From: Bacilli bacterium
GTDB taxonomy: Bacteria; Bacillota_I; Bacilli_A; ML615J-28; CAG-313
Length of the DNA stretch: 64,000 nt
NCBI GenBank assembly: GCA_017463365.1
Contig: JAFTPH010000052.1
Coordinates: 3,276 to 67,275, forward strand
Direction of reading: 5' to 3'
Shown here piece after piece: positions 1 to 64,000 of this stretch; positions within the stretch are counted from its first letter, which is position 1, and every line of letters starts with the position of its first letter. Below the pieces are notes generated by a model. The model made no database searches and was not told where the DNA came from. It was given only the letters and a program-made list of their open reading frames with translations. The position numbers and the translations under genes were made by a program.

Positions 1-184
1 GAAAACATAAACAAATTAACATTTTCTTAATATTCATAATTTTCACCTAGTATATTATATCATAGTTTTCATTATTTTTGGTGTTTTATGCATAAATAAA
101 AGTAAAATATCTTTTTCTTTACAGTATGATATTGATTAATGATAAAGAATAAAAAGGTTGAAAATTATTTTCAACCTATAATTA

Positions 185-1180
185 TTATTTTTCACTTCCT
201 ACAAGTAAAGAATCACCCATTTTAATCATTTCTAGTTTATCTAGTGAACTAGAAGCAATTGTATATTCCACGCCTTGTTCACCAAAAATAATAGTATGAC
301 TATTTATAACTGCGATTGTTCCACCCATAATATAGATATCTCCATCAACATAACTTGTGGTAACCGTACTTTGAGGCATCAAATATTGCTCAATAATGGT
401 AAAACTATTTTCTCCACTATAAGTCATAATTGCGGTCTTAATTAGTGAACCTTTAATTGATTCTTCTTTTAGGCTTGCTCCAACAGGATAATATGTCGGA
501 TAAGTTATAGCTCTGACATAGGTTTCAACGATATCCTGATAATACTCATTCATTGAAGTTAATACTTTTTCCGCATTAAACATTTCATCATCTAAGTCAA
601 CATCTACTTCAATTTTCTCATATACAAATCTTGTCACTAAATTATGATTTTCATCATAAACAAATACTTCTTTAGGATATCCTGTTTTATTATCAAAAAC
701 TATTTTTTGCGTGCTAGGAGCTGCATCTTCAAAAACTTTAGCTTTGATTTCTACACTTGAAGTCTCTTCTTCATGAACAGTTATCGGATTCTCATCACTT
801 AATAAATCTTTACTTAGAGATTGTAATAAATAAGGATATGATGAATTAAGTGGCCAACTACTCTTAACTTTAAAAGTTTTATTAACACTAGGAATTAATA
901 TTTGAACTCCATCACTATTTTTTAAAACAATTTGTTTATCACTTAACACTGAATTATCTACTTCGACACGGTAGTAATCCGGATTTTTATAATAAACCGT
1001 GATTAAACATTCTTTGGTTCCACTTGGAAACATTGAATAAAGTTTACCAGTAACTTTATATGATTCTAAACTACTAACTGCCGTTGGAAAATCTTTAACA
1101 ACTCTTTCACCTCTTTTACAAGAAGCAAGACTAAATAACATAATAAATGTCATACATATAATTAATATTTTTTTCTTCAT
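185..1180 (-). CDS. putative lipoprotein, function unknown
   Basis: 331-aa ORF. N-terminus MKKKILIICMTFIMLFSLASC is a signal peptide plus lipobox Cys. ATG start preceded by a GAAGGTGG RBS. Confidence 0.55.
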   Translation of the reverse strand: MKKKILIICMTFIMLFSLASCKRGERVVKDFPTAVSSLESYKVTGKLYSMFPSGTKECLITVYYKNPDYYRVEVDNSVLSDKQIVLKNSDGVQILIPSVNKTFKVKSSWPLNSSYPYLLQSLSKDLLSDENPITVHEEETSSVEIKAKVFEDAAPSTQKIVFDNKTGYPKEVFVYDENHNLVTRFVYEKIEVDVDLDDEMFNAEKVLTSMNEYYQDIVETYVRAITYPTYYPVGASLKEESIKGSLIKTAIMTYSGENSFTIIEQYLMPQSTVTTSYVDGDIYIMGGTIAVINSHTIIFGEQGVEYTIASSSLDKLEMIKMGDSLLVGSEK

Positions 1181-1292
1181 TAAAATACCACCTTCACAGT
1201 TAATAATATGTTTAACATATAAATCTTATGAATAGAAATATCATAATTGGTTAAAAATACTATTGTACTATATAACTTAGGAGGTTTTAAAA

Positions 1293-1496
1293 ATGGCTAT
1301 TGTAAAAAGAGTTGCCTATATATTAATGATAATTGGAGCTTTAGTTTGGGGAATGATTGGTTTATTCAACTTCAATCTTGTAGCTTTTATCTTTGATAAT
1401 ATTAGTGTTGTCATTTCTCGTATCATTTATACTTTAGTAGGTGTTGCGGGAATTGTTGGTATTATAGGTTTATTTATGCCCGATGATGAATATTAA
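1293..1496 (+). CDS. DUF378-family small membrane protein
   Basis: 67 aa with two TM helices (…ILMIIGALVWGMIGLFNFNLVAFIF…), typical of DUF378. AGGAGG RBS 8 nt upstream of the ATG. Confidence 0.65.
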   Translation: MAIVKRVAYILMIIGALVWGMIGLFNFNLVAFIFDNISVVISRIIYTLVGVAGIVGIIGLFMPDDEY

Positions 1497-1524
1497 AATG
1501 TGGTCTATAAAAAGACCACATTTT
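1495..1524. terminator. palindromic hairpin AAAATGTGGTCT-ATAAAA-AGACCACATTTT; bidirectional terminator-like, REP-like element copy 1
   Basis: 12-bp perfect stem with A/T-rich flanks, directly after the DUF378 stop codon. Confidence 0.6.
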
Positions 1525-1896
1525 AAATATATAATTACAATATACATTTATAAAAAATTACTATTTTTAATAAACATTATCATATATAATGGTAAAAATT
1601 TAATTTTTGGATTACAACAATTTACATTATTTAAAGAAAGAATAATACAATAATCAAGTTTTTCCTTCGACAATTGGAATATATGATGACAATTGAAATA
1701 ACAAACTTCTAATATCCAAATTGTTATCAAATAATTTTTTTGCATTAACATCAAATTCAAAATTAATATAATATAATATATAAAATCATAATTATTTTTT
1801 CCAAATTCTTCTATTAAATATGTTTTACCAACTTGTCTTGCACCATAAACTATTAAAAATATGCAATTTTTATTAAAATACTATAAATTTAATAAT

Positions 1897-1926
1897 AAAA
1901 TGTGGTCTTTAAAAAGACCACATTTT
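1897..1926. terminator. near-identical second copy of the same palindrome (one loop difference); terminator-like, downstream of the DUF1016 gene
   Basis: AAAATGTGGTCTTTAAAAAGACCACATTTT. The same 12-bp arms as at 1495-1524, 400 bp away. Confidence 0.6.
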
Positions 1927-1946
1927 CATTTCACCATTAACATCAG

Positions 1947-2972
1947 TTATTTATTATAAATTTTATATTCCTCAATTAATCTTTTTTCTTCAGTAATAAC
2001 TCTTTTAAGTTCTTCTTCAGTTGGCATATAGGTCATATATTTTGATACAAAAATATTTTGATCTTTATATATACTTGAATACTTTGCTACTAATGTATCT
2101 TGTTCAGTGACTAATAATAACCCAATAGTTGGATTGTCATCAGGCATTTTAACTTCTTGATCATAAAAATTTCTATACAAATCAATTTGACCTAATGCTT
2201 CATGAGATAATTTATCGGTTTTCAAATCGATTACAACATAACACTTTAAAATAGCATTATAAAATACTAAATCGATAAAATAATGTTCATTATCGAATGT
2301 GATTCTCTTTTGTCTTGCAACAAAACAAAAACCCCTGCCAAGCTCTAATAAAAACTTTTGTAAATGATTAATTAAAGCATCTTCTAATTCTTTTTCTAAA
2401 TAATTCACATTATTATCAAGACCTAAGAACTCAAGCATATACGGATCTTTAATAACTGTATTAGGTTCATATTTTACTAATGCTGTTGTTTCATCAACAT
2501 TATCAATCTTTTCTATTTCGCTATTATTAGCAATAACTCTACTATATGCACATGTAGAAATTTGTCTTTCCAGTTGTCTTACACTCCAGTTACCTTTAAT
2601 TGCTTCTTGCATATAAAAGTCTCTTATATGTTGTTCTTCTACTCTCATTAACGTTCTATAATGAGTCCAAGTCAATTCGGGCCTCACTGAGTCCCAAATT
2701 GGATATGTTAAATAAAATTGTCGAATTTTTCTTAAATTTCTTTCATCAAATCCTTTTCCAAAATCGAAAGTCATTTGTTTTGATAATTCAGCAATTAGTT
2801 TATCTCCATATTTAGCTTTAGAACTGCCACCTTGTTCTTCAACTATCATTTTTCCAATATTCCAATAGGTAAATAACATTGTTGTATTCACATAAGTTAC
2901 AACATGTTTTCTCGATTCATCAATTAATTTCTTAATATTTTCATAAAATTCCATACTAATCACTTCAAACAT
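1947..2972 (-). CDS. YhcG/DUF1016-family protein (predicted PDDEXK nuclease)
   Basis: 341 aa. The N-terminal region (MFEVISMEFYENIKKLIDESRKHV…YWNIGKMIVEEQ…KAKYGDKLI) is typical of the DUF1016 N-domain and the C-terminal part looks PD-(D/E)xK-like. ATG with an AAAGGGGG RBS. Confidence 0.6.
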   Translation of the reverse strand: MFEVISMEFYENIKKLIDESRKHVVTYVNTTMLFTYWNIGKMIVEEQGGSSKAKYGDKLIAELSKQMTFDFGKGFDERNLRKIRQFYLTYPIWDSVRPELTWTHYRTLMRVEEQHIRDFYMQEAIKGNWSVRQLERQISTCAYSRVIANNSEIEKIDNVDETTALVKYEPNTVIKDPYMLEFLGLDNNVNYLEKELEDALINHLQKFLLELGRGFCFVARQKRITFDNEHYFIDLVFYNAILKCYVVIDLKTDKLSHEALGQIDLYRNFYDQEVKMPDDNPTIGLLLVTEQDTLVAKYSSIYKDQNIFVSKYMTYMPTEEELKRVITEEKRLIEEYKIYNK

Positions 2973-3237
2973 TATTATACCCCCTTTTAATAACTTTATT
3001 ATAACATATATAAAAATAAAACTCTATTAAAATTATTATTTTATATATAATTTCTTTAATTAATTTGAAAGTGTTGCAAATTGGGTTTTTTAGTGGCAAG
3101 ATAATGAACCATTTTCAACTTCTTGTGACAAAAAAAGAGGTTCGACTTTAACTATTTTCCACTAAATATAAGAAAAGATGAAACTGCATTTCTACAATTT
3201 CATCCTTTATGTTAAATACTTTTAAAAGCTTATTATC

Positions 3238-3771
3238 TTAATAGTTTTCTTTTCTTACTTCAAAGAAACTTTGAGGGTGTGCACAAACTGGGCAAACACC
3301 TGGAGCTTTTTTACCCATAACTAAATGACCACAGTTACGGCATTCCCACATAGTTTGTTCACCTTTTTCAAATACTTGTTGCATTTGAACGTTATTTAAT
3401 AATGCACGATATCTTTCTTCATGAGCTTTTTCAATAGCTGCAACAGCTCTGAATTGATAAGCTAATGTTGTAAATCCTTCTTCTTCTGCAACTTTTGCGA
3501 AATTATAATACATATCAGTCCATTCATAGTTTTCACCTTCTGCAGCTGCAAGTAAATTTTGAGCTGTATCTCCAAGTTCACCTAATGCTTTGAACCACAT
3601 TTTAGCATGTTCTTTTTCGTTGTTTGCAGTTTGTTCAAAAATAGCAGCGATTTGTTCATATCCTTCTTTTCTTGCTACACTTGCGAAATAAGTGTATTTG
3701 TTTCTCGCTTGACTTTCTCCAGCAAATGCCGTCATTAAATTTTGTTCTGTTTTAGATCCTTTTAATTCCAT
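3238..3771 (-). CDS. rbr: rubrerythrin (ferritin-like diiron domain plus C-terminal rubredoxin-like CxxC…CxxC)
   Basis: 177 aa with ExxH diiron motifs and a C-terminal CRNCGH…CPVC. GAGGT RBS. Immediately downstream of the Fur-family regulator. Confidence 0.85.
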
Positions 3772-3792
3772 TATATTATACCTCTTTCTTAT

Positions 3793-4164
3793 TTATTGAC
3801 AATGAGAACATGTTCCAAATAATGAGACTTCGTATCTTTCAATATTAGCGTTTGTTTTATTAGACAATTCTTTGATAAAGTCACTTAAGCTATCTTCCAT
3901 AATGTCAATAACTTTACCACATTCTTTACATACAAAATGAGAATGTGTGATAACTGTTTTATCAAATCGTTCAATATCTCCAACAATTTTAAATTTCTTA
4001 ATGATTCCTTGTTCACTAAGTAAATTAAGATTTCGATAAACCGTACCCAAACTAATATTGTCTATTTCTTTTCTCGCTCGATTATAGACCATATCAGCAG
4101 TAGGGTGATCTGAACTATCTAATACAATTTTTAAAATAACGTCTCGCTGTTTACTGTTTCTCAT
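3793..4164 (-). CDS. perR: Fur-family peroxide-responsive repressor (PerR-like)
   Basis: 123 aa with an N-terminal wHTH and C-terminal HFVCKECGK…CSHC metal sites. Forms an operon with the rubrerythrin gene. Confidence 0.75.
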   Translation of the reverse strand: MRNSKQRDVILKIVLDSSDHPTADMVYNRARKEIDNISLGTVYRNLNLLSEQGIIKKFKIVGDIERFDKTVITHSHFVCKECGKVIDIMEDSLSDFIKELSNKTNANIERYEVSLFGTCSHCQ

Positions 4165-4175
4165 AAATCACCTTA

Positions 4176-4194
4176 AATAGTAATGATTACTATT
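4176..4194. promoter_or_regulatory. 19-bp perfect palindrome AATAGTAATGATTACTATT (7-1-7 Fur/PerR-box-like) between the promoter and RBS of perR
   Basis: Read directly from the sequence. Matches the TnnTAATnATTAnnA architecture of PerR/Fur boxes. Confidence 0.5.
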
Positions 4195-4238
4195 ACCGTT
4201 AATATTATATATTATTTAGAGTCTCTTGTCAACTATTT

Positions 4239-4253
4239 ATATAATTATTATAC
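4239..4253. promoter_or_regulatory. PerR-box-like site ATATAATTATTATAC (13/15 match to TTATAATnATTATAA) in the perR promoter region
   Basis: Palindrome TATAAT-T-ATTATA about 75-90 nt upstream of the perR ATG. Confidence 0.5.
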
Positions 4254-4335
4254 CAATATTTGTATATTTTATTCACTATCTAATATAGGTGATCCTAAAC
4301 CATATAATCACCTTGTAATTTCTAGACAAACTACA

Positions 4336-5775
4336 TTATTCAACAGTATAGATTTTTTGATTTTTACTTTTTGGTTTATTTGGAATAGTATAAGCAAGTA
4401 TTCCTTGTTCAATTAATGGCATCACGTGTGAATTTATAAAATAACTAGGATGTTTTTCGTTATATCCGAAGAATTTAGATAACGATTCTTTAGTTCTAGG
4501 CGTTTTACAGTATATTTTTATTTTCGAAATAAAATCATCATTAATAATATCTTCTTTTTTTGAATTATATAAAGTAACTTTAAATGTACCTCTTGAACTC
4601 TCGAATTTTGGCTCTAATAACCCTGCTTTTTTCATCTCTGCGTAAATTGTAGGTATTCCTGAATATCTATTTTCTGTAATTTCTAATATTTCTAAGACAG
4701 AAGCAATAAATGGATTTCTAATATCAGAATGCACTTTTCCCAAATCATCAAGAGAAAGTCTTCCATATAACCCACCGGGATTAGATATTTCAATTCTATC
4801 ATCAAAAATAGTTAATCTAATAGGTTCATTTTCAGTATGAATACTATAATCTCTATGAATTAATGCATTTAATATTATTTCTCTTATTGCTTTAATAGGA
4901 TATTCCAATATATCTTCTCTAATACCACTTTCATTAATTCTTGTAGCCTTTTTTATATTATTAACAACAAAAGAAATAGCCAATTTTAACATTTCGCTTA
5001 TTGTACCATCTAATCGTTTATTATCTAAGAATCTAATACCATTTTGATCTTCAATACCATAATCATCAGTTGAACATCTTACAGCAACAATATCTAAATT
5101 AGGAGAAAATATTTGGGGGTACTTGCCGAAATTCATAATACCACAAACTGTAGGATGATTATTTTTATCAATTATTCCATTTATTTTTAATATTGCATCC
5201 TTATCTAAATTAATTAAATTAGGTTTTAAAGATATAATCTTATTCAAATAATTATTTATTAATATATCATTAAGAATATCTGCTTCTATTCTTTCTTTAC
5301 TTCGAAGTTCATCTTCTGTCTTATATTTAAAAGCATCAAAACTATATATTTCATAATCTGTCATCGTATAATCAGCATCACCAACTCTTATATATGAACC
5401 TTTCATTTTACCTTTTCCAGAATAATAGCATGGTTTACTAAACACATCTAATTCAGGAATTTCAGCTGAAGCGATTATTTTCCCTTGATACTCACATATA
5501 GTAATTATTGGTCTAATTTTAGGTTCCATCATAAGTGATTGTTCTGCTATTTTCTTTTGTAAAATATCAGGATTACTTATACCACAAATTTCATAATTAT
5601 TTTTTTCATCAACACCAAATATTATTATACCTCCTGACGTATTAGAAAAACTAGAAAAAGTATCGTATAAATTTTCAGGTATCCCATCTTTAGATTTTTT
5701 AAATTCAATATTATTAGTTTCAGTTTTTAAAGATATTATATCTTCTATTAAATTAATCAATTCATTTTTTTGCAT
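4336..5775 (-). CDS. COG2865-type putative transcriptional regulator (N-terminal Schlafen/AlbA_2 domain, HATPase_c-like domain, C-terminal HTH)
   Basis: The ORF is 497 aa from the first in-frame Met. The likely start is Met19 (MQKNELINL…) at 5775 because of AAGGA RBS spacing. Domain order resembles the 'RecG C-terminal domain-like' regulators. Confidence 0.6.
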   Translation of the reverse strand: MQKNELINLIEDIISLKTETNNIEFKKSKDGIPENLYDTFSSFSNTSGGIIIFGVDEKNNYEICGISNPDILQKKIAEQSLMMEPKIRPIITICEYQGKIIASAEIPELDVFSKPCYYSGKGKMKGSYIRVGDADYTMTDYEIYSFDAFKYKTEDELRSKERIEADILNDILINNYLNKIISLKPNLINLDKDAILKINGIIDKNNHPTVCGIMNFGKYPQIFSPNLDIVAVRCSTDDYGIEDQNGIRFLDNKRLDGTISEMLKLAISFVVNNIKKATRINESGIREDILEYPIKAIREIILNALIHRDYSIHTENEPIRLTIFDDRIEISNPGGLYGRLSLDDLGKVHSDIRNPFIASVLEILEITENRYSGIPTIYAEMKKAGLLEPKFESSRGTFKVTLYNSKKEDIINDDFISKIKIYCKTPRTKESLSKFFGYNEKHPSYFINSHVMPLIEQGILAYTIPNKPKSKNQKIYTVE

Positions 5776-5964
5776 ATTCATCATATCCTTTTCTACTATT
5801 AGTATACTACAAAATTTATAAAATATCAATAAATTAGGAAAATAATTATTGATTTAGGAAAATTTTGCATAATTTTACGAAAATATTTTTCAAAAAACAA
5901 TTCATTTTTAATAATATTATTTTACTTATTCTTTAATTCGTATAAACACATTTTTTAATGGTAA

Positions 5965-5993
5965 AAGCAGCTCACTTTAAAAGTGAGCTGCTT
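5965..5993. terminator. 13-bp perfect hairpin AAGCAGCTCACTT-taa-AAGTGAGCTGCTT immediately 3' of the giant gene
   Basis: Inverted repeat read from the sequence. It sits between the giant gene stop (6009) and the next gene. Confidence 0.55.
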
Positions 5994-6008
5994 AAAAGCT
6001 TTTAAATG

Positions 6009-9000
6009 TTATTCTTTAGACTCTTCTTCTTCTCCAAAGTATAAATCATATAAATCATCTGTTGCTTGTTCTTTTGTTTCTTCATCATCAGGGTTTCCTG
6101 CAAGAGCATTAATAATATTATTTAATTTATTAAAGAATGAATTGAAGAAGTCGAATAATTTATCGAAGAAGTCTTCGAATACTTCAAAGATTGTCTTAGT
6201 AGGAGTTCTCTTAACACCAACGTGTCCACATACATCACAGTGACTTTCAGCTTTACCTGGTTCATCAGTTGTTGCTTCTACTGTGTCTTCCCAATGTGTA
6301 TATGTATGAGGGATAGTAGCGATATCACGTTGTCCAGCTTCTCCACAACGTTCACATGTACTTACTTCAATACCAACTTCATAACATTTTGGATTTTTTA
6401 CCTTATTCCATTCTACGAATAAGTGACCAGTTGCTTCAGTTGTACGAGTTTCGAAGTGATCACATCCTGAACAATATCTTGTTTCGATACCATCAGTTAT
6501 ACAAGTGTGAGCTTGTTCAACTTGCCAATCACCATAAGTATGTCCTGAGAAATCAGTGTAGTAATCACAAATTGTACATTCTTGCCAGTGGTAATTATCA
6601 GTTTGTTTTGCAACTAAATTGTGTTTTAAGTTAAGAACTGCTTCACCTGTGAATAAATCATAATTTTGTTTATAACCAATTACAATATATTCATATCTAC
6701 CAGCTTCTACTGGAGAATCACCATTAACAGCAATTGAGTTAAGTGGTAAGTCAGATAAGATTTCTTCTACTTTGTCAATTAATTCGTTATCCGCAAATAA
6801 TTGTAAAATATGAATTAATTTAACTAGTGGTGATAATTGACCTTGAATATCGAAGAATTCATCTTTAACTCCCCAACTTTCAGGTAAGATAACATTTACA
6901 GTATGAGTGTCATTACCTAATACTAAAATGATTTCTTCTAATCCGTATGGGTTGTTAATTACAACATTATGAGGTTCTCCATCATGGAATAATTCTACAT
7001 CTTCTAAAGACATACCATGTTCTTCAGCATAAATAGTCATTGTTCCAACTGCTAAACCATATTGTAATAATTCAGGGTTATTGTAGATTGCAGTAACAGT
7101 ATAGAATCCAACATTTGTAGGAAGTTCTGTACTACTATATACTTCACCATTACTCATTACACCATTGTAATAGCATGTTAAATATTCATTTGGTAAAATA
7201 TCTCCATTATCAGCATACGCTTCAGGAATTAAGCCTTGTGGCATACCATTATATTTAAATTCTGCATCATCATTTACAAATTCAACAGAAATTGTATCAA
7301 TAACAACTGTGTATACACGAACAATTGGAATTGCATATAACATTTCATTACCTAAATCACGAGTATAAGCAATTTGTGTATAAGCACCAAGTTCGCTAAT
7401 TGGTTGATCAGTTACATATTGTTCACCATTGATATCAATACCAATATATAATGTAGCAAGTTTAGAAGTTGCCGCTTCATATAATTCTTGAGATAATCCA
7501 TCTTTCTTAACGTGAGCACCTAAGATAGTTGGATCTTGCATGATTGATGCTTTTGTTACCATAAAGTTTTCAACTTCAACGTTGAATCCAAGTTCAACTT
7601 TTGTAGCATCAGGTATAATAGTGATATATCCTAAACCGAAGGCTGTTTCATAGTTTTGTGATGTTGTTACAGCACCAATTAAGTATAATCCAGCTTCTTC
7701 TAGATAAATATCTTTACCCATTGTTAACATAATTTCAATACCAGTTGTACTTGAAATTTTTTCTAATTGTTCAAGCAGTTTGATTGTACTATCTAATGCA
7801 TCACTACTTAAGCTAACACCAACTAAGTTTTCAAGCATTTCTAATGCATCTTTAATACCTTCGATAGCCGCTTTTAATTCAGAAATACTCATTTGTTCAT
7901 TGAATCCAAGGTTATCTAAGATTGTTTGAACATATGGACGAACTGATTCTGGAACAGAATCTAAATCGATTAAATTAGGAATATTTAAGTAACTCATCAT
8001 ACCGGCACTTGCGTTTAATCCAATAGCAAGTTCAATTACTTCTAATTCAGGTTCAGTTGTAATACGTTCAGAAATGTTAACACCAGTACCTTTAATATCT
8101 TTATAATTGAATGATCCAGATACAACATTTACTTTAGCAGGAGCTTTTTCAACTGTAATTGTACAAGTTAATGTAGCAGGTTGATAATCATATTCAGAAC
8201 CAGCATAAGATAATGTAATTGTATGATCTCCAGCATTTAAAGTTTCAATTTGAGCATCGCTTAATGAGAAGCGAATTTCAGCTTTATCGATAGCCACCTT
8301 AATACCATTTTCATTAATAATATAAGCACCTAAGTAACCATCTAATAATAAGTTATATACATCTTCAGCTGTATAGTTGTTATATACTACTGAGATAGAT
8401 GTTGCAGCATCGATATATGTCTTAGTACGACCATCGACAACTGTAAATTCTACACGTTTACTACATGGAGCATATTCATCATCTCCAGCATAGTTAACTA
8501 AAATTGTATAAGTTTGACCGAATGTTGTAATTGATGAAGCTTGGATTTCAGTTGTTCCACGATATAATGCATAAGTAAATTCTTTATTTAATACAACACC
8601 ATTTGTTTCATCATATAATCCAATACCTAAATCTTCAACAATTTGGTCAAGTGATAATACATCACCTTTTACGAATGGAATTTCAAGCACATCATTATTA
8701 GTTACTTTAGTAACATTACGTCCGTCACTAACCATGAATTCTACTGTTGCTTCACTTCCAAGATGTGTACTTGTTGCCGGGAATTTAACAGTAATAGTAT
8801 AAACACCAGCTTCAGTAATTTGTGTAATTTCTGTATTTGTCGCAGAACTTAAGCTATTTAATGTTACATTTGCAGAAACATAACCATAGTCTACGATAGA
8901 TGCAGTGTTACCTTTAATAGATACTGATTCAAACACTAAGTTGAATACTTCTTCTTTAGTAACATAGTCAGTAGGTAATACTTGAGTTACAACATCTGAT

Positions 9001-12000
9001 TTTAAGTTAACTTGTGTTTCAGGACGAGCATCAACAATAGTTAATTTAACTGTAACATCTGATGGTTGACTTGAATTATTACCTTTAAATTTAATAATAA
9101 CATTATATTCACCAACAGAATCAATTCCTTTATAATCAATAGTTTTACCTAAAATTGATTCCATATAATAAATATTATTACCTAAGTTAGCGAAGTCTAA
9201 GATACTTCCTTTATAGATAGCTGAAATATAGAATTCAGCATCATCAATTCTGTTGCCTTTTGCATCATATGCAACAGGGTTAAATGCTTTTAACACTTTT
9301 TCAAGTGTTTCAAAATCTGAACCAATTGTACTTAAATCGTCTTCATAAATAGTTACTTCTTCACATTCAGTCTCAGATTCACCACGCATATCTTTAATTT
9401 CAAATGTGATTGTTGTATCACATTTTTGATATTCTGCAGCACCTGGACAACTAATATGAATAGTGTATTTACCAACGTTGTCTAATGGTTCATATGCTTG
9501 AGCCCCATATTCTTTACCTAAAAGAGTTAATCCTTTAGAGTAATAAATTTCAGGATCAGCTAAATCAATTCTTACAATTAAATCAATTTCAAATGTACCT
9601 TGATATGAAACATTGATGCCTTCAAATGTTTCTACTTGTACAGTAGGATTTAAGTAAGCAAGTAATGATTCTAAACTATCAAATTTAACAGGAATTTGAC
9701 CGAAATTATATGCATCATAACTTAAGTTAGGAACATAAATTTCACCAGATGGACGACCATCACTTACTGTGAATGTCATTTCTGTTTCAAAACCTTTAAC
9801 TGTGTCAGTACCAGCATATACAAATGTGATTGTATAATCTGTGGCTTCATCTAATTCTTTATAAGAAACATTGATTGGAATATTATATCCACCAATTTCT
9901 ACTCCTTGTTGAATGTAGTAGAATCCAAGTTTCTTTAATCCTTCTTCTGTTAAATCACTTAAATTTAAATCTTCCCCTAAACTTCCTAAAATATCAGATA
10001 AGTCTAATCCTTTTCTAATACTTGTGATTGTAAGTTCAGAACTATAATATTCTCCGTTTCCAATTTTAACCATCGGATTAATGTATTGAGTTAAAATATC
10101 TAATGATGAGAATAAAGTTTCACTATCTGTTAACTTACTTTCAACATATGTATCATATTCCCATACAAGAGTTGCATCAACACGACCATCGACAACTGTT
10201 AACTTAGCAGTGTATTCACCAGGTTGATATGTATTATCTCCAGCAAAACTTACTGTAACAGTGTATTCACCAAATTGATCTAACCCATTAAAATCTATTA
10301 CTTTATTACTACCAATAATTGGAAGATCGTATCCATTAGGATTATAATAAGCTTTTGTTCCATTAAATACACTAACGATAGATAATCCAGATACACCATT
10401 TACACCATTAACATTAGGAGTTAAGGCAGCTAGTACTTTATCTAAAGTATCAAATCTAGTAGCAATATTTAATCTATTGTCAAATGAAATCATCGGATCA
10501 GTAAATGTTACTGTTGATTCTGCACGAGTATCAGTAACAGTAAATGTAGCTGTTGCTTTTGATCCTTGATGAGTTGCGGTTTCAATAAATTCTAATTCAA
10601 TTGTATATGTTCCAGCTTTATTTAGTGGCACATAATCTTTTACAGGAACAGACACATTACCTAATGTTGTACTAATTGTGTGTTTACCATTTGAGTAGTA
10701 AATATTATCTCTTGATAGAATAGTTCCAGTAAGTGATAATTCACCTTGATAAATAACATTAATAACAACATTACCATCTACACTAATATTATTTTGATTT
10801 TTAATAACACACTCTAAGGCTTCTAATACTTTATCAAGAGTATTGTATTTAGCTTCAAGTTCTAGGAAATTATTAGAGTCAACATTTGGATCTATCCAAT
10901 CAATTGATGTAGTCGGACGAGTATCTTTAATTTCAATTACGGCAGTACCAGTACATCCTAATGTTGTATCTGTTGCTTCATATTCGAATGTAACAGTGTA
11001 TAAACCAGGTTTAACAATAGGGTCTTTGTATGCCCCACCAGAAATAATTTCAGTAATATCATATTCTTCATAATATGACACTTCATTTTCGTCAACAATC
11101 GATTTAATCTTAACATTTGGTGAAGAAATTGTTTGATCACCTATAATTAACGAAATTGAGAATTTCTTTAATACATTGTCTTTTAATTTAAAATCATTTG
11201 CAAGTGTCGTATGATTACTATACTCTAATTCAACATCTGGAATAGATAATTTAGTTGTTGAACGACCATCTTGTAAACTTAAAATTGCTGTAACAGTTTG
11301 TGCAGGTTTATGAGTATTGTCACCTTCAAAGCTTAGGGTAATTACATAATTTCCTACAGCATTAACTGTCTTATCAGCTGTTGCTTTAATTACTAATCCA
11401 TCAGCTTTTGTAATTTGATTGTTAATTACATTTTCAATATAAGCATTAACAGCTGTAACTAATTTTTCTGATGAATTATATTTAATATTAATTGCACTAC
11501 TATTAATATTTGGTTCATTAACAACGATTGGTGTATTAGAAACATTGATTCTTGTATCAATACGATTATCGTTAATTGTTAATTGAATAGTATTTGTAAT
11601 ACCTTTATATGTTTCAGATTCTGTTAATCTATAAGTAATGTTATAAACACCATTTCCTTTATTAATTTTTGTAATTCCACTAATACTGAAATGTGAATCA
11701 TTAATTTCAGAAATAGATGTAATAGCACCACCATTTAATTCAATATTTGATTTAATAATTGCTTTTACTTTACTAATACTATCAACTATTGAGAAATCGT
11801 CTACTGTAAGTTCAATATCATCAATTGAAATTTCAGTACGAGTATCATCAATTGTAAAGCGAATTCGTTTTGTGCATTCTTTATATAGATCAGTTGCATT
11901 ATATTTAACATAAATATCATATGTTCCAGCTAATCTAACTTGTTCTACTGAACTATCATTTAATAAAATTTCAGTAATTTCTACAGTTGCACCAGCAACA

Positions 12001-15000
12001 TCTTTAACAGCAATATTTAATTCACTAATAATATTAAATACCTTATTAAAGTTATCAGTTGCTAAACCTTTTGGAGTATAAGTAATTTCAGTAGCAATAC
12101 GGTTGTCATTAACAACAACTTTTACTGTTGCATTACTTGTACCATAAGAACTAGTTGCTTCAACTGCGAAAGCAATAGTGTATGTTCCAGCAGCATTGAT
12201 TGTACAATCTGTACCATTAATGTATGAATTATTTTCAGCATCAACAATACTTTGAACAACGATTGTTGGATTTTCAACTACACTTTCACCAATTAAAACT
12301 TTAACATTTAATTGATTAATAATTTCAGCAAGTGTATCAATTGTACCAAAGTCAGTAACATTTAATGTAACTGTATTTGCTACATCAATTGTACATGGAG
12401 TACGTCCATCAGTAATAGTGATTGTCGCATGACTTGTACATTCATTATGAGTATCATCTTCAACATATTTAAATGTTACTTTGTATGTAGCAATATTTGA
12501 AATAAATGTGTTATAGTCCCCACCACTATAAATAACTTCTTTTACATTTCCATCTCTGTCTAGTTCTTCAATTCTTGTAATAACAACATTTGGTGAAACA
12601 ATTGTTTCAGTTCCATCGTTAACTACAACATTGAATTTAGCTAAAACACTTTCAAGAGTCTTGAAGTTTTCAGCAATTGTAGCTGAAGTGCTTGCGTCAA
12701 ATGGAACATTTTCAACAGTCATAGTTGTTGTTTTACGACCATTTGTTAATTCAATTTTTTTATAAACTTCAACTGATGGTTTATGTGTCATATCTCCATT
12801 GAATTTTAATTCAATGTAATAAGTTCCAATACTATTAATTGTTTCATATCTTGTAACAACAATGTTAGATGCATCTAAGGCTGTACCAGTTGTAACGATA
12901 GTTGCATTTAAAACATTTCTAATTTCTGAATCTTCATCATATTTACCAGCGATTGCTGAATAATCAGGTTCAGCGAATGAATAATCTTTTGCTTCAATGC
13001 TTGTTTCAGAACGGGTATCATTAACTGTTAATGTAACTTTAGCTGTTGTTGCTTTATAAGTTTCTGACTCAGCAACTGTAACTTTTAATTCATAAGTTCC
13101 ATCATATCCTACAGGAATACTTGTAATTCCATTACCTATTGTAACAGTAACTTTATTTGCATCAATAGTTACTTCTTGACCGTTTGCATTAGCAGTTAAA
13201 TTGTTTAATACAAGAGTTTTAATTTGAGCAATAATGTCTTTACCATAATCAGGGACATTAATACTTAATTCGCTAGGAATAGTTGGTTCAGGACGAGCAT
13301 CAACAAGTGTTAATGTCGCAGTTTGAGTACATGGTTTATGTGTATTATCTCCAGCAAATTTGAATGTAATTGTATGACTACCATAATCAGTAATCGCATC
13401 AATTAATTCACCATCGATATCAGAAACTGAAACAGTTCCAGCTACCATAGCATTTCCATTAACAACAATTCCAGCTTTAAATAAGTTTAGAATTGCAGCT
13501 TTATCAAAAGTTCTTCCAATACTTGCCCAATTTGTGTTGTAAATATCAACTGGTTCGATTGGAGCAACTGTCATTGTACTTGCTTGTCTTTGATCAGTTA
13601 ATTTAAGGTTAACTGTAACTTCTTTAACTGTAACTTTATAAGATTTTGTATCTTCTAAATGTAATCTGATTGTATATGTACTAATTTGATCAAACTTTAC
13701 AAATCCTTTTCCAGGAATATCAATTTTATAACTTCCTATTGGATAATAAGCATCACTATCTGCATAGTAAACACCTAAGTCATCAACATCATCTATGCTA
13801 TTTATTGTTCCAACATAGATTGCAGAAATTCTTGGTTTAATAGATAGATCTTTAACTCCACCTACACTTACGTATGCACCTAATTCTTCTAACACTTTAT
13901 CTAAGCTATTAATTGAATATAAATCTTCATTTAAATTATCAACACCAACGCTCGTATTAGGAACACTAATTACAGCAGTAGGACGTACATCTATAATAGT
14001 TAATGTTGTTTCTAATGTTTTTGCATTACATGTATCACTGTCTTCAACAAATACAGTAACTGTGTATTCACCAGCACTTGTAATACCATTATTTCCACCA
14101 TTTACTTTAATTGTATAAGTTTGTTTTGATAAATCAAGGATATTTCCTTTTTCATCTTTAATATAATTTTTTATTAACTCTAATACTTCAAGTGCAGTAT
14201 CAGTTGTATTGAAATCACTAACTTCTTTAGAGATATTTTCATCAATTACTGGATTGATACGTTTATCTTCTAAAGTTAATGTTACTGATTTAGGTTCTGA
14301 TTTATAATCATGAGTATCATCATCAATATATTCAATAGTTACTGTGTATACTCCAACTTTAGTTAATGCAGTTAATTCATTCTTACCTGCGTCAGTAATA
14401 GTTACTTTAACATTACCATTGTTAACTAATGTCATATAGTTTTGAGCAGTACCATCAAATTTAACACTTAAATTGATTGTTTTTAAGATTTCTTCTAAAG
14501 TGTCAAATTGACCTGGAATTTGTGATAAATCAGCAAATCCAATACCAGGATTAGACACATTATTTGCGTCAATCGTTACAACTGAACGCTTATCTTTAAT
14601 ATCGAATGAAACTACTAATTCAGCTTTGTGATTTGTATTTGACTCAGGATATGTTACTTTAATTGAATAGTTACCTACTTTTTCAATAACATTTCCAGTT
14701 TCATTATAATAATTTTTATCACCATCACTAACTGTATAAGTTAATTTACCTAATCTGTTAGCTTCATTACCATTTACTAATACTTTTAATCCAATGATTT
14801 TAAATAGATCATCAATAGTAGTAAATTTAGATGAAATTGCATCTTTACTAATATTTGAAACAGGATATTCATTTACTGTATTTTGAAGAACAATAACTTC
14901 ACGTCCATCAATAACATTAATTGTTACTTCTTTGTTTTCTGCAGCAAGATGAGTATCTGTTGCTGCGTAAGATAAAACAACTTTATAAGTTCCAACTTTA

Positions 15001-18000
15001 GTGAATGGAATAAATTCTTTACCAGCTTGGTAATATAATACAGTAGCTCTTGTATCAGCATTATCATCAAAATAGATATAACTGATTGTAGGTTTAAATT
15101 TACCATTTACATTTGCTTCTAATAAAGTGATAATAGCATCTAATGAACTAAATTTATCATCAATTAAATTTAAATCAGCAAATGTTTCTGTAATACTATT
15201 AGCATTAATTGTAGTTGCTGCACGATTATCAGTTACTTCAAAGTTAACTACACATTGATTTACAGGTTTATTTGTATCATCTGTTGGATATGTTAATGTA
15301 ATTGTATATACTCCAAGAGCATCAATTGTATTAACAATATTTCCTGCGTTATCTGTAATTTTAATTTCAACTTTTGCTAAACGAGTATTATCAGCATTTC
15401 CATTAACTTTTACACTTACACCTAATTGTGCTAATAAATCAGCTTCATTTGCTAAAGCAGCTTTAATTGCATCAGCACTAATATCTGTTGCTTCATATTC
15501 AGTATTTGTATATGTAATTTCAATTTCTTCACGTGCATCATTAACTACTAATGTAATTTCTTGACTACATGGAGCACTATCATTATCACCAGCGAAACTT
15601 AATACTACTGTATATTCTCCTGCTTTGTTAATTGTAACTCCATTTTTAACTGTTGCAGTAAGAGGACCAGCAGTAAATTTATATTCAACTTCATCATTAA
15701 TTGCATTAACAATTTCTTCACTAGTATCTAAACCAGTTTCTAAACCGCTTAATGTAGGCACATCAATAGTTACTCTTGTAGGGAAAGCAATTGAAGTTGC
15801 AGCACGCTCAATTTTGAATGTGAATGTTAATGCACTTGCTTGGTTAGTTTCACTACCTTGAATAGAAATAGTTACTGTATAAGTTCCGTCATTTACAAGG
15901 TTAAGTGTTGAATCATTATAATATTCATTACCTTCAGCATCTACGATACTTGAGATAGCAACTAAATTTGTATTTACAACATTTCCATCAGCATAAACTG
16001 CAGGAATAATTTCTTTAATTGCAGCTAATGTAGCATCATTTAATTTAGCATATACTTTTTCAGTATAAGTATCTAAAGTAACAACTGGACGGTTATCGAC
16101 AATTGTAAATGTTGCAATTGCAAATGATTGCTTAATAGTATTTGTTTCATATACAAAAGTAATTTGATAAATACCTACAGCATCAATTGCGTTCTTAGTT
16201 TGCCAATCATCACTTTTATTTACTTTAAATTTGATTTCACCAAATTTAATATTTGCATAATCAATAGAAGTAACTAATTGACCATTCACTGTTAATTCAA
16301 CATTTCCAATTATATCTAATACTTCTTTTGGAGTATCAAATAAATCATTAATAGTTGATGAACTAGTAGATGGAGTATTATATGAACCAGTACCATTCAT
16401 ACTTAAACTTGAAGATAAACGAGCATCAACAAGTTTAAATCCTAATGTTTGTGTTAATGGTTTATATGTATCGCTTCCTTCAATCTTGATTGTTACACTA
16501 TATGTAGTCTCAAATTCAACATTTTCAGGATCTGCATAAGTATCAACTGTTGCATTAGCTAAATTTACTTCTAATGTATTTAAGATATTATCTTTAGCTA
16601 ATAAAGTATCAATTGTGCTAATATCTGTAATATCAATTTCTGAATCATAAGTTACTGTATATACTGAACGAGTATCTTTAATCTTTAAAGTTACTGTTTG
16701 TTCAGGTAATCCGAAATATTTATCATTTTCGTTTACTTTAACTTTTACAGTATATGTAGCATCACCATAAGGAATCTTATCAGTGGCGTTATAATTTGTA
16801 ACCGATACAGTAATATCGCTATCTAATATAGTTACACCATTAGCAATTGTTAACTTATCAATTATTAATTTTCTGAATGTTAAATCAGCAAAATCACTAA
16901 CTTCAACTTCAATTGAAGAATTAATTGCAGGTCTTGGTCTAACATCTGAAATTTTTAATGTTATGGTAACTGGAGTTGCAGGTTTATGAGTTTCATCACC
17001 CTTACAACTTAATGCAATTGTATAAGTTCCTACAGCACCAATTCCTGTTTCAGTTTCTTCTGTTATTGTATTACCATTAACTGTAATTACTGAAGCTGCA
17101 CCATTTAATTTAAATTGCACTCCATTTGCTACAAGAAGATCAACTAATTCAGCTAATGTGTCATATGCAGAAGTACGTTCTAATTTAGAACTAAATTCTT
17201 TTGTAATTTCATTTGTTGGAACATAGAAACCAGTTTCAGTACGTCCATCATTAAGTGTGAATATTACAGTTGATTCTCCAGATCTATATTTACTATTACC
17301 ATCGTAATCAATTGTAATTTTATATTGCCCAGCTGAAGTTATTTTAGTTACTTCAGTAGTTTTTAAACTTGCATTTGAAATAGTTTCTAATGCTTCATAT
17401 TGTCCACTTGTTGAATTATATTTTTCAATAATTAATGAAAGTCCACCAATTGTTTCAGCAAGTAATCCGTATTTTGTATTTTGAATAGCACTTAATAATC
17501 CTGTTGCTCCAATAGTAGTTAATAAAGTTTCTAACTTACCATATCCAGCAAGCTCAGTTAAACTTATAAATGCACATGTTGTATCTTTAACATTAAAAAC
17601 ATAAACTTCACGAGCATCAACTACTTCAAATTGAATTGTTCCAGCAGTTGCTTTATAAGTTTCAGTATCTAAAACTACAAATGCAATATTATATATTCCA
17701 GTTGTAGTAATTGGTTTATAACTTACTGGATTTTCTGAATCAGTATTATATAAGCATTCATTATTAGAATTTGTAATACTTAAAATACTAAAAGTAGTTA
17801 CATGCATTTTATCATTTAAAAGCATCGTTTTAATTTCATCTAAAGTATCGATTTTACTGTAATCACTTACAATGTCATATAAATTAAATTTATAATTAGT
17901 AAAACTTAATTCTTCACGAGCATCAGTTACATTTAATGTAACTTCAGTTTCTGCCATTGCTTTATAAGTTTCATTTTCTGCAACTGTAACTTTAATAACA

Positions 18001-20315
18001 TAATTTTTAGTTCCATATGGAATTTTTCCATCTGTAACACCTGTAATTGTTACATCGCTTTCAGCAACTTTAACATCTAATTTGCTAATTAAATATTCTT
18101 TAAATGTAACAACACCTTTATAATCAGTAATTGTTTCATTAAATGTAGTAGCAGTAATATTTGGAGTTGTACGACTATCTGTTAATGTAGCAGATACATA
18201 ACAGTTAGAATAAACACCAGATAAGTATACTCTTACACTTTCAGAATATGTTTGATTTTTGCTCCAATCAGTACCGAATCTATCAAACGAACTTCCATCA
18301 GTTATTACAACCCATTTATCTTGACCAGCATGATTTTCTTCAAATTGGATTGTAACATTATTAATGTTAAATACATCTTTTGTAGAATCCTTTAATACAT
18401 CATAAATCTTTTGTTTTAATTTATCACCAGTAATACTTGTGATATTATAATAACTAATTTTTGTTGACGCAAAACCAAATCCAGCGTTTGCTATTGGTGT
18501 TGCTTCAACGCTTAAATTATATGTTGTTTTAGTACTAGCAGTAGTGAATGTTCCTGTCCATGTAGCACCATTCCAAGAACCGTTAATTGCTACACCATCT
18601 AATAATATTTTACTAGCTTCAAGATAGTATTGTGAAGAAGGAGTAATTGTAATTGTAACATCTTGACCAGCAGGCAATGTTGCTCCACTAGTCTCTTTAA
18701 CTTCTTCATTTACTGTAGCTGTAACAGTTGCATTAGATACAGTCCAATTTAATGTTGAATCAGTATCTTGTCTTATCACCAATGTAACTGTTTTACTTTC
18801 AGCTGCAAGATAATCAATATTTTCAGCATAATTAAATTTAATTGTGTAATCACCAAAATCAGAAATTGCAGCACCAGATAGATTTGTATATTCACTTCCA
18901 TTAATAGTTACACTACTAAAAGATTTTCCATTATCAATATTAGCATTAAACATATTAATAATATCTTGAAGTTTAAAATCTTGGCTTTCTTCAAATTCTT
19001 TTTCTATTTTATCTGGAGAAGCAGAAATTGTAGGTTTAGATCTTTTTTCAGTTAATTTTGTTTCAGGAATAACACATTTACCATATTTACCAGATAAATA
19101 CACCTTTACATTTTCATATGTTTGTATTTTATCTTCACCAACTACAGTATTAAGTAAGAATTTTGATTCATTTCCAGATAAATCAATCCATTGGTTTCCT
19201 AAATAATACTCCCAATAAATTTCTATTTTTCTATAATCTAACTTTTCATCTTTACCTTCATTTAGAGCATCCATTATTCTATTTGCAATTGGATATTCAG
19301 ATGAAGTAGGACTAAATAAACTAATTTGAGTAGTATCAAACTTAAACTCATGTTTAGTCGCATTAACCGTTAATATATAATCTGTAGCAGTTGAAGTAAT
19401 TGTATAAGATCCAGTCCATACACCTTCACTTGACCATCCGCCATCTTTATTATACGTTGCACCAGGTAAACTAATATTAGTTGATGGATCAACATAATAA
19501 TCAGTTGATGGTGTAAGTCTAATATAAATCTTTGTCCCTAAAGGTAAAGATGTAGTTGATGTTAAAGCAGAAAAACTTCCAGAATCACCAATTTTTATTT
19601 CAGCAGTAACATTATTGAGAGCTGGCTTAATAGTTGATTCTTGTGTATATGTAATATTTAATTCTACATTACTTTTTAAAGTATTCGAAATGCTATATAC
19701 ACCATTAACGGCTTCAACAGCAACTGTATTATTTTCAACAACTAATTTATGATTACTTAAAAGATTTGATGATGGAGTATAAGTAATAGTTGTTCCATTA
19801 ATTGAAAGCGAATCATAATTATCTGCTGTGTACTCTTTAACGGTATTTGAGTCAACATAAAGGGTTTCTAACAGAGCATTTTGACCACCAATTGAAATAG
19901 TAACATCTAATATATATTCATATACATCAATTGTAACACTTTTCCCTGACATAATTGAACATTTTGTAGGTGACCAACTTGTACCTAAACCACTAAAAGA
20001 ATATATTTGAATAACATCATTCTCATTGAAAGATAATGTATTTCCGGCCCCATTATTTAATGTGCTATAAGTGATTCGTTCAGGGGTCCCACCATTAACA
20101 GAATATCCATAACTACCAGTACTAGCCGAAGAATTACTAAATCCAAATATGCTAACTAAAAGTTCTTTTTCAGTAGTTATACCATTTTTCAAATGAACAA
20201 CTGATCCATCTATCACATACTCTGCCTCTACCTCTACATTAGTAGATGTGAAACCTAGGATAGATACTACAGCAATCATTGCTATAAATAATCTTAATAA
20301 AAATTTTCTATTCAT
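6009..20315 (-). CDS. giant (4768-aa) secreted, repeat-rich surface protein (putative adhesin)
   Basis: Single 14.3 kb ORF. ATG start with an AAGGAGGTG RBS. N-terminal signal peptide MNRKFLLRLFIAMIAVVSILGF. About 35-40 tandem ~100-aa repeats ending in a T-x-T-L-x-V-x-D-x-R hinge, consistent with Ig-like/beta-sandwich modules. An MBG-like segment (…FKYNGMPQG…NVGFYTVTAIYNN…). A C-terminal Cys-rich 39-aa repeat x3, then an F-rich segment, then an acidic tail. No LPXTG. Confidence 0.85.
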   Translation of the reverse strand: MNRKFLLRLFIAMIAVVSILGFTSTNVEVEAEYVIDGSVVHLKNGITTEKELLVSIFGFSNSSASTGSYGYSVNGGTPERITYSTLNNGAGNTLSFNENDVIQIYSFSGLGTSWSPTKCSIMSGKSVTIDVYEYILDVTISIGGQNALLETLYVDSNTVKEYTADNYDSLSINGTTITYTPSSNLLSNHKLVVENNTVAVEAVNGVYSISNTLKSNVELNITYTQESTIKPALNNVTAEIKIGDSGSFSALTSTTSLPLGTKIYIRLTPSTDYYVDPSTNISLPGATYNKDGGWSSEGVWTGSYTITSTATDYILTVNATKHEFKFDTTQISLFSPTSSEYPIANRIMDALNEGKDEKLDYRKIEIYWEYYLGNQWIDLSGNESKFLLNTVVGEDKIQTYENVKVYLSGKYGKCVIPETKLTEKRSKPTISASPDKIEKEFEESQDFKLQDIINMFNANIDNGKSFSSVTINGSEYTNLSGAAISDFGDYTIKFNYAENIDYLAAESKTVTLVIRQDTDSTLNWTVSNATVTATVNEEVKETSGATLPAGQDVTITITPSSQYYLEASKILLDGVAINGSWNGATWTGTFTTASTKTTYNLSVEATPIANAGFGFASTKISYYNITSITGDKLKQKIYDVLKDSTKDVFNINNVTIQFEENHAGQDKWVVITDGSSFDRFGTDWSKNQTYSESVRVYLSGVYSNCYVSATLTDSRTTPNITATTFNETITDYKGVVTFKEYLISKLDVKVAESDVTITGVTDGKIPYGTKNYVIKVTVAENETYKAMAETEVTLNVTDAREELSFTNYKFNLYDIVSDYSKIDTLDEIKTMLLNDKMHVTTFSILSITNSNNECLYNTDSENPVSYKPITTTGIYNIAFVVLDTETYKATAGTIQFEVVDAREVYVFNVKDTTCAFISLTELAGYGKLETLLTTIGATGLLSAIQNTKYGLLAETIGGLSLIIEKYNSTSGQYEALETISNASLKTTEVTKITSAGQYKITIDYDGNSKYRSGESTVIFTLNDGRTETGFYVPTNEITKEFSSKLERTSAYDTLAELVDLLVANGVQFKLNGAASVITVNGNTITEETETGIGAVGTYTIALSCKGDETHKPATPVTITLKISDVRPRPAINSSIEVEVSDFADLTFRKLIIDKLTIANGVTILDSDITVSVTNYNATDKIPYGDATYTVKVKVNENDKYFGLPEQTVTLKIKDTRSVYTVTYDSEIDITDISTIDTLLAKDNILNTLEVNLANATVDTYADPENVEFETTYSVTIKIEGSDTYKPLTQTLGFKLVDARLSSSLSMNGTGSYNTPSTSSSTINDLFDTPKEVLDIIGNVELTVNGQLVTSIDYANIKFGEIKFKVNKSDDWQTKNAIDAVGIYQITFVYETNTIKQSFAIATFTIVDNRPVVTLDTYTEKVYAKLNDATLAAIKEIIPAVYADGNVVNTNLVAISSIVDAEGNEYYNDSTLNLVNDGTYTVTISIQGSETNQASALTFTFKIERAATSIAFPTRVTIDVPTLSGLETGLDTSEEIVNAINDEVEYKFTAGPLTATVKNGVTINKAGEYTVVLSFAGDNDSAPCSQEITLVVNDAREEIEITYTNTEYEATDISADAIKAALANEADLLAQLGVSVKVNGNADNTRLAKVEIKITDNAGNIVNTIDALGVYTITLTYPTDDTNKPVNQCVVNFEVTDNRAATTINANSITETFADLNLIDDKFSSLDAIITLLEANVNGKFKPTISYIYFDDNADTRATVLYYQAGKEFIPFTKVGTYKVVLSYAATDTHLAAENKEVTINVIDGREVIVLQNTVNEYPVSNISKDAISSKFTTIDDLFKIIGLKVLVNGNEANRLGKLTYTVSDGDKNYYNETGNVIEKVGNYSIKVTYPESNTNHKAELVVSFDIKDKRSVVTIDANNVSNPGIGFADLSQIPGQFDTLEEILKTINLSVKFDGTAQNYMTLVNNGNVKVTITDAGKNELTALTKVGVYTVTIEYIDDDTHDYKSEPKSVTLTLEDKRINPVIDENISKEVSDFNTTDTALEVLELIKNYIKDEKGNILDLSKQTYTIKVNGGNNGITSAGEYTVTVFVEDSDTCNAKTLETTLTIIDVRPTAVISVPNTSVGVDNLNEDLYSINSLDKVLEELGAYVSVGGVKDLSIKPRISAIYVGTINSIDDVDDLGVYYADSDAYYPIGSYKIDIPGKGFVKFDQISTYTIRLHLEDTKSYKVTVKEVTVNLKLTDQRQASTMTVAPIEPVDIYNTNWASIGRTFDKAAILNLFKAGIVVNGNAMVAGTVSVSDIDGELIDAITDYGSHTITFKFAGDNTHKPCTQTATLTLVDARPEPTIPSELSINVPDYGKDIIAQIKTLVLNNLTANANGQEVTIDANKVTVTIGNGITSIPVGYDGTYELKVTVAESETYKATTAKVTLTVNDTRSETSIEAKDYSFAEPDYSAIAGKYDEDSEIRNVLNATIVTTGTALDASNIVVTRYETINSIGTYYIELKFNGDMTHKPSVEVYKKIELTNGRKTTTMTVENVPFDASTSATIAENFKTLESVLAKFNVVVNDGTETIVSPNVVITRIEELDRDGNVKEVIYSGGDYNTFISNIATYKVTFKYVEDDTHNECTSHATITITDGRTPCTIDVANTVTLNVTDFGTIDTLAEIINQLNVKVLIGESVVENPTIVVQSIVDAENNSYINGTDCTINAAGTYTIAFAVEATSSYGTSNATVKVVVNDNRIATEITYTPKGLATDNFNKVFNIISELNIAVKDVAGATVEITEILLNDSSVEQVRLAGTYDIYVKYNATDLYKECTKRIRFTIDDTRTEISIDDIELTVDDFSIVDSISKVKAIIKSNIELNGGAITSISEINDSHFSISGITKINKGNGVYNITYRLTESETYKGITNTIQLTINDNRIDTRINVSNTPIVVNEPNINSSAINIKYNSSEKLVTAVNAYIENVINNQITKADGLVIKATADKTVNAVGNYVITLSFEGDNTHKPAQTVTAILSLQDGRSTTKLSIPDVELEYSNHTTLANDFKLKDNVLKKFSISLIIGDQTISSPNVKIKSIVDENEVSYYEEYDITEIISGGAYKDPIVKPGLYTVTFEYEATDTTLGCTGTAVIEIKDTRPTTSIDWIDPNVDSNNFLELEAKYNTLDKVLEALECVIKNQNNISVDGNVVINVIYQGELSLTGTILSRDNIYYSNGKHTISTTLGNVSVPVKDYVPLNKAGTYTIELEFIETATHQGSKATATFTVTDTRAESTVTFTDPMISFDNRLNIATRFDTLDKVLAALTPNVNGVNGVSGLSIVSVFNGTKAYYNPNGYDLPIIGSNKVIDFNGLDQFGEYTVTVSFAGDNTYQPGEYTAKLTVVDGRVDATLVWEYDTYVESKLTDSETLFSSLDILTQYINPMVKIGNGEYYSSELTITSIRKGLDLSDILGSLGEDLNLSDLTEEGLKKLGFYYIQQGVEIGGYNIPINVSYKELDEATDYTITFVYAGTDTVKGFETEMTFTVSDGRPSGEIYVPNLSYDAYNFGQIPVKFDSLESLLAYLNPTVQVETFEGINVSYQGTFEIDLIVRIDLADPEIYYSKGLTLLGKEYGAQAYEPLDNVGKYTIHISCPGAAEYQKCDTTITFEIKDMRGESETECEEVTIYEDDLSTIGSDFETLEKVLKAFNPVAYDAKGNRIDDAEFYISAIYKGSILDFANLGNNIYYMESILGKTIDYKGIDSVGEYNVIIKFKGNNSSQPSDVTVKLTIVDARPETQVNLKSDVVTQVLPTDYVTKEEVFNLVFESVSIKGNTASIVDYGYVSANVTLNSLSSATNTEITQITEAGVYTITVKFPATSTHLGSEATVEFMVSDGRNVTKVTNNDVLEIPFVKGDVLSLDQIVEDLGIGLYDETNGVVLNKEFTYALYRGTTEIQASSITTFGQTYTILVNYAGDDEYAPCSKRVEFTVVDGRTKTYIDAATSISVVYNNYTAEDVYNLLLDGYLGAYIINENGIKVAIDKAEIRFSLSDAQIETLNAGDHTITLSYAGSEYDYQPATLTCTITVEKAPAKVNVVSGSFNYKDIKGTGVNISERITTEPELEVIELAIGLNASAGMMSYLNIPNLIDLDSVPESVRPYVQTILDNLGFNEQMSISELKAAIEGIKDALEMLENLVGVSLSSDALDSTIKLLEQLEKISSTTGIEIMLTMGKDIYLEEAGLYLIGAVTTSQNYETAFGLGYITIIPDATKVELGFNVEVENFMVTKASIMQDPTILGAHVKKDGLSQELYEAATSKLATLYIGIDINGEQYVTDQPISELGAYTQIAYTRDLGNEMLYAIPIVRVYTVVIDTISVEFVNDDAEFKYNGMPQGLIPEAYADNGDILPNEYLTCYYNGVMSNGEVYSSTELPTNVGFYTVTAIYNNPELLQYGLAVGTMTIYAEEHGMSLEDVELFHDGEPHNVVINNPYGLEEIILVLGNDTHTVNVILPESWGVKDEFFDIQGQLSPLVKLIHILQLFADNELIDKVEEILSDLPLNSIAVNGDSPVEAGRYEYIVIGYKQNYDLFTGEAVLNLKHNLVAKQTDNYHWQECTICDYYTDFSGHTYGDWQVEQAHTCITDGIETRYCSGCDHFETRTTEATGHLFVEWNKVKNPKCYEVGIEVSTCERCGEAGQRDIATIPHTYTHWEDTVEATTDEPGKAESHCDVCGHVGVKRTPTKTIFEVFEDFFDKLFDFFNSFFNKLNNIINALAGNPDDEETKEQATDDLYDLYFGEEEESKE

Positions 20316-20379
20316 TTTTAAACACCTCCTTGTTTTTTATTTTTTTGTTTGGTTTAAATTCTATGAGTTCTTCAATCAT
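20308..20379 (-). CDS. candidate 23-codon leader ORF (MIEELIEFKPNKKIKNKEVFKNE) overlapping the start of the giant gene
   Basis: ATG with a GGAGGT RBS 6 nt upstream. Its TAG stop overlaps codons 2-3 of the giant ORF. The RBS of the giant gene lies inside this ORF. Confidence 0.3.
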   Translation of the reverse strand: MIEELIEFKPNKKIKNKEVFKNE

Positions 20380-20821
20380 ATTTTTACCTCCATTTTCTAT
20401 AAAAGTATACTTTTATAAACACATAAAATATACTATTTTTATTTCGAAATACCTATAAAATATACTTCTTTTTGATATTTCAAAATAGTATACTTTTGTA
20501 TATCATACTTATTATATCATTTCAAGATTTTAGATGCAAATGTAAAACTCATCAAATTGCAAAAAATGTCGAAAAAGAAAATGTTAAATTTTATTTTAAT
20601 TAAAATTTAACATTAATTTTAGAAAATTTTTATATAGTTTTTTTGGCAATTTTTTCCTATTTATTTTTTAGTTTTATATAATAAATATTTAAAAATAATT
20701 AGATTGATTATTTTATGGGCAAAACTATAAAATTGCTTGTGATTTATATAATTTAAAAAAGATATTTTTAATTTTTTATGAATTTTATAATAGTACAATT
20801 ATTATTTAATATAGAAAATAA

Positions 20822-21835
20822 TTATTTTATTTTCCAATATCCAGTTTTATCTGAACCTACTCTTTCTATTAGTTTGTTTTCCGCTAAATATTTAATATTT
20901 CTTCTCACTGTCTCTTCTGATTTATTTATTTCTTTTGAAATTAATGCATATGTGATATTTGGATTTTTAACTATAATGTCATAAATTTGTTGTTGGGTTT
21001 TATTTAATTTTACACCCACATTTACACCCACATTTACACCCACATTTTCTTGTGAATTTTGTACTTCTTCTCCAATAATATATGCAAAAGGTATTTTTAC
21101 TTTAATAAAATTATCTAAGAATTCGAATACTTCTTTTCCATATTTATCTACTACTAATGAAACACCATGACCAGTTTGTTCAATAAGTCCAAGTTGAATA
21201 AAAATTCTTGTAAGAACCTCATTAACTGGTTTACTAACTCCACTAAAGAAATCTTGTTTTGTAATACCACTTGCTAATCCACCAGTTGAAACAATTTCTA
21301 GGTGATCATCAAATATATAAACAGCAGGTGGAGTTCCATCCATCCAATCATTATGTAAACAAGCATTATACCAACTTTCTCTAAAAGCATCTGTATCAAA
21401 TAATTTTATATCTTTTCTAATGCCATTTTCAAATATGGTTTTTGTTGTATTGATTACATCAACGCAATAAGCATATGCTTGTTTCATTGAAACAATTAAA
21501 CATTTATATCCATATTCATTTCGATATTTAATATTACTTGCTTTTGTATATCCATCAAATACAACAACTTTTATTGATATATCGTTATCATCTGCCAATA
21601 AATTTGCCTGTAAATTGTACTTATAATCTTTAGTTAATAGTTTTAAATTATTTTCAAATGTTTCATCATTTACTGATAACCCTTTTTCTGTATATAACAT
21701 TTTTAAATACTGAAACTTTAGATTTTGTTCTCTAGCTTCAATATCAATTATTTTAGAATTTCTAGTCATATATTTATTAAAGTAATTTACAATTTGTTCT
21801 TCAGTCATTGATTTAGCAGTTGTACCTATTCTCAT
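20822..21835 (-). CDS. C-terminal part (HATPase_c-like + wHTH) of a second COG2865-type regulator paralog; probably a frameshift-split gene
   Basis: 337 aa homologous to the C-terminal two thirds of the 4336-5775 product (…IVSTGGL…GHGVSLV…). The C-terminal wHTH is NITYALISKEINKSEETVRRNIKYL. It contains a (VGVN)3 insertion encoded by a 12-bp tandem repeat. Confidence 0.5.
   Translation of the reverse strand: MRIGTTAKSMTEEQIVNYFNKYMTRNSKIIDIEAREQNLKFQYLKMLYTEKGLSVNDETFENNLKLLTKDYKYNLQANLLADDNDISIKVVVFDGYTKASNIKYRNEYGYKCLIVSMKQAYAYCVDVINTTKTIFENGIRKDIKLFDTDAFRESWYNACLHNDWMDGTPPAVYIFDDHLEIVSTGGLASGITKQDFFSGVSKPVNEVLTRIFIQLGLIEQTGHGVSLVVDKYGKEVFEFLDNFIKVKIPFAYIIGEEVQNSQENVGVNVGVNVGVKLNKTQQQIYDIIVKNPNITYALISKEINKSEETVRRNIKYLAENKLIERVGSDKTGYWKIK
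21013..21048. repeat. 12-bp tandem repeat CACCCACATTTA x3 inside a coding region (encodes VGVNVGVNVGVK on the minus strand)
   Basis: Read directly. Three in-frame copies, the last with one substitution. Confidence 0.9.
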
Positions 21836-21874
21836 ATAACATCCTAATGCACTTCTGCCATATTTCTTAATATA

Positions 21875-22171
21875 TTATAATGCATTACCTTTTTGTACAT
21901 CTATCTTTATGATCCATTTACCCTCATCAATAAATGCAGATGTAGTTACAAACTCTTGAGGATTAGGAAGTATTTTATCTGTGATTATATCAGATATTTT
22001 CTTCATTGATTCATCTAATTTGTTTGTTACTATTCCTACAATATTTCCATTATTTTCTACACCAATATAAATTGTACCATTATTTGTATTTAAAAAAGCT
22101 ACAATTTCTTTTTCTACTTTCTCATTTAATGTACCTTTTAATTCAATATCATGTGTTTCAGAAAAATTCAT
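21875..22171 (-). CDS. N-terminal Schlafen/AlbA_2 domain fragment of the same split COG2865 paralog
   Basis: 98 aa (…NTNNGTIYIGVENNGNIVGI…) matching the AlbA_2 core. It is separated from the 337-aa ORF by 40 bp in a different frame. Confidence 0.5.
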   Translation of the reverse strand: MNFSETHDIELKGTLNEKVEKEIVAFLNTNNGTIYIGVENNGNIVGIVTNKLDESMKKISDIITDKILPNPQEFVTTSAFIDEGKWIIKIDVQKGNAL

Positions 22172-22679
22172 AGTACACCTTCTTTCCTTTAATACTTAAA
22201 CCGGAAAATAAAAAAACGGAAACTAACTTTATAAAAGTGGCAATTGTTTAAATTGCTTTATTCTTTTATAAAATCAATTTCCGCGTAAAGTCTTTTGCGC
22301 AATCCCGATACCGGTAATCCGGAGTAGCAAATCATCAATATATATATTATCCCAAAAGACTAGATAATATATTTTAAAACTTGACTTTTTACTCTTATAT
22401 TATACCATTTTTTATGTGTTTTGTCTATAGTTTTTTTAGAATTTTTGTTGAGAAAATAATAAGAAATGAACTTTACTTATAAATAAAAAACTGCAAAAAT
22501 GCAGTTTACAATAGAAATTAAACTTCCACGAAGTTTATCCGACATTTTATAAAAATATAAAATCGCTTATTCAAAGCTTTGTGTCTATTAACACACACAT
22601 ATTATAAATTATTTCTAATCATATTACAAATAAAAAGATTAAAATTTTTATAACTTTCTCTTTCTTAGAGCTAATTAAT

Positions 22680-23051
22680 TTGCATAATTGTTATATGATA
22701 AATAAATGTTATAAAGAGCAAAATATTTCAGTTAATGAAAACGATATATTAAAATGGTTTAATCATCCAACTTATAATAGTCGATTATGGATTAAAATTG
22801 AAAAATCAGGGTTAATAATTGCTAGTGGTATTGCTGAATATGATTCAAAAATAAATGAAGGAATTTTAGAATGGTTACAAGTATTATCTAAATATCAAAA
22901 TAAAGGATTTGGAAAAATAATCATAAATTCATTGCTTATAGAACTAAAAAATTTAGGTTCGAAATTTACTACAGTCTCAGGTGATTTAGATAATAACACT
23001 AAACCAGAAAAACTATATAGAAGTTGCGGCTTTTCGGGTGATGATATTTAG
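22680..23051 (+). CDS. GNAT-family N-acetyltransferase (small)
   Basis: 123 aa with motif A (QNKGFGKI) and motif B (…KPEKLYRSCGF). The annotated start is TTG with no clear RBS, so the true start is uncertain (possibly the ATG at 22695). Confidence 0.5.
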   Translation: MHNCYMINKCYKEQNISVNENDILKWFNHPTYNSRLWIKIEKSGLIIASGIAEYDSKINEGILEWLQVLSKYQNKGFGKIIINSLLIELKNLGSKFTTVSGDLDNNTKPEKLYRSCGFSGDDI

Positions 23052-23097
23052 TATATTTGTGCTGATGATTAAAAAACACAAATTTAATAAAAAACTA

Positions 23098-23166
23098 TCA
23101 CAAATCTCTTAAACAAAATGCCACAAATCTCTTAAACAAAATACCACAAATCTCTTAAACAAAATA
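23098..23166. repeat. three tandem 23-bp direct repeats (C)CACAAATCTCTTAAACAAAAT(G/A) abutting the -35 of the downstream ATPase gene
   Basis: Read directly. A degenerate fourth copy (CACAAATTT) lies just upstream. A TTTACA-17-TATAAT promoter follows at 23168-23196. Confidence 0.85.
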
Positions 23167-23217
23167 CTTTACATTTATTTTATTATAATGTATAATACTA
23201 TTAGAAGAGGTGTTTTT

Positions 23218-24498
23218 ATGGATTATAAGAAAAGAATTACTGATGAACTTTTGAAAATCAAATTAGAGGCTTTTGGTGCAGCTTTAATTGTTGGTCCAAA
23301 AGGTTGTGGAAAGACAACAACTGCAAAACAAATTGCAAATACTGTAATTGAATTCGAAGATGAAGACAATAGAGAATCCTTATTAAAAGTTGCAGAAACA
23401 ATGCCATCAAAACTTTTAAAAGGAGAAAAACCAATTTTGTTTGATGAATGGCAAGATGCACCTAAAATTTGGGGGGCTATTAGAAAATCAATTGATGATA
23501 CAGGTGAAGTAGGCATGTATATATTAACTGGATCATCTTCACAAGAAGTAGATACACCTCACACTGGTACTATGCGCATTTCAAGATTAACTATGCTACC
23601 GATGAGTCTTTATGAGTCTAATGAATCAAATGGAGAAGTTTCATTAATCGATTTATTTAACAATCCTAGTTCTTTTGAAGGATGTATTTCAAACTTAACA
23701 ATAGATGATTTGATATTTGCAATATGCAGAGGTGGTTGGCCACGTTCGTTAAATTTGAAAAATGATAAAGCCAAATTAGAAATAGCTAAAGATTTATTTG
23801 TACAAACATATTCAGTTGATATAAACAAGATTTCTAATATAAAAAGAAATCCTCAAATTGCTCAAGCTATCCTAAGATCTTATGCTAGAAATATTTGTAC
23901 ACTTGCTGAAACAAAAACAATACATGGAGATGTGGCTGCTAATTATGATTTATCAGAACCTACTTATTATTCGTATTTAGAAGATTTAAGTAAATTATAT
24001 ATAATTGATGATATCGAACCATGGTGTCCTGCCATTAGATCAAAAACTGCTATTCGTTCATCGAAAAAAAGAAATATAATAGATCCATCTATTGCTGTTG
24101 CCGCAATGGGGATTTCACCAGAGTATTTTGATAGAGATTTTAAAACATTGGGTTTTTTATTTGAATCATTGTGTATAAGAGATTTAAAAATTTACTCTCA
24201 ATCATTTGACGGACGTGTCTCATATTATAGAGATAGATACGGATTAGAAGCAGATTGCGTATTGCATTTAAATGATGGTAGATATGCCTTAATTGAGTTT
24301 AAATTAGGAGAACATGAGATTGAAGTTGGGGCTAAACATCTTTGTGAAATTGAAACATTAATAACTCAATATAACGAATCTGAAAAACAGTGCAAATTAA
24401 GATTGCCAGATTTAAAAATAGTTATAACAGGAACTAAGTACGGATATAGAAGAGATGATGGCGTTTTAGTGATTCCCATCGGATGCTTGAAAAATTAA
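23218..24498 (+). CDS. AAA+ ATPase with DUF4143 domain (COG1373 family)
   Basis: Walker A GPKGCGKTT and Walker B ILFDEW. ~427 aa from the Met at 23218, which has a GAGGTG RBS. The upstream in-frame ATG at 23188 lacks an RBS. Confidence 0.75.
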   Translation: MDYKKRITDELLKIKLEAFGAALIVGPKGCGKTTTAKQIANTVIEFEDEDNRESLLKVAETMPSKLLKGEKPILFDEWQDAPKIWGAIRKSIDDTGEVGMYILTGSSSQEVDTPHTGTMRISRLTMLPMSLYESNESNGEVSLIDLFNNPSSFEGCISNLTIDDLIFAICRGGWPRSLNLKNDKAKLEIAKDLFVQTYSVDINKISNIKRNPQIAQAILRSYARNICTLAETKTIHGDVAANYDLSEPTYYSYLEDLSKLYIIDDIEPWCPAIRSKTAIRSSKKRNIIDPSIAVAAMGISPEYFDRDFKTLGFLFESLCIRDLKIYSQSFDGRVSYYRDRYGLEADCVLHLNDGRYALIEFKLGEHEIEVGAKHLCEIETLITQYNESEKQCKLRLPDLKIVITGTKYGYRRDDGVLVIPIGCLKN

Positions 24499-24852
24499 AT
24501 ATACTTTTAGTTGTATATGTTACATTAGGTTATTAAAACAAAAAGTTTAATTAATAGAAATAAGCATACAATACTATTGCATAACATTATTTTGTTTAAT
24601 TATCGACAAACGCTTATTAAAGTAATAAAATGATTATGTAAATATCTATGCTATTCATTTCTCGCAGACAGTATTGTAATAAGTAGCCGTGAATAACGGC
24701 TCTTTTTTCATAATTTGGGGGATTTATATGAAATTTTTAAGTAATAAGCACTATGGTGGTAATGTTGGACCTAAACGTGGAGTTATAATTGATGATAAAA
24801 ACTGACTTTTAAAGTTCCCACAAGAAACACCAACATTTGATAATGTTATTAT

Positions 24853-24884
24853 TGTCCGTGTACAATAGATAGTGTACACGGACA
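24853..24884. repeat. perfect 12-8-12 inverted repeat TGTCCGTGTACA-atagatag-TGTACACGGACA
   Basis: Read directly. About 27 nt upstream of a consensus -35. Candidate operator or hairpin terminator. Confidence 0.8.
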
Positions 24885-24910
24885 TATTTTCACATGTATA
24901 TTTTTTTTAC

Positions 24911-24939
24911 TTGAATTATTAAAAAAATCGTCGTATAAT
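24911..24939 (+). promoter_or_regulatory. consensus sigma-A promoter TTGAAT-17 nt-TATAAT for the 92-aa ORF
   Basis: Spacing and hexamers read directly. An AAAGGAG RBS follows. Confidence 0.5.
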
Positions 24940-24982
24940 ATACATGAGTTAAAAATAATATTATTTCGAAAGGAGCAATACG

Positions 24983-25261
24983 ATGGCTGAACAAACAAAA
25001 GCATATTTAAGCAATAACGGCGAGTACACTACTTTTACCTTCGGCGGGCGTACTCTCACTTTCCTTACAAGTAAAAGTCTTGAACGCTACACAAGTATTA
25101 AAAAATGGGATAATGGATTCCTTGTCGTTATGGCGAAATATTCAACTCGAGCAACAGAGGAAGAGGAATATATTGACCTCATTCCAATCCTTGAAAACCT
25201 TTATATGGACGCTGAATCGTTCTTAACTCCTATTAAACAGGTGGAGATACGTTATGTCTGA
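24983..25261 (+). CDS. hypothetical 92-aa protein with atypically high GC and codon usage (probable horizontally acquired gene)
   Basis: AAAGGAG RBS and ATG start. Codons such as GGC GGG CGT ACT CTC are rare elsewhere in the window. No family recognised. Confidence 0.5.
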   Translation: MAEQTKAYLSNNGEYTTFTFGGRTLTFLTSKSLERYTSIKKWDNGFLVVMAKYSTRATEEEEYIDLIPILENLYMDAESFLTPIKQVEIRYV

Positions 25262-25374
25262 AATCGAAATCAAGATTCAAAAGTTTATTAAGATCAATTA
25301 TCTTGAAATGTTTGAATAATGGTCAATGGATAGCAGCAAAGGTTTCTTCGATCAACAATAATTATATTTTTAAT

Positions 25375-25403
25375 GGTGGTTCAAATTTGAACCACCATTT
25401 TTA
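25375..25403 (+). terminator. rho-independent terminator GGTGGTTCAAATTTGAACCACC followed by ATTTTT
   Basis: Perfect 11-bp palindrome followed by a T-run, downstream of the 92-aa and 21-aa ORFs. Confidence 0.6.
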
Positions 25404-25506
25404 TAATTTGTGATAAATAAAAAAAGGAAGGGCCCCGAGGGACCCAAAAAGGAAATAGTTGAAAAATAGCACTCCTTACCTATATTATACTTTTTTATCT
25501 AGCAAT

Positions 25507-27252
25507 TTATTCTTTAAATTGATATTGGTATAGATTTGCGTATATACCATTTTGTTTAATTAGTTCTTCATGGTTACCTTTTTCAATGATTCCTTCATGA
25601 TTAATAACCATTATGATATCCGCATTTTTTACAGTTGATAAACGGTGAGCAACCACAATTGTTGTACGTCCAACACTTAGTTTTTCTAAAGCTGCTTGAA
25701 TTTGCATTTCCGTCATATTATCTAAAGCAGATGTTGCTTCATCTAAAATTAAGATTGGTGGATTTTTTAAGAAGGCTCTAGCTATAGAAATTCTTTGTTT
25801 TTGTCCTCCTGATAGTTTTACTCCTCGTTCTCCAACGTAGGTATCATAGCCATCTTCTAAGCTCATGATAAATTCATGAATATTGGCTTTTTTACAAGCT
25901 TCGATGATTTCATCATCTGTTGCTTCAAAATTACCATAAGCAATATTATCTTTAATTGTTCCCCCAAATAAGAATACATCTTGGGCCACCATACCAATTA
26001 GTTTTCTTAATGAGCTTCTTGTTAAGTTTTTAATGTCTACATCATCAATCGTAATTGAACCATTTAATACTTCATAGAATCTTGGAATTAAGTGACAAAT
26101 AGTTGTTTTACCACCACCTGATGGACCAACTAAAGCGACTGTTTTACCTTTTTCGATTTCAAATGAGATATTTGATAATACTAACTTTTCAGGATCAAAG
26201 TTTTTATATTCTGATGTTTTTACATCATATTTAAAATCAACATTGTTGAATTTAATGTTTTTATTAAATTCTTTAATTTCAATTGCATCTTCAATTTCTG
26301 CTTCAGCCGGTGTATTAATAATTTCTTGGAATCTTGAAAAACCAGTCATCCCGTTTTGAATTTGTTCGTATATTGCGACCAAAGTTCTGATTGGAGAAAT
26401 AATCATTGTTACATATAGAATATACGCTGTAAAATCCCCAATGTTAATTCGTTCATAGAAATAGAATAATCCTCCGGCAACTAACGCAACAAGATATAAG
26501 AAATCCATAAAGAATTGCATACCAGAACCAAATAGTCCCATTTCCTTATAAGCTTTACCTCTTGCTGTTTTGAATTCTTCATTACGTTTTTCAAATAAAC
26601 CAATTTCATGATCAGAGGCTGTATATGCTTTAGCAACTCTAATTCCTGAAACACTACTTTCAACTTGGGAGTTGATTTTTCCCGTTTCTTCTCTCATTTG
26701 TTTGAAAGCTGAACGCATCTTCTTTCTTCTAAACATTGCGTACACTACCACAAATGGAATAATCGCAAAAATAATTAAAGTTAACCATGGATCAATGGAT
26801 ATAGCCATTAATACCCCTGAACCAATCAAGGTAATTAAAGATAAGAATATATCTTCTGGTCCATGATGAGCAAGTTCAGCAATATCCATTAAGTCATTAA
26901 TTAATCTTGACATAATGGTTCCAGTTTTATTTTCATCAAAATAGCTAAATGGTAGTTTTTCTAGATGTGCAAATAATTCTTTACGCATATCTCCTTGAAT
27001 ATATACTCCCACCATATGTCCCCAATATTGAATAATAAAGTTTAAAATACATTTAAGAATATATATCGCAAGTAGTGCTACTGCTGCAATAATTAAAGCT
27101 TGTAAATTTTTATTTGGTACAAAATCGTTAATAATACTTCTTGTAAGCGTCGGATATACTAAATTACATATTGCTACAAGAAGGGCACAAAACATATCTA
27201 AAATAAATAATTTCATATGTGGTTTATAATAAGAACAAAACTTTTTAAACAT
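25507..27252 (-). CDS. ABC transporter, fused permease/ATP-binding protein (MsbA-like exporter)
   Basis: N-terminal 6-TM domain. C-terminal NBD with Walker A GPSGGGKTT, signature LSGGQKQR and Walker B ILILDEATSALD. The ATG at 27252 (MFKKF…) has a GAGGTG RBS. The track start at 27261 is a GTG. Confidence 0.85.
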   Translation of the reverse strand: MFKKFCSYYKPHMKLFILDMFCALLVAICNLVYPTLTRSIINDFVPNKNLQALIIAAVALLAIYILKCILNFIIQYWGHMVGVYIQGDMRKELFAHLEKLPFSYFDENKTGTIMSRLINDLMDIAELAHHGPEDIFLSLITLIGSGVLMAISIDPWLTLIIFAIIPFVVVYAMFRRKKMRSAFKQMREETGKINSQVESSVSGIRVAKAYTASDHEIGLFEKRNEEFKTARGKAYKEMGLFGSGMQFFMDFLYLVALVAGGLFYFYERINIGDFTAYILYVTMIISPIRTLVAIYEQIQNGMTGFSRFQEIINTPAEAEIEDAIEIKEFNKNIKFNNVDFKYDVKTSEYKNFDPEKLVLSNISFEIEKGKTVALVGPSGGGKTTICHLIPRFYEVLNGSITIDDVDIKNLTRSSLRKLIGMVAQDVFLFGGTIKDNIAYGNFEATDDEIIEACKKANIHEFIMSLEDGYDTYVGERGVKLSGGQKQRISIARAFLKNPPILILDEATSALDNMTEMQIQAALEKLSVGRTTIVVAHRLSTVKNADIIMVINHEGIIEKGNHEELIKQNGIYANLYQYQFKE

Positions 27253-27559
27253 CTTTTTCACCTCATGAATATAATTATACCAAAATTAAGCAGTTTTTTA
27301 TATTTTTTTGCATTTTAATATTTTTTAAATGTACAAATAGTTTTTTATTTTTCAGTTATAAAATTATGTTGAAAAAAGTGTATTTTATTGTTGATAAAAT
27401 ACACTTTTTCTAACATATTATTTATGTTTTTTATATTTAAAATAATTACAAAAATTTTTCGGTACTTAAATTAACGTCATTTTTTATAATATAAATTATT
27501 AAGAAAAGCAATATAGACTTTTTGTCTATATTGCTTTTTATTACTTGTTTTTATATTTA

Positions 27560-28120
27560 TTAGAATACCCCATATGCTATGATACCAAGTACTGCTGATA
27601 CTAATATTAGGATAATTGGATTTAGTTTCTTTTTGAAGATTAGTTTTAATCCTACAAGAATTACTAAAATTATTAATGCTTTATAATCAAATACAATGTT
27701 TGTATCGACTGTTTTAAATAATTCTTTTAGTAATAATTCAATAGCTATAAAGAAAATCATCCCACAAACTACAGCTTTGATACCATTCATTGCTGCTTGA
27801 ACATATTTGTTTGAAATAAATTTTTCATATATTTTGAAAATAGCAATAATTATAACAATTGATGGGGTAATTACTCCAAGAGTTGTAAAAATACCACCAA
27901 TAATTCCCGCTTGTGATACTCCTACAAAGGTTGCCATGTTTATCGCAAATGGTCCAGGTGTTGATTCACTAATGGCTAAAAAGTTTACAAGTTCTGTTTC
28001 TGTTAACCAGCCTCTTGAAATTACTTCACTTTCAATCATTGGGATCATAGCGTATCCCCCACCAATAGTGAATAAACCAATTTTTAAGAAAGTCCAGAAA
28101 AGTTCTAATAGTTTAAGCAT
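27560..28120 (-). CDS. chromate transporter (ChrA) family protein, second half-size gene of a pair
   Basis: About 186 aa, polytopic membrane protein with a …GGGYAMIPMI… motif. The ATG at 28120 overlaps the upstream gene stop by 8 nt. Confidence 0.7.
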   Translation of the reverse strand: MLKLLELFWTFLKIGLFTIGGGYAMIPMIESEVISRGWLTETELVNFLAISESTPGPFAINMATFVGVSQAGIIGGIFTTLGVITPSIVIIIAIFKIYEKFISNKYVQAAMNGIKAVVCGMIFFIAIELLLKELFKTVDTNIVFDYKALIILVILVGLKLIFKKKLNPIILILVSAVLGIIAYGVF

Positions 28121-28688
28121 TATTATCACCTTCTACTTTCTTATTTGTTTTGAAACTAATTAGATTAATGATTAATCCAACTACTCCTCCACCAATAATA
28201 ATATATATTGTTGATAAATTTGGTAAAAGCAACATTATTAACATTGCTAAAGCAAGTAAGACATATGTATACCAGTATTTTTTATTACCTTTAAAGATTT
28301 TAACAGCAGCTAAAAATATTAATAATCCTACTGCACATCTTATTCCCATAAATGCATAGTTAACATATTCTAAGGCTAAAAACTCATCAACAAAGAAAGA
28401 AATTACCGTAATAATAACTAAAGATGGAAAAACTAAAGAAAGGGTTGACATAATAGCTCCTGCGAATTTTCCAACTTTATATCCAACAAAGGTTGCCGTG
28501 TTTACCGCAATTGGTCCTGGTGTAGATTCTGCAATCGCAATCAAATCAGTCATTTCTTCTGGTTTTAACCAACCATATTTTTCTACTACTTCTCTTTCAA
28601 TAATTGGAAGCATTGCTAGTCCCCCACCAAAGGTAAATAGACCAACTTTAAAGAATGTTTTCATTAAAATCCATATATTTTTCATCAT
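28113..28688 (-). CDS. chromate transporter (ChrA) family protein, first half-size gene of a pair
   Basis: 191 aa with a …GGGLAMLPII… motif, paralogous to the adjacent half. Confidence 0.7.
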   Translation of the reverse strand: MMKNIWILMKTFFKVGLFTFGGGLAMLPIIEREVVEKYGWLKPEEMTDLIAIAESTPGPIAVNTATFVGYKVGKFAGAIMSTLSLVFPSLVIITVISFFVDEFLALEYVNYAFMGIRCAVGLLIFLAAVKIFKGNKKYWYTYVLLALAMLIMLLLPNLSTIYIIIGGGVVGLIINLISFKTNKKVEGDNNA

Positions 28689-28694
28689 AATTCT

Positions 28695-29633
28695 TTAATC
28701 ATCTTTCTTTTTATAATATTCATATACTTTCATTATTTCTCGCATACAATGACTAATCCCTGATTTTGACATTTCTTTACCTAAAACATTAGATGAAAAT
28801 TCACTAAGTTCTGCTAAACTTGAATCAGGATATTCTTTTCTTAAGTTGATTGCATCTTGCAATCTACTACTAAGTTTAGGAACAATATTGTGTTTTTCTA
28901 AAAATTCAATAGCCTCTTTTTGTCGATTACAATACTGCATAGAACGATTCCCGTTCGCAATATCACAGTTAATTGTTCGATTAACGTTATTGTAATAATC
29001 TCTTAAAATACGTAGATTTTCAAATTCAAATACCCCTTCACTAGCCCCAACATAGGCAAGAAACTTACTGATTTCTTCTGATTTTTTGATGTATAGTAAG
29101 TATTGATTCTTTTTATTTGTAATACTTGCATATACATCATTTTCTTTTAAAATGTTTAAAACAAGGGATGCTGTTTCAATTTTCTTAAACATTATCTCTA
29201 AATGATAATTACTTTTCTTGGGATCATTGATTGATCCTTTCGCGATAAAACATCCTCTAACAAAGGCATTTTTACAACATTCATTATCAAATAATTCATC
29301 AGTAACCATAAAACTATCAAGAGGTAATAAGTGGTAAGATGAAACTAGATTATTTATTTCTCCTTGATATTTTAAGTAATAATATTTTTGTTTTTTTAAT
29401 CCATTTTCTAAAGCGTAACTAAGTTCTCCTTCTAAACCATACTTACGTTTAATAAAAGGGATTACATGTCTAATAATACTATTGATTGGGCTCTTTAAAG
29501 TAATACTCATTCCTTTAAGCGATATCCCAACCTCAGCTAGAGAGTGGAATATTCCAGCTATTTGAGCTTCAGCACAACAAGGTAAATTATCTACCCCTAA
29601 TAGTTCTTTTTTTACTTCTCTAGCAAAAGACAT
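28695..29633 (-). CDS. whiA: DNA-binding protein WhiA
   Basis: 312 aa with a LAGLIDADG-like N-terminal domain and a C-terminal HTH. Starts MSFAREVKKEL…, characteristic of WhiA. Confidence 0.85.
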   Translation of the reverse strand: MSFAREVKKELLGVDNLPCCAEAQIAGIFHSLAEVGISLKGMSITLKSPINSIIRHVIPFIKRKYGLEGELSYALENGLKKQKYYYLKYQGEINNLVSSYHLLPLDSFMVTDELFDNECCKNAFVRGCFIAKGSINDPKKSNYHLEIMFKKIETASLVLNILKENDVYASITNKKNQYLLYIKKSEEISKFLAYVGASEGVFEFENLRILRDYYNNVNRTINCDIANGNRSMQYCNRQKEAIEFLEKHNIVPKLSSRLQDAINLRKEYPDSSLAELSEFSSNVLGKEMSKSGISHCMREIMKVYEYYKKKDD

Positions 29634-29641
29634 AACTCCTC

Positions 29642-30544
29642 CTATAATTTTTTAATAATTATATTTGTCGCACAAACCGCGTCCCCCACAGCGGTCGCAA
29701 TTTGTTTAACAGGATGATTAATACAATCTCCTACCCCATATAATCCTTCTACTTTTGTTTGATAGTTACCATCAACTTCAATAAATCCTGCTTCATTTAA
29801 AACATTAAGGTCTTTTAAGAAAGCAGTAGCAGGAAGATACCCAATATAGATAAATGCTCCATCGACTTTTAATTCACGCGTTTCTTCATTTGTTTTTAAG
29901 TTAACACTTTCTAAACGATTAGTCCCATTAAATGATGTAACAGTTGTATGCGGAATAAGTTCAATGTTAGGAGTATTTTTTACTTTTTCGACTAAAATGC
30001 TTTGTGCACGGTATTGATCAGTTCGATGAATTAAGGTTACTTTTTTACAAAGTTTAGCAAGATATAAACTTTCTTCAAACGCACTATTTCCTCCACCGAT
30101 TACAAGTACTTCTTTATTCTCATAAAGTTTCCCATCACAAATTGCACAATAACTAATTCCACGACTCATGAATTTCATTTCTCCTGGAACATTTAAAGTT
30201 CTGTTGATGGTTCCTGTAGCTGATAAAACAAATTTCGCAGTTAATTCTTCTGATGCAGTTTTAACAATGAAATAATCATCATTTTTTATTACTTCTAAAA
30301 CTTCAGTATAATATGTTGGAATTTTAAATTCTTTGATTTGTTGTAACATCACAAGAGCAAGATCAGCTCCCGTTGTTTTTAAAACTCCCGGATAATTTTC
30401 AACTACTGATGTCGTAATTACTTTACCACCTGGTGCACTTTTTTCAATTAAAGCAACATTTACTTTAGCTCTCCCAAAATAAAGAGCACTGCTAAGTCCC
30501 GCAGGACCAGCTCCAATTATTACGCAATCATACATTGGATTCAT
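29642..30544 (-). CDS. trxB: thioredoxin-disulfide reductase
   Basis: 300 aa with an FAD site GAGPAG, redox-active CAICDG, and an NAD(P) site GGGNSA. Confidence 0.85.
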   Translation of the reverse strand: MNPMYDCVIIGAGPAGLSSALYFGRAKVNVALIEKSAPGGKVITTSVVENYPGVLKTTGADLALVMLQQIKEFKIPTYYTEVLEVIKNDDYFIVKTASEELTAKFVLSATGTINRTLNVPGEMKFMSRGISYCAICDGKLYENKEVLVIGGGNSAFEESLYLAKLCKKVTLIHRTDQYRAQSILVEKVKNTPNIELIPHTTVTSFNGTNRLESVNLKTNEETRELKVDGAFIYIGYLPATAFLKDLNVLNEAGFIEVDGNYQTKVEGLYGVGDCINHPVKQIATAVGDAVCATNIIIKKL

Positions 30545-31670
30545 TTTTTTCTTCCTCTTTCTTTAATTTGTTTCTCAAATTCTTTTCTTCCATTTCTTTA
30601 AATGGATCTTTATTTTCATCTAACCATAAAGTACCATTTTCAAAGAAAACTTTCGCTGGTTCTAATTTATATTTAAATACACGTCTTAAAACTAACATTA
30701 AAACACCTAAGACAAAGAAAATAACAGAAGTTAATAAAGCAACTCTAATATTACCAATCATTAATGGATCGGTACGCATTGATTCAATTATAAAACGAAC
30801 AATACCATACCATGTTAAATAGAATCCTACCGCATCCCCAATGTAAATCTTCTTCCATTTGCGTCTAAGTACAAGGTAAGTTGCAGCTCCCACAAAGTTT
30901 AAGACACTTTCAAAATAGAATGTTGGGTAATAATATCCTGTAACTCTTGGAATTCCAAGGGAAGCATCTGGTGTTAAATACATATTATCAATTACAAAAT
31001 TAGGAACAAGTAAATGTCTTAATGTTAAACGTTGTTCTAATAATTGCTCTTCTGTTAATACTAAATCTTCATACCCATTAACAAGTGGTCCAAACGCTTC
31101 TTGATTAAAGAAATTCCCCCAACGTCCTACTGCTTGAGCAATCATAAAACATGGTAAAACAATTTCAATTAAATGTAACATTTTTAACTTTTTAACTTTA
31201 CAGAAGATAAAAAGGAAAATAATTGTTGCGTAAATACCACCATGAATCGCAAGACCTGATAACCCATTAGGTCCAAGGCCAATAATCTCTAAAAAAGCGT
31301 CCCACACATTACTTGGTAAATGATCATGTTCAAATAAAACATAATATAGTCTTGCCCCTAATACTCCACTAAATAATCCCCAAATTAAGCCCGTTAATAA
31401 ATTATCAGAGTCAAAACGAATATGTCTAAAGATTCGATAATATGCATATACGGCCACACTTACCGCCCCTGTTAAAATACATACCGCATACCATCTAACT
31501 TTAATCGTTTTTGTTATTTCTAAGAAATAGGGATCTAAGGCCTCAGGTACAATATGAGTTGCATCTTTTTTTGCGAATAAACTAGTAAATATATATATAA
31601 CTGCTAAACAAGCTAAAAGTATTAAACATGAATTTATAATTAGCTTTTTATTTTTTTTAATTTTATCCAT
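30528..31670 (-). CDS. lgt: prolipoprotein diacylglyceryl transferase with N- and C-terminal extensions
   Basis: Lgt signature GRWGNFFNQEAFG and a G-rich loop GLGPNGLSGLAIHGG. 380 aa versus about 270 typical. K/E-rich C-terminal tail. Confidence 0.8.
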   Translation of the reverse strand: MDKIKKNKKLIINSCLILLACLAVIYIFTSLFAKKDATHIVPEALDPYFLEITKTIKVRWYAVCILTGAVSVAVYAYYRIFRHIRFDSDNLLTGLIWGLFSGVLGARLYYVLFEHDHLPSNVWDAFLEIIGLGPNGLSGLAIHGGIYATIIFLFIFCKVKKLKMLHLIEIVLPCFMIAQAVGRWGNFFNQEAFGPLVNGYEDLVLTEEQLLEQRLTLRHLLVPNFVIDNMYLTPDASLGIPRVTGYYYPTFYFESVLNFVGAATYLVLRRKWKKIYIGDAVGFYLTWYGIVRFIIESMRTDPLMIGNIRVALLTSVIFFVLGVLMLVLRRVFKYKLEPAKVFFENGTLWLDENKDPFKEMEEKNLRNKLKKEEEKNESNV

Positions 31671-31679
31671 AATATACTC

Positions 31680-32231
31680 CTACTTCTTTTTCTTAAACAT
31701 TCTTTTTCTTACAATTTTTGATAAATAATTTGTTACAATTGTTTTAAATAACATAACAATAACTAAATAAACTAAAAATATACCAAAGTTTCTTACATCT
31801 AATCCAGGAATTAAATATGCAGGTATAATCGCAGATACAAAAGTTACAAGTAGCAACGCGAGTCCAAAAGTAGTTATCACCACAAATGGTAATTTTGAAT
31901 ACAATAAATCACGTACTAAAGTATCAATAACCGAAAAAATAAGACTAAAGATGATTAGCTTGTATAGAGAATCATATTCAAAAACATTAAACAATCCTTC
32001 ACATGCAATTGTGAGTATAAGAATGAAAACCACATAAAATAGCAAATTAACAAAAATATTAGGGAATAGACGATTGATAATCGCAATTTTCTTCACATTA
32101 TTACTTCCCGAACCAGCTAAGCTATCTAATAGTTTTTGAAGATCTTCCGGCGATTCAACTTTAGAATTTTTTAATTCATCTAACGTCTTTTTTTCTTCAA
32201 CTGGTTCTTTTTGTTTATTATCATCACTCAT
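31680..32231 (-). CDS. hypothetical membrane protein (4 TM, acidic N-terminus)
   Basis: 183 aa. Overlaps the upstream VanZ gene by 8 nt. Sits in the position of yvoD-like genes next to lgt. Confidence 0.45.
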   Translation of the reverse strand: MSDDNKQKEPVEEKKTLDELKNSKVESPEDLQKLLDSLAGSGSNNVKKIAIINRLFPNIFVNLLFYVVFILILTIACEGLFNVFEYDSLYKLIIFSLIFSVIDTLVRDLLYSKLPFVVITTFGLALLLVTFVSAIIPAYLIPGLDVRNFGIFLVYLVIVMLFKTIVTNYLSKIVRKRMFKKKK

Positions 32232-32790
32232 ATTTTTTCTCCTTTCTTGATATTACCAAAATACTTATTATTAAGCCAATACTATTTAGTAAAATATCTA
32301 CTAAATCCAGCACTCCCCTTTTAGTAATAAATTGTAGAATTTCTAAAACAATAATAATTAATAATCCACTTATTATGTTTATTAATTTATATTTCGATAT
32401 TTTATTTAAAATAAAACCTAAAGGCATAAATAAAACTAAATTACCGACAATATTAATGAACACTACTTTATTATTAAAAATATTTTTAAACCAATCTACT
32501 AGATAAAATTTACCAATATATTGGTATTCTAAATACTTTTCTCTAAAAAATAATGTTAAAACAATTAATACTAAATATGTAATAATTAATCCAATAAAAT
32601 TTGTTCTTTGATAATTAATTAAATTCTTCCCCATTAGTAAAATAAACGAAAACAATACAAACAAATATAAATATCGATTTACATTTGGTAAAAAAGTATA
32701 AAGCATTTTACTTATAAAAGGAATACTAGCAAATATTATCGTAATTATCCCGATGATAACTAGTTCTATTAAAAGATTTTTATATTTCAA
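32224..32790 (-). CDS. VanZ-family membrane protein
   Basis: 188 aa. C-terminal …IVLEILQFITKRGVLDLVDILLNSIGL… matches the VanZ E..Q…D..D…N..G motif. TTG start with an AAAGGTG RBS. Confidence 0.55.
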   Translation of the reverse strand: MKYKNLLIELVIIGIITIIFASIPFISKMLYTFLPNVNRYLYLFVLFSFILLMGKNLINYQRTNFIGLIITYLVLIVLTLFFREKYLEYQYIGKFYLVDWFKNIFNNKVVFINIVGNLVLFMPLGFILNKISKYKLINIISGLLIIIVLEILQFITKRGVLDLVDILLNSIGLIISILVISRKEKKYE

Positions 32791-32819
32791 TTATACCACA
32801 CCTTTTAAGTTTTCTTCCC

Positions 32820-35666
32820 TTATTCTAAAACTTTTTTCAAATATGCTCCCGTATACGATTCTTTAACCTTTACAATTTCTTCTGGAGTACCACTTGCTAC
32901 AACAGTTCCACCATTATCTCCTCCATCAGGTCCTAAATCGATAATATGGTCAGCAACCTTGATTACATCTAAATTATGTTCAATAACTACTACTGTAGCT
33001 TTTAAATCCACCATTGTTTGAATAATATGAATTAATTTTTTAATATCATCTGTATGCAAACCAGTTGTTGGTTCATCTAAGAAAATAATTGTATTTTCAG
33101 TAATCTTTTTATGAAGTTCAGAAGCAAGTTTAACACGTTGCGCTTCTCCTCCTGATAAAGTAGTAGCTGGTTGACCAAGTTTAACATATCCTAGTCCTAC
33201 ATCCAATAATGTTTTTAATTTAGGATAAATTGTAGGAATGTTTTCAAAGAAGTTAGTTGCTTCTTCAATTGTCATATCCAACACATCAGCAATACTTTTT
33301 TCTTTATATTTTACTTCTAAAGTTTCACGGTTATATCTTGTTCCATGACATGCCTCACACGGAATATAAACATCCGGTAAGAAATGCATACTAATTTTAA
33401 TTACCCCATCACCGGAACATTTTTCACAACGTCCACCTTTAACATTAAAACTAAATCGGCTTTTTGAATAACCACGTTTTTTGGCTTCTAATGTTTCAGC
33501 AAATAAATCACGGATATTATCAAATACTCCCGTATATGTTGCTGGATTACTACGAGGAGTTCTACCAATTGGTGATTGGTCAATTACAATTACTTTATCA
33601 ATATTTTCTAATCCCTCAATAGTATTATATTTACCTACTGGATTTTTACTACGATATAATTTACGTTGTAAACTAGCAGCTAAAATATCATTTACTAAAG
33701 TACTCTTTCCAGATCCTGATACCCCCGTTACAATTGACAAAGTACCTAAAGGAATTGTAACATCAATATTTTTTAAATTATTTTCTCTACATCCAGTTAC
33801 AGTCAAGAACTTACCAGTACCACTTCTACGATTTCTTGGCACTTCTATTTTCTTTCTTCCAGCTAAATAATCAGCTGTTAAAGTACGAGCGTTTTTAATA
33901 AAATATTCAGGTTCTGCGCATGCAACTAATTCTCCCCCATGAACTCCTGCTCCTGGACCAATATCAACAATATAATCACATTCACGCATAATTTCTTCAT
34001 CATGTTCAACAACAACTAAAGTATTCCCTAAATCACGCATTTCTTTTAAGGATTTAATTAACTTGTCATTATCTCTTTGATGTAAACCAATTGATGGTTC
34101 ATCTAAGACATATAATACCCCAGTAAGTTTTGAACCAATTTGAGTAGCGAGTCTAATACGTTGAGCTTCTCCTCCAGATAACGTTCCTGCTTTTCTTGAA
34201 AGTGTTAAGTATTCTAGTCCGACATTTTTTAAGAATAACAAACGTTCTTTGATTTCTTTTAAAATCATTTCTGCTATTTTTTCTTCAACCTTAGTAATAG
34301 TTAAACCATTAATAAAGTCTAGTGCTTCCATAATACTCATTTCCGTAAACTCATGAATATTCTTTCCACCTACTCTTACCGCAAGCACATAACTAGCTAG
34401 ACGCTTACCGCCACAATCAGGGCAAGTTTTATCATTCATGTATGAACCATAATACTCTCTTTGGAAGCTTGATGATGTTTCTTGATAACGTCTTAAAATT
34501 AAGTCCGCAACCCCTTCAATAATCTTATTCTTCACCATACTGATTCCTCCAGTACTATGAAGTTCATATCTAATTGGCTCTTTTGACCCATGCATAATAA
34601 TTTCTTTTTGTTCATCAGTTAAATCTTTGTATGGTTTAAATAAATCAATATGATAATACTCAAAAAGCTTTTTATACATTTGCCATTCAATATTTTCCGT
34701 AAAAATAGTATTTTTTAAATATCTAATCGCTCCATCAGCAATCGATAAATTTTCATCGGTTATTAATAAATCTGGATCAATTACCGAAATTGATCCAATC
34801 CCTTTACATGTTGGACATGCTCCAAGGGGTGAGTTAAACGAAAAGAGCGATGGTTCTAACTTTCCAACAGTAAATCCACATTCTGGACAACAATAATGTT
34901 CACTAAAGAAATGTTTTTCTCCGTTAATTTCAATATATAATTTACCATCAGATAGACTAGCTGCCGCCTCTACTGCCTCATATAATCTTGAACGATTTTC
35001 TACTCTTAATTTTAAACGATCAACAACTACTAAAATATTATGTTTTTTATTTTTTTCTAATTTAATCTCTTCATCAAGTTCAAGCATATCCCCATCTACT
35101 ACAACTTTTGAATATCCATCTTTTCTTAATGTTTCAAATGTTCCCTCAAATGTCCCTTTTCGTTCTTCAACGATCGGAGCAAGTACAATGATTGTACTAC
35201 CATCTTCATAAGTAAACACTTTATCAACCATTTCTTCATATGTTTGACTACTAATTTCAATGTGATGAGTTGGACATGTTGGGTGACCAATTCTCGCATA
35301 TAATAGACGTAAATAATCATAAATTTCTGTTACAGTTCCGACTGTTGAACGAGGATTTCTACTTGTTGTTTTTTGATCAATCGAAATAGCTGGTGATAAA
35401 CCTTCAATTGAATCTACATCAGGTTTATCAACATTCCCTAAAAACTGACGAGCATATGCTGATAAACTTTCAACATATCTACGTTGACCTTCTGCATAAA
35501 TCGTTTCAAAAGCCAGTGATGACTTACCAGAACCAGATACTCCCGTCATAACCGTCATTTTTCCACGAGGAATAACTACATCAATACTTTTTAAATTATT
35601 TTCGCGTGCTCCACGAACAATTATTAACTCATTTTTATTGCCTTTCGGAAATTTGATTTGTTCCAT
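32820..35666 (-). CDS. uvrA: excinuclease ABC subunit A
   Basis: 948 aa with two ABC NBDs (GVSGSGKSSLA… and GVSGSGKSTLV…), zinc-finger CxxC pairs and LSGGEAQR signatures. Confidence 0.95.
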   Translation of the reverse strand: MEQIKFPKGNKNELIIVRGARENNLKSIDVVIPRGKMTVMTGVSGSGKSSLAFETIYAEGQRRYVESLSAYARQFLGNVDKPDVDSIEGLSPAISIDQKTTSRNPRSTVGTVTEIYDYLRLLYARIGHPTCPTHHIEISSQTYEEMVDKVFTYEDGSTIIVLAPIVEERKGTFEGTFETLRKDGYSKVVVDGDMLELDEEIKLEKNKKHNILVVVDRLKLRVENRSRLYEAVEAAASLSDGKLYIEINGEKHFFSEHYCCPECGFTVGKLEPSLFSFNSPLGACPTCKGIGSISVIDPDLLITDENLSIADGAIRYLKNTIFTENIEWQMYKKLFEYYHIDLFKPYKDLTDEQKEIIMHGSKEPIRYELHSTGGISMVKNKIIEGVADLILRRYQETSSSFQREYYGSYMNDKTCPDCGGKRLASYVLAVRVGGKNIHEFTEMSIMEALDFINGLTITKVEEKIAEMILKEIKERLLFLKNVGLEYLTLSRKAGTLSGGEAQRIRLATQIGSKLTGVLYVLDEPSIGLHQRDNDKLIKSLKEMRDLGNTLVVVEHDEEIMRECDYIVDIGPGAGVHGGELVACAEPEYFIKNARTLTADYLAGRKKIEVPRNRRSGTGKFLTVTGCRENNLKNIDVTIPLGTLSIVTGVSGSGKSTLVNDILAASLQRKLYRSKNPVGKYNTIEGLENIDKVIVIDQSPIGRTPRSNPATYTGVFDNIRDLFAETLEAKKRGYSKSRFSFNVKGGRCEKCSGDGVIKISMHFLPDVYIPCEACHGTRYNRETLEVKYKEKSIADVLDMTIEEATNFFENIPTIYPKLKTLLDVGLGYVKLGQPATTLSGGEAQRVKLASELHKKITENTIIFLDEPTTGLHTDDIKKLIHIIQTMVDLKATVVVIEHNLDVIKVADHIIDLGPDGGDNGGTVVASGTPEEIVKVKESYTGAYLKKVLE

Positions 35667-35767
35667 AATAAATCACCTCTAATATCCTATTATACCATAA
35701 TTTAACATTTTATAAATTAAAATAGATTTATTTTTTACAGTATATAAATAAAAGGAGGTCTAACCTC

Positions 35768-36586
35768 CTATTTAATAGCCTCGTATGCTTTTTTAACCAA
35801 ATCATAATAATCTTGATAAGCCATAAAAGTAGCACTTGTTACTACATCTCCTACTTTCACAAAACCATCTTCCATACTAACACCATCAGTCATTTTCGTA
35901 CCAATTAAAGCATTAGTAAAATACTGAATATTTTTTGCCCAACCTGTTTCTCCTGTTGTCCAGTACAGACTATTACTCTTAAACAATGCTCCTTGTAAAT
36001 TTACATCCGTCGTCTCTACTCTTTTTCCATCTTTATCACAAACATAAGCATTACCTTTTAATATCTCTTCGATATACCATTTAGCATTTTCTTCTTTTAA
36101 TAAATGTTTATGTAAGTCAGCAATTTTTTCACTAGAATATTTAATTAACTGCTTGGTAGAAGTAACATCTTTTAACTCTTCATCAGTATAAGGAACCCCA
36201 GTAAAAACAGTATCTCCAATCTTAATGTATTTCGCATAACGCAATTCATTATTTGTCGTAAACGCTGATCCATCTTCTTTAGTTACTACATCCGTTAAAG
36301 TTCCAGCTTTTGTTTCTTGGGCCCATACAATAGGCATAAAAGCTTCATCAATATCAATATGAACAATTATGTCATTCGCCGTAATAACTCTTGCCATTCC
36401 CACATAATCTTTATACACAATACCATACGCAGTTGCCTCTTTAAAAGGGCTTGTTACCTCATCAATTACATCATCCAAATCATCTTTGATATCATCTTTT
36501 ACCTCATCACATGACGTTATTAAAAATAAACTTAATATTAGACCAATCAAAACAAATATTCGACCTTTTTTATTCATTTTTATCAT
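35768..36586 (-). CDS. putative lipoprotein, function unknown
   Basis: 272 aa with signal peptide plus lipobox …LILSLFLITSCDE. Confidence 0.5.
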   Translation of the reverse strand: MIKMNKKGRIFVLIGLILSLFLITSCDEVKDDIKDDLDDVIDEVTSPFKEATAYGIVYKDYVGMARVITANDIIVHIDIDEAFMPIVWAQETKAGTLTDVVTKEDGSAFTTNNELRYAKYIKIGDTVFTGVPYTDEELKDVTSTKQLIKYSSEKIADLHKHLLKEENAKWYIEEILKGNAYVCDKDGKRVETTDVNLQGALFKSNSLYWTTGETGWAKNIQYFTNALIGTKMTDGVSMEDGFVKVGDVVTSATFMAYQDYYDLVKKAYEAIK

Positions 36587-36659
36587 TTCTCCTTTTATAT
36601 TAATATTATTACCAAGTTAAAATTTGATATACAAAAAAACATTAGGAAAAACCTAATGT

Positions 36660-37472
36660 TTACTTTTCAAATAAATATAAATGAACAAATGCTTTTTTAT
36701 GTTGATTATAAATATCATTTAATTCTTCAAGAGAAATTAAATTATTTTCAAAAACATAACTTAAATCAAAAAACTCTCCATCTTTATATAATTTTAAAAC
36801 ATATCCAGGAGATGTAATAAATTTCAAATCATTAACTTTTTCAGTAGTTAACGATTCCCCTGTAAATAACTTACTATACATCACCACTACTTGATAATCA
36901 TTATATTTACCATAATAATTGCTGATGCTGTTTTTATAATAAACATCTTGAGGATCAGTAGATACATATTTTTCAACATACTTACTTGTTATTTGATGAG
37001 CACTTAAAGCTCCTAATTCTTTATCTGTATCAGCATATATTCCCGCATGATTAACAATAAAATGTTGTTGAATATTTTCAAAATATTTTTCATCAATCCA
37101 ATCTTTTTCCAAAGAACCTACTTTTTTACTAGAAAAATAATTATTAAAAGACATAACCTTATTTTGTTTTTTATCAAATAATACCATTTTTATATTTTTA
37201 TCTGAATAATCAAATATATATTGATTATAAACAACAACTGATTCACTAGTTGATGAAAAACTATAATTAGTATATCCAATAACTAAAACTTCATCATATT
37301 GTCCGTAAAAATATATTTTCGCATTTTTATTATCATCTGATAATACTTTTTCACGAACAATTTTTTCATTTTTTTCACTTAACGTATCAACATAACCTTG
37401 ATTTGTGTCACAACCAAAAAGGCTAAAAATCAAGACTAAAAATAGCGAAAAAATCAATCCTTTTTTAAACAT
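36660..37472 (-). CDS. putative lipoprotein, function unknown
   Basis: The Met at 37472 (MFKKGLIFSLFLVLIFSLFGCD) has an AAAGGAG RBS. The upstream GTG at 37499 is unlikely to be the start. Confidence 0.5.
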   Translation of the reverse strand: MFKKGLIFSLFLVLIFSLFGCDTNQGYVDTLSEKNEKIVREKVLSDDNKNAKIYFYGQYDEVLVIGYTNYSFSSTSESVVVYNQYIFDYSDKNIKMVLFDKKQNKVMSFNNYFSSKKVGSLEKDWIDEKYFENIQQHFIVNHAGIYADTDKELGALSAHQITSKYVEKYVSTDPQDVYYKNSISNYYGKYNDYQVVVMYSKLFTGESLTTEKVNDLKFITSPGYVLKLYKDGEFFDLSYVFENNLISLEELNDIYNQHKKAFVHLYLFEK

Positions 37473-37489
37473 TTCATTCTCCTTTAAAT

Positions 37490-38593
37490 CTATTCCCACT
37501 TACGATTACCTTTAAACCAATCGCTTTCTTTTAAAATAGTATTATTATTCGAGCAATTTACAGTTACCCCTTCAGCACTAGATAAAATTACAATATTACC
37601 ATTTAAAGAAGTATAACCTGCTTCACTATCATCAGCAACACTTGTTACATAGATTTGATCAGTGTAATGACATACTCTTGATACAAATGCTTGAGCAGGG
37701 AACATATTATCTGGATTTGAGGTATACTCATCACTTCCCGCACAACAACAAACACAAATAATTTTTGGTTTAATAACCTCAAGCAAAGCAGTTGAAGTTG
37801 CTGTATAAGAACCATGATGTCCGGCTTTAAAAACCTCTACTTCCGGTAAATCATTGTACTCAATAAGTTTTTCTTCCCCTTCTGCTTCCAAATCTCCCGT
37901 AAACAAGAAATGTTTACTACCTTGATTAATCATTAAGCATACTGAATAATCATTTTCATTACTAGTTTTATTTTCATAATAATAGTTATAAAGAATTTCT
38001 AATTCAATACCATCACTTAATTCATAAGTGCGTGAGGCTCCATTTTCATTATTATAACATTCTAAAGCTGTATAATGTGTAGCCCCTTCTTCGATTTCAG
38101 CATCACGTTTTAAAACATAATTTTGATAAACCTTACTTGTCGCATTAGTCATCGGAAAATCAATAATAACTTCACATTCAAATTGTTCAAAAATACCAGG
38201 AATACTAGATGTTCCCACAAAACCTGAAATGTGATCTTGATGGGCATGCGTAACAATAACATATTCTAAAGTATTATCTGTCATATACTCATTTAAATAC
38301 CCCGCAATATCATCAGCACTATTGCCTCTTGAACCAGCATCAATTAAAATATCAACATCTCCTGCTTTAATATACACCGAATCGCCAGTATATTTATTAC
38401 CTAATTCTAGAAAATGAATACTTAATTCTCCACTTACAACTTTTTCATGATCATCATCATGATTATCTTCTAAATATTCACTAATATATGGTTTCCCAAA
38501 ATAAGCAACTAATACAATTAATAAGAGTATTAATAAACTAAAAATTACTTTCCCAAGCGTTAATTTCGGTTGTTTCTTTTTTCTTCTTGCCAT
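37490..38593 (-). CDS. membrane-anchored MBL-fold metallo-hydrolase (ComEC C-terminal-like beta-lactamase domain)
   Basis: HAHQDHISG motif. N-terminal TM after MARRKKK. The ATG at 38593 has a GAGGAAAGG RBS. Confidence 0.65.
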   Translation of the reverse strand: MARRKKKQPKLTLGKVIFSLLILLLIVLVAYFGKPYISEYLEDNHDDDHEKVVSGELSIHFLELGNKYTGDSVYIKAGDVDILIDAGSRGNSADDIAGYLNEYMTDNTLEYVIVTHAHQDHISGFVGTSSIPGIFEQFECEVIIDFPMTNATSKVYQNYVLKRDAEIEEGATHYTALECYNNENGASRTYELSDGIELEILYNYYYENKTSNENDYSVCLMINQGSKHFLFTGDLEAEGEEKLIEYNDLPEVEVFKAGHHGSYTATSTALLEVIKPKIICVCCCAGSDEYTSNPDNMFPAQAFVSRVCHYTDQIYVTSVADDSEAGYTSLNGNIVILSSAEGVTVNCSNNNTILKESDWFKGNRKWE

Positions 38594-38597
38594 AATA

Positions 38598-39293
38598 TTA
38601 CCTTTCCTCAAATACATTAGTGGTTACAAAATCAACCCCACACTCTATTACTCTTTCTAATTCTTCAACTACATCAACAGTCCAACAATTAACAACTAAT
38701 CCATGGCTGTGAAATAAGTCTACAAGTTCTTTTGTTACAAAATCACTTCTAACATCTAAATCAATTTTATTTTGAAGACATATTTCGACATTTTTTTCAT
38801 TAAATAACATTCCTGCTAAAAATTGAACCTTAAAATCAGGATAAGTTTTTTTAATATATAAAACAATATCCATAGTATAACAAATAATTATACTTTTATC
38901 ATACATTTCCTCTTTTTTTAAGATATCAATAAGTTCATCAATTTTATCAATCGTAAATCCCCATTTAATATCAATTACCGGAACTTTATTATAATGTTTA
39001 CAAACCTTTATATATTCCAAAGGCGTTGTAATTTTATAATCATATGTATGATAAGTAGGTCGATTGTTCAAAACAACTCCTCTTGCTTCTGCAAGCGTTA
39101 AATCACGAATGTTACGATTGATCCCCGCAAGTCTATTTAAATCATCATCATGATAAATAATCATATTACCATCTTTTAATAAAGTGATATCTGATTCTAT
39201 TCCATAATATTTTCCACATCCAGCCACAATAAAACTTTCAACCGTATTTTCTAATTCTTTTTTAGGACATCCGCGATGAGCGATGAATCTCAT
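38598..39293 (-). CDS. glycerophosphodiester phosphodiesterase family protein
   Basis: 231 aa with HRG…E.D motifs (MRFIAHRGCPKKELENTVESF…ESDITLLKDG). Confidence 0.75.
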   Translation of the reverse strand: MRFIAHRGCPKKELENTVESFIVAGCGKYYGIESDITLLKDGNMIIYHDDDLNRLAGINRNIRDLTLAEARGVVLNNRPTYHTYDYKITTPLEYIKVCKHYNKVPVIDIKWGFTIDKIDELIDILKKEEMYDKSIIICYTMDIVLYIKKTYPDFKVQFLAGMLFNEKNVEICLQNKIDLDVRSDFVTKELVDLFHSHGLVVNCWTVDVVEELERVIECGVDFVTTNVFEER

Positions 39294-39411
39294 ATTATCA
39301 CCTTTCTTTGTTTAAATGTATATTAATATTATATCAAAAAATGCATTTTATTTATACTATTTTAATAGTATTTTTTAAATTAAAAAGGATTTACAAGCTA
39401 TTTGTAAATCC

Positions 39412-39756
39412 TTAAATTCTCAGTATCATAATATCTTCTATATCATTAATATTTACTACCGTATCAAAACCATTTTGCTTAATAACCAAATTGTCATTCT
39501 CTTTCTGAAATGGTATTCCTTCATAACTAGAAGATGATGTAACTATTTTACACACAACTGGTTTTGAGATATGATATAAATCTAAAATACTATCTAACTT
39601 ATCTAAATTTTCTTTGCTTATTTCTTTTGGTTCAGATAATATTTCTTCCTCTTTCTTTTTCGGTAAATCATACCTACTATCAAAAACAGTCTTACTTTTT
39701 GACGATACATTCACATGAGCACTCTCAATAAACATTAACGGATCTGAATTTAACAT
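39412..39756 (-). CDS. hypothetical protein
   Basis: 114 aa from the ATG at 39756, which has an AGGTGA RBS. A terminator hairpin (39385-39413) overlaps the stop. Confidence 0.4.
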   Translation of the reverse strand: MLNSDPLMFIESAHVNVSSKSKTVFDSRYDLPKKKEEEILSEPKEISKENLDKLDSILDLYHISKPVVCKIVTSSSSYEGIPFQKENDNLVIKQNGFDTVVNINDIEDIMILRI

Positions 39757-39785
39757 TTTAATCACCTATCAAATTATATGATAGA

Positions 39786-40547
39786 TTATTTATTTTTATT
39801 ATAAAGAATTATTAACCCCTCTATTAATAAATTAGGAATGTATTCATATTCCAAATTTAAAACATCTTTTATCACTTCTGATAACCCACCAGTTAAGATA
39901 ACTTTAGCATCTCCTAACTCTTTTTTAATTCTTTCTACCATTCCTTCAACCATTGATACCGCCCCATATACTGTTCCACTTTGAATACAAGTTGTAGTAT
40001 CACGTCCAATAACATTTTTTGGCACTTCCAAATTAACTTGTGATAACTTCGCCGCTGAAGCAAAAAGACTATTTAAAGAGCTTTGAATCCCTGGTGCAAT
40101 CGCCCCACCTAAAATTTCGCCTTTACCATTAACAACCACAAATTTAGTTGCTGTACCAAGATCAACAACAATTAAATTCTCTGGAAATTTTGTGTACGAA
40201 GCAACAGCACCAACTAACAAATCAGCTCCAAGTTGTTTCGGATTTTCAATTTTAATATTCATTCCACTCTTAATACCTTGACCAACGAATAATGGTTTTA
40301 CATGGAAATACTTTTTAAATGCTCCATAAATAACTTTATCAAGTCCTGGAACAACTGAAGAAATAATTACTCCATCGACGTCTTTAGGATTATAACCACT
40401 GCCTTTAATAACTTCTAAGAACTTAACTGCATATTCATCTTCAGTAATCGTTACATTAGTTGCGAAACGATAAATATCTTTTATCTTATTATTATCAGTA
40501 ATCCCCATTACAATATGAGTATTACCAATATCTAAACAAAGTAACAT
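39786..40547 (-). CDS. coaX: type III pantothenate kinase
   Basis: 253 aa. N-terminal MLLCLDIGNTHIVMG and an ASKHA fold (…VVDLGTATKF…). Confidence 0.85.
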   Translation of the reverse strand: MLLCLDIGNTHIVMGITDNNKIKDIYRFATNVTITEDEYAVKFLEVIKGSGYNPKDVDGVIISSVVPGLDKVIYGAFKKYFHVKPLFVGQGIKSGMNIKIENPKQLGADLLVGAVASYTKFPENLIVVDLGTATKFVVVNGKGEILGGAIAPGIQSSLNSLFASAAKLSQVNLEVPKNVIGRDTTTCIQSGTVYGAVSMVEGMVERIKKELGDAKVILTGGLSEVIKDVLNLEYEYIPNLLIEGLIILYNKNK

Positions 40548-40555
40548 AATAACTC

Positions 40556-41434
40556 CTATTTATTTTTAATATGAACATCTAATTGTTTATAAGGGATTTC
40601 AATATTGGCACTATCAAAGTTTTTCTTAATAGCTTCCATCATATCAAAGTATACATCCCAATAATGTTCATTCTTAGTCCATACTTTAGCTGATATATCA
40701 ATTGTACTTTCACCATGACTAACAACACGTACGAATGGTTGAGGATCAAGCAATGCGTTTTGCGTATTCTCGATCACACTATAGATAACTTGTTTCGCTC
40801 TTTCAAAATCTTCTTCATAACTAATTGAGAAAGTAAAATCAACACGACGTAAATCTTTCTTAGAATAGTTAACCATTGAACCATTAGATAAAGAACCATT
40901 TGGAATATATACTACCTTATTATCAGGAGTTACAAGTTCTGTATAGAAAATACCAATTTCTTCAACCGTTCCACCTTCACCTTGAGCTTCAATATAATCA
41001 CCAATACCAAATGGACGCATAATTAAAATAACAATTCCACCGGCTAAATTACTTAAAGTCCCATTAACAGCCAGTCCAACACCAACTCCAAGTGAACCAA
41101 TTACACTACCAATACCAGCTGTATCAATTCCAACAAACCCTAAAAAGCAAAGAACAGCAAGAGCTTTTAACCCGTAACGAATTGCTTTGTATCCTAAAAC
41201 AGTAATTGTTTTATCGCGCCCTTTCTTTTCCATGCGTTTTTTGAAACGTTTTGCAATACCATTAATAATTTTACATACAATAAATAAAACAATTAATCCG
41301 AAAACTAATTTTAATCCTTCCGTTGAAAGCCACGCTGCAACCTCTTGAATTAACTCTGTAAATGAAAACACTTCATTAGTTGCTTCAGCACCATCTACTA
41401 CTGCATCTGCTAAAAATAAACCTTTAAATAACAT
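40556..41434 (-). CDS. mechanosensitive ion channel family protein (MscS-like)
   Basis: 292 aa with 3 TM plus the MscS beta-domain (…IGDYIEAQGEGGTVEEIGIFYTEL…). Confidence 0.8.
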   Translation of the reverse strand: MLFKGLFLADAVVDGAEATNEVFSFTELIQEVAAWLSTEGLKLVFGLIVLFIVCKIINGIAKRFKKRMEKKGRDKTITVLGYKAIRYGLKALAVLCFLGFVGIDTAGIGSVIGSLGVGVGLAVNGTLSNLAGGIVILIMRPFGIGDYIEAQGEGGTVEEIGIFYTELVTPDNKVVYIPNGSLSNGSMVNYSKKDLRRVDFTFSISYEEDFERAKQVIYSVIENTQNALLDPQPFVRVVSHGESTIDISAKVWTKNEHYWDVYFDMMEAIKKNFDSANIEIPYKQLDVHIKNK

Positions 41435-41511
41435 TTATTTACACCTACCTTTATAATATTATAACATTTTTTCTTATTTTTGTCATTAACTTTGAATTTT
41501 ATACGAATTTA

Positions 41512-42561
41512 CTAAGATAATAAATCCTTAAATAATTCATAATATTCCATAAGCGACTTATACTTAACACCATTATAACTTACTTTTTCTTTTGCGTACA
41601 ACATTGAATTCAGCACCGCTTCTTCTGTAGCCTCAACTGTAGCTTTAAACAGTTGATTAATATAATTATCCGAAAAGCGAACAATATTATCAATAGCGCA
41701 AGAAGAATCATGAGTAACTTTATTTTCAGTTGAAAAAGCCAACATTATATCTCCGCTACCATTTCCTGCGTATGATCCCGTTCTTGCGATTCCAAGTTCT
41801 GCTCTTTTAGCAATTCGCTTAAGTTGTCTTGCGTCAAGTGGAGCATTTGTTGCGAGAACAACAATGATACTTCCCTTATCTTCTTCTTGTTTTAGATCAT
41901 AATCTTTAATTAGTGACCCAAGTGCACGACCTTTAAATATTAAATCTGCTCCATTAGAACTACCAAAATTTGAATTAACTAATACTCCAACAGTATAATC
42001 CTTTCCATCAATTGACACAATTCTTGAAGAAGATCCAATTCCACCTTTAAAACCATGACACTTCATTCCACATCCTGCACCAACATCACCCTGTTTAAAA
42101 TTAACCCCCGCATCATTAATTGCTTCATATACATTTGTTTCATTTAATATACGGTCTTGAATTTTATTTATCTTTCCATCATTACATTCCATAACCAGTG
42201 GATTAACTGTGGAAGTTGTCACACCAATTTCTGGATTATCTTTAATCATATAACTAATTAATCCGTCACTTACATTACCAATAGCTAAAGTGTTCGTTAA
42301 CAAAATCGGAGTTTCAACTGTCCCTAATTCTTCAACTTGTACAAGCCCCATTGATTTACCAAAACCGTTGTATGCATATCCTGCAGCAACAACCTTATTT
42401 TTAAATAAATTACCATTATGAGGTAGAATTGCTGTTACACCGGTATGATTATTCCCACAATCTACAGTTGAATGCCCTACTAACACTCCATCAACATCAC
42501 ATATATTATTATTTTTACCTGTTGGAAAATCTCCAATCTTGACCATTCTATTTTTTTTCAT
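41512..42561 (-). CDS. P1-family (S58, DmpA/OAT-type) self-processing aminopeptidase
   Basis: 349 aa with the DmpA-like GGIGSSS autoprocessing site region. Confidence 0.7.
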   Translation of the reverse strand: MKKNRMVKIGDFPTGKNNNICDVDGVLVGHSTVDCGNNHTGVTAILPHNGNLFKNKVVAAGYAYNGFGKSMGLVQVEELGTVETPILLTNTLAIGNVSDGLISYMIKDNPEIGVTTSTVNPLVMECNDGKINKIQDRILNETNVYEAINDAGVNFKQGDVGAGCGMKCHGFKGGIGSSSRIVSIDGKDYTVGVLVNSNFGSSNGADLIFKGRALGSLIKDYDLKQEEDKGSIIVVLATNAPLDARQLKRIAKRAELGIARTGSYAGNGSGDIMLAFSTENKVTHDSSCAIDNIVRFSDNYINQLFKATVEATEEAVLNSMLYAKEKVSYNGVKYKSLMEYYELFKDLLS

Positions 42562-42669
42562 TTCATACCTCCATATATTTGTTATATCATATTATTAATA
42601 AAAAATCAATTATTTTATCGAAAAATGAAATAAAAAAAGAGCCTTTTTCTCAAGACCTTAATTTTTAAA

Positions 42670-42743
42670 TGGAGCGGGTGATGGGAATCGAACCCACGTA
42701 GTCAGCTTGGAAGGCTGAAGTTCTGCCGTTGAACTACACCCGC
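42670..42743 (-). tRNA. tRNA-Gly (anticodon UCC)
   Basis: Manual fold: acceptor GCGGGTG/CACCCGC, anticodon loop CTTCCAA, T-loop TTCGATT, 3' CCA encoded. Confidence 0.85.
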
Positions 42744-42762
42744 ATATATTAAATTTTATAAA

Positions 42763-42839
42763 TGGTCGGGACTGCAGGATTCGAACCTGTGACCCTCTGG
42801 TCCCAAACCAGATGCTCTACCAAGCTGAGCTAAGTCCCG
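42763..42839 (-). tRNA. tRNA-Pro (anticodon UGG)
   Basis: Manual fold: acceptor CGGGACT/AGTCCCG, anticodon loop TTTGGGA, CCA encoded. Confidence 0.85.
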
Positions 42840-42926
42840 AACTCAATCCTAAACCTCAAATATTATAACACAACTTAATATTATTTGTCAAGGAATATGA
42901 TTATTTTTTAAAACTTTTTTAAAAAA

Positions 42927-43003
42927 TGGCGCGCCCGAGAGGATTCGAACCCCTAACCCCTTGATCCGTAGTCAAGTATTCTATCCAATTGAACTACGAG
43001 CGC
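42927..43003 (-). tRNA. tRNA-Arg (anticodon ACG)
   Basis: Manual fold: anticodon stem CTTGA/TCAAG, loop CTACGGA, CCA encoded. Confidence 0.8.
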
Positions 43004-43014
43004 AGGTTTTAAAA

Positions 43015-43090
43015 TGGCGGTCCCAACGAGACTTGAACTCGCGATCTCCAGTGTGACAGACTGGCATGTTAACCACTACACCATGGGACC
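43015..43090 (-). tRNA. tRNA-Asp (anticodon GUC)
   Basis: Manual fold: acceptor GGTCCCA/TGGGACC, anticodon loop CTGTCAC, CCA encoded. Confidence 0.85.
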
Positions 43091-43108
43091 CTCTTTAATT
43101 GCCTTATT

Positions 43109-43137
43109 ATTATATCACAATTAGAGTCCCATTGCAA
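43109..43137 (-). promoter_or_regulatory. sigma-A promoter TTGCAA-17-TATAAT driving the Asp-Arg-Pro-Gly tRNA cluster
   Basis: Hexamers read on the minus strand. The TSS would fall about 10 nt upstream of the tRNA-Asp 5' end. Confidence 0.5.
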
Positions 43138-43156
43138 GCGATATTATAAATGTTTT

Positions 43157-43966
43157 TTATTTAATTATTTCAAACAACACAATAATTAACCCCATAACCA
43201 TACAATAATAACCAAAATACTTAATCTTCCCCCTCTTAATAAAACTAAGTAGAATATTTAATGATAAATAAGTAACAACACTTGTTACCACAAATACCAC
43301 TAAATACATCCACAAATCATTCCCAAAAATCACTTGTGATAAATTATCAAATTCTAAAACCATTGCCCCAACTGCCGCAGGAATAAATAATAAAAATGCA
43401 TAATCTGCCATTTCTTCTCGACTTAACTTTCTTAACTTCCCACCACATAAACAACTTCCACTTCTGGATATTCCAGGGAAAACCCCCATACACTCAAACA
43501 CTCCTACCACTAGTGCATCTTTATAACTCAAGGCTCTTTTTCTATTTTCATCATTAAAATTCATAAAATAAAGCAATAAAGCGCCATTAATCAACAGTAA
43601 TAATCCAATTGAAAAGATGTTACCACTAATTACATCAATTTGACTTTTAAATAAAAGCGTAAATATAACTACAGGAAGTGTTGAAACAATCAAACAAATC
43701 ATCATTTTAAATTCTTTGTAGTCTTCTTCTTTTTTATATAATATATACTTAATACTTCCCCAAACCAATTTACAAAGCCTTTTTCTTAAGAAAAAGACAA
43801 TTGCCACTAAGGAAGCCATATGTAAAAATACCTCTAAAGATAAATCATCACTTTTTATTCCCATTATATTTTGAACCAAAATCAAATGAGCAGATGAAGA
43901 AATAGGTAAAACTTCACTAATCCCTTGAACAATACCCAAAAGTAAATATTTCCAAAAATCACTCAT
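43157..43966 (-). CDS. uppP: undecaprenyl-diphosphate phosphatase
   Basis: 269 aa with the BacA/UppP motif …GIVQGISEVLPISSSAHLIL…. Confidence 0.85.
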   Translation of the reverse strand: MSDFWKYLLLGIVQGISEVLPISSSAHLILVQNIMGIKSDDLSLEVFLHMASLVAIVFFLRKRLCKLVWGSIKYILYKKEEDYKEFKMMICLIVSTLPVVIFTLLFKSQIDVISGNIFSIGLLLLINGALLLYFMNFNDENRKRALSYKDALVVGVFECMGVFPGISRSGSCLCGGKLRKLSREEMADYAFLLFIPAAVGAMVLEFDNLSQVIFGNDLWMYLVVFVVTSVVTYLSLNILLSFIKRGKIKYFGYYCMVMGLIIVLFEIIK

Positions 43967-44680
43967 TTAAATTGCCCACTCCCCTAATTTCTTTAAAGTT
44001 TCAAGATCATTTACCCCAGTCAATTGATAATGATATTTCACACTCATAGTCTTAACCCTATAATCTTTTGCCAATATTTCAACTAAATCAGTTAAATAAT
44101 ACTCTTGTTTATTATTGAAATTATGTAGTTTATCAATATTTTTAAATAACACTTGATTATTAACACAATAAATCCCGGTATTAACTTCTAAAATAACCCT
44201 ATCCTCATCATCTAAATCTTTTTCTTCCACAATTTTTGACACCTCAAAATTATTATCCCGTACGATTCGTCCATATCCAAAAGGATTATCCGTTATCATT
44301 GTTAGAATAGTCATATCATTTTCTTCTTTTTGATGCTTATTGATTAAATCTTTCAACATATATTCTCCTATTAAAGGCACATCACCAGGCAAAATCAAAG
44401 TATCTCCCTTTAAATCTTTCATTACATCTTTACAACTTTTAACCGCATCCCCTGTTCCAAGCTGTTCTTTTTGGGTTATACACAAAATACCTTTAGGTAT
44501 AATTTTTATAATTTCTTCTTTTTTATATCCCACAACAACATATATATTTTCGATTTCTATCTTTTTTAAAGTTTCTATTATATGATTAAGCATTGGTTTA
44601 CCATTAAGCAAAACCGCACATTTTGGTAAAGCACTTTTCATCCTTACCCCTCTACCCGCCGCAAGAATAACAGCATTCAC
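43967..44680 (-). CDS. sugar-phosphate nucleotidyltransferase family protein (GlmU N-terminal-like)
   Basis: N-terminal …AVILAAGRGVRM… The likely start is the GTG at 44680 (GAAGGAG RBS with correct spacing). The track start at 44689 sits on the RBS. Abuts uppP. Confidence 0.6.
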   Translation of the reverse strand: MNAVILAAGRGVRMKSALPKCAVLLNGKPMLNHIIETLKKIEIENIYVVVGYKKEEIIKIIPKGILCITQKEQLGTGDAVKSCKDVMKDLKGDTLILPGDVPLIGEYMLKDLINKHQKEENDMTILTMITDNPFGYGRIVRDNNFEVSKIVEEKDLDDEDRVILEVNTGIYCVNNQVLFKNIDKLHNFNNKQEYYLTDLVEILAKDYRVKTMSVKYHYQLTGVNDLETLKKLGEWAI

Positions 44681-44810
44681 AAATATCACTCCTTCTATAC
44701 ATTATAGATATTTTAAATTTAAATATTCTATCTTATTATATATAAAAAATTGCTTAAAAAATTAATTTGTGATATACTAAAAGTATAAAATAAAAGTAAA
44801 GGTGATAAAT

Positions 44811-45758
44811 ATGAAATATTATGTTGGTATTGATGTTGGTGGAACATCTGTAAAAATGGGTCTTTTTAACGATAAAGATGAATTACTTGAAAGAATATCT
44901 TTTAATACAAGAACCGTTGAATATATTGTTGATGATATATATGAAAATATCAATAAATTATTCGCTTCAAAAAATTTATTACTTGATGATTTAAAAGGGA
45001 TTGGAATTGGTTTTCCAGGACATGTTGACGGATCAACGGGGACAGTTGTTTATTCTAACAATCTAGTTGCGCATAATTTTGAAATTGTAAAACTACTGAA
45101 ACAAAAGATTGATACTTTCATTAGAATATCAAATGATGCTAATGTAGCAGCTCTTGGTGAATATCACTTTGGTAGAGGAAAAGAATTTAAAAATATTGTT
45201 TTCGTAACTTTAGGAACAGGTATTGGGGGCGGAATAATCATTGACGGACATATGCTTGAAGGTAAAAATGGAGCAGGTGCCGAAATCGGTCATATGGTTA
45301 TTTCTACAAATGGCCAACTTTGTAGCTGTGGTAGACGTGGTTGTTTCGAAACATACGCCTCAGCAACTGCACTTATCCGCAACGCAAGAGTCGCCATGAT
45401 TAATAACCCAACAAGCCTTCTTTGGAAATATGCTAAAAAACCAGAAGACCTAGATGGTATGGGATTCTTCGATGCCCTTGCTGAAAACGATAAAGTTGCA
45501 ACCATTGTCTTTGAACAATATATAGAAGATTTAGCTGACGGACTAACAAATCTTGCGAACATCTTTAGACCAGATGCCATCATTTTAGGCGGAGGAATTA
45601 GTTATCGCGGAGACTCTTTAATGGAACCACTCCAAAATAGACTGGCTAAGATGATTTATGGTGGTCAATGGAATGCACGTGTTGAATTAATGGTATCTAC
45701 TCTTAAAAATGATGCAGGTATCTATGGCGCATACGCAATGTGCACTAAATTAAAATAA
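44811..45758 (+). CDS. glcK: ROK-family glucokinase
   Basis: MKYYVGIDVGGTSVKMG… and the ROK Cys motif CSCGRRGC. The ATG at 44811 has an AAAGGTGA RBS. Confidence 0.8.
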   Translation: MKYYVGIDVGGTSVKMGLFNDKDELLERISFNTRTVEYIVDDIYENINKLFASKNLLLDDLKGIGIGFPGHVDGSTGTVVYSNNLVAHNFEIVKLLKQKIDTFIRISNDANVAALGEYHFGRGKEFKNIVFVTLGTGIGGGIIIDGHMLEGKNGAGAEIGHMVISTNGQLCSCGRRGCFETYASATALIRNARVAMINNPTSLLWKYAKKPEDLDGMGFFDALAENDKVATIVFEQYIEDLADGLTNLANIFRPDAIILGGGISYRGDSLMEPLQNRLAKMIYGGQWNARVELMVSTLKNDAGIYGAYAMCTKLK

Positions 45759-45785
45759 TAAAAGGAGCTTAAAGCTCCTTTTTTA
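45759..45785. terminator. bidirectional terminator AAAAGGAGC-ttaaa-GCTCCTTTTTT between convergent genes
   Basis: Hairpin with T-runs on both strands. Confidence 0.65.
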
Positions 45786-45786
45786 A

Positions 45787-46884
45787 TTACTCATAACGAT
45801 GTTCTTTTTTTACTCCAGTCACTACCAATTCATCATTTTGATAAATAGATATCAGTGTACTAGTAACTTTACCGAAATAACTTTCCTCATCCCACTCATC
45901 TATAATATAACTTAATCCACACTTATCACAAACTCCTGAAGTAATTGTATGAGAGATATTATTGGCATCTTCTTTCTTAACTACTGTAACATCACTTATA
46001 ACACAATTGATCTTAATTTCTTGTATTTCATCAATTGACCCACACACTTTACATTTATAACATTCAATGTTTCCACCACATGATGAATATTTAGATAAAT
46101 CAATTATATTTCCACTGGTAATAATATGTCCTGAACTTTTTGATTTAGCAACTTGATCACATTTTTTACATGTTTCAATAATTTCATAACCATTTAAACA
46201 ATCTTCACCACTTAAAATATAGGAAATATCATTATCATGATCATAATAAACTCTTTGATCATAAAATTCACCAATTATTTCATCACCTAAAATAAAGGAA
46301 GAAACAATATAATTTAATACTCCACAATTATCAAAATATTTAGTCCACATCTTTTGTTCATAATTTAATCCACAAGTTTTACACTCTAAAACCGATACTT
46401 CATATTTGTACCCATTAGCATCTTGTTGAATAACAATTTCTTTTTCTTTATTTGGTACAAAATTACAATTACCATTAATAACCATTCTCGTACCAGATGA
46501 ACCACACACCAAACATTCACCTTTAGTAGCCGAATTCATACATACATCATAATTTTCGAAATTAATTGAGACATCCTCAAACTTATGTTTTTCACAACTC
46601 TCAATTGAACCACACTTATAGCATTCACCTTTTTCATACTCATGGCTGCATATGATACTACATTCCTTACACATACCTCTATTCCACTTATGTTCAATTG
46701 GAAGATCATTTTGTTTAGTTATCCCACACAAGTTACACTTACATTCTTCAAGTCCTTCACTTGTACATGTCGCTGAAACTAATTCATACCATTCACCAAA
46801 TTCATGGTTACATTCTTTATCACAGCCAACCAGACATGTTATTAATAAAAACAAAACTATAGAACTTAAAATTACTTTCTTCAA
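45787..46884 (-). CDS. Cys-rich lipoprotein built from W/Cys/His repeat units (putative multi-zinc-ribbon surface protein)
   Basis: 365 aa with lipobox …LLITCLVGCDKE. About 36 Cys in repeated H..GEW…TC…G…C.C..C units. TTG start with an AAGGAG RBS. Confidence 0.6.
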   Translation of the reverse strand: MKKVILSSIVLFLLITCLVGCDKECNHEFGEWYELVSATCTSEGLEECKCNLCGITKQNDLPIEHKWNRGMCKECSIICSHEYEKGECYKCGSIESCEKHKFEDVSINFENYDVCMNSATKGECLVCGSSGTRMVINGNCNFVPNKEKEIVIQQDANGYKYEVSVLECKTCGLNYEQKMWTKYFDNCGVLNYIVSSFILGDEIIGEFYDQRVYYDHDNDISYILSGEDCLNGYEIIETCKKCDQVAKSKSSGHIITSGNIIDLSKYSSCGGNIECYKCKVCGSIDEIQEIKINCVISDVTVVKKEDANNISHTITSGVCDKCGLSYIIDEWDEESYFGKVTSTLISIYQNDELVVTGVKKEHRYE

Positions 46885-47020
46885 AATCTAAATCTCCTTA
46901 TTTTGTTGTTTTTTTAGTTACTTATATTATACAATTAAATTTTATTTATTTCAAATCTTAAATCTTTTATAATTCAGCTTTTATTACAACGCCGATCCCT
47001 ACTTCCCTTAATGAATGAAA

Positions 47021-47046
47021 AAATAGGTCTTATAAAGACCTATAAA
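47021..47046 (-). terminator. rho-independent terminator (ATAGGTCTT-ata-AAGACCTAT followed by a T-run on the minus strand)
   Basis: 9-bp perfect stem followed by TTTTTT on the minus strand. Related to the GGTCT…AGACC hairpins at 1495 and 1897. Confidence 0.6.
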
Positions 47047-47083
47047 TTTTAGTTATGGCAAACATTACCTATTTTAATACAAT

Positions 47084-47155
47084 TTCGTACCCCTACTATA
47101 AAAGTTCGTACCCTAGCAGTATTTTTCCGTACCCTTGTATTAAAAATCTGTACCT
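47084..47155. repeat. four direct repeats T(T/C)CGTACC(C/T) spaced exactly 21 bp apart
   Basis: Copies start at 47084, 47105, 47126 and 47147 (read directly). Confidence 0.85.
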
Positions 47156-47179
47156 TATATCTGATCGATAAATAATAAA

Positions 47180-47275
47180 TTATTGAATATTTTCAATAAA
47201 ATCATCAATCAATTTAATATATCCGTCAGGATTAAACATAATAGCAAGATGGTCTCCAGCTATCGTAGATATTGT
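47180..47275 (-). pseudogene. short relic resembling the C-terminus of an alpha/beta-hydrolase (…TIAGDHLAIMFNPDGYIKLIDDFIENIQ*)
   Basis: Translation of the minus strand gives a ~31-aa stop-to-stop fragment with a G-D-H catalytic-His-like motif near a C-terminus. No upstream ORF remains. Confidence 0.25.
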
Positions 47276-47329
47276 TCAAATGATAAGCAAGCTTGTTCTA
47301 TTTTGTCAACACAATCATTTCATCAAATT

Positions 47330-47908
47330 CTAATTTCTTCTTCCTATATAACGAAACACTTTATTTTTATATGTGATATATGTTTCTCCAAAAGTTTTCT
47401 CTAAATACTTTTCTTCTTGAAGAATTTGAAAATGTAACATAACAATAGCAAATAATGAAAAAATTATCGTTAAAACATTACAATACAATAAACAAATTCC
47501 GATGTACATTAAATCAAAACCTAAAAATGCTGGATTCCTACTTATTTTATAAATTCCATTAGAAATAAATTCTGTATTATCTTCACTTGGGATTCCTGCT
47601 CTCCAGCTGTTCTTCATAGTTATTATAGATATTAAAAATAATATATTCCCTATTATCCCAACTGCAAAACCAATAAATCTAATGTTATCATTTAAAATAG
47701 TTAAATCAAATATTATCGAAATTAGTTGTATTGGAACAATTACAAGTGTTGCAATGGATAGTAAAATTTCTACGCTTCTAATATTTAGATTTTTCCCTTT
47801 TCCGAGCTGTCTCGTTTTAATTCCTTGTTTTTTTTGAACAATCATTTTTCCATAATAAATACCATAAAATATTATCATTATTGATAATGCCAAAATTTTA
47901 TAAACCAT
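47330..47908 (-). CDS. isoprenylcysteine carboxyl methyltransferase (ICMT/PEMT) family membrane protein
   Basis: 192 aa with 4-5 TM and a C-terminal …ISRNPAF…EEKYLEKTFGETYITYKNKV… family signature. Confidence 0.6.
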   Translation of the reverse strand: MVYKILALSIMIIFYGIYYGKMIVQKKQGIKTRQLGKGKNLNIRSVEILLSIATLVIVPIQLISIIFDLTILNDNIRFIGFAVGIIGNILFLISIITMKNSWRAGIPSEDNTEFISNGIYKISRNPAFLGFDLMYIGICLLYCNVLTIIFSLFAIVMLHFQILQEEKYLEKTFGETYITYKNKVFRYIGRRN

Positions 47909-47935
47909 TTTCTTCCTCCGTGTGTGCGATAACTT

Positions 47936-48268
47936 CTACTTTATCAATGCGTCTATGAACACTTTCTTTAATATCTCAAAAGGTAATTCTTGATTTACAA
48001 ATACTTGTAACATACCTTTAGGTGTAATTTTAAAACCAGAAAGTTCATCTTTATAATTAATAATTGCTTTTGCTTCAACGTTAATATGGTCTTTAAATGG
48101 AATTAATCTTACGAATGATTCACAAACATAATAAGTTGGTAGCTTAGCCCACATTTTTTCCTCAATATCTACTGACACACTATTATATATTAATTTACGA
48201 AGCTCTTGAAATAAATCAATAATTTCTGTTGGATATTTCTCAATATATATTTTAATTTCTTCATTCAT
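47936..48268 (-). CDS. DUF1801 (YdhG-like) domain protein
   Basis: 110 aa. Pattern …MWAKLPTYYV…GMLQVF… typical of DUF1801. Confidence 0.5.
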   Translation of the reverse strand: MNEEIKIYIEKYPTEIIDLFQELRKLIYNSVSVDIEEKMWAKLPTYYVCESFVRLIPFKDHINVEAKAIINYKDELSGFKITPKGMLQVFVNQELPFEILKKVFIDALIK

Positions 48269-48286
48269 AACCTACACCACCAAATT

Positions 48287-49012
48287 CTATTTGTATTCAT
48301 TATATAAAACCGGCAATATTTCTACTAGATTTCTATATTCTATGCAACAATGTATCGCCATATCTATTGCCATTTTTTTATTAATAATTAGCTTTTTTAA
48401 TAATTTATTATTCATAAATTTACCTAGCCAAAATCTACTTATTAGAAACAACCCATTTTCTGTTTGCTTGAAAATATGAGTCATTTCAGTATGTTTAATT
48501 ATGTTATTAAATACACCTACGTGACCACATACAATTTTATGGATATTATTATCATTCATAATTTTACTATCAAAACCGAACTCTTCAGGAGTTTTGAAAT
48601 CAATTCTCAAAGGCATTTTCATTCTTCCAATTTTTTCAGTTGGATATTGTGTGTTAGGCACAAAATTTTGATAATCTTTGCATTTAAAATAACTCTTATC
48701 TTTCTTATGAAACTTGATTTTAATATGACTATTAGGATACCATACTTGATATCTAATACTTTCTTGAGCATGCCACCAAAACCACCAAGAAATCATATCA
48801 GCAGTAATATTGGGCATCGGACATACCATAGATACAAGATATGTTCCGTCTTCAAACTTAGCGATACCAACTTCGTTTTGCAAATCAACATTATATAATA
48901 TTTCATTTTTATTTTCAAATGAAGTCAACGTAATATTTGCTTTATGAATCTTATATTTTATATCATCTGGTATAACTGGTAATGTTTTAATTAAAAGCTG
49001 TTTTATGTCCAT
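48287..49012 (-). CDS. hypothetical protein (Trp/His-rich)
   Basis: The ATG at 49012 has an AGGTGG RBS. The GTG at 49024 is unlikely to be the start. Contains …ISWWFWWHAQESIRYQVWYP…. No confident family. Confidence 0.45.
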   Translation of the reverse strand: MDIKQLLIKTLPVIPDDIKYKIHKANITLTSFENKNEILYNVDLQNEVGIAKFEDGTYLVSMVCPMPNITADMISWWFWWHAQESIRYQVWYPNSHIKIKFHKKDKSYFKCKDYQNFVPNTQYPTEKIGRMKMPLRIDFKTPEEFGFDSKIMNDNNIHKIVCGHVGVFNNIIKHTEMTHIFKQTENGLFLISRFWLGKFMNNKLLKKLIINKKMAIDMAIHCCIEYRNLVEILPVLYNEYK

Positions 49013-49298
49013 ATATTTTACCACCTATCAATTGGTAATTACTAATTTATCTGTCAACTAATTATACCACAAAAACTTGATTTATACTATTAATATGTAA
49101 ATCGTTAAAAGGTTCGTAATCGTTAAATTGTAAAACTTCGCACGTGTTCGCTTTTTATTTTTTGCTCGAAAAAGTGTCCATTAAAAAAAAAAAAAAAATA
49201 CACAAGTGGCAAATAAAAGACATAACAGTAGGACTTGAACCCCTATAAAAATAAAAAATCTCGATACGTTAAATTGTATCAAGATTAGTAATCTAATA

Positions 49299-49375
49299 TG
49301 GGGCGAATGATGGGATTCGAACCCACGCGTGACGGAGCCACAATCCGCTGTGTTAACCACTTCACCACATTCGCC
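49299..49375 (-). tRNA. tRNA-His (anticodon GUG) with encoded G-1
   Basis: Manual fold: G-1 plus GCGAATG/CATTCGC acceptor, C73, anticodon loop TTGTGGC, CCA encoded. Confidence 0.85.
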
Positions 49376-49376
49376 A

Positions 49377-49450
49377 TGGCAGGGGCAGTAGGAATCGAAC
49401 CCACATTGACGGTTTTGGAGACCGGTGTACTACCGTTGTACGATGCCCCT
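49377..49450 (-). tRNA. tRNA-Trp (anticodon CCA)
   Basis: Manual fold: acceptor AGGGGCA/TGCCCCT, anticodon loop CTCCAAA, CCA encoded. 1-nt spacer to tRNA-His. Confidence 0.85.
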
Positions 49451-49473
49451 AGATAATTATCTCTAGCCAATAT

Positions 49474-49502
49474 ATTATATCAAAATTGTTATTTTATTGC
49501 AA
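49474..49502 (-). promoter_or_regulatory. sigma-A promoter TTGCAA-17-TATAAT for the Trp-His tRNA operon
   Basis: Read on the minus strand. Same architecture as the promoter at 43109-43137. Confidence 0.5.
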
Positions 49503-50072
49503 GTGTTTTACAAATAAATTACTTTTAAATCTATTTAAAATACCTATCAACTATATTCTTATCAACTAAAATTACAAAATATCTTTTAAAAAAGAAAAAA
49601 ACAAAGATATTTTAGATTTTTTTATTTATTTTTTATCTAATTTTAATATTTTTCGAAAGAGTAAAATTTTCACTTTTTGCGTATTATATAGGTGTAGAGG
49701 CAAAAATCATTATTATTCCCTTTCCAAATTTCTTGCCTCTACCTAATCAATCATTCCTATTATATATTTTATATGTAAACCCAAAGGAAATAATACTATT
49801 TCTTAGGCATTAGAGGGACAGGCAGCCCCATCAAGACAATTATCTATAGAACAGATTGTTGCTTCTTGAAAAAAAGTTAATATAGATTTTATTTTAACCT
49901 CTGCCCAGGGATTTGAACTCGCGTTTTATACATCTTTTATAAAAATACTGTAATTTAATTTTAAAAATAATCTTAAACAATATATTTAGGAATGATTATT
50001 ATATGTCAATATTTTTCTAGTTTTATATTGACATTTAAAAGCAACCCCTTTTTTAAAGAGGTTGCTTTTCTT

Positions 50073-51503
50073 TTAATGTCTAATATGTAAACGTCTATTT
50101 CTTTGCTTAATAGCTGATCTAATCATCACTACAGCAGTTATTAGAGCTAATACGATTACTGATGCCCAAGTAAGAGGAGTAAGTTCGTTGGCTTTGAAAT
50201 TTGCCCACATTTCTAGTACCGCATCATTTTTATCACCAAAGTCTTCCATTACCCCGCATCTAATAATTGTTTCATAATCTGGGTATTGAGCACTAAATTG
50301 ACGTCCAATATAATGCTCATCAATTGACACAAGGACTTTCCCATTTTCATCTTGATCAACTGTATTTCCAAAGAAATATGTTAAATCCATTTCTACTGCT
50401 GATTCTTCGCTTTCAGCTCCATACCAATCTACAATCATATCTAATACTTCTTGTCCTGCGATGGCACTAGTGTAACCAATTTTATTCATATTTAATACTG
50501 CAATCTCTGGACGAGATAAGAAATCTACAAAATCAGTTGCTAAAGCAATATTCGCACCTTTAGGCATAACCCATCCATCATACCACACATTGCTCCCTTC
50601 TTCAGGAACCGCATAAGCTAAAAGTTTGTCGTCTTCTTCTTCAGCTAAATCCATTGAGTATACCGCATCTCCACTCCAAGCAAGATTCATTGAAATCTTA
50701 CCAGAAACGATATCACTTTTACCACTATCCACTTCTAGCCCAAATAAATTTTCTTTTAATAATTTTAAATCAGTTTCCACTTTAGCAAGAGTATCATCAT
50801 CAGTACGATTCATAATAACATTAACTTGTTTATTATAATCTTCTTGAGAAATCTCCCCATTTAAATAAGCACTTCTTAAAGTATGGAGTTCTTCTTGATA
50901 AACATGCATTACCCCAACAAAATATGTATCACGTACACTATCTTTTGTTGTGGCCATATTTTGATATTTACTATCCCACATTACATTCCAAGTACTTACA
51001 TCTTTTTCATCTATCGCTTCTGGATTATATAATAACCCAACAGTTCCCCACATATATGGAACCGCATATTCTGTCCATCCATTTTTATCAAATAAATCTT
51101 TCAAATATGGAGAAGCATATTGATTATAGTAAGTTAGTTTAGATGTATCAAACTTTTCAAGCATTCCTTCCTTAATCATTTTTTGAATAGTATAATCAGA
51201 AGGACACGCTAAATCATACTGACTCTTACCAGTTTTTAACGTATTAAGCATTGTCTCTGGAGTTTCAAAAGTATCATATACTACTTCAACACTAACTCCT
51301 GTTCTCTTTTTGTAATCCGCAATCCATAAATCAATTACTGGTGTAGATATTTGATCCCCATTATCATCTAATCCATCATCAATGTAGTCTTGCCAGTTAT
51401 AAACTCTTAAAACAACTGATTCTGCTGCTGATACATAAAAAACATTTGTCCAAACAATTATCGAACTAATTAAAGTAAGCAAAACAAATAATAATTTTTT
51501 CAT
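50073..51503 (-). CDS. potD: spermidine/putrescine ABC transporter substrate-binding protein with a C-terminal TM anchor
   Basis: 476 aa with an N-terminal signal peptide, a PotD/PotF SBP fold and a C-terminal hydrophobic helix …LTWASVIVLALITAVVMI…. Confidence 0.8.
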   Translation of the reverse strand: MKKLLFVLLTLISSIIVWTNVFYVSAAESVVLRVYNWQDYIDDGLDDNGDQISTPVIDLWIADYKKRTGVSVEVVYDTFETPETMLNTLKTGKSQYDLACPSDYTIQKMIKEGMLEKFDTSKLTYYNQYASPYLKDLFDKNGWTEYAVPYMWGTVGLLYNPEAIDEKDVSTWNVMWDSKYQNMATTKDSVRDTYFVGVMHVYQEELHTLRSAYLNGEISQEDYNKQVNVIMNRTDDDTLAKVETDLKLLKENLFGLEVDSGKSDIVSGKISMNLAWSGDAVYSMDLAEEEDDKLLAYAVPEEGSNVWYDGWVMPKGANIALATDFVDFLSRPEIAVLNMNKIGYTSAIAGQEVLDMIVDWYGAESEESAVEMDLTYFFGNTVDQDENGKVLVSIDEHYIGRQFSAQYPDYETIIRCGVMEDFGDKNDAVLEMWANFKANELTPLTWASVIVLALITAVVMIRSAIKQRNRRLHIRH

Positions 51504-52285
51504 CGTCTTACCTCCTTTTTCTTACCCTTTAAATTTAAGAGAATCAATAATACAAGGGTTACAATAAAGATAATTGTTGTTAAAGCTCTTAAAGTTGGCG
51601 GCAATGCTCCTTTTTTAGCAGTTACCCCATATACATATGTACTGATAGTTTGAAAAGAATTGTTTCTTGTAAACGCAGTAATAATATAATCATCTAAAGA
51701 TAAAGTAACAGCTAAAATGAATCCAGATAAAATTCCCGGAATAATTTCAGGAATAACTACTTTTCTTAGAGCTGTTGAAGGCTTAGCACCTAAATCTAAA
51801 GCCGCTTCATACACATTAGAATCCATTTGTTTAAGTTTTGGCGTAATACTTAGCACAACAAACGGAATTGTTAAAATAATGTGTCCTATCATTAATGTAA
51901 TAAAATTAAATTTAATTCCTAAAAATACAAAAAGAATTGTAAGTGACAACGCTGTAACGATTTCAGGATTTAAAATAGGAATTTGACCAATAAATTCAAA
52001 AGTACGACGCACTTTTTTCTTACAATAAAAAATTCCAATCGCTCCTAACGTTCCAAGAATTGTCGAAACAACCGCTGAAGATAACGCAATTAATACAGTA
52101 TTCTTCAAAGCTTCCATTATTTCCTTATTCTTAAATAGACTTGTATACAACTCTAAACTAAATCCACTCCAATCTCCAATTAACGTAGAAGTTGTAAAAC
52201 TAAACGCAATTAGAACAAAAATAGGAGCATACATCAAACACAAAATTAACGCAACATAACTTTTTGCAAAAATCTTTTTTACCAT
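51500..52285 (-). CDS. potC: spermidine/putrescine ABC transporter permease
   Basis: 261 aa, 6 TM, with the EAA-loop region (…EAALDLGAKPSTALRKV…). Confidence 0.85.
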   Translation of the reverse strand: MVKKIFAKSYVALILCLMYAPIFVLIAFSFTTSTLIGDWSGFSLELYTSLFKNKEIMEALKNTVLIALSSAVVSTILGTLGAIGIFYCKKKVRRTFEFIGQIPILNPEIVTALSLTILFVFLGIKFNFITLMIGHIILTIPFVVLSITPKLKQMDSNVYEAALDLGAKPSTALRKVVIPEIIPGILSGFILAVTLSLDDYIITAFTRNNSFQTISTYVYGVTAKKGALPPTLRALTTIIFIVTLVLLILLNLKGKKKEVRR

Positions 52286-53076
52286 AAGCTACCTCTTGCA
52301 TCTTCTTGTTTTTCAACGTTTCTAGTCATAAAACTTGTAATTAAAATAATGATCATCATCACTAACGCGATAAAGCTTCCCATATTCCATAAACTCTTGT
52401 CAAAATAAGTTTGAATAGTATTACCGATTAATGATATTTGACGTTCACCCATAACGTCACTAATAACATATGATGACATTGTTGGCATAAATACCATTGA
52501 AGCAGCCGAAACAATTCCCGGCATCGTCATCGGAATAATTGTTTTAACGAAAGTTTGGACTTTATTACAACCTAAATCCATTGAAGCCTCTATTAACGAA
52601 CGATCCATTTTTAACATTGTCGTATATAATGGTAGAATGACAAATGGTAAATAGTTATAAACCATTCCAATCATTGTTGCTGAATATGGTTGTTCTCCCC
52701 CACTAATTCCAAGCCAAAATAGTAAGTCACGGGTTGCGGCTGTACGTAAAACAAAGTTTATCCACATTGGCATAACAAAAAGCATTACAAATACGCCACC
52801 AAACTTATATTCTTTTTTAGCTAAAATCATTGCTACTGGATATCCAATTAATAAACATAAAGCAGTAGTCGCTACCCCAATTAGAATACTTATAACAAAG
52901 GTATTTAAATTTGTTGAATTTGAAAAGAAAGTAACAACATTCCCTAAAGAGAAATTTCCTTCTGCGTCCGTAAAAGCATAAAAGACAACTAGAAGTAGCG
53001 GTATAACTACAAATAGAATCATAAATACCGCATAAGGTATTGATAACATTTTACGAGTGAATTTAATCTTTGACAT
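52279..53076 (-). CDS. potB: spermidine/putrescine ABC transporter permease
   Basis: 265 aa with an EAA motif (…EASMDLGCNKVQTFVK…). Confidence 0.85.
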   Translation of the reverse strand: MSKIKFTRKMLSIPYAVFMILFVVIPLLLVVFYAFTDAEGNFSLGNVVTFFSNSTNLNTFVISILIGVATTALCLLIGYPVAMILAKKEYKFGGVFVMLFVMPMWINFVLRTAATRDLLFWLGISGGEQPYSATMIGMVYNYLPFVILPLYTTMLKMDRSLIEASMDLGCNKVQTFVKTIIPMTMPGIVSAASMVFMPTMSSYVISDVMGERQISLIGNTIQTYFDKSLWNMGSFIALVMMIIILITSFMTRNVEKQEDARGSLW

Positions 53077-54586
53077 AATTCTTCGCCTCTTGTTTTAATG
53101 TCATCTTTATCTTTTCTTTAGCAATCTTAACTGATACTCTATCTAGTTCATTCCATGTATATTCTGTATCAACTACAAAGTCTTCATCTTCTTCAGTTCT
53201 AACAATTACTTGGTAATGGTCTCCTTTATAAATAATAGAAACTATTTCACCTGTAATATTACCTTCTTCTTCATCATCAGCAATTTCGATATCTTTTAAT
53301 CCAACTTCAACTTTAACATCTGCATCAGTTAGATCATAACGTTTTCCATCTTTATCTACTAAATATCCATCTTCATCTAAAACAGTTCCAGGAATAAGTT
53401 GAGTAACATCACACTCAAATGGTTCTTCTGAAATAACAACTTTATTATTTTTATCAATATAAGCGTCATACATATTACTAACAAATTCTTTTTTCATGAT
53501 ATGAATGTCAAAAGGAACAACCGAAATACTAGCCTCACAATTAATATCTAAATTACGAGTATCTTGAATTACTACTTCACTTCTACCAACCATCATTACA
53601 TATTCGTAATGAACCCCTTTAAACACTTTACTAGTCAATTTCCCATTAACCATTCCTTGATTAACCGGTGCAAGTTTAATATCTTCTGGACGAAGAACAA
53701 CGTCAACTTTTTCATGAATTGGGAATTCATCAACACAATCAAAAACATGATTTAAGAAACGAATCTTCTTATCCCCAACCATTGTACCTTCATATATATT
53801 ACTTTCCCCAATAAAGTCAGCAACAAAGGCATTTTCTGGTTCATTATATATGTCTTCTGGCGTACCAATTTGTTGAATCATACCATCTTTCATAATAACA
53901 ATTGTATCAGACATTGTTAGGGCTTCCTCTTGGTCATGTGTTACATAAATAAATGTAATTCCTAATTTACGATGCATTTCTTTTAATTCAAGTTGCATTT
54001 CTTTACGCATCTTTAAGTCTAAAGCTCCAAGCGGTTCATCAAGCAATAAAATTTCTGGTTCATTAACAATCGCACGTGCAATCGCAATACGCTGTTGTTG
54101 TCCACCAGATAAAGTTGAGATATCACGCCATTCAAGTTCTTCTAAGTCAACAATACGTAGAGCTTTACGAACCTTTTCATCTATTTCTTCTCTTGTTAAT
54201 TTTCGCTCTATTTCCTTAACATTACCTTTTTTGTCAGTAACTGTAGCTTTAATTTTTTTAAGTTTTAATCCGAAGGCAACATTTTCATAAACATCTAAAT
54301 GAGGAAAAAGTGCATAACGTTGGAAAACCGTGTTAACTGGACGTTTATATGGTGGAAGATTAGTAATATCTTCGCCATTTAATAATATCTTCCCTGATGT
54401 GGGCATTTCGAATCCCGCAATCATTCTAAGCGTTGTTGTTTTCCCACATCCTGATGGACCTAAGAAAGTAACAAATTCACCCTTTTTAATATATAAATTA
54501 AAATCATCAACAACTAAAACATCATCAAATTCTTTTGATACATTTTGAATGCTAATAATAATATCGTCTTTTTTTGCCATAATCAT
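53063..54586 (-). CDS. potA: spermidine/putrescine ABC transporter ATP-binding protein with an extended C-terminus
   Basis: Walker A GPSGCGKTT, signature LSGGQQQR and Walker B LLLDEPLGALD. 507 aa versus about 370 typical (extra acidic TOBE-like region). Confidence 0.85.
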   Translation of the reverse strand: MIMAKKDDIIISIQNVSKEFDDVLVVDDFNLYIKKGEFVTFLGPSGCGKTTTLRMIAGFEMPTSGKILLNGEDITNLPPYKRPVNTVFQRYALFPHLDVYENVAFGLKLKKIKATVTDKKGNVKEIERKLTREEIDEKVRKALRIVDLEELEWRDISTLSGGQQQRIAIARAIVNEPEILLLDEPLGALDLKMRKEMQLELKEMHRKLGITFIYVTHDQEEALTMSDTIVIMKDGMIQQIGTPEDIYNEPENAFVADFIGESNIYEGTMVGDKKIRFLNHVFDCVDEFPIHEKVDVVLRPEDIKLAPVNQGMVNGKLTSKVFKGVHYEYVMMVGRSEVVIQDTRNLDINCEASISVVPFDIHIMKKEFVSNMYDAYIDKNNKVVISEEPFECDVTQLIPGTVLDEDGYLVDKDGKRYDLTDADVKVEVGLKDIEIADDEEEGNITGEIVSIIYKGDHYQVIVRTEEDEDFVVDTEYTWNELDRVSVKIAKEKIKMTLKQEAKNYVKD

Positions 54587-54596
54587 TTACCTCGTC

Positions 54597-55130
54597 TTAA
54601 AAATTAGGTGGGCTGCTTACCCATATTAATTTTACCGGTTTATTGGTATTGTTCTTCAAATAATGATCTTTGCTTGTAGCAAAATAGAAAGATTCACCCT
54701 TTTGACAAACAACTGTTTTATTACCATAAACAACTGTTACTTTTCCTTCTAAAACATATCCAAATTCTTCACCCTCATGTGGCATATCTTTATCACTTAA
54801 CGCGTGAGGCGCAAGTTCAAATAAGATAGGCTCCATTTCATTTTTTTGGCTATTAGGAACAAGCCAAGTTATTTTATAATGATCTTCTTCTTTAACAAAA
54901 TAATCTTCTTCAGTAAAAACAATATCATCCTCATCTTCATCACTAAAGAAAGTTTTAAGGTTTGTTCCTAGGGCCGATAAAATGTCCGTCAGTGTACTAA
55001 TAGAAGGACTGGTTAAATCATTTTCTAATTGAGAAATATATCCCTTTGTTAAGTCACATCTATTGGCTAGTTCTTCTTGTGTAAAACCACACAAACTCCT
55101 CAACCCTTTAATTTTAGTACCTATAGTCAT
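54597..55130 (-). CDS. XRE-family HTH plus cupin-domain transcriptional regulator (PuuR-like), upstream of potABCD
   Basis: The ATG at 55130 (MTIGTKIKGLRS…) has a GGGAGGTG RBS. N-terminal HTH_3 and C-terminal cupin (…GEEFGYVLEGKV…). Confidence 0.7.
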   Translation of the reverse strand: MTIGTKIKGLRSLCGFTQEELANRCDLTKGYISQLENDLTSPSISTLTDILSALGTNLKTFFSDEDEDDIVFTEEDYFVKEEDHYKITWLVPNSQKNEMEPILFELAPHALSDKDMPHEGEEFGYVLEGKVTVVYGNKTVVCQKGESFYFATSKDHYLKNNTNKPVKLIWVSSPPNF

Positions 55131-55299
55131 TTCATCACACCTCCCAAAAACAAAAAAATTGTAAAAAATTATAAGCAAACATCTTATAACAGTTTTACAA
55201 TATTAAACCAAAAGTTTAGTAATATTAAACTAGTAATATTATATATTATTGTCTATAAATAATCAACTAAAAATATAAAAAAAATAGAAGAAAACTCTT

Positions 55300-55671
55300 C
55301 TATTCTTTACTTTCAAATGTTTTACACATTGTTGTGGCATTTTTCCAATATCCTTCATGATATTTAGATTCTGTATCTTGATATTTTTGATTAACAGTAT
55401 CCACATTTTTGATTTCAATTTTGTCCGCTTGACATACAGAGTCATGTTCAAAAACACAGTTTGTGGCATCACAATATACAAAGGTATTTGCAGGAGCTTC
55501 AATTTTTGAAGCTTCAACATTATAATTAATATTCCCCCTTTGAACATAACTTAAACAAGCGGTTTCTTTTTTACTTCTAGCCATTGGTCCTTCTACATCA
55601 ATTGAACCACGATGACAGCAATGATTTCCGTTATAAGCACATTGTCCTACTTCACATTTTAATTTTGGCAT
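55300..55671 (-). CDS. DUF1540 domain protein (Cys/His-rich, two copies of the domain)
   Basis: MPKLKCEVGQCAYNGNHCC… and a second CDATNCVFEHDSVC copy. The ATG at 55671 has an AAAGGAAG RBS. Confidence 0.55.
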   Translation of the reverse strand: MPKLKCEVGQCAYNGNHCCHRGSIDVEGPMARSKKETACLSYVQRGNINYNVEASKIEAPANTFVYCDATNCVFEHDSVCQADKIEIKNVDTVNQKYQDTESKYHEGYWKNATTMCKTFESKE

Positions 55672-55733
55672 AAAAAAAACTTCCTTTCTTTTCAATATTT
55701 TTTACCTTTTAAAAATAATTATACATATATTAG

Positions 55734-55762
55734 TTGACAATTTTAATTTTTTTTAGTATAAT
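55734..55762 (+). promoter_or_regulatory. consensus sigma-A promoter TTGACA-17-TATAAT for the tRNA-Ser/tRNA-Glu operon
   Basis: Perfect hexamers with 17-nt spacing. The tRNA-Ser 5' end lies 13 nt downstream of the -10. Confidence 0.6.
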
Positions 55763-55774
55763 AATATGGCAAAT

Positions 55775-55865
55775 GGAGTAGTACTCAAGAGGCTGAAGAG
55801 GCGCCCCTGCTAAGGGTGTAGGTCGGGAAACTGGCGCAAGGGTTCAAATCCCTTCTACTCCGCCA
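55775..55865 (+). tRNA. tRNA-Ser (anticodon GCU), class II with a long variable arm
   Basis: Manual fold: acceptor GGAGTAG/CTACTCC, 3-bp D-stem, anticodon loop CTGCTAA, T-arm AAGGG-TTCAAAT-CCCTT, CCA encoded. Confidence 0.85.
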
Positions 55866-55874
55866 TTCATAATT

Positions 55875-55951
55875 GGTCCGTTGGAGAAGCGGCTTAACTC
55901 ACATGCCTTTCACGCATGCATTCACGGGTTCGAATCCCGTACGGACTACCA
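55875..55951 (+). tRNA. tRNA-Glu (anticodon UUC)
   Basis: Manual fold: anticodon stem CATGC/GCATG, loop CTTTCAC, T-arm ACGGG-TTCGAAT-CCCGT, CCA encoded. Confidence 0.85.
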
Positions 55952-55963
55952 TTTAGAATTTAA

Positions 55964-55992
55964 AGTCACTTGTAAAAGTGGCTTTTTTATTT
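55964..55992 (+). terminator. terminator hairpin (AAGTCACTT-gtaa-AAGTGGCTT followed by TTTTTTATTTT) after tRNA-Glu
   Basis: Stem with one wobble pair followed by a T-run. Confidence 0.5.
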
Positions 55993-56012
55993 TGAGAACC
56001 CGTGAAAAACCC

Positions 56013-56036
56013 TTGCGCCGTCATTTGCGCCGTCAT
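56013..56036. repeat. two perfect tandem copies of the GC-rich 12-mer TTGCGCCGTCAT
   Basis: Read directly. Unusual GC-rich motif in an AT-rich intergenic region upstream of the XRE gene. Confidence 0.85.
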
Positions 56037-56122
56037 TTTAATCACATCAAAAATTCAATTGACAATTGAATACTTTCTAAATTCTAGTTATTGATTAATT
56101 CAATTAAATATTATATAATTTT

Positions 56123-56142
56123 AATAGAAACTAGTTTCTATT
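56123..56142. promoter_or_regulatory. perfect 20-bp palindrome AATAGAAACTAGTTTCTATT at the predicted TSS of the XRE regulator gene (candidate auto-operator)
   Basis: 10+10 perfect inverted repeat. A TTGATT-17-TATAAT promoter at 56091-56119 places the TSS inside it. A second palindrome ATTCAATTG-a-CAATTGAAT lies at 56053-56071. Confidence 0.5.
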
Positions 56143-56175
56143 GTAGCTACACAACATTTTATAGGAGGAAAAATT

Positions 56176-56673
56176 ATGAACGAGATTGGTCAATTTATTA
56201 AAAAATTAAGAAAAGAAAAAGGTATGACACAAACACAACTTGCTGAAAAACTAAATATATCTTTTCAATCAGTATCAAAGTGGGAAATCGGTGAAACATT
56301 ACCCGATACAAATATTCTTTTATCATTATGTGATGTATTAAATACAACAGTCGATACTTTATTAAATGGTGGTAATTTAATAAATAAACAAAGAAAAATA
56401 ATTAAAGTAGAAGCGATAGTTGAAGGATTTAAACATTTAGAAAAAGTTAAAAATTCTTTTGGTGAAGATAGCTATTTTTATAAAGGCATTGTTGAAGGAA
56501 TTAGCAAAAAAATGAATTTTAATTTTGAAGAGACATTAAATACAAATCCTGAAGTTTTATATACAGAAGTTGTTTTAGGATATTTAACTAACGGATATAC
56601 TGTTGATATGGAAGAAGTAAAAGTATGGATACATAATGATAAATATATTAAAGAAATTAAAAAACGAATGTAA
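56176..56673 (+). CDS. XRE-family HTH transcriptional regulator with an uncharacterised C-terminal domain
   Basis: N-terminal HTH_3 (…LRKEKGMTQTQLAEKLNISFQSVSKWE…). TAGGAGGAA RBS. Confidence 0.65.
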   Translation: MNEIGQFIKKLRKEKGMTQTQLAEKLNISFQSVSKWEIGETLPDTNILLSLCDVLNTTVDTLLNGGNLINKQRKIIKVEAIVEGFKHLEKVKNSFGEDSYFYKGIVEGISKKMNFNFEETLNTNPEVLYTEVVLGYLTNGYTVDMEEVKVWIHNDKYIKEIKKRM

Positions 56674-56840
56674 TACTATATAGTTAGATAATTACCAAAT
56701 AGCTATAAAGATAAAATAATAATTGGGAAAGATAATTTAGGCTAATATATAAGTGTCCTTTTTACGAAATATACAAAGTTTCAATTTTTATAAAAAACAA
56801 AAAACTGAGATACTTTTGAAAATTCTCAGTTTTTATTATT

Positions 56841-57620
56841 TTATCCAAGTATAATATCTAAAATCATCATTAATGAAAATCCTATTGCGAAAAAGATCGT
56901 ACCAATATGTGAATGTTTTCCTTTTGACATTTCTGGAATTAATTCTTCTACAACAACATATATCATTGCTCCAGCAGCAAAACTTAACATATATGGTAAA
57001 ATCGGAGTGATAAAACTCGCTAGCAATAAAGTTAAAACTGCTCCTAGTGGTTCAACAATACCTGATAAAACCCCCAACAAGAAAGTTTTACTCCTTTTTA
57101 TTCCACAATCGTGAAGTGGCAAAGAGATAATTGCCCCTTCTGGAAAATTTTGAATTGCAATACCGATAGCTAAAGCAATCGCCATTGAAAGTGGAACAAC
57201 ACTAGTTTCATCCTGAGCCGAAGCCAAAACAATTCCTACTGCCATTCCCTCAGGTAGATTATGTAACGCTACTGCTAAAGCAGTCATTGTTGATTTTTTA
57301 AAATTACATTTAGGTCCTTCTGTTTCATCTGAATCAATATGAACATGTGGAACGACTTTATCTAAAATCATTAAGAATAAAAATCCTAGCCATAATCCGA
57401 TAATAACTGGAATAAATGATAGTTTCCCCATATCAGCTGATGCATCAAATGAAGGTAAAATTAAACTCCAAATTGCTGCAGCAACCATCACACCAGCAGC
57501 AAAACCAGAAAAAGCTCTTTGTACATTATCGCTCAATCTTTTGCGAACAAAGAAAACAGTCGCAGCACCTAAAACGGTTCCAATAAAAGGAATAATAACA
57601 CTAAATATTGTTTCAAACAT
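56841..57620 (-). CDS. ZIP-family metal (zinc) transporter
   Basis: 259 aa with 8 TM and the ZIP signature HNLPEGMAVG. Confidence 0.8.
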   Translation of the reverse strand: MFETIFSVIIPFIGTVLGAATVFFVRKRLSDNVQRAFSGFAAGVMVAAAIWSLILPSFDASADMGKLSFIPVIIGLWLGFLFLMILDKVVPHVHIDSDETEGPKCNFKKSTMTALAVALHNLPEGMAVGIVLASAQDETSVVPLSMAIALAIGIAIQNFPEGAIISLPLHDCGIKRSKTFLLGVLSGIVEPLGAVLTLLLASFITPILPYMLSFAAGAMIYVVVEELIPEMSKGKHSHIGTIFFAIGFSLMMILDIILG

Positions 57621-57628
57621 AATAACAC

Positions 57629-58096
57629 CTATTCTGGATAAACAAATCGCTTGTTTTCCTTTAAATCTTGTTTATATTTTTTTATATAGTACTTAGCCAT
57701 ATCTAAATTTTGTTCAGAATAATTCCCGCATTCAATTGGTGTTGCTCCAGGAATACTTCCTACAAAATTAATAATAAAATCACACATTTCGATAACTAAA
57801 TCAAAAATATCAGCAGGATTTTTATCACCAAACATAACAATATAACATCCAGTTCTGCACCCCATTGGTCCAAAGTAAACGACGTCTTCTTTTTGTTTAG
57901 AGTTTCTAAGAAAGGTTGCTGCTAAATGTTCAATAGTATGTAAAGCTGGTGTATCAATTACTGGTTCTATATTTGGAGCAGTAATCCGCATATCGAAAGT
58001 AGTAACAAAACAACCTTCTTTTGCATCTTTTCTTGATACATATAAGCCAGGTAATAACCTTAAATGATTAATTGTAAAACTTGTTATTTTTTCCAT
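57629..58096 (-). CDS. luxS: S-ribosylhomocysteine lyase
   Basis: 155 aa with the HTIEHL metal site motif and …GPMGCRTGCY…. Confidence 0.9.
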   Translation of the reverse strand: MEKITSFTINHLRLLPGLYVSRKDAKEGCFVTTFDMRITAPNIEPVIDTPALHTIEHLAATFLRNSKQKEDVVYFGPMGCRTGCYIVMFGDKNPADIFDLVIEMCDFIINFVGSIPGATPIECGNYSEQNLDMAKYYIKKYKQDLKENKRFVYPE

Positions 58097-58131
58097 TACG
58101 TTCTCCTTATTATAAAAAGATTAACTCATCA

Positions 58132-58491
58132 TCAATCTTTAATAAATGCCTTAAAATAAGCCAATAATTCCTCATTTACGACATGTTCTATTCGACATGC
58201 ATTTTCCTCAGCTAAATCTCCTGGTACCCCTATTTTTGTTAACACATGAGTTATAACATTATGGCGTTCATATATTTCTTTTGCTCTTGCAAGACCTTTA
58301 TCAGTGAAATCTATTAATCCCTTTGTAATAGTAATATATTCTCTAGTTTTTAATAAATTGATAGCCCTTGAAACACTTGCACGAGAATAATTAAGCGTAT
58401 TAGCAACATCAATCGAACGAACATTATTATATTGTTCTTTTAATAATAAAATTGTTTCAAGATACATTTCTTCTGATTCACGATACTTCAT
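58132..58491 (-). CDS. DtxR/MntR-family metal-dependent transcriptional repressor
   Basis: The Met at 58491 (MKYRESEEMYLETILLL…) is the likely start. wHTH …VANTLNYSRASVSRAINLL…. The track GTG start at 58524 lacks an RBS. Confidence 0.7.
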   Translation of the reverse strand: MKYRESEEMYLETILLLKEQYNNVRSIDVANTLNYSRASVSRAINLLKTREYITITKGLIDFTDKGLARAKEIYERHNVITHVLTKIGVPGDLAEENACRIEHVVNEELLAYFKAFIKD

Positions 58492-58564
58492 ATAATACAC
58501 ATCCTTGTATTTTAATTTTATCACATTTATATTAATTTTTCAATTGAATTAAATATCTTAAAAG

Positions 58565-58589
58565 AAAAAAGCCCTAAAGGGCTTTTTTT
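58565..58589. terminator. bidirectional terminator AAGCCC-taaa-GGGCTT with T/A runs
   Basis: Hairpin read directly, 3' of the LRR protein gene. Confidence 0.6.
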
Positions 58590-61371
58590 ATCCAAAAATG
58601 TATTCGTATAATGATTCTTTTTGTTCTTCTTCATCATCCATTGCGAAAATAGATTGAATGAATGAAGAAAATGATTTAGCAACTTGATCTAAATTTAAAG
58701 CATCACTAACTGAACCAGCCATATCTGATGTAGAACCAAAAATATTACCGATACTATCAAAGATATTTCCAATTGCAGTCATACCTCTTTCTATTAAGTC
58801 AGCGAAAGTAACTTTTCTAATTGCTTCTGTTTCAAAATGATCACAGTTAGCACAATCTTTTTGTTTTAATCCTTCTACTTGTGTAGAAGCTTCTTTTACT
58901 ACATACCATTCACCCATAGCATGTCCTGTTGCTGCAATAGGTTGTGTTTCAAAATGATCACAATTAGCACAATCTTTTTGTTCTAATCCTTCTGCTTCAC
59001 ATTTTGCAGGTTCAACTACATACCATTCACCCATAACATGTCCTGTTGCTGCGATAGGTTGTGTTTCAAAATGATCACAATTAGCACAATCTCTTCTTTC
59101 TAATCCTTCTGCTTCACATTTTGCAGCATCAACTACAGTCCATTCATCATAAGTGTGACCTGTTGCAGGAATTTCTTTATATGTTGTATAATCACATTTT
59201 GAACATGTAACATACGCTTCCCAACCAATATTTTCACAATCTTCTACCTTTCCAGCATGTTCTTCTAGTTTATGAATACAGTATCCCCATACTACAGGGC
59301 ATATACCATTCCAGTTATCTGCCCATGTATCAGGTTTAGCTTCAGCTTCACAGTAGATTGTTAGGTTAGGACACACACTAAATACTGACTGATCTAATCT
59401 TGCATCACTAACGCTTAATGGAATATAAACACTCTTTAAATTAGCACAAACTGAGAATGCATTTAAATAAAGTGAAGTTAAACTTTCAGGTAATGTAATT
59501 GTTTCTAAACTTGTACATCTAGAAAAAGCAGATTGTTCAATATAACTTAGAACACTTCCTTCTTCAAAATTAACATTTTTTAAACTTGTACAATTACTAA
59601 ATGCAGAAATAGAAATACCTTTAACTGATTTAGGAATAGTAATTTCTTTTAAATTTATACATCCTTTAAAAGCAGATCCATATATATATTCAATGCCTTC
59701 GGCCAATATAACTTCTTCTAAATTAACACATCCTTCGAACATATAATTGTAAACATACTTAGTTTTTGTATTTTCTTCATATGTTACTTTCGTTAATCCT
59801 TCATAACCATAGAATTTATAATAACCGCTATACCAACTAATACCACTTGGAATAACTACTTCTGTTAAGTAATAATATTCATTATTTTCATCTAATAAAT
59901 AGAATTTTTTAGCTACTGAAATAGGATTACGAGTTTTCTCATTAGTATTTGTTGTTAAAAATCTAGCTAATGTTTTTGCATAATACACATCTTTTATTTC
60001 TGGACATCCATTAAACGCATATTGATTAAAATTACTCAATGTACTTGGTAAAGATAAAGTTTCTAAATTTTCACATCCACTAAATGCAAAAGCACCTAAA
60101 CTTTTAACACCTTCAGATAATGTAATTGATTTAAGATTTTTGCAACTATTAAATGCATTATTGTTAATACTTGTAACACCTTCGGGAGTAACAAAGCTTT
60201 CAGCTTTCTTACCAGCAGGATATGCTAATAATGTTTTACCATCAACAGAATATAATACACCATCAACACTCTTATATGTTTCATTTTTAACATCTACATT
60301 AATTGCTTCTAAACTTGTACATCCTAAAAATTCATTAGCATCAATACTTGTAATTCCACTAGCAATAGTTACACTTGTGATATCAGTGTTTCCAGCAAAT
60401 GTACCAGGTAAAATTTCTGTTACAACTAATCCTTTATATTCCTTTTGAATAATAACATCTTTATCTGTACATGTTCCCATACCAGACAATACAGCTTTTT
60501 TAGGAATATTATAATACTCATCTACAATTGCCCAGTTTACTCCATTTCTAATTCTTTGTGCCAAAAATTCACGAACATATATTTTCCACATAAAAGGACT
60601 ACTAGGCATTTTATTAACCATATCAAAATAATAATTCATTTTCAATGATATGTATTCAAATAACCAACTCCATTTAGCCCACATTGCTTCATCATTTACA
60701 AATGAATCACTATTAGCATTATACATATGGTTGCCAAATTTTGAAGTAAAAGTATTTAAATTAAAATCACCTTCTGTTCCACAATGAGTATTTAAGTCTT
60801 TCATAAAGTCAGCCACTAATGCTTCATGACTTTCATAGTTGTTAGTTGAAACAATTACTTTACCATCTACTGAGATAATACCCTCAACAATTTCATATTT
60901 TAAACCAGCACTTACTTTTTCTCCACAGTTTAAGCATGCACTACCTTCATAGTTATGTCTTAATTCAGGGATTTCTACATATGTTGTATAACAACATTTT
61001 TCACATGTTTGGTAAGCTTGCCAACCAATTTCTTCACATTTTGCTTCTTTTCCAGCATGGTCTACTAGTTTATGATCTCCACAATCTAAAACTAACCATT
61101 TAGCAACATAAGTCCCTGTTGCGTTAACAGCAACAACTTTTTGTTCAGCTAAGTACCATCCTTGGAATACGTAACCATCTCTAGTTGGTACAGGTAAAAT
61201 ATAACCCGTTTCAACAGTAGTTTCAGGTTCACTTGCGAATTCACCACCATTTAAAATGTAAGTAACTTCGTATTTTTGTACTTCACTACTTTCTTCTGCT
61301 TTAATATTGATATTAAATAAACATACTAATACCACTATTAATAAAGAAGTAATTTTTAAAATCTTTCTCAT
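58588..61371 (-). CDS. secreted BspA-type leucine-rich-repeat surface protein with Listeria-Bacteroides repeat, Cys/His/Trp repeats and an acidic C-terminal tail
   Basis: 927 aa with a signal peptide MRKILKITSLLIVVLVCLFNINIKA. Flg_new-like GYVFQGWY. Multiple LRR_5-type repeats (…AFxxCxxLxxIxIP…). A C-terminal triplicated GHxxxEW…C…CANCDHFET…ATGH unit, then an I/F-rich segment, then DDEEEQKESLYEYIFG. Confidence 0.8.
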   Translation of the reverse strand: MRKILKITSLLIVVLVCLFNINIKAEESSEVQKYEVTYILNGGEFASEPETTVETGYILPVPTRDGYVFQGWYLAEQKVVAVNATGTYVAKWLVLDCGDHKLVDHAGKEAKCEEIGWQAYQTCEKCCYTTYVEIPELRHNYEGSACLNCGEKVSAGLKYEIVEGIISVDGKVIVSTNNYESHEALVADFMKDLNTHCGTEGDFNLNTFTSKFGNHMYNANSDSFVNDEAMWAKWSWLFEYISLKMNYYFDMVNKMPSSPFMWKIYVREFLAQRIRNGVNWAIVDEYYNIPKKAVLSGMGTCTDKDVIIQKEYKGLVVTEILPGTFAGNTDITSVTIASGITSIDANEFLGCTSLEAINVDVKNETYKSVDGVLYSVDGKTLLAYPAGKKAESFVTPEGVTSINNNAFNSCKNLKSITLSEGVKSLGAFAFSGCENLETLSLPSTLSNFNQYAFNGCPEIKDVYYAKTLARFLTTNTNEKTRNPISVAKKFYLLDENNEYYYLTEVVIPSGISWYSGYYKFYGYEGLTKVTYEENTKTKYVYNYMFEGCVNLEEVILAEGIEYIYGSAFKGCINLKEITIPKSVKGISISAFSNCTSLKNVNFEEGSVLSYIEQSAFSRCTSLETITLPESLTSLYLNAFSVCANLKSVYIPLSVSDARLDQSVFSVCPNLTIYCEAEAKPDTWADNWNGICPVVWGYCIHKLEEHAGKVEDCENIGWEAYVTCSKCDYTTYKEIPATGHTYDEWTVVDAAKCEAEGLERRDCANCDHFETQPIAATGHVMGEWYVVEPAKCEAEGLEQKDCANCDHFETQPIAATGHAMGEWYVVKEASTQVEGLKQKDCANCDHFETEAIRKVTFADLIERGMTAIGNIFDSIGNIFGSTSDMAGSVSDALNLDQVAKSFSSFIQSIFAMDDEEEQKESLYEYIFG

Positions 61372-61596
61372 AGTTTAATCTCCTTTCATTATACAAAAGT
61401 GTACTTTTGTAATATAGTTAAATTGTATCATAAATAATGTTTATTTTCAATATATTTGTCAATAAATATTTGCTTTTTTAACTATTTAAATCAATTTATA
61501 AAAGTACACTTTTATAGAATAATTAATATTTATATTCATTTTGCGTTCTAAATAAAAATATGGTATAATATGACTATATTTGATGAGGTGATAAAC

Positions 61597-61815
61597 ATGA
61601 AAAAAGCAAAAAAGGGTGAATCTATTATTTTATTATGTACATCAATTTTTGCCATTGTACTTAGTTCACTGGTGTTATTTGGCGATTTAGAAATAGATGA
61701 AAAAATCATTAAAAATGGAGATTTATTTGGTTGGATACTATTCGGAATAGGTGTTTTTTCTGCGATATATGCAAGTGCATGTTTATATTTTATAGCCAAA
61801 AGAAAGAATCAATAA
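61597..61815 (+). CDS. small hypothetical membrane protein
   Basis: About 72 aa from the ATG at 61597, which has a GAGGTG RBS. Two TM helices. Followed by a strong terminator. Confidence 0.4.
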   Translation: MKKAKKGESIILLCTSIFAIVLSSLVLFGDLEIDEKIIKNGDLFGWILFGIGVFSAIYASACLYFIAKRKNQ

Positions 61816-61817
61816 TT

Positions 61818-61857
61818 AAAAGCCTTTAATAGAGATATTCTATTAAAGGCTTTTTTT
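61818..61857. terminator. bidirectional terminator AAAGCCTTTAATAG…CTATTAAAGGCTTTTTTT
   Basis: 14-bp stem plus T-run, between convergent genes. Confidence 0.65.
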
Positions 61858-62056
61858 AGTCTTTTTTATGACAACAACATTCACTTGTTTTGCTGCTTTT
61901 ACTACAACAGCTATGAACATTACTGTTTTTTGAACTACACGTTTTAGCATATGGACAACCAATACATTTTTGTCCTCTTCTTTTGGCTTTAATTAAATAG
62001 AATGATGCTGCTCCAATTATTAATACAATAATTATAATAGGAATTAAATCATCCAT
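61856..62056 (-). CDS. FeoB-associated Cys-rich membrane protein
   Basis: 66 aa with an N-terminal TM followed by CIGCPYAKTC…CC…CCC. Immediately downstream of feoB. Confidence 0.55.
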   Translation of the reverse strand: MDDLIPIIIIVLIIGAASFYLIKAKRRGQKCIGCPYAKTCSSKNSNVHSCCSKSSKTSECCCHKKD

Positions 62057-62057
62057 A

Positions 62058-64000
62058 TTATTTACCTAATGCATATTCTTTTGAAATTTGTTGTTTTTTA
62101 CGAATAATTAAAATTGTAATAATAATTACGAAAACAGCAATTAGTACCCATCCAAGAATTGGCATCCAAATAGCACCAAGTGAACCACCTGTAATTAAAG
62201 TACCAAAGAAGAATACTAAGAATGCACTTGTAAATCCAACTGCAAATTGTAATCCAATACCAGCGAATAACCATTTTTTACTCTTTAATTCGGCATTCAT
62301 TGCTCCGATAGCTGCAAAACATGGTGGAGTAAATAAGTTAAATACTAGATATGCTAAAGCTCCAACAGATGTAATTCCAAAAGCATCAACAACTTGAGAT
62401 GCTGATCCTTCAATCATTACAAGTTCATCTAAATCAAATAAATTAGAGATTGCAAAACATACAGCTAGTGTTCCAACAACATTTTCTTTAGCGATAAATC
62501 CTGTTACTGCTGCTGCTGCAAGTTGCCAAGCAACTACACCAATGACAGGTGCAATAACATATGCAAATGGAGATGCGATTGAAGCAAGAATTGAAGTGTG
62601 TTCCATGCCTTCTGCTACAACCTCAAAGTTCCAATTAAAGTTTTGCATTACATGAACTACAAAGTTACATACTAAAATAATAGTTCCTGCTTTAACAATA
62701 TATGCCCATCCACGATTTAACATTGACCCAGCTGCTCTTAAAATACTTGGAAGTTTGTATTCAGGAAGTTCAATAATAAAGAATGATTTTCTAGCTTTAT
62801 GACCTGTTACTGCATTAATTAATAATGCACATAAGAAAATGATAACCAATCCAGCAAAATACATTGCAGGTCCAACCCATGGAGAGTCTTTAAAGAATGC
62901 TCCTGCAAATAACGCAATAACTGGAAGTTTGGCACCACATGGCATAAATGGTGCAAGTAAGGCTGTTGCACGGCGTTCTCTTTCGTTACGAATTGTACGA
63001 CAAGCCATTACCCCTGGAATTGCACATCCTGTTCCAATAACAAATGGAATAACTGATTTACCAGATAAACCAACCTTTTTGAAAATTGGATCTAATACTA
63101 CACTTACACGGGCCATATATCCACAATCTTCTAATAAAGCAATTAAGAAATACATTACCATTACAAGTGGTAAGAATCCGATAATAGCAATAAATCCACC
63201 AATAATACCATCAACTAAGATTGATGTCCAAATAGAATCACTATTTAAAAGTCCTGCAATCCATTCTTGTCCGGCTTCTAACCAACCAACAAGTAAATCG
63301 GCAATCCAAACTCCTGGACCAACTTGTGAAATCCAGAATACCGCAAACATTATTACCGCAAAAATTGGAATTCCTAACCATTTGTTAGTTAATACCGCAT
63401 CAATTTTATCTTGATAGTTTTTATCTTTTGTTAAAACTTTACGAGTTTCAACTTTTGATACAACATCATTAACGAATTCAAAACGTTTTTTATCAGCTTC
63501 AGTTACTTCTTCTTTATTTGTTAAATCAATATCACCTTGAACGTATGGTGCTTTTTGATAAGTTCCAATAAGTGTCGTTGCCTTTTCAATTAATTCTTTT
63601 AATCCTTTTCCAGATGTTGAAATTGTTTCTACTACTGGACATCCAAGTAATTCTGATAATTTTGAAACTTCAATTTCTGTTTCTTTTTTATCATTAATAT
63701 CCGCTTTATTTAAAGCCACAACAACTGGAATACCAAGTTCTAAAAGTTGTGTTGTAAAGAATAAACTTCTACTTAAGTTAGTCGCATCAACAATATTAAT
63801 AATCGCATCTGGTTTACTTTCTTTAACATATGCACTAGTAATACTTTCTTCTGATGTAAATGGCGACATTGAATATGCCCCTGGTAAGTCAACAATTAAT
63901 AGTTCATTTTCACTATAATATGTTTTCTTAATTAAATGTTCTTTTTTATCTACTGTAACCCCTGCCCAGTTTCCTACTTTTTCATTACTACCTGTTAAGG
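62058..64000 (-). CDS. feoB: ferrous iron transporter B (5' end beyond the window)
   Basis: G-domain motifs (NKADI), a gate region and polytopic permease domains. The ORF continues past position 64000. Confidence 0.85.
   Translation of the reverse strand, partial: LTGSNEKVGNWAGVTVDKKEHLIKKTYYSENELLIVDLPGAYSMSPFTSEESITSAYVKESKPDAIINIVDATNLSRSLFFTTQLLELGIPVVVALNKADINDKKETEIEVSKLSELLGCPVVETISTSGKGLKELIEKATTLIGTYQKAPYVQGDIDLTNKEEVTEADKKRFEFVNDVVSKVETRKVLTKDKNYQDKIDAVLTNKWLGIPIFAVIMFAVFWISQVGPGVWIADLLVGWLEAGQEWIAGLLNSDSIWTSILVDGIIGGFIAIIGFLPLVMVMYFLIALLEDCGYMARVSVVLDPIFKKVGLSGKSVIPFVIGTGCAIPGVMACRTIRNERERRATALLAPFMPCGAKLPVIALFAGAFFKDSPWVGPAMYFAGLVIIFLCALLINAVTGHKARKSFFIIELPEYKLPSILRAAGSMLNRGWAYIVKAGTIILVCNFVVHVMQNFNWNFEVVAEGMEHTSILASIASPFAYVIAPVIGVVAWQLAAAAVTGFIAKENVVGTLAVCFAISNLFDLDELVMIEGSASQVVDAFGITSVGALAYLVFNLFTPPCFAAIGAMNAELKSKKWLFAGIGLQFAVGFTSAFLVFFFGTLITGGSLGAIWMPILGWVLIAVFVIIITILIIRKKQQISKEYALGK

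Follow-up and report, generated by a model that had tools for sequence, protein, structure and literature searches.

The 365-aa lipoprotein encoded in the 64,000 nucleotides of DNA analysed here (the window) belongs to a large, undescribed family of block-repeat proteins that includes very Cys-rich giants. On its sequence, it is a minimal member with two blocks of about 150 aa, in a family whose members otherwise reach 20-30 blocks and 2,000-6,000 aa. It also carries one copy of a short Cys/His module, the W-type unit, that is found in two further proteins of the window; this module is real, uncatalogued and widespread, and was flagged in the literature in 2025. We consider it probable (about 60%) that this two-block protein sits at the cell surface on a lipid anchor, is all-beta and is held together by structural metal sites, of which about eight are predicted and for which zinc is the likeliest metal.

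The lipoprotein gene and the layout of its product

The protein is recorded, at 100% identity, as hypothetical protein IJX78_06130 of a 'Bacilli bacterium' MAG, and the G+C content of the window is 29%. The coordinates of the gene, of its control signals and of the features discussed below are collected in Table 1. The promoter-like sequence lies about 40 nt beyond the Shine-Dalgarno sequence, and sites of this kind are not in excess of the shuffle expectation around the gene. Terminator-like sites numbered three in the same surroundings against 0.2 expected and, because such hairpins flank the gene on both sides, it looks monocistronic. An operon joining it to its neighbours (ROK kinase, ICMT-like methyltransferase, BacA and nucleotidyltransferase genes) was ruled out, since terminators intervene and these are unrelated housekeeping genes. 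A gene for an SBP-type lipoprotein is located 3 kb away (50073..51503).

Table 1. Features of the lipoprotein and of the two other proteins of the window that carry the W-type unit
Feature	Position	Strand	Basis or remark
Lipoprotein gene	45787..46884	minus	ORF list; 365 aa, TTG start at 46884
Signal peptide and lipobox, residues 1-21	46822..46884	minus	read off the sequence
W-type unit (sub-unit A of block 1), residues 27-64	46693..46806	minus	HMM and MAFFT
Two short knuckles, H-x4-G-x-C-x2-C, residues 65-99	46588..46692	minus	sequence and alignment
Block 1, sub-units B and C, residues 100-215	46240..46587	minus	block HMM, duplication test, AF2
Block 2, complete, residues 216-365	45790..46239	minus	block HMM, BLASTP, AF2
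Shine-Dalgarno sequence AAGGAG	46899..46894	minus	9 nt 5' of the TTG start
Promoter-like TTGAAA-17-TATAAT	46926..46954	minus	consensus match only, 11/12
Terminator-like hairpin	45760..45782	minus	directly 3' of the lipoprotein stop codon
Second terminator-like hairpin	47023..47043		upstream of the lipoprotein gene
Giant protein	6009..20315	minus	4768 aa
Giant protein C-terminus, residues ~4566-4708	6192..6620	minus	one degenerate and three W-type units
LRR (BspA-type) Flg_new/LRR_5 protein	58588..61371	minus	927 aa
LRR protein C-terminus, residues 698-855	58807..59280	minus	one GW-type (698-738) and three W-type units (739-855)
LRR protein N-terminus, residues 95-152	60916..61089	minus	one GW-type unit and one short knuckle

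The preliminary description of this DNA had correctly recognised a lipoprotein of 365 aa, and both peptide strings that it quoted are present; its figure of about 36 Cys was too high, as the protein contains 30 Cys, together with 8 His and 4 Trp. The signal peptide is formed by the N-terminus, MKKVILSSIVLFLLITCLVGC, and closes with the lipobox L-V-G-C21. By inspection it reads MKK-VILSSIVLFLLITC-LVG-C21, the arrangement expected of an Lgt/Lsp substrate, for which we looked for a positively charged n-region, a hydrophobic h-region and [LVI][ASTVI][GAS]C within about 25 residues. The motif thus marks the protein as one predicted to be exported and lipid-modified. Behind the lipobox follow block 1, composed of sub-unit A (the W-type unit), two short knuckles and sub-units B and C, and then block 2 with sub-units A, B and C. 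No effector domain was recognisable in the protein.

The key residues of the W-type unit in block 1 are H27, W32, C40, G44, C50 and C53. The spacing H-x12-C-x9-C-x2-C of H27/C40/C50/C53 recurs in block 2 at H216/C229/C239/C242. When the mature lipoprotein was aligned by MAFFT with 29 two-block windows of relatives, H27, C40, C50 and C53 fell on the invariant ligand columns of sub-unit A of the first block, and residues 65-99 stood out as an insertion relative to the homologues. Within this insertion the two short knuckles offer H65/C72/C75/C79 and H81/C88/C91/C97 as putative ligands; the same short form also occurs in the LRR protein (HNYEGSACLNCG) and in the relative P0004. Candidate ligands in the remainder of block 1 are H100/C115/C124/C127 (sub-unit B) and C140/C168/C171/C187 (sub-unit C), and those of block 2 are H216/C229/C239/C242, H253/C269/C278/C281 and C294/H312/C319/C322. 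Block 2 lacks the last conserved Cys of the family (C122), with H312 at a plausible substitute position. Altogether, this grouping, which was taken from alignment columns and not from coordinates, would amount to eight four-ligand clusters using 25 of the 28 mature Cys and 7 of the 8 His.

The two blocks are also evident as an internal duplication of the lipoprotein, in which residues ~106-204 align to ~260-354 with an offset of about 154 aa. The Smith-Waterman score of this alignment was 90, in comparison with 32 ± 6 in shuffled sequences, and none of 2000 shuffles reached it; the BLASTP score of the duplication was 30 bits. A chance or compositional artefact was ruled out by this shuffle test together with the HMM statistics given below.

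A family of proteins built from the ~150-aa block

A word-indexed search had retrieved only the lipoprotein itself, as it did again when repeated with the block alignment, so that the protein could have passed for an orphan; this was overturned by an exhaustive HMMER search of 1.84 billion cluster representatives, which yielded 1323 matches at E<=1e-3, 261 at E<=1e-10 and 52 at E<=1e-30. Giant proteins rank highest among the matches, with P0022 (4262 aa, E 8e-112, 21 matched stretches), P0023 (4981 aa, 30 matched stretches) and P0025 (5734 aa). In the relatives that were fetched the block repeats in tandem, with 363 spacings of 140-159 aa. A block HMM with a consensus of 143 columns matched the lipoprotein twice, at residues 85-210 (E 2.2e-15) and 216-364 (E 2.1e-48).

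The ligand columns of the block are H1, C14, C24 and C27; H38, C54, C63 and C66; and C79, (H97), C104, C107 and C122, that is, three four-ligand Cys/His clusters of the types H+3C, H+3C and 4C (or C/H/C/C). Among 568 near-full-length blocks, C14, C24, C27 and C66 were conserved in 100%, C63 and C107 in 99%, C54 and C104 in 98%, H38 in 93% (with Cys as its main substitute, 4.8%) and H1 in 88%. The modal number of Cys per block was 10, or 3+3+4.

Blocks were found in 116 of the best 149 of the 1323 representatives. These 116 proteins contained a median of 8 and a maximum of 22 blocks, with a median length of 2,424 aa, lengths of up to 5,967 aa and as many as 390 Cys; 83 of them also contained W-type units, and a lipobox-like N-terminus was present in 55 of the 114 that start with Met. 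The named members of the family stem from Bacilli and Clostridia MAGs. Within the family, the 828-aa lipoprotein P0034 is arranged like the window protein (lipobox, W-type unit, blocks), to which it is 29% identical over 270 residues (BLASTP, E 1e-30); its first unit, directly behind the lipobox, also aligns with the window lipoprotein. The layout of a lipobox followed by a W-type unit is common to P0034, P0079, P0121 and the window protein. The block that the lipoprotein has in common with P0034, P0022 and P0023 is 26-30% identical, and 10 Cys and 2-3 His stand at conserved positions on both sides. Unlike these relatives, the window protein makes do with two blocks, the lowest number in any complete member inspected, its block 1 contains the two inserted short knuckles and its block 2 is without C122.

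The W-type unit in the window

The W-type unit has the form H-x4-W-x7-[C/T/S]-x3-G-x5-C-x2-C, with a period of about 39 aa. In a six-frame translation of the window exactly seven copies were found, one in the lipoprotein (residues 27-53), three in the giant protein (4592-4708) and three in the LRR protein (739-855). As the first Cys is replaced by T or S in some W-type units, an H+3C site cannot be formed by all of them. An HMM built from the six units of the giant and LRR proteins and run against the 401 ORFs of the window matched the lipoprotein at residues 28-55 with an E value of 3.8e-8 (27.5 bits), and the next unrelated ORF had an E value of 0.26. The similarity between three unlinked secreted proteins that the preliminary description had noticed therefore survives proper statistics. 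The C-terminal W-type units of the LRR protein scored between 1e-22 and 5e-23 against an HMM that they had helped to train.

Cys repeats had been described at both ends of the LRR protein. For the C-terminal end this stands, as these are W-type units. The N-terminal units scored at chance level against the HMM, so their assignment depends on motif spacing and on the occurrence of the same variants in relatives. The lipoprotein's six other CxxC knuckles were likewise at chance level against the HMM of giant and LRR units (domain E 9.9 to 210). Conversely, the presence of the ~150-aa block in the giant or the LRR protein was ruled out by a scan of the window with the block HMM, which was convincing for no ORF other than the lipoprotein.

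Profile comparisons with hhalign connected the sub-units of the block to the W-type unit. The W-type unit and sub-unit A were matched with 95.7% probability (E 9.5e-9, 36 of 38 columns) and sub-units A and B with 91.4%; comparisons with sub-unit C gave 42-68% and covered the knuckle only. At the profile level, the sub-units of the block are thus diverged relatives of the W-type unit. The proposal that the lipoprotein consists almost entirely of the unit of the two larger proteins is wrong as it was put, since a single copy is present at residues 27-53 and the rest is formed by ~150-aa blocks; the intuition behind it was half right, in that the sub-units of these blocks are distantly related to the unit.

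Within one window, the W-type unit is seen in three architectures: after the Ig-like-free repeats of the giant protein, flanking the BspA-type LRRs, and inside the lipoprotein.

Structure prediction

AF2 gave a pLDDT of 40 for the lipoprotein as a single sequence and a mean pLDDT of 79.5 (pTM 0.61) with an alignment of 30 sequences. In the latter model, pLDDT was mostly above 90 for mature residues 80-345, with values of about 70-85 around residues 100-140; by block, sub-units B and C of block 1 were mostly at 70-95 and block 2 was above 90. Mature residues 1-78, and with them the canonical W-type unit, were below 50. The model is wholly beta, sub-units A and B consisting of short strands and each sub-unit C of a five-stranded meander with strands of 10-13 residues. 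By this prediction, the lipoprotein is shown as an all-beta protein.

Relation to IgA protease modules and other known systems

Searches of the catalogues of protein families gave no model for the W-type unit or for the ~150-aa block. The lipoprotein matched 0 Pfam families at E<=1, so no zinc-ribbon, EGF or other Cys-rich family is among its matches, and a catalogued zinc ribbon was ruled out. No Pfam model covered the Cys units of either the LRR protein or the giant, no family was matched by P0022 or P0034, and only a dockerin was found in P0031; NCBIfam held nothing relevant for these Cys/His proteins, and neither collection had a model for the W-type unit in its module-rich relatives. A match to a catalogued family, which would have spoken against the preliminary description, was thus found in neither database.

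A profile of 16 W-type units, that of the lipoprotein included, was compared with all PDB sequences and matched only 9qa6_A (E 2.4e-7), the M64-family IgA protease of Thomasclavelia ramosa, a member of the Erysipelotrichales. The matched stretches (862-881, 939-975 and 1106-1130) lie in or adjoin the domains ZBD1 and ZBD2. The C-terminus of the LRR protein alone matched the same entry with an E value of 0.0025. The lipoprotein alone had no match among PDB sequences, so its link to the IgA protease holds at the profile level.

ZBD1 and ZBD2 have been described as putative zinc-binding domains made of three-stranded antiparallel sheets, with sites of 2His+2Cys or 3Cys+1His predicted at the interfaces between sub-domains; these sites were termed 'putative' and 'pending experimental validation' (PMC12237041). 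The same domains were named CTD2 and CTD4 in a second study, in which CTD2 was a fully extended rod by SAXS and an uncharacterised, periscope-type stalk fold was proposed (PMC12415215). A distant likeness of one sub-domain to the TFIIS zinc domain was noted by the PLoS Pathogens authors, and the zinc connection to periscope proteins was drawn by the PNAS authors. Our literature search for further descriptions of the Cys/His module returned only these IgA protease papers of 2025, and the ~150-aa block and its wider family are described in neither of them (PMC12237041, PMC12415215).

The ZBDs and the W-type unit have in common the pattern H-x4-W-x7-[C/T]-x3-G-x5-C-x2-C-...-ETxxIxxxG, and a single module recurs as sub-unit A of the block, as the W-type unit in the giant and LRR proteins and as ZBD/CTD2-CTD4 in the IgA protease. 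Both the protease domains and the lipoprotein modules are extracellular, have predicted tetrahedral Cys/His sites and are without a Pfam model or a structural homologue; the protease domains form tandem small beta-sheet sub-domains, as the lipoprotein modules may do. On the other hand, the modules of the protease make up a stalk at the C-terminus, after the catalytic domain and with anchoring by sortase, whereas those of the lipoprotein directly follow an N-terminal lipid anchor and belong to a ~150-aa block with three sites, whose large beta-meander sub-unit C has no counterpart in the protease.

As modelled, the lipoprotein also resembles periscope and stalk proteins with single-layer beta-sheet repeats, such as SasG and Aap (G5-E repeats), which are likewise tandem, core-poor beta-sheet repeats of Gram-positive surfaces. 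The copy number varies widely among the block homologues, from 2 to 22 or more across members of the family. There is, however, no match in sequence or fold to SasG or Aap, and the zinc of Aap bridges two protomers through His/Asp/Glu, whereas the sites predicted in the lipoprotein would be intramolecular and fully Cys/His. Classical zinc ribbons and knuckles (Zn_ribbon, rubredoxin-like, the C-terminal domain of TFIIS) likewise place CxxC at beta-turns and have four-ligand clusters. The lipoprotein differs from them in being extracellular and in having no Pfam zinc-ribbon match at E<=1; moreover, one of its ligands is a His some 12-15 residues upstream, and its sites are proposed to link successive sub-domains.

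Proposed role of the lipoprotein and alternative explanations

Metal binding is the most plausible role of the shared module because its His and three Cys are conserved and because it matches the zinc sites predicted in the IgA protease, in agreement with the preliminary description, which had called the module probably metal-binding. In the mechanism that we propose, the lipobox would anchor the protein in the membrane, with the two ~150-aa blocks coming after it, and each of the three sub-units of a block would supply one tetrahedral four-ligand cluster. The ligand quartets would bind structural zinc and so staple core-poor sheets into a rigid body, as in the proposal for the IgA protease, in which small beta-sheets are predicted to be clasped by the modules, one behind the other, into a rigid rod. 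At the surface, such a body might act as a rigid spacer or coat or as an adhesin scaffold. This last step is a guess from the tandem arrays, the lipid anchoring, the occasional dockerin fusions and the neighbouring LRR proteins, since the lipoprotein contains no effector domain that could be recognised and is surrounded in the genome by unrelated housekeeping genes.

A disulfide-knotted extracellular repeat, EGF-like or of another Cys-rich kind, with metal uninvolved, would also be compatible with an extracellular protein whose modal 10 Cys per block are even in number and could pair as five disulfides. Furthermore, the IgA protease needs a reducing agent to remain monodisperse, which shows that its Cys are prone to oxidation, but neither its experimental structures nor its predicted models contain disulfides (PMC12237041). 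The blocks themselves also speak against such pairing: their two His (H1 88%, H38 93%) are as conserved as the Cys, H38 is mainly exchanged for Cys, a ligand-type swap that would be senseless for a disulfide, and the sub-units carry three Cys and one His in CxxC-knuckle geometry. In addition, no EGF or other Cys-rich Pfam family was matched, and the hosts are strict-anaerobe gut Bacillota. Metal is therefore favoured over disulfides by a ligand column in which His is exchanged for Cys, by Cys numbers of 3+3+4 per block and by hosts that are anaerobic, and we regard a disulfide-knotted protein as unlikely.

If metal is bound, its purpose need not be structural. With about eight predicted sites in 344 residues, the protein might trap, buffer or pass on zinc or some other metal at the surface of the cell, as Gram-positive lipoproteins are often solute binders and the SBP-type lipoprotein gene lies nearby. 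Fully coordinated Cys3His and Cys4 sites, however, typify structural zinc that does not exchange, the monocistronic gene with terminators on both sides has no metal transporter adjacent to it, and a family dominated by tandem arrays of 2,000-6,000 aa looks more like structural fibre than like a chaperone, all of which makes a metal-handling function very unlikely. The blocks could instead be ligand-binding domains, and the protein a short adhesin and not a spacer. Sub-unit C, a large five-stranded beta-meander with variable surface residues, would offer a binding surface, and apart from its blocks the lipoprotein has nothing to display at its tip; P0034 adjoins a 2,626-aa Flg_new/LRR_5 surface protein, and the dockerin of P0031 implies that some members are part of surface assemblies. 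We nevertheless hold an adhesive function of the blocks to be improbable, and return to a metal-stapled, lipid-anchored protein in what follows.

Extent and significance of the family

As a tentative extension of this reading, the triple-site block may mark out a large family, so far unrecognised, of fibre proteins of gut Bacillota that are anchored by lipid and stapled by metal. If so, a single chain of 4,000-6,000 aa would contain roughly 60-100 structural zinc ions, and extracellular zinc would be a structural requirement of the cell surface and hence a possible target of zinc withholding by the host. The 365-aa protein would then be a convenient minimal model of the fold, and the lipoprotein or its 150-aa block 2 (AF2 pLDDT >90) would be a tractable construct for the question of a zinc-dependent extracellular rod. 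Some of the giant proteins richest in Cys on record are built from this block, and a family model would annotate thousands of giant proteins now called 'hypothetical'. The W-type unit itself is very common in surface proteins of gut Bacillota, yet it has neither a database model nor an experimental structure, and its only appearance in the literature is in the two 2025 papers, where it figures without explanation as an appendage to one enzyme.

A search with the three-unit C-terminus of the LRR protein brought up proteins in which the unit is joined with SLH, dockerin or CBM_X2 domains, and also small lipoproteins made solely of such units (P0004 and P0007). A strict DNA pattern (W...G...CxxCDHFET), which samples the 'CDHFET' sub-variant only and does not recover the source genome, was found at 51 loci in species-representative genomes. 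The titles of all 51 name Clostridia, Bacillota or families such as Oscillospiraceae, Acutalibacteraceae and Christensenellaceae, and those that state a source refer to animal guts. The unit had been taken for a lineage-specific one; its spread over these gut Clostridia and the Erysipelotrichales IgA protease, with relatives that carry dockerin or SLH domains, refutes this. The ORFs at the strict-pattern loci contained as many as 15 W-type units and over 100 Cys.

Sub-variants of the Cys/His unit and the short knuckle

The Cys/His unit family comprises at least four sub-variants, namely the W-type, the PTCTxxGYT-type, the GW..AY-type and the short type. Short Cys/His units alone make up the lipoproteins of locus L042 (JAZRMT010000113.1, a Eubacteriales MAG), P0004 and P0007, and a further variant of about 28 aa, H-x-[WYF]-x-DATC-x2-PKTC-x2-CG-x-TEG, was found among these lipoproteins in more than 10 copies.

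In loci L001 and L031, from Christensenella and Christensenellaceae MAGs, a recurrent order was observed in which three W-type units and one short knuckle (H...G-x-C-x2-CGGML) are followed by a ~300-aa domain with a beta-rich look by eye. The repeated occurrence of this arrangement suggests that a unit array is usually capped by the short knuckle where it connects with a globular domain. In the LRR protein, the N-terminal short knuckle leads directly into 'GLKYEIVEG...'. By eye, this sequence is similar to the 'CG-L-x-Y' found after the sub-unit C knuckle in the blocks of the 365-aa lipoprotein (CGLNY, CGLSY).

Coordinates of the features described in this section
Feature	Location	Strand	Description
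LRR protein	58588..61371	-	Cys units at residues 95-152 and 698-738, flanking the LRR region on both sides
LRR protein, C-terminal tail	58588..58800	-	last ~70-80 residues, after the Cys units
Giant protein	6009..20315	-	4768 aa, secreted
Giant protein, C-terminal tail	6009..6200	-	last ~70-80 residues, after the Cys units
P0034	L052 7184..10487		locus of the 828-aa block lipoprotein; contig ONAT22-1_SAMEA6814674 scaffold_1544

C-terminal tails and repeats of the large surface proteins

The giant and LRR proteins end in neither an LPXTG motif nor a transmembrane anchor but in similar tails, with a Phe-rich amphipathic stretch followed by an acidic run and by LYDLYFG or LYEYIFG. Smith-Waterman alignment of the two tails gave a score of 47, as compared with 24.8 ± 4.6 for shuffled sequences (3 of 2000 shuffles reached 47). 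This tail may be a C-terminal signal for anchoring or sorting that has so far gone unrecognised. A similar end was also noted in P0010 (...IQQIMGIFGDKE).

The search of the giant protein against Pfam returned zero matches at E ≤ 1e-3. By eye, the protein is built from dozens of ~100-aa repeats, each closing with '...TYKA...VTLxVxDxR'.

Genomic setting of P0034

In three independent assemblies, the gene encoding P0034 has a pair of AAA_21 ATPase genes on its upstream side and, immediately downstream, the gene for a 2,626-aa Flg_new/LRR_5 protein. This side-by-side position of a block lipoprotein and a BspA-like LRR protein recalls the gene content of the window.

Follow-up and report, generated by a model that had tools for sequence, protein, structure and literature searches.

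Organization of the locus

The window (the whole stretch of DNA that was analyzed, 64,000 nucleotides with a G+C content of 29%) contains a 2.24-kb insert (49298..47056), which lies between the CCA end of a tRNA-His gene and a hairpin with a T-run at 47018-47043. All of the features described below are located on the minus strand, and they are presented in the order in which this strand is read.

The genes for tRNA-Trp and tRNA-His (49450-49299) were identified with ARAGORN and Rfam. The encoded CCA of tRNA-His (49299..49374) ends at 49299, which is the left insertion junction (...TTCGCCCCA/TATTAG..., where the slash marks the junction) and represents the left half of attB. The adjoining left end of the insert contains a P′ half-site, TATTAGATTACTAATCTTGATACAAT (49273..49298), with the outer dyad motif TTGATACAAT inside it, and an intrinsic terminator, T1 (CTTGATAC-N8-GTATCGAG plus a T-run; 49247..49283). 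T1 was supplied by the insert and now ends transcription of the tRNA operon. Two TTTAACGATT(T)AC repeats, approx. 19 bp apart (array B; 49097..49127), precede the extended −10 box TGGTATAAT (49061-49069) of the first cargo gene, and homologous arrays (AACTTTTGAACGATTAC, three to four copies) occupy the same position in the related loci L062, L114, L182 and L188.

The cargo of the insert (47181..49024) was delimited by Pfam searches and by BLAST comparison with the related contigs L002 and L003. It comprises a DAPG_hydrolase-like gene (48287-49024; Pfam), a 110-aa ORF (47936-48268), a gene encoding a methyltransferase of the ICMT/PEMT family (47330-47908; Pfam) and the relic of an alpha/beta hydrolase gene (approx. 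47181-47290), a C-terminal fragment left by an 850-bp internal deletion relative to L002. Neither a recombinase nor a DNA-binding protein is encoded by the cassette according to Pfam.

The last part of the insert is composed of an array of phased repeats (array A; 47084..47155) and the 28-bp P half-site ATTGTATTAAAATAGGTAATGTTTGCCA (47056..47083), which ends in the crossover dinucleotide CA. The right insertion junction is located between positions 47056 and 47055, exactly where the homology with L002 stops. It is followed by the presumed original 3′ flank of tRNA-His, i.e. the right half of attB (47018..47055), which consists of TAACTAAAATTT, the hairpin ATAGGTCTTTATAAGACCTAT and a T-run detected in a terminator scan. 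By comparison, the hairpin at 47018-47043 is most simply interpreted as the displaced terminator of the tRNA-Trp/His operon; the other tRNA clusters of the window have a hairpin and a T-run at most approx. 40 nt from the CCA. A search for an unoccupied tRNA-His site, made through the neighboring proteins, yielded none, since the contigs of relatives terminate at the tRNAs. Further downstream, a near-consensus promoter (TTGAAA-17-TATAAT; 46926-46954) precedes a gene for a Cys-rich lipoprotein, which starts at 46884 and for which no homologues were found.

The phased repeats of array A

Array A consists of four units in a 21-bp phase, which on the minus strand read AGGTACAGA (47155-47147), GGGTACGGA (47134-47126) and twice GGGTACGAA (47113-47105 and 47092-47084), with the consensus GGGTACGRA. 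The initial annotation had described four TYCGTACCC copies spaced by exactly 21 bp. The spacing is indeed exact, and on the plus strand three of the copies match this motif perfectly (TTCGTACCC at 47084 and 47105, TCCGTACCC at 47126); the copy at 47147 (TCTGTACCT) is in phase and retains GTACC, but it contains two mismatches (7 of 9 bases identical). The degenerate unit is thus the outermost one in the window cassette. The placement given for the array was also correct: on the minus strand it is located 3′ of a gene relic (the alpha/beta hydrolase fragment) and 5′ of the hairpin and T-run at 47018-47043.

Three exact matches to TYCGTACCC were found in the whole 64-kb window, against 0.18 expected, and none of 100 shuffled sequences contained three or more. 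Since its 12-bp spacers are dissimilar, array A is not a plain tandem repeat, and Tandem Repeats Finder made no call on it. A-tracts and T-tracts alternate behind the cores. In addition, the outer dyad motif recurs in inverted orientation in the spacer of the fourth unit, as a perfect 11-bp copy (TTTTAATACAA; 47135-47145). This copy pairs with 47072-47082, and the resulting inverted repeat, detected in a repeat search, encloses three of the units. In canonical members of the family described below, the equivalent sequence (TTTTGATA) is present in the spacer adjoining the last unit.

Relatives of the window cassette

The contigs L002 and L003 are 96–97% identical to the window across the ICMT region. 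In both of them the alpha/beta hydrolase gene is intact (297 aa) and the array is represented by a single unit, GGGGTACGGAAATGTATCAAAATAGGTAGTGTTTGCCA. Homologues of the hydrolase from other Clostridia (72–79% identity) have no GGTACG motif downstream. The different number of units in L002 and L003 and the lack of the motif next to these distant homologues indicate that the array is not a feature of the hydrolase gene, and an association with this gene was rejected. After the GCCA of the right end, L002 and L003 run into another terminator and another gene than the window does. The left end of the window insert has an identical counterpart in L002, where it adjoins the CCA of tRNA-Lys; related ends are located behind tRNA-Lys in L182 and tRNA-Leu in L166. 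We also considered the end of a Tn7- or Mu-like transposon with several transposase sites, which was discarded because the array pairs are direct and not inverted and because L002 shares both flanks.

The most informative comparison was provided by L209, a contig from IMG/VR. Window positions 47147..47054 match positions 5281-5374 of its reverse complement (L209rc; 94 nt, 91.5% identity), while window positions 49301..49173 match L209rc 5370-5494 (84.5% identity). The sequences flanking the two window junctions are therefore contiguous in L209, where they overlap by 5 nt (CCATA) and form one 54-bp dyad site; it follows that the window carries an integrated element, extending from 49298 to 47056.

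L209 is the closest relative of array A. It retains the spacers of the window (TTTTTAATACAA, AAAAATCTGCTA and CTTTTATAGCAG), whereas all of its units are GGGTGCGAA, i.e. the core has been altered in concert while the spacers remained unchanged. Such a change is the expectation for repeated sites of one sequence-specific partner.

Taken together, these comparisons make it very likely that array A and the following 28 bp represent the right end of a recombinase-less cassette of this family, inserted behind tRNA-His. The window copy is probably an orphan or decaying end and, given that its cassette encodes neither a recombinase nor a DNA-binding protein, array A may be inert here.

A family of cassette ends with the same architecture

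The architecture of array A was found in at least about 50 further loci, originating from metagenome-assembled genomes (MAGs) of Bacilli and Clostridia, digester metagenomes and IMG/VR contigs. A scan of 185,579 species genomes with a two-unit pattern yielded at least 120 loci, mostly chance matches in GC-rich genomes; among the matches listed were loci of AT-rich Bacilli and Clostridia MAGs with the architecture of the window. A family-specific pattern gave 40 loci in JGI metagenomes, many of them at contig ends. It was also observed that many metagenome contigs break at these repeats. A scan of viral sequences for three phased CGTACCC cores recovered nothing but perfect 21-bp tandem repeats of coding or satellite DNA, all of them unrelated. 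A blastn search of the array region against plasmids and phages revealed nothing relevant, and a literature search for the motif strings returned only primers and unrelated matches. This widespread family of cassette ends is apparently undescribed.

The family statistics are based on 47 non-redundant modules with 164 units. The common layout is two to seven units at 19–22 bp (mostly 20–21 bp), then ATTGTATYAAA, then the crossover. Four units are most frequent (19 modules), followed by three (10 modules), two (8), five (5) and seven (1). The period is 21 bp in 78 cases, 20 bp in 41, 19 bp in 4 and 22 bp in 1. The core, (G)GGGTACGAA, is at least 98% conserved over the 164 units, and much better conserved than the spacers. 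All units of an array point in the same direction, and the array is always located inside the element, between its last gene and the half-site. Alternating A-tracts and T-tracts behind the cores are typical of the whole family, and the last unit runs into ATTGTATYAAAAT. The initial annotation had described the repeats as exactly phased and possibly iteron-like, and had named occurrence of the motif elsewhere at chance frequency, with no phasing, as an outcome that would speak against its reading. That array A is a genuine phased, iteron-like array is borne out by the conservation and period of the units, the occurrence far above chance and the recurrence of the same architecture at at least about 50 independent loci.

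Two classes of modules were distinguished. In 29 of them a full site is present, of the form ...CTAACACA/TATTAGAAC..TTTGATACAAT plus a terminator. Another 14 are left-only modules, whose sequences diverge past the CA, as in the window. Alignment of 20 full sites revealed a 54-bp dyad with the outer motifs ATTGTATCA and TGATACAAT, symmetric about the CA, which is invariant (20/20). This dyad (ATTGTATYAAA...CA/TA...TTGATACAAT) is an imperfect palindrome with 95% complementarity, and the P′ half-site of the window is homologous to its right half.

The same architecture is associated with at least five other core types; those present in the same contigs were GGGGTGCGTRA, GGGTGCTAAAA (with a period of 31–33 bp), GGGGTGTAGTNA, GGTATGCCAAA and GGTGTACGCAA. 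Related cassettes are often arranged head-to-tail behind tRNA genes. Among the 150 ORFs flanking the modules, the cargo includes AbiEii, ThsB_TIR, Fic and Schlafen/AlbA_2 proteins, DNA methylases, XRE regulators, ABC transporters and LRR surface proteins. In the cases checked, the array was co-oriented with the flanking genes (8/8 upstream and 6/7 downstream).

A second family was noticed in cultured Peptoniphilaceae (Murdochiella, Levyella, Kallipyga and Aedoeadaptatus), Atopobium minutum and Actinotignum urinale. Here an element end with a sharp boundary (GAGAACAAAAC..TTTGATACA...) has three GGGTACGAA units spaced by 20–21 bp, beginning approx. 45 nt inward of the boundary. This end interrupts unrelated genes (twice N6-methylase genes), and the cargo consists of a TetR regulator and ABC exporters. 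Such a placement indicates that, in a different lineage of elements, arrays of this type also occur beside the left-type end, opposite to the one described above.

Recombinase genes linked to the arrays

Of the 117 Pfam families matched by the 150 flanking ORFs, 25 were listed, and the sole recurrent recombinase among these was the large serine recombinase (LSR; Resolvase, Recombinase and Zn_ribbon_recom domains), while Phage_integrase was absent from them. Paired LSR genes are located 5′ of the array and co-oriented with it in L203, L208/213, L209, L221 and L245. L209 contains two tandem LSR genes (431 and 535 aa), with the dyad beginning 155 nt downstream; the distance between the end of the second LSR gene and the dyad is 155–245 nt in L203, L208 and L209. 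A tandem LSR pair is also present further upstream of the array in L175, and in L190 an LSR confirmed by Pfam has a neighbor from the same ORF cluster. The LSR pair is ccrAB-like.

The larger LSRs form identity clusters according to the core type of the array. This clustering may be due to nothing more than shared ancestry of linked DNA.

Motif scans of the family loci (approx. 250 kb) for R..H..R..Y revealed no tyrosine-recombinase signature, the one weak match being judged spurious, and no HUH signature was found in these loci either.

Alternative explanations of the array

The initial annotation had proposed, as an alternative, that the repeats act at the RNA level. The minus-strand array would then be part of the 3′ UTR of the cargo/recombinase operon, or of a small RNA whose 3′ end is set by the next terminator, and would function through hairpins or through its GGGGUACGAA repeats, to which a complementary RNA or an RNA-binding protein would attach. 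Several observations are compatible with this: the minus strand folds with z = −2.98, forming an 11-bp stem around three units; a terminator follows within approx. 40–90 nt in most members shown; the module has the orientation of the flanking genes; the variable C/T in TTGTAT(C/T)AAA faces an invariant G, as permitted by G-U wobble pairing; some spacer pairs vary in a compensatory manner; and a promoter-like sequence (TTGTGT-17-TATAAT, read by eye) is located 5′ of the array in L209, between the LSR terminator and the array.

The alignments nevertheless argue against an RNA-level function. The helix of the spacer with the half-site is barely better supported than in shuffled alignments (71.6% versus 68.1% paired), hairpin partners vary between members, and the dyad helix, invariant in the 20 aligned sites, does not covary. 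Strong covariation was detected only for the terminator helix equivalent to T1, where 14 cells had changed on both sides and 0 of 500 shuffles reached the score, and the insertion model already accounts for the terminators behind the arrays, each being that of the tRNA or T1 of the next element. Promoter-like sites 5′ of the arrays are only modestly enriched (13/46, compared with 15% in controls), and their position varies. At gathering thresholds, Rfam recognized nothing besides tRNAs in the window and 12 family loci. We consider an RNA-level element unlikely.

More specific RNA candidates found no support. Known structured RNAs (riboswitches, mini-ykkC, repeats of type III antitoxins) have no Rfam match in the window and the 12 loci. 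Guanidine-II-like (mini-ykkC) ACGR hairpins fail in that a hairpin with an ACGA loop can be formed in unit 2 only. An attenuator with 1:2/2:3/3:4 alternative pairings is not supported, covariation being confined to the terminator helix and the array being followed by further terminators and a separate promoter.

Alternatively, the units could be replication or partition iterons, i.e. an origin or a centromere-like site of the excised circle, served by Rep or Par proteins of autonomous relatives in cis or of a helper in trans. Direct repeats of approx. 21 bp with A/T-rich flanks and variable core "specificities" are reminiscent of iterons, and short iterons are bound by the Rep helicases of SaPIs and SCC elements (PMC9371898). 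Furthermore, 21–22-bp iterons containing GGGTACGGA occur within phage replication-initiator genes (L007 and L034-36), although this likeness was partly forced by the search pattern, and the location inside initiator genes of phage contigs is a different context. No Rep, primase, helicase or Par protein is found among the recurring families listed for the 150 flanking ORFs; in L209 the array is accompanied by the LSR pair, a gene for an HTH protein and short ORFs. The units are also unidirectional, and there is no AT-rich center between opposed iterons as in SaPI origins (PMC9371898). A role in replication or partition therefore seems improbable.

We attach a similarly low probability to the possibility that the units (GGGGTACGAAT) are copies of the T-arm of the target tRNAs (GGGGTTCGAAT) which give the right end of the element the appearance of a tRNA 3′ end and so regenerate a landing site for the next cassette, or that they are debris of tRNA 3′ fragments. 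A unit differs by a single base from the T-arm of the tRNA-Lys of L002, the insertions are placed exactly behind the CCA, the right ends also finish in CA, the cassettes are stacked head-to-tail, and a pseudo T-arm (GGGGTTCAAGTCC) is present in the left end. However, this resemblance was noticed after the fact, the distance from the last unit to the CA is approx. 10 nt longer than that from the T-arm to the CCA, and the other cores (GGGGTGCGTAA, GGTGTACGCAA, GGTATGCCAAA, GGGTGCTAAAA) are much less T-arm-like. Debris of tRNA genes would neither keep a 98% conserved core nor alter this core in concert.

Finally, the main reading of the initial annotation, in which array A would serve the Cys-rich lipoprotein gene as an upstream operator or as a set of activator sites, can hardly be upheld: LytTR-type regulators bind 9-bp direct repeats separated by 12-bp spacers, a geometry equal to that of array A (9 + 12 bp), which lies 200–271 bp upstream of the lipoprotein start, but instead of a promoter whose −35 box closely follows the repeats, as required for a LytTR-type operator, we found the half-site, the insertion junction at 47056/47055 and the intrinsic terminator at 47018-47043; moreover, the lipoprotein gene has its own promoter (46926-46954) and is an orphan with no conserved association, a different gene follows the array end in L002, and unrelated genes follow other arrays of the family.

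Comparison with known recombination systems

The insert of the window is a variation on known site-specific integrative cassettes. The att sites of serine integrases are shorter than 50 bp, show partial dyad symmetry about a central dinucleotide and in most cases lack accessory sites (PMC1470463). The family resembles the LSR systems of Bxb1, phiC31 and A118 in its imperfect dyad of approx. 50 bp with a central non-palindromic dinucleotide (here 54 bp and CA), in the recombinase genes situated by the site (in the LSR-carrying relatives named above, not in the window) and in hybrid junctions with one half contributed by each partner, which in the window are the halves at 47056-47083 and 49273-49298. 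It differs from them in that a phased array of 2–7 units abuts the half-site in all 47 modules, where no accessory sites would be expected (PMC1470463), that there are two LSR genes instead of one, and that the targets are the 3′ ends of several different tRNA genes. Nor would head-to-tail stacking be expected from the canonical attP × attB rules for serine integrases.

Tandem islands at the 3′ end of ssrA are built in Dehalococcoides by CcrB-like LSRs; insertion takes place within the T-loop and leaves 20-bp direct repeats of ssrA (PMC3146451). These islands (DsiB, CcrB-like) and SCCmec/SCC elements (ccrAB) resemble the present family in that serine recombinases occur in pairs, that the insertion site is the 3′ end of an essential gene (for an RNA or an rRNA methylase), and that cassettes, many of them recombinase-less, stand in tandem with accessory and restriction/defence cargo (PMC3146451). 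Unlike in the ssrA islands, the junction described here is directly behind the CCA, and only approx. 5 bp (CCATA) are shared. We know of no phased repeat array reported at the ends of SCC elements or ssrA islands.

In the attP sites of lambda, L5 and P2, the arm-type and Xis sites serve to build a bent recombination complex. Arrays of sites for arm-type Int and for Xis/Cox/RDF proteins are comparable to array A, being short, element-specific direct repeats on the same face of the helix, at most approx. 100 bp from the crossover (PMC1470463). Three features separate the family from tyrosine-integrase systems: no tyrosine recombinase was found in approx. 250 kb of family loci; the outer repeats of the dyad are 32 bp apart, in place of the 6–8-bp overlap between core sites; and the 15–50-bp repeat of the tRNA 3′ end, left distally by tRNA islands of this type, is replaced by the shared CCATA. 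The distal end of the insert contains a T-arm-like 9–11-mer and no copy of the tRNA-His 3′ end.

Integrons are similar in having direct repeats (DR1/DR2 of attI) that flank the crossover site, and co-oriented, promoter-poor or self-contained cassettes in series with much accessory and defence cargo. In contrast, the present family lacks IntI, the array end is carried by every cassette (there is no single attI with folded attC sites), and the platform is a tRNA gene. The iterons of plasmids, phages and SaPIs share the phased direct repeats of approx. 20 bp with a short conserved core of lineage-specific sequence (PMC9371898); the family differs from them in the lack of an adjacent initiator gene, in its unidirectional units and in the lack of an AT-rich unwinding center. 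Hairpins with TTTGATA/TATCAAA stems, oriented alike at the two ends, and insertion 3′ of CA with no duplication are reminiscent of elements of the IS200/IS605 type, but no HUH signature was found in the family loci and the linked recombinases are LSRs.

A putative recombination mechanism and its implications

The explanation that we favor, and regard as fairly probable overall, is that array A belongs to a cassette end used in recombination by paired LSRs, with the array units as recognition sites. The narrower claim that the array is a protein-binding accessory array for recombination has, on the sequence evidence, a little less than an even chance of being correct. In such a mechanism, the paired LSR (acting in trans in the case of the window copy) would catalyze an exchange at the CA, between the 54-bp site carried by the excised element and the 3′ end of a tRNA gene. 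The array would contribute 2–7 putative recognition sites, all facing the same side of a helix with intrinsic curvature (A/T-tracts), 28–110 bp from the crossover. These sites may be bound by an element-encoded protein of variable specificity, either an LSR itself or an accessory or directionality factor, and this binding would help to assemble or to direct the recombination complex. It should be mentioned that L002, which is 96% identical, manages with a single unit, which counts against this explanation.

A more far-reaching proposal, which we put forward only tentatively and think rather unlikely to hold in full, is that these elements constitute a so far unrecognized cassette platform of Bacillota, in which cargo and defence cassettes are inserted after tRNA CCA ends by the ccrAB-like LSR pair and stacked head-to-tail. 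The phased, lineage-specific, T-arm-like array would then be the first accessory, arm-type-like set of sites for an LSR, giving specificity or directionality and recreating the landing pad.

In practical terms, the succession of a unit array, ATTGTATYAAA and a CA crossover is a sequence tag that delimits cassettes in fragmented metagenome assemblies. If the favored explanation is right, serine integrases are not always "simple-site" enzymes, which bears on how directionality and target choice can be built into these proteins and matters for their application in genome engineering. The accumulation of small defence cassettes that lack a recombinase (AbiE, Thoeris TIR, Fic, Schlafen-like proteins and methylases) downstream of tRNA genes of uncultured Bacilli and Clostridia would then also be explained.

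Left end of the cassette and its second array

The 2.24-kb cassette inserted behind the tRNA-His CCA carries, besides the phased repeats at its right end (array A), a second and shorter array near its first cargo gene. This array B (window 49097-49127, minus strand) consists of two TTTAACGATT(T)AC repeats spaced by approx. 19 bp, and it is placed immediately upstream of the TGGTATAAT −10 element of that gene. Homologous arrays of 3-4 units (AACTTTTGAACGATTAC, or two copies of AAAACACGAAAG) occupy the same position in the related loci of contigs L062, L114, L182, L188, L163 and L194. Array B and its homologues resemble operator sites for the promoter that belongs to the cassette itself. In contig L166 (about 400-600), six repeats of approx. 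30 bp (TTGCACTATTTAATTATT...) are situated in the left-end region of an element located behind a tRNA-Leu; they are a further variant of array B.

Inside the left end, downstream of the intrinsic terminator T1, we also identified a pseudo T-arm, GGGGTTCAAGTCC (window 49231-49243, minus strand), which is shared with L002 (the 96%-identical relative) and L209 (the contig in which both site halves are contiguous). It has the appearance of a tRNA 3′ fragment that has become part of the element.

Variant modules and minimal elements

Several related contigs contain array ends with the architecture of the family (repeat units, then a half-site, then the CA crossover) built from different repeat cores; these are L062 (minus strand, 2236 and 6180), L182 (plus strand, 3638), L078 (plus strand, 2680 and 7588), L195 (minus strand, 1402), L174, L197 and L221. 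The alternative cores are (i) GGGGTGCGTRA, (ii) GGGTGCTAAAA at 31-33 bp, (iii) GGGGTGTAGTNA, (iv) GGTATGCCAAA and (v) GGTGTACGCAA at 27-28 bp. Within the same contigs such modules recur in direct orientation, one every 2-6.6 kb.

Upstream of the array, L062, L168, L183, L197 and L162 carry a cargo-less minimal element, in which approx. 85 nt separate the left junction from the first unit; the left end is followed by a terminator hairpin containing a fifth unit (AGGAGGTACGAAAAGTATCTC), and then by the array. In three of these contigs (L062, L168 and L197) a TTGACA-17-TACAAT promoter spans the junction, being assembled from the end of the preceding element. Between the stop codon of the large serine recombinase gene and the array, two other loci (L203, 13058-13200; L208, 8635-8790) share a conserved non-coding stretch of approx. 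150 nt (…CCCTAGATAGCAC…GGTGATGCTCGGCATTCAAGTACCTATGGGCCGTAATAGATAGC…), which may be a structured RNA.

Repeats in phages and in a second element family

Iterons of 21-22 bp containing GGGTACGGA were found in the AT-rich phage contigs L007 (7057-7107), L033, L034 (4090-4119), L035 and L036. They are located within a gene encoding a 277-aa replication initiator (phrog_428 and phrog_678), which in L034 is followed by a G39P-like helicase loader; this is the classic arrangement, with the origin inside the initiator gene.

A second element family is common to Peptoniphilaceae, Atopobium minutum and Actinotignum urinale (L045, L073, L101, L124, L137, L147 in two copies, L148 and L153). Its end has a sharp boundary (GAGAACAAAAC..TTTGATACA..) and three GGGTACGAA units. 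The insertions disrupt unrelated genes, including two N6-methylase genes interrupted after a GEF(F/Y)TP motif, and the cargo comprises TetR and ABC exporters. No recombinase was present within 5 kb.

Other repeats and ORFs in the window

Tandem Repeats Finder detected a tandem array with a 23-bp period, CACAAATCTCTTAAACAAAATAC (window 23077-23167; copy number 4.0), in which three copies are near-identical and one is diverged. The repeat adjoins a TTTACA-17-TATAAT promoter upstream of a 436-aa ORF (start in the ORF list 23188, ATG at about 23219) with an N-terminal P-loop motif, GPKGCGKTT, and looks like an operator-like array. Another short array, TTGCGCCGTCAT (2.2 copies, 56013-56038), lies beside a tRNA cluster, immediately after the tRNA-Glu terminator and ahead of a TTGACA box, and lacks the left-end sequence of the family.

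A perfect 12-bp tandem repeat, TTTACACCCACA (3.2 copies, 21009-21047), is placed within the minus-strand ORF 20822-21835. A 117-bp tandem repeat (2.7 copies, 88% matches, 58828-59146), when its minus strand is read by eye, appears to code for a Cys-rich repeat resembling that of the lipoprotein encoded at 45787-46884. A single minus-strand ORF of 4768 aa (6009-20315) presumably encodes a giant surface protein.

Probable decay of the cassette cargo

Comparison of the window (47181-47290) with L002 (2619-3468) revealed an internal deletion of 850 bp in the window's copy of the cassette-borne alpha/beta hydrolase gene. In L002 it is instead the 110-aa ORF of the cassette that is damaged, being split by a frameshift. 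The deletion in one copy and the frameshift in the other point to cargo decay that is still ongoing in both.
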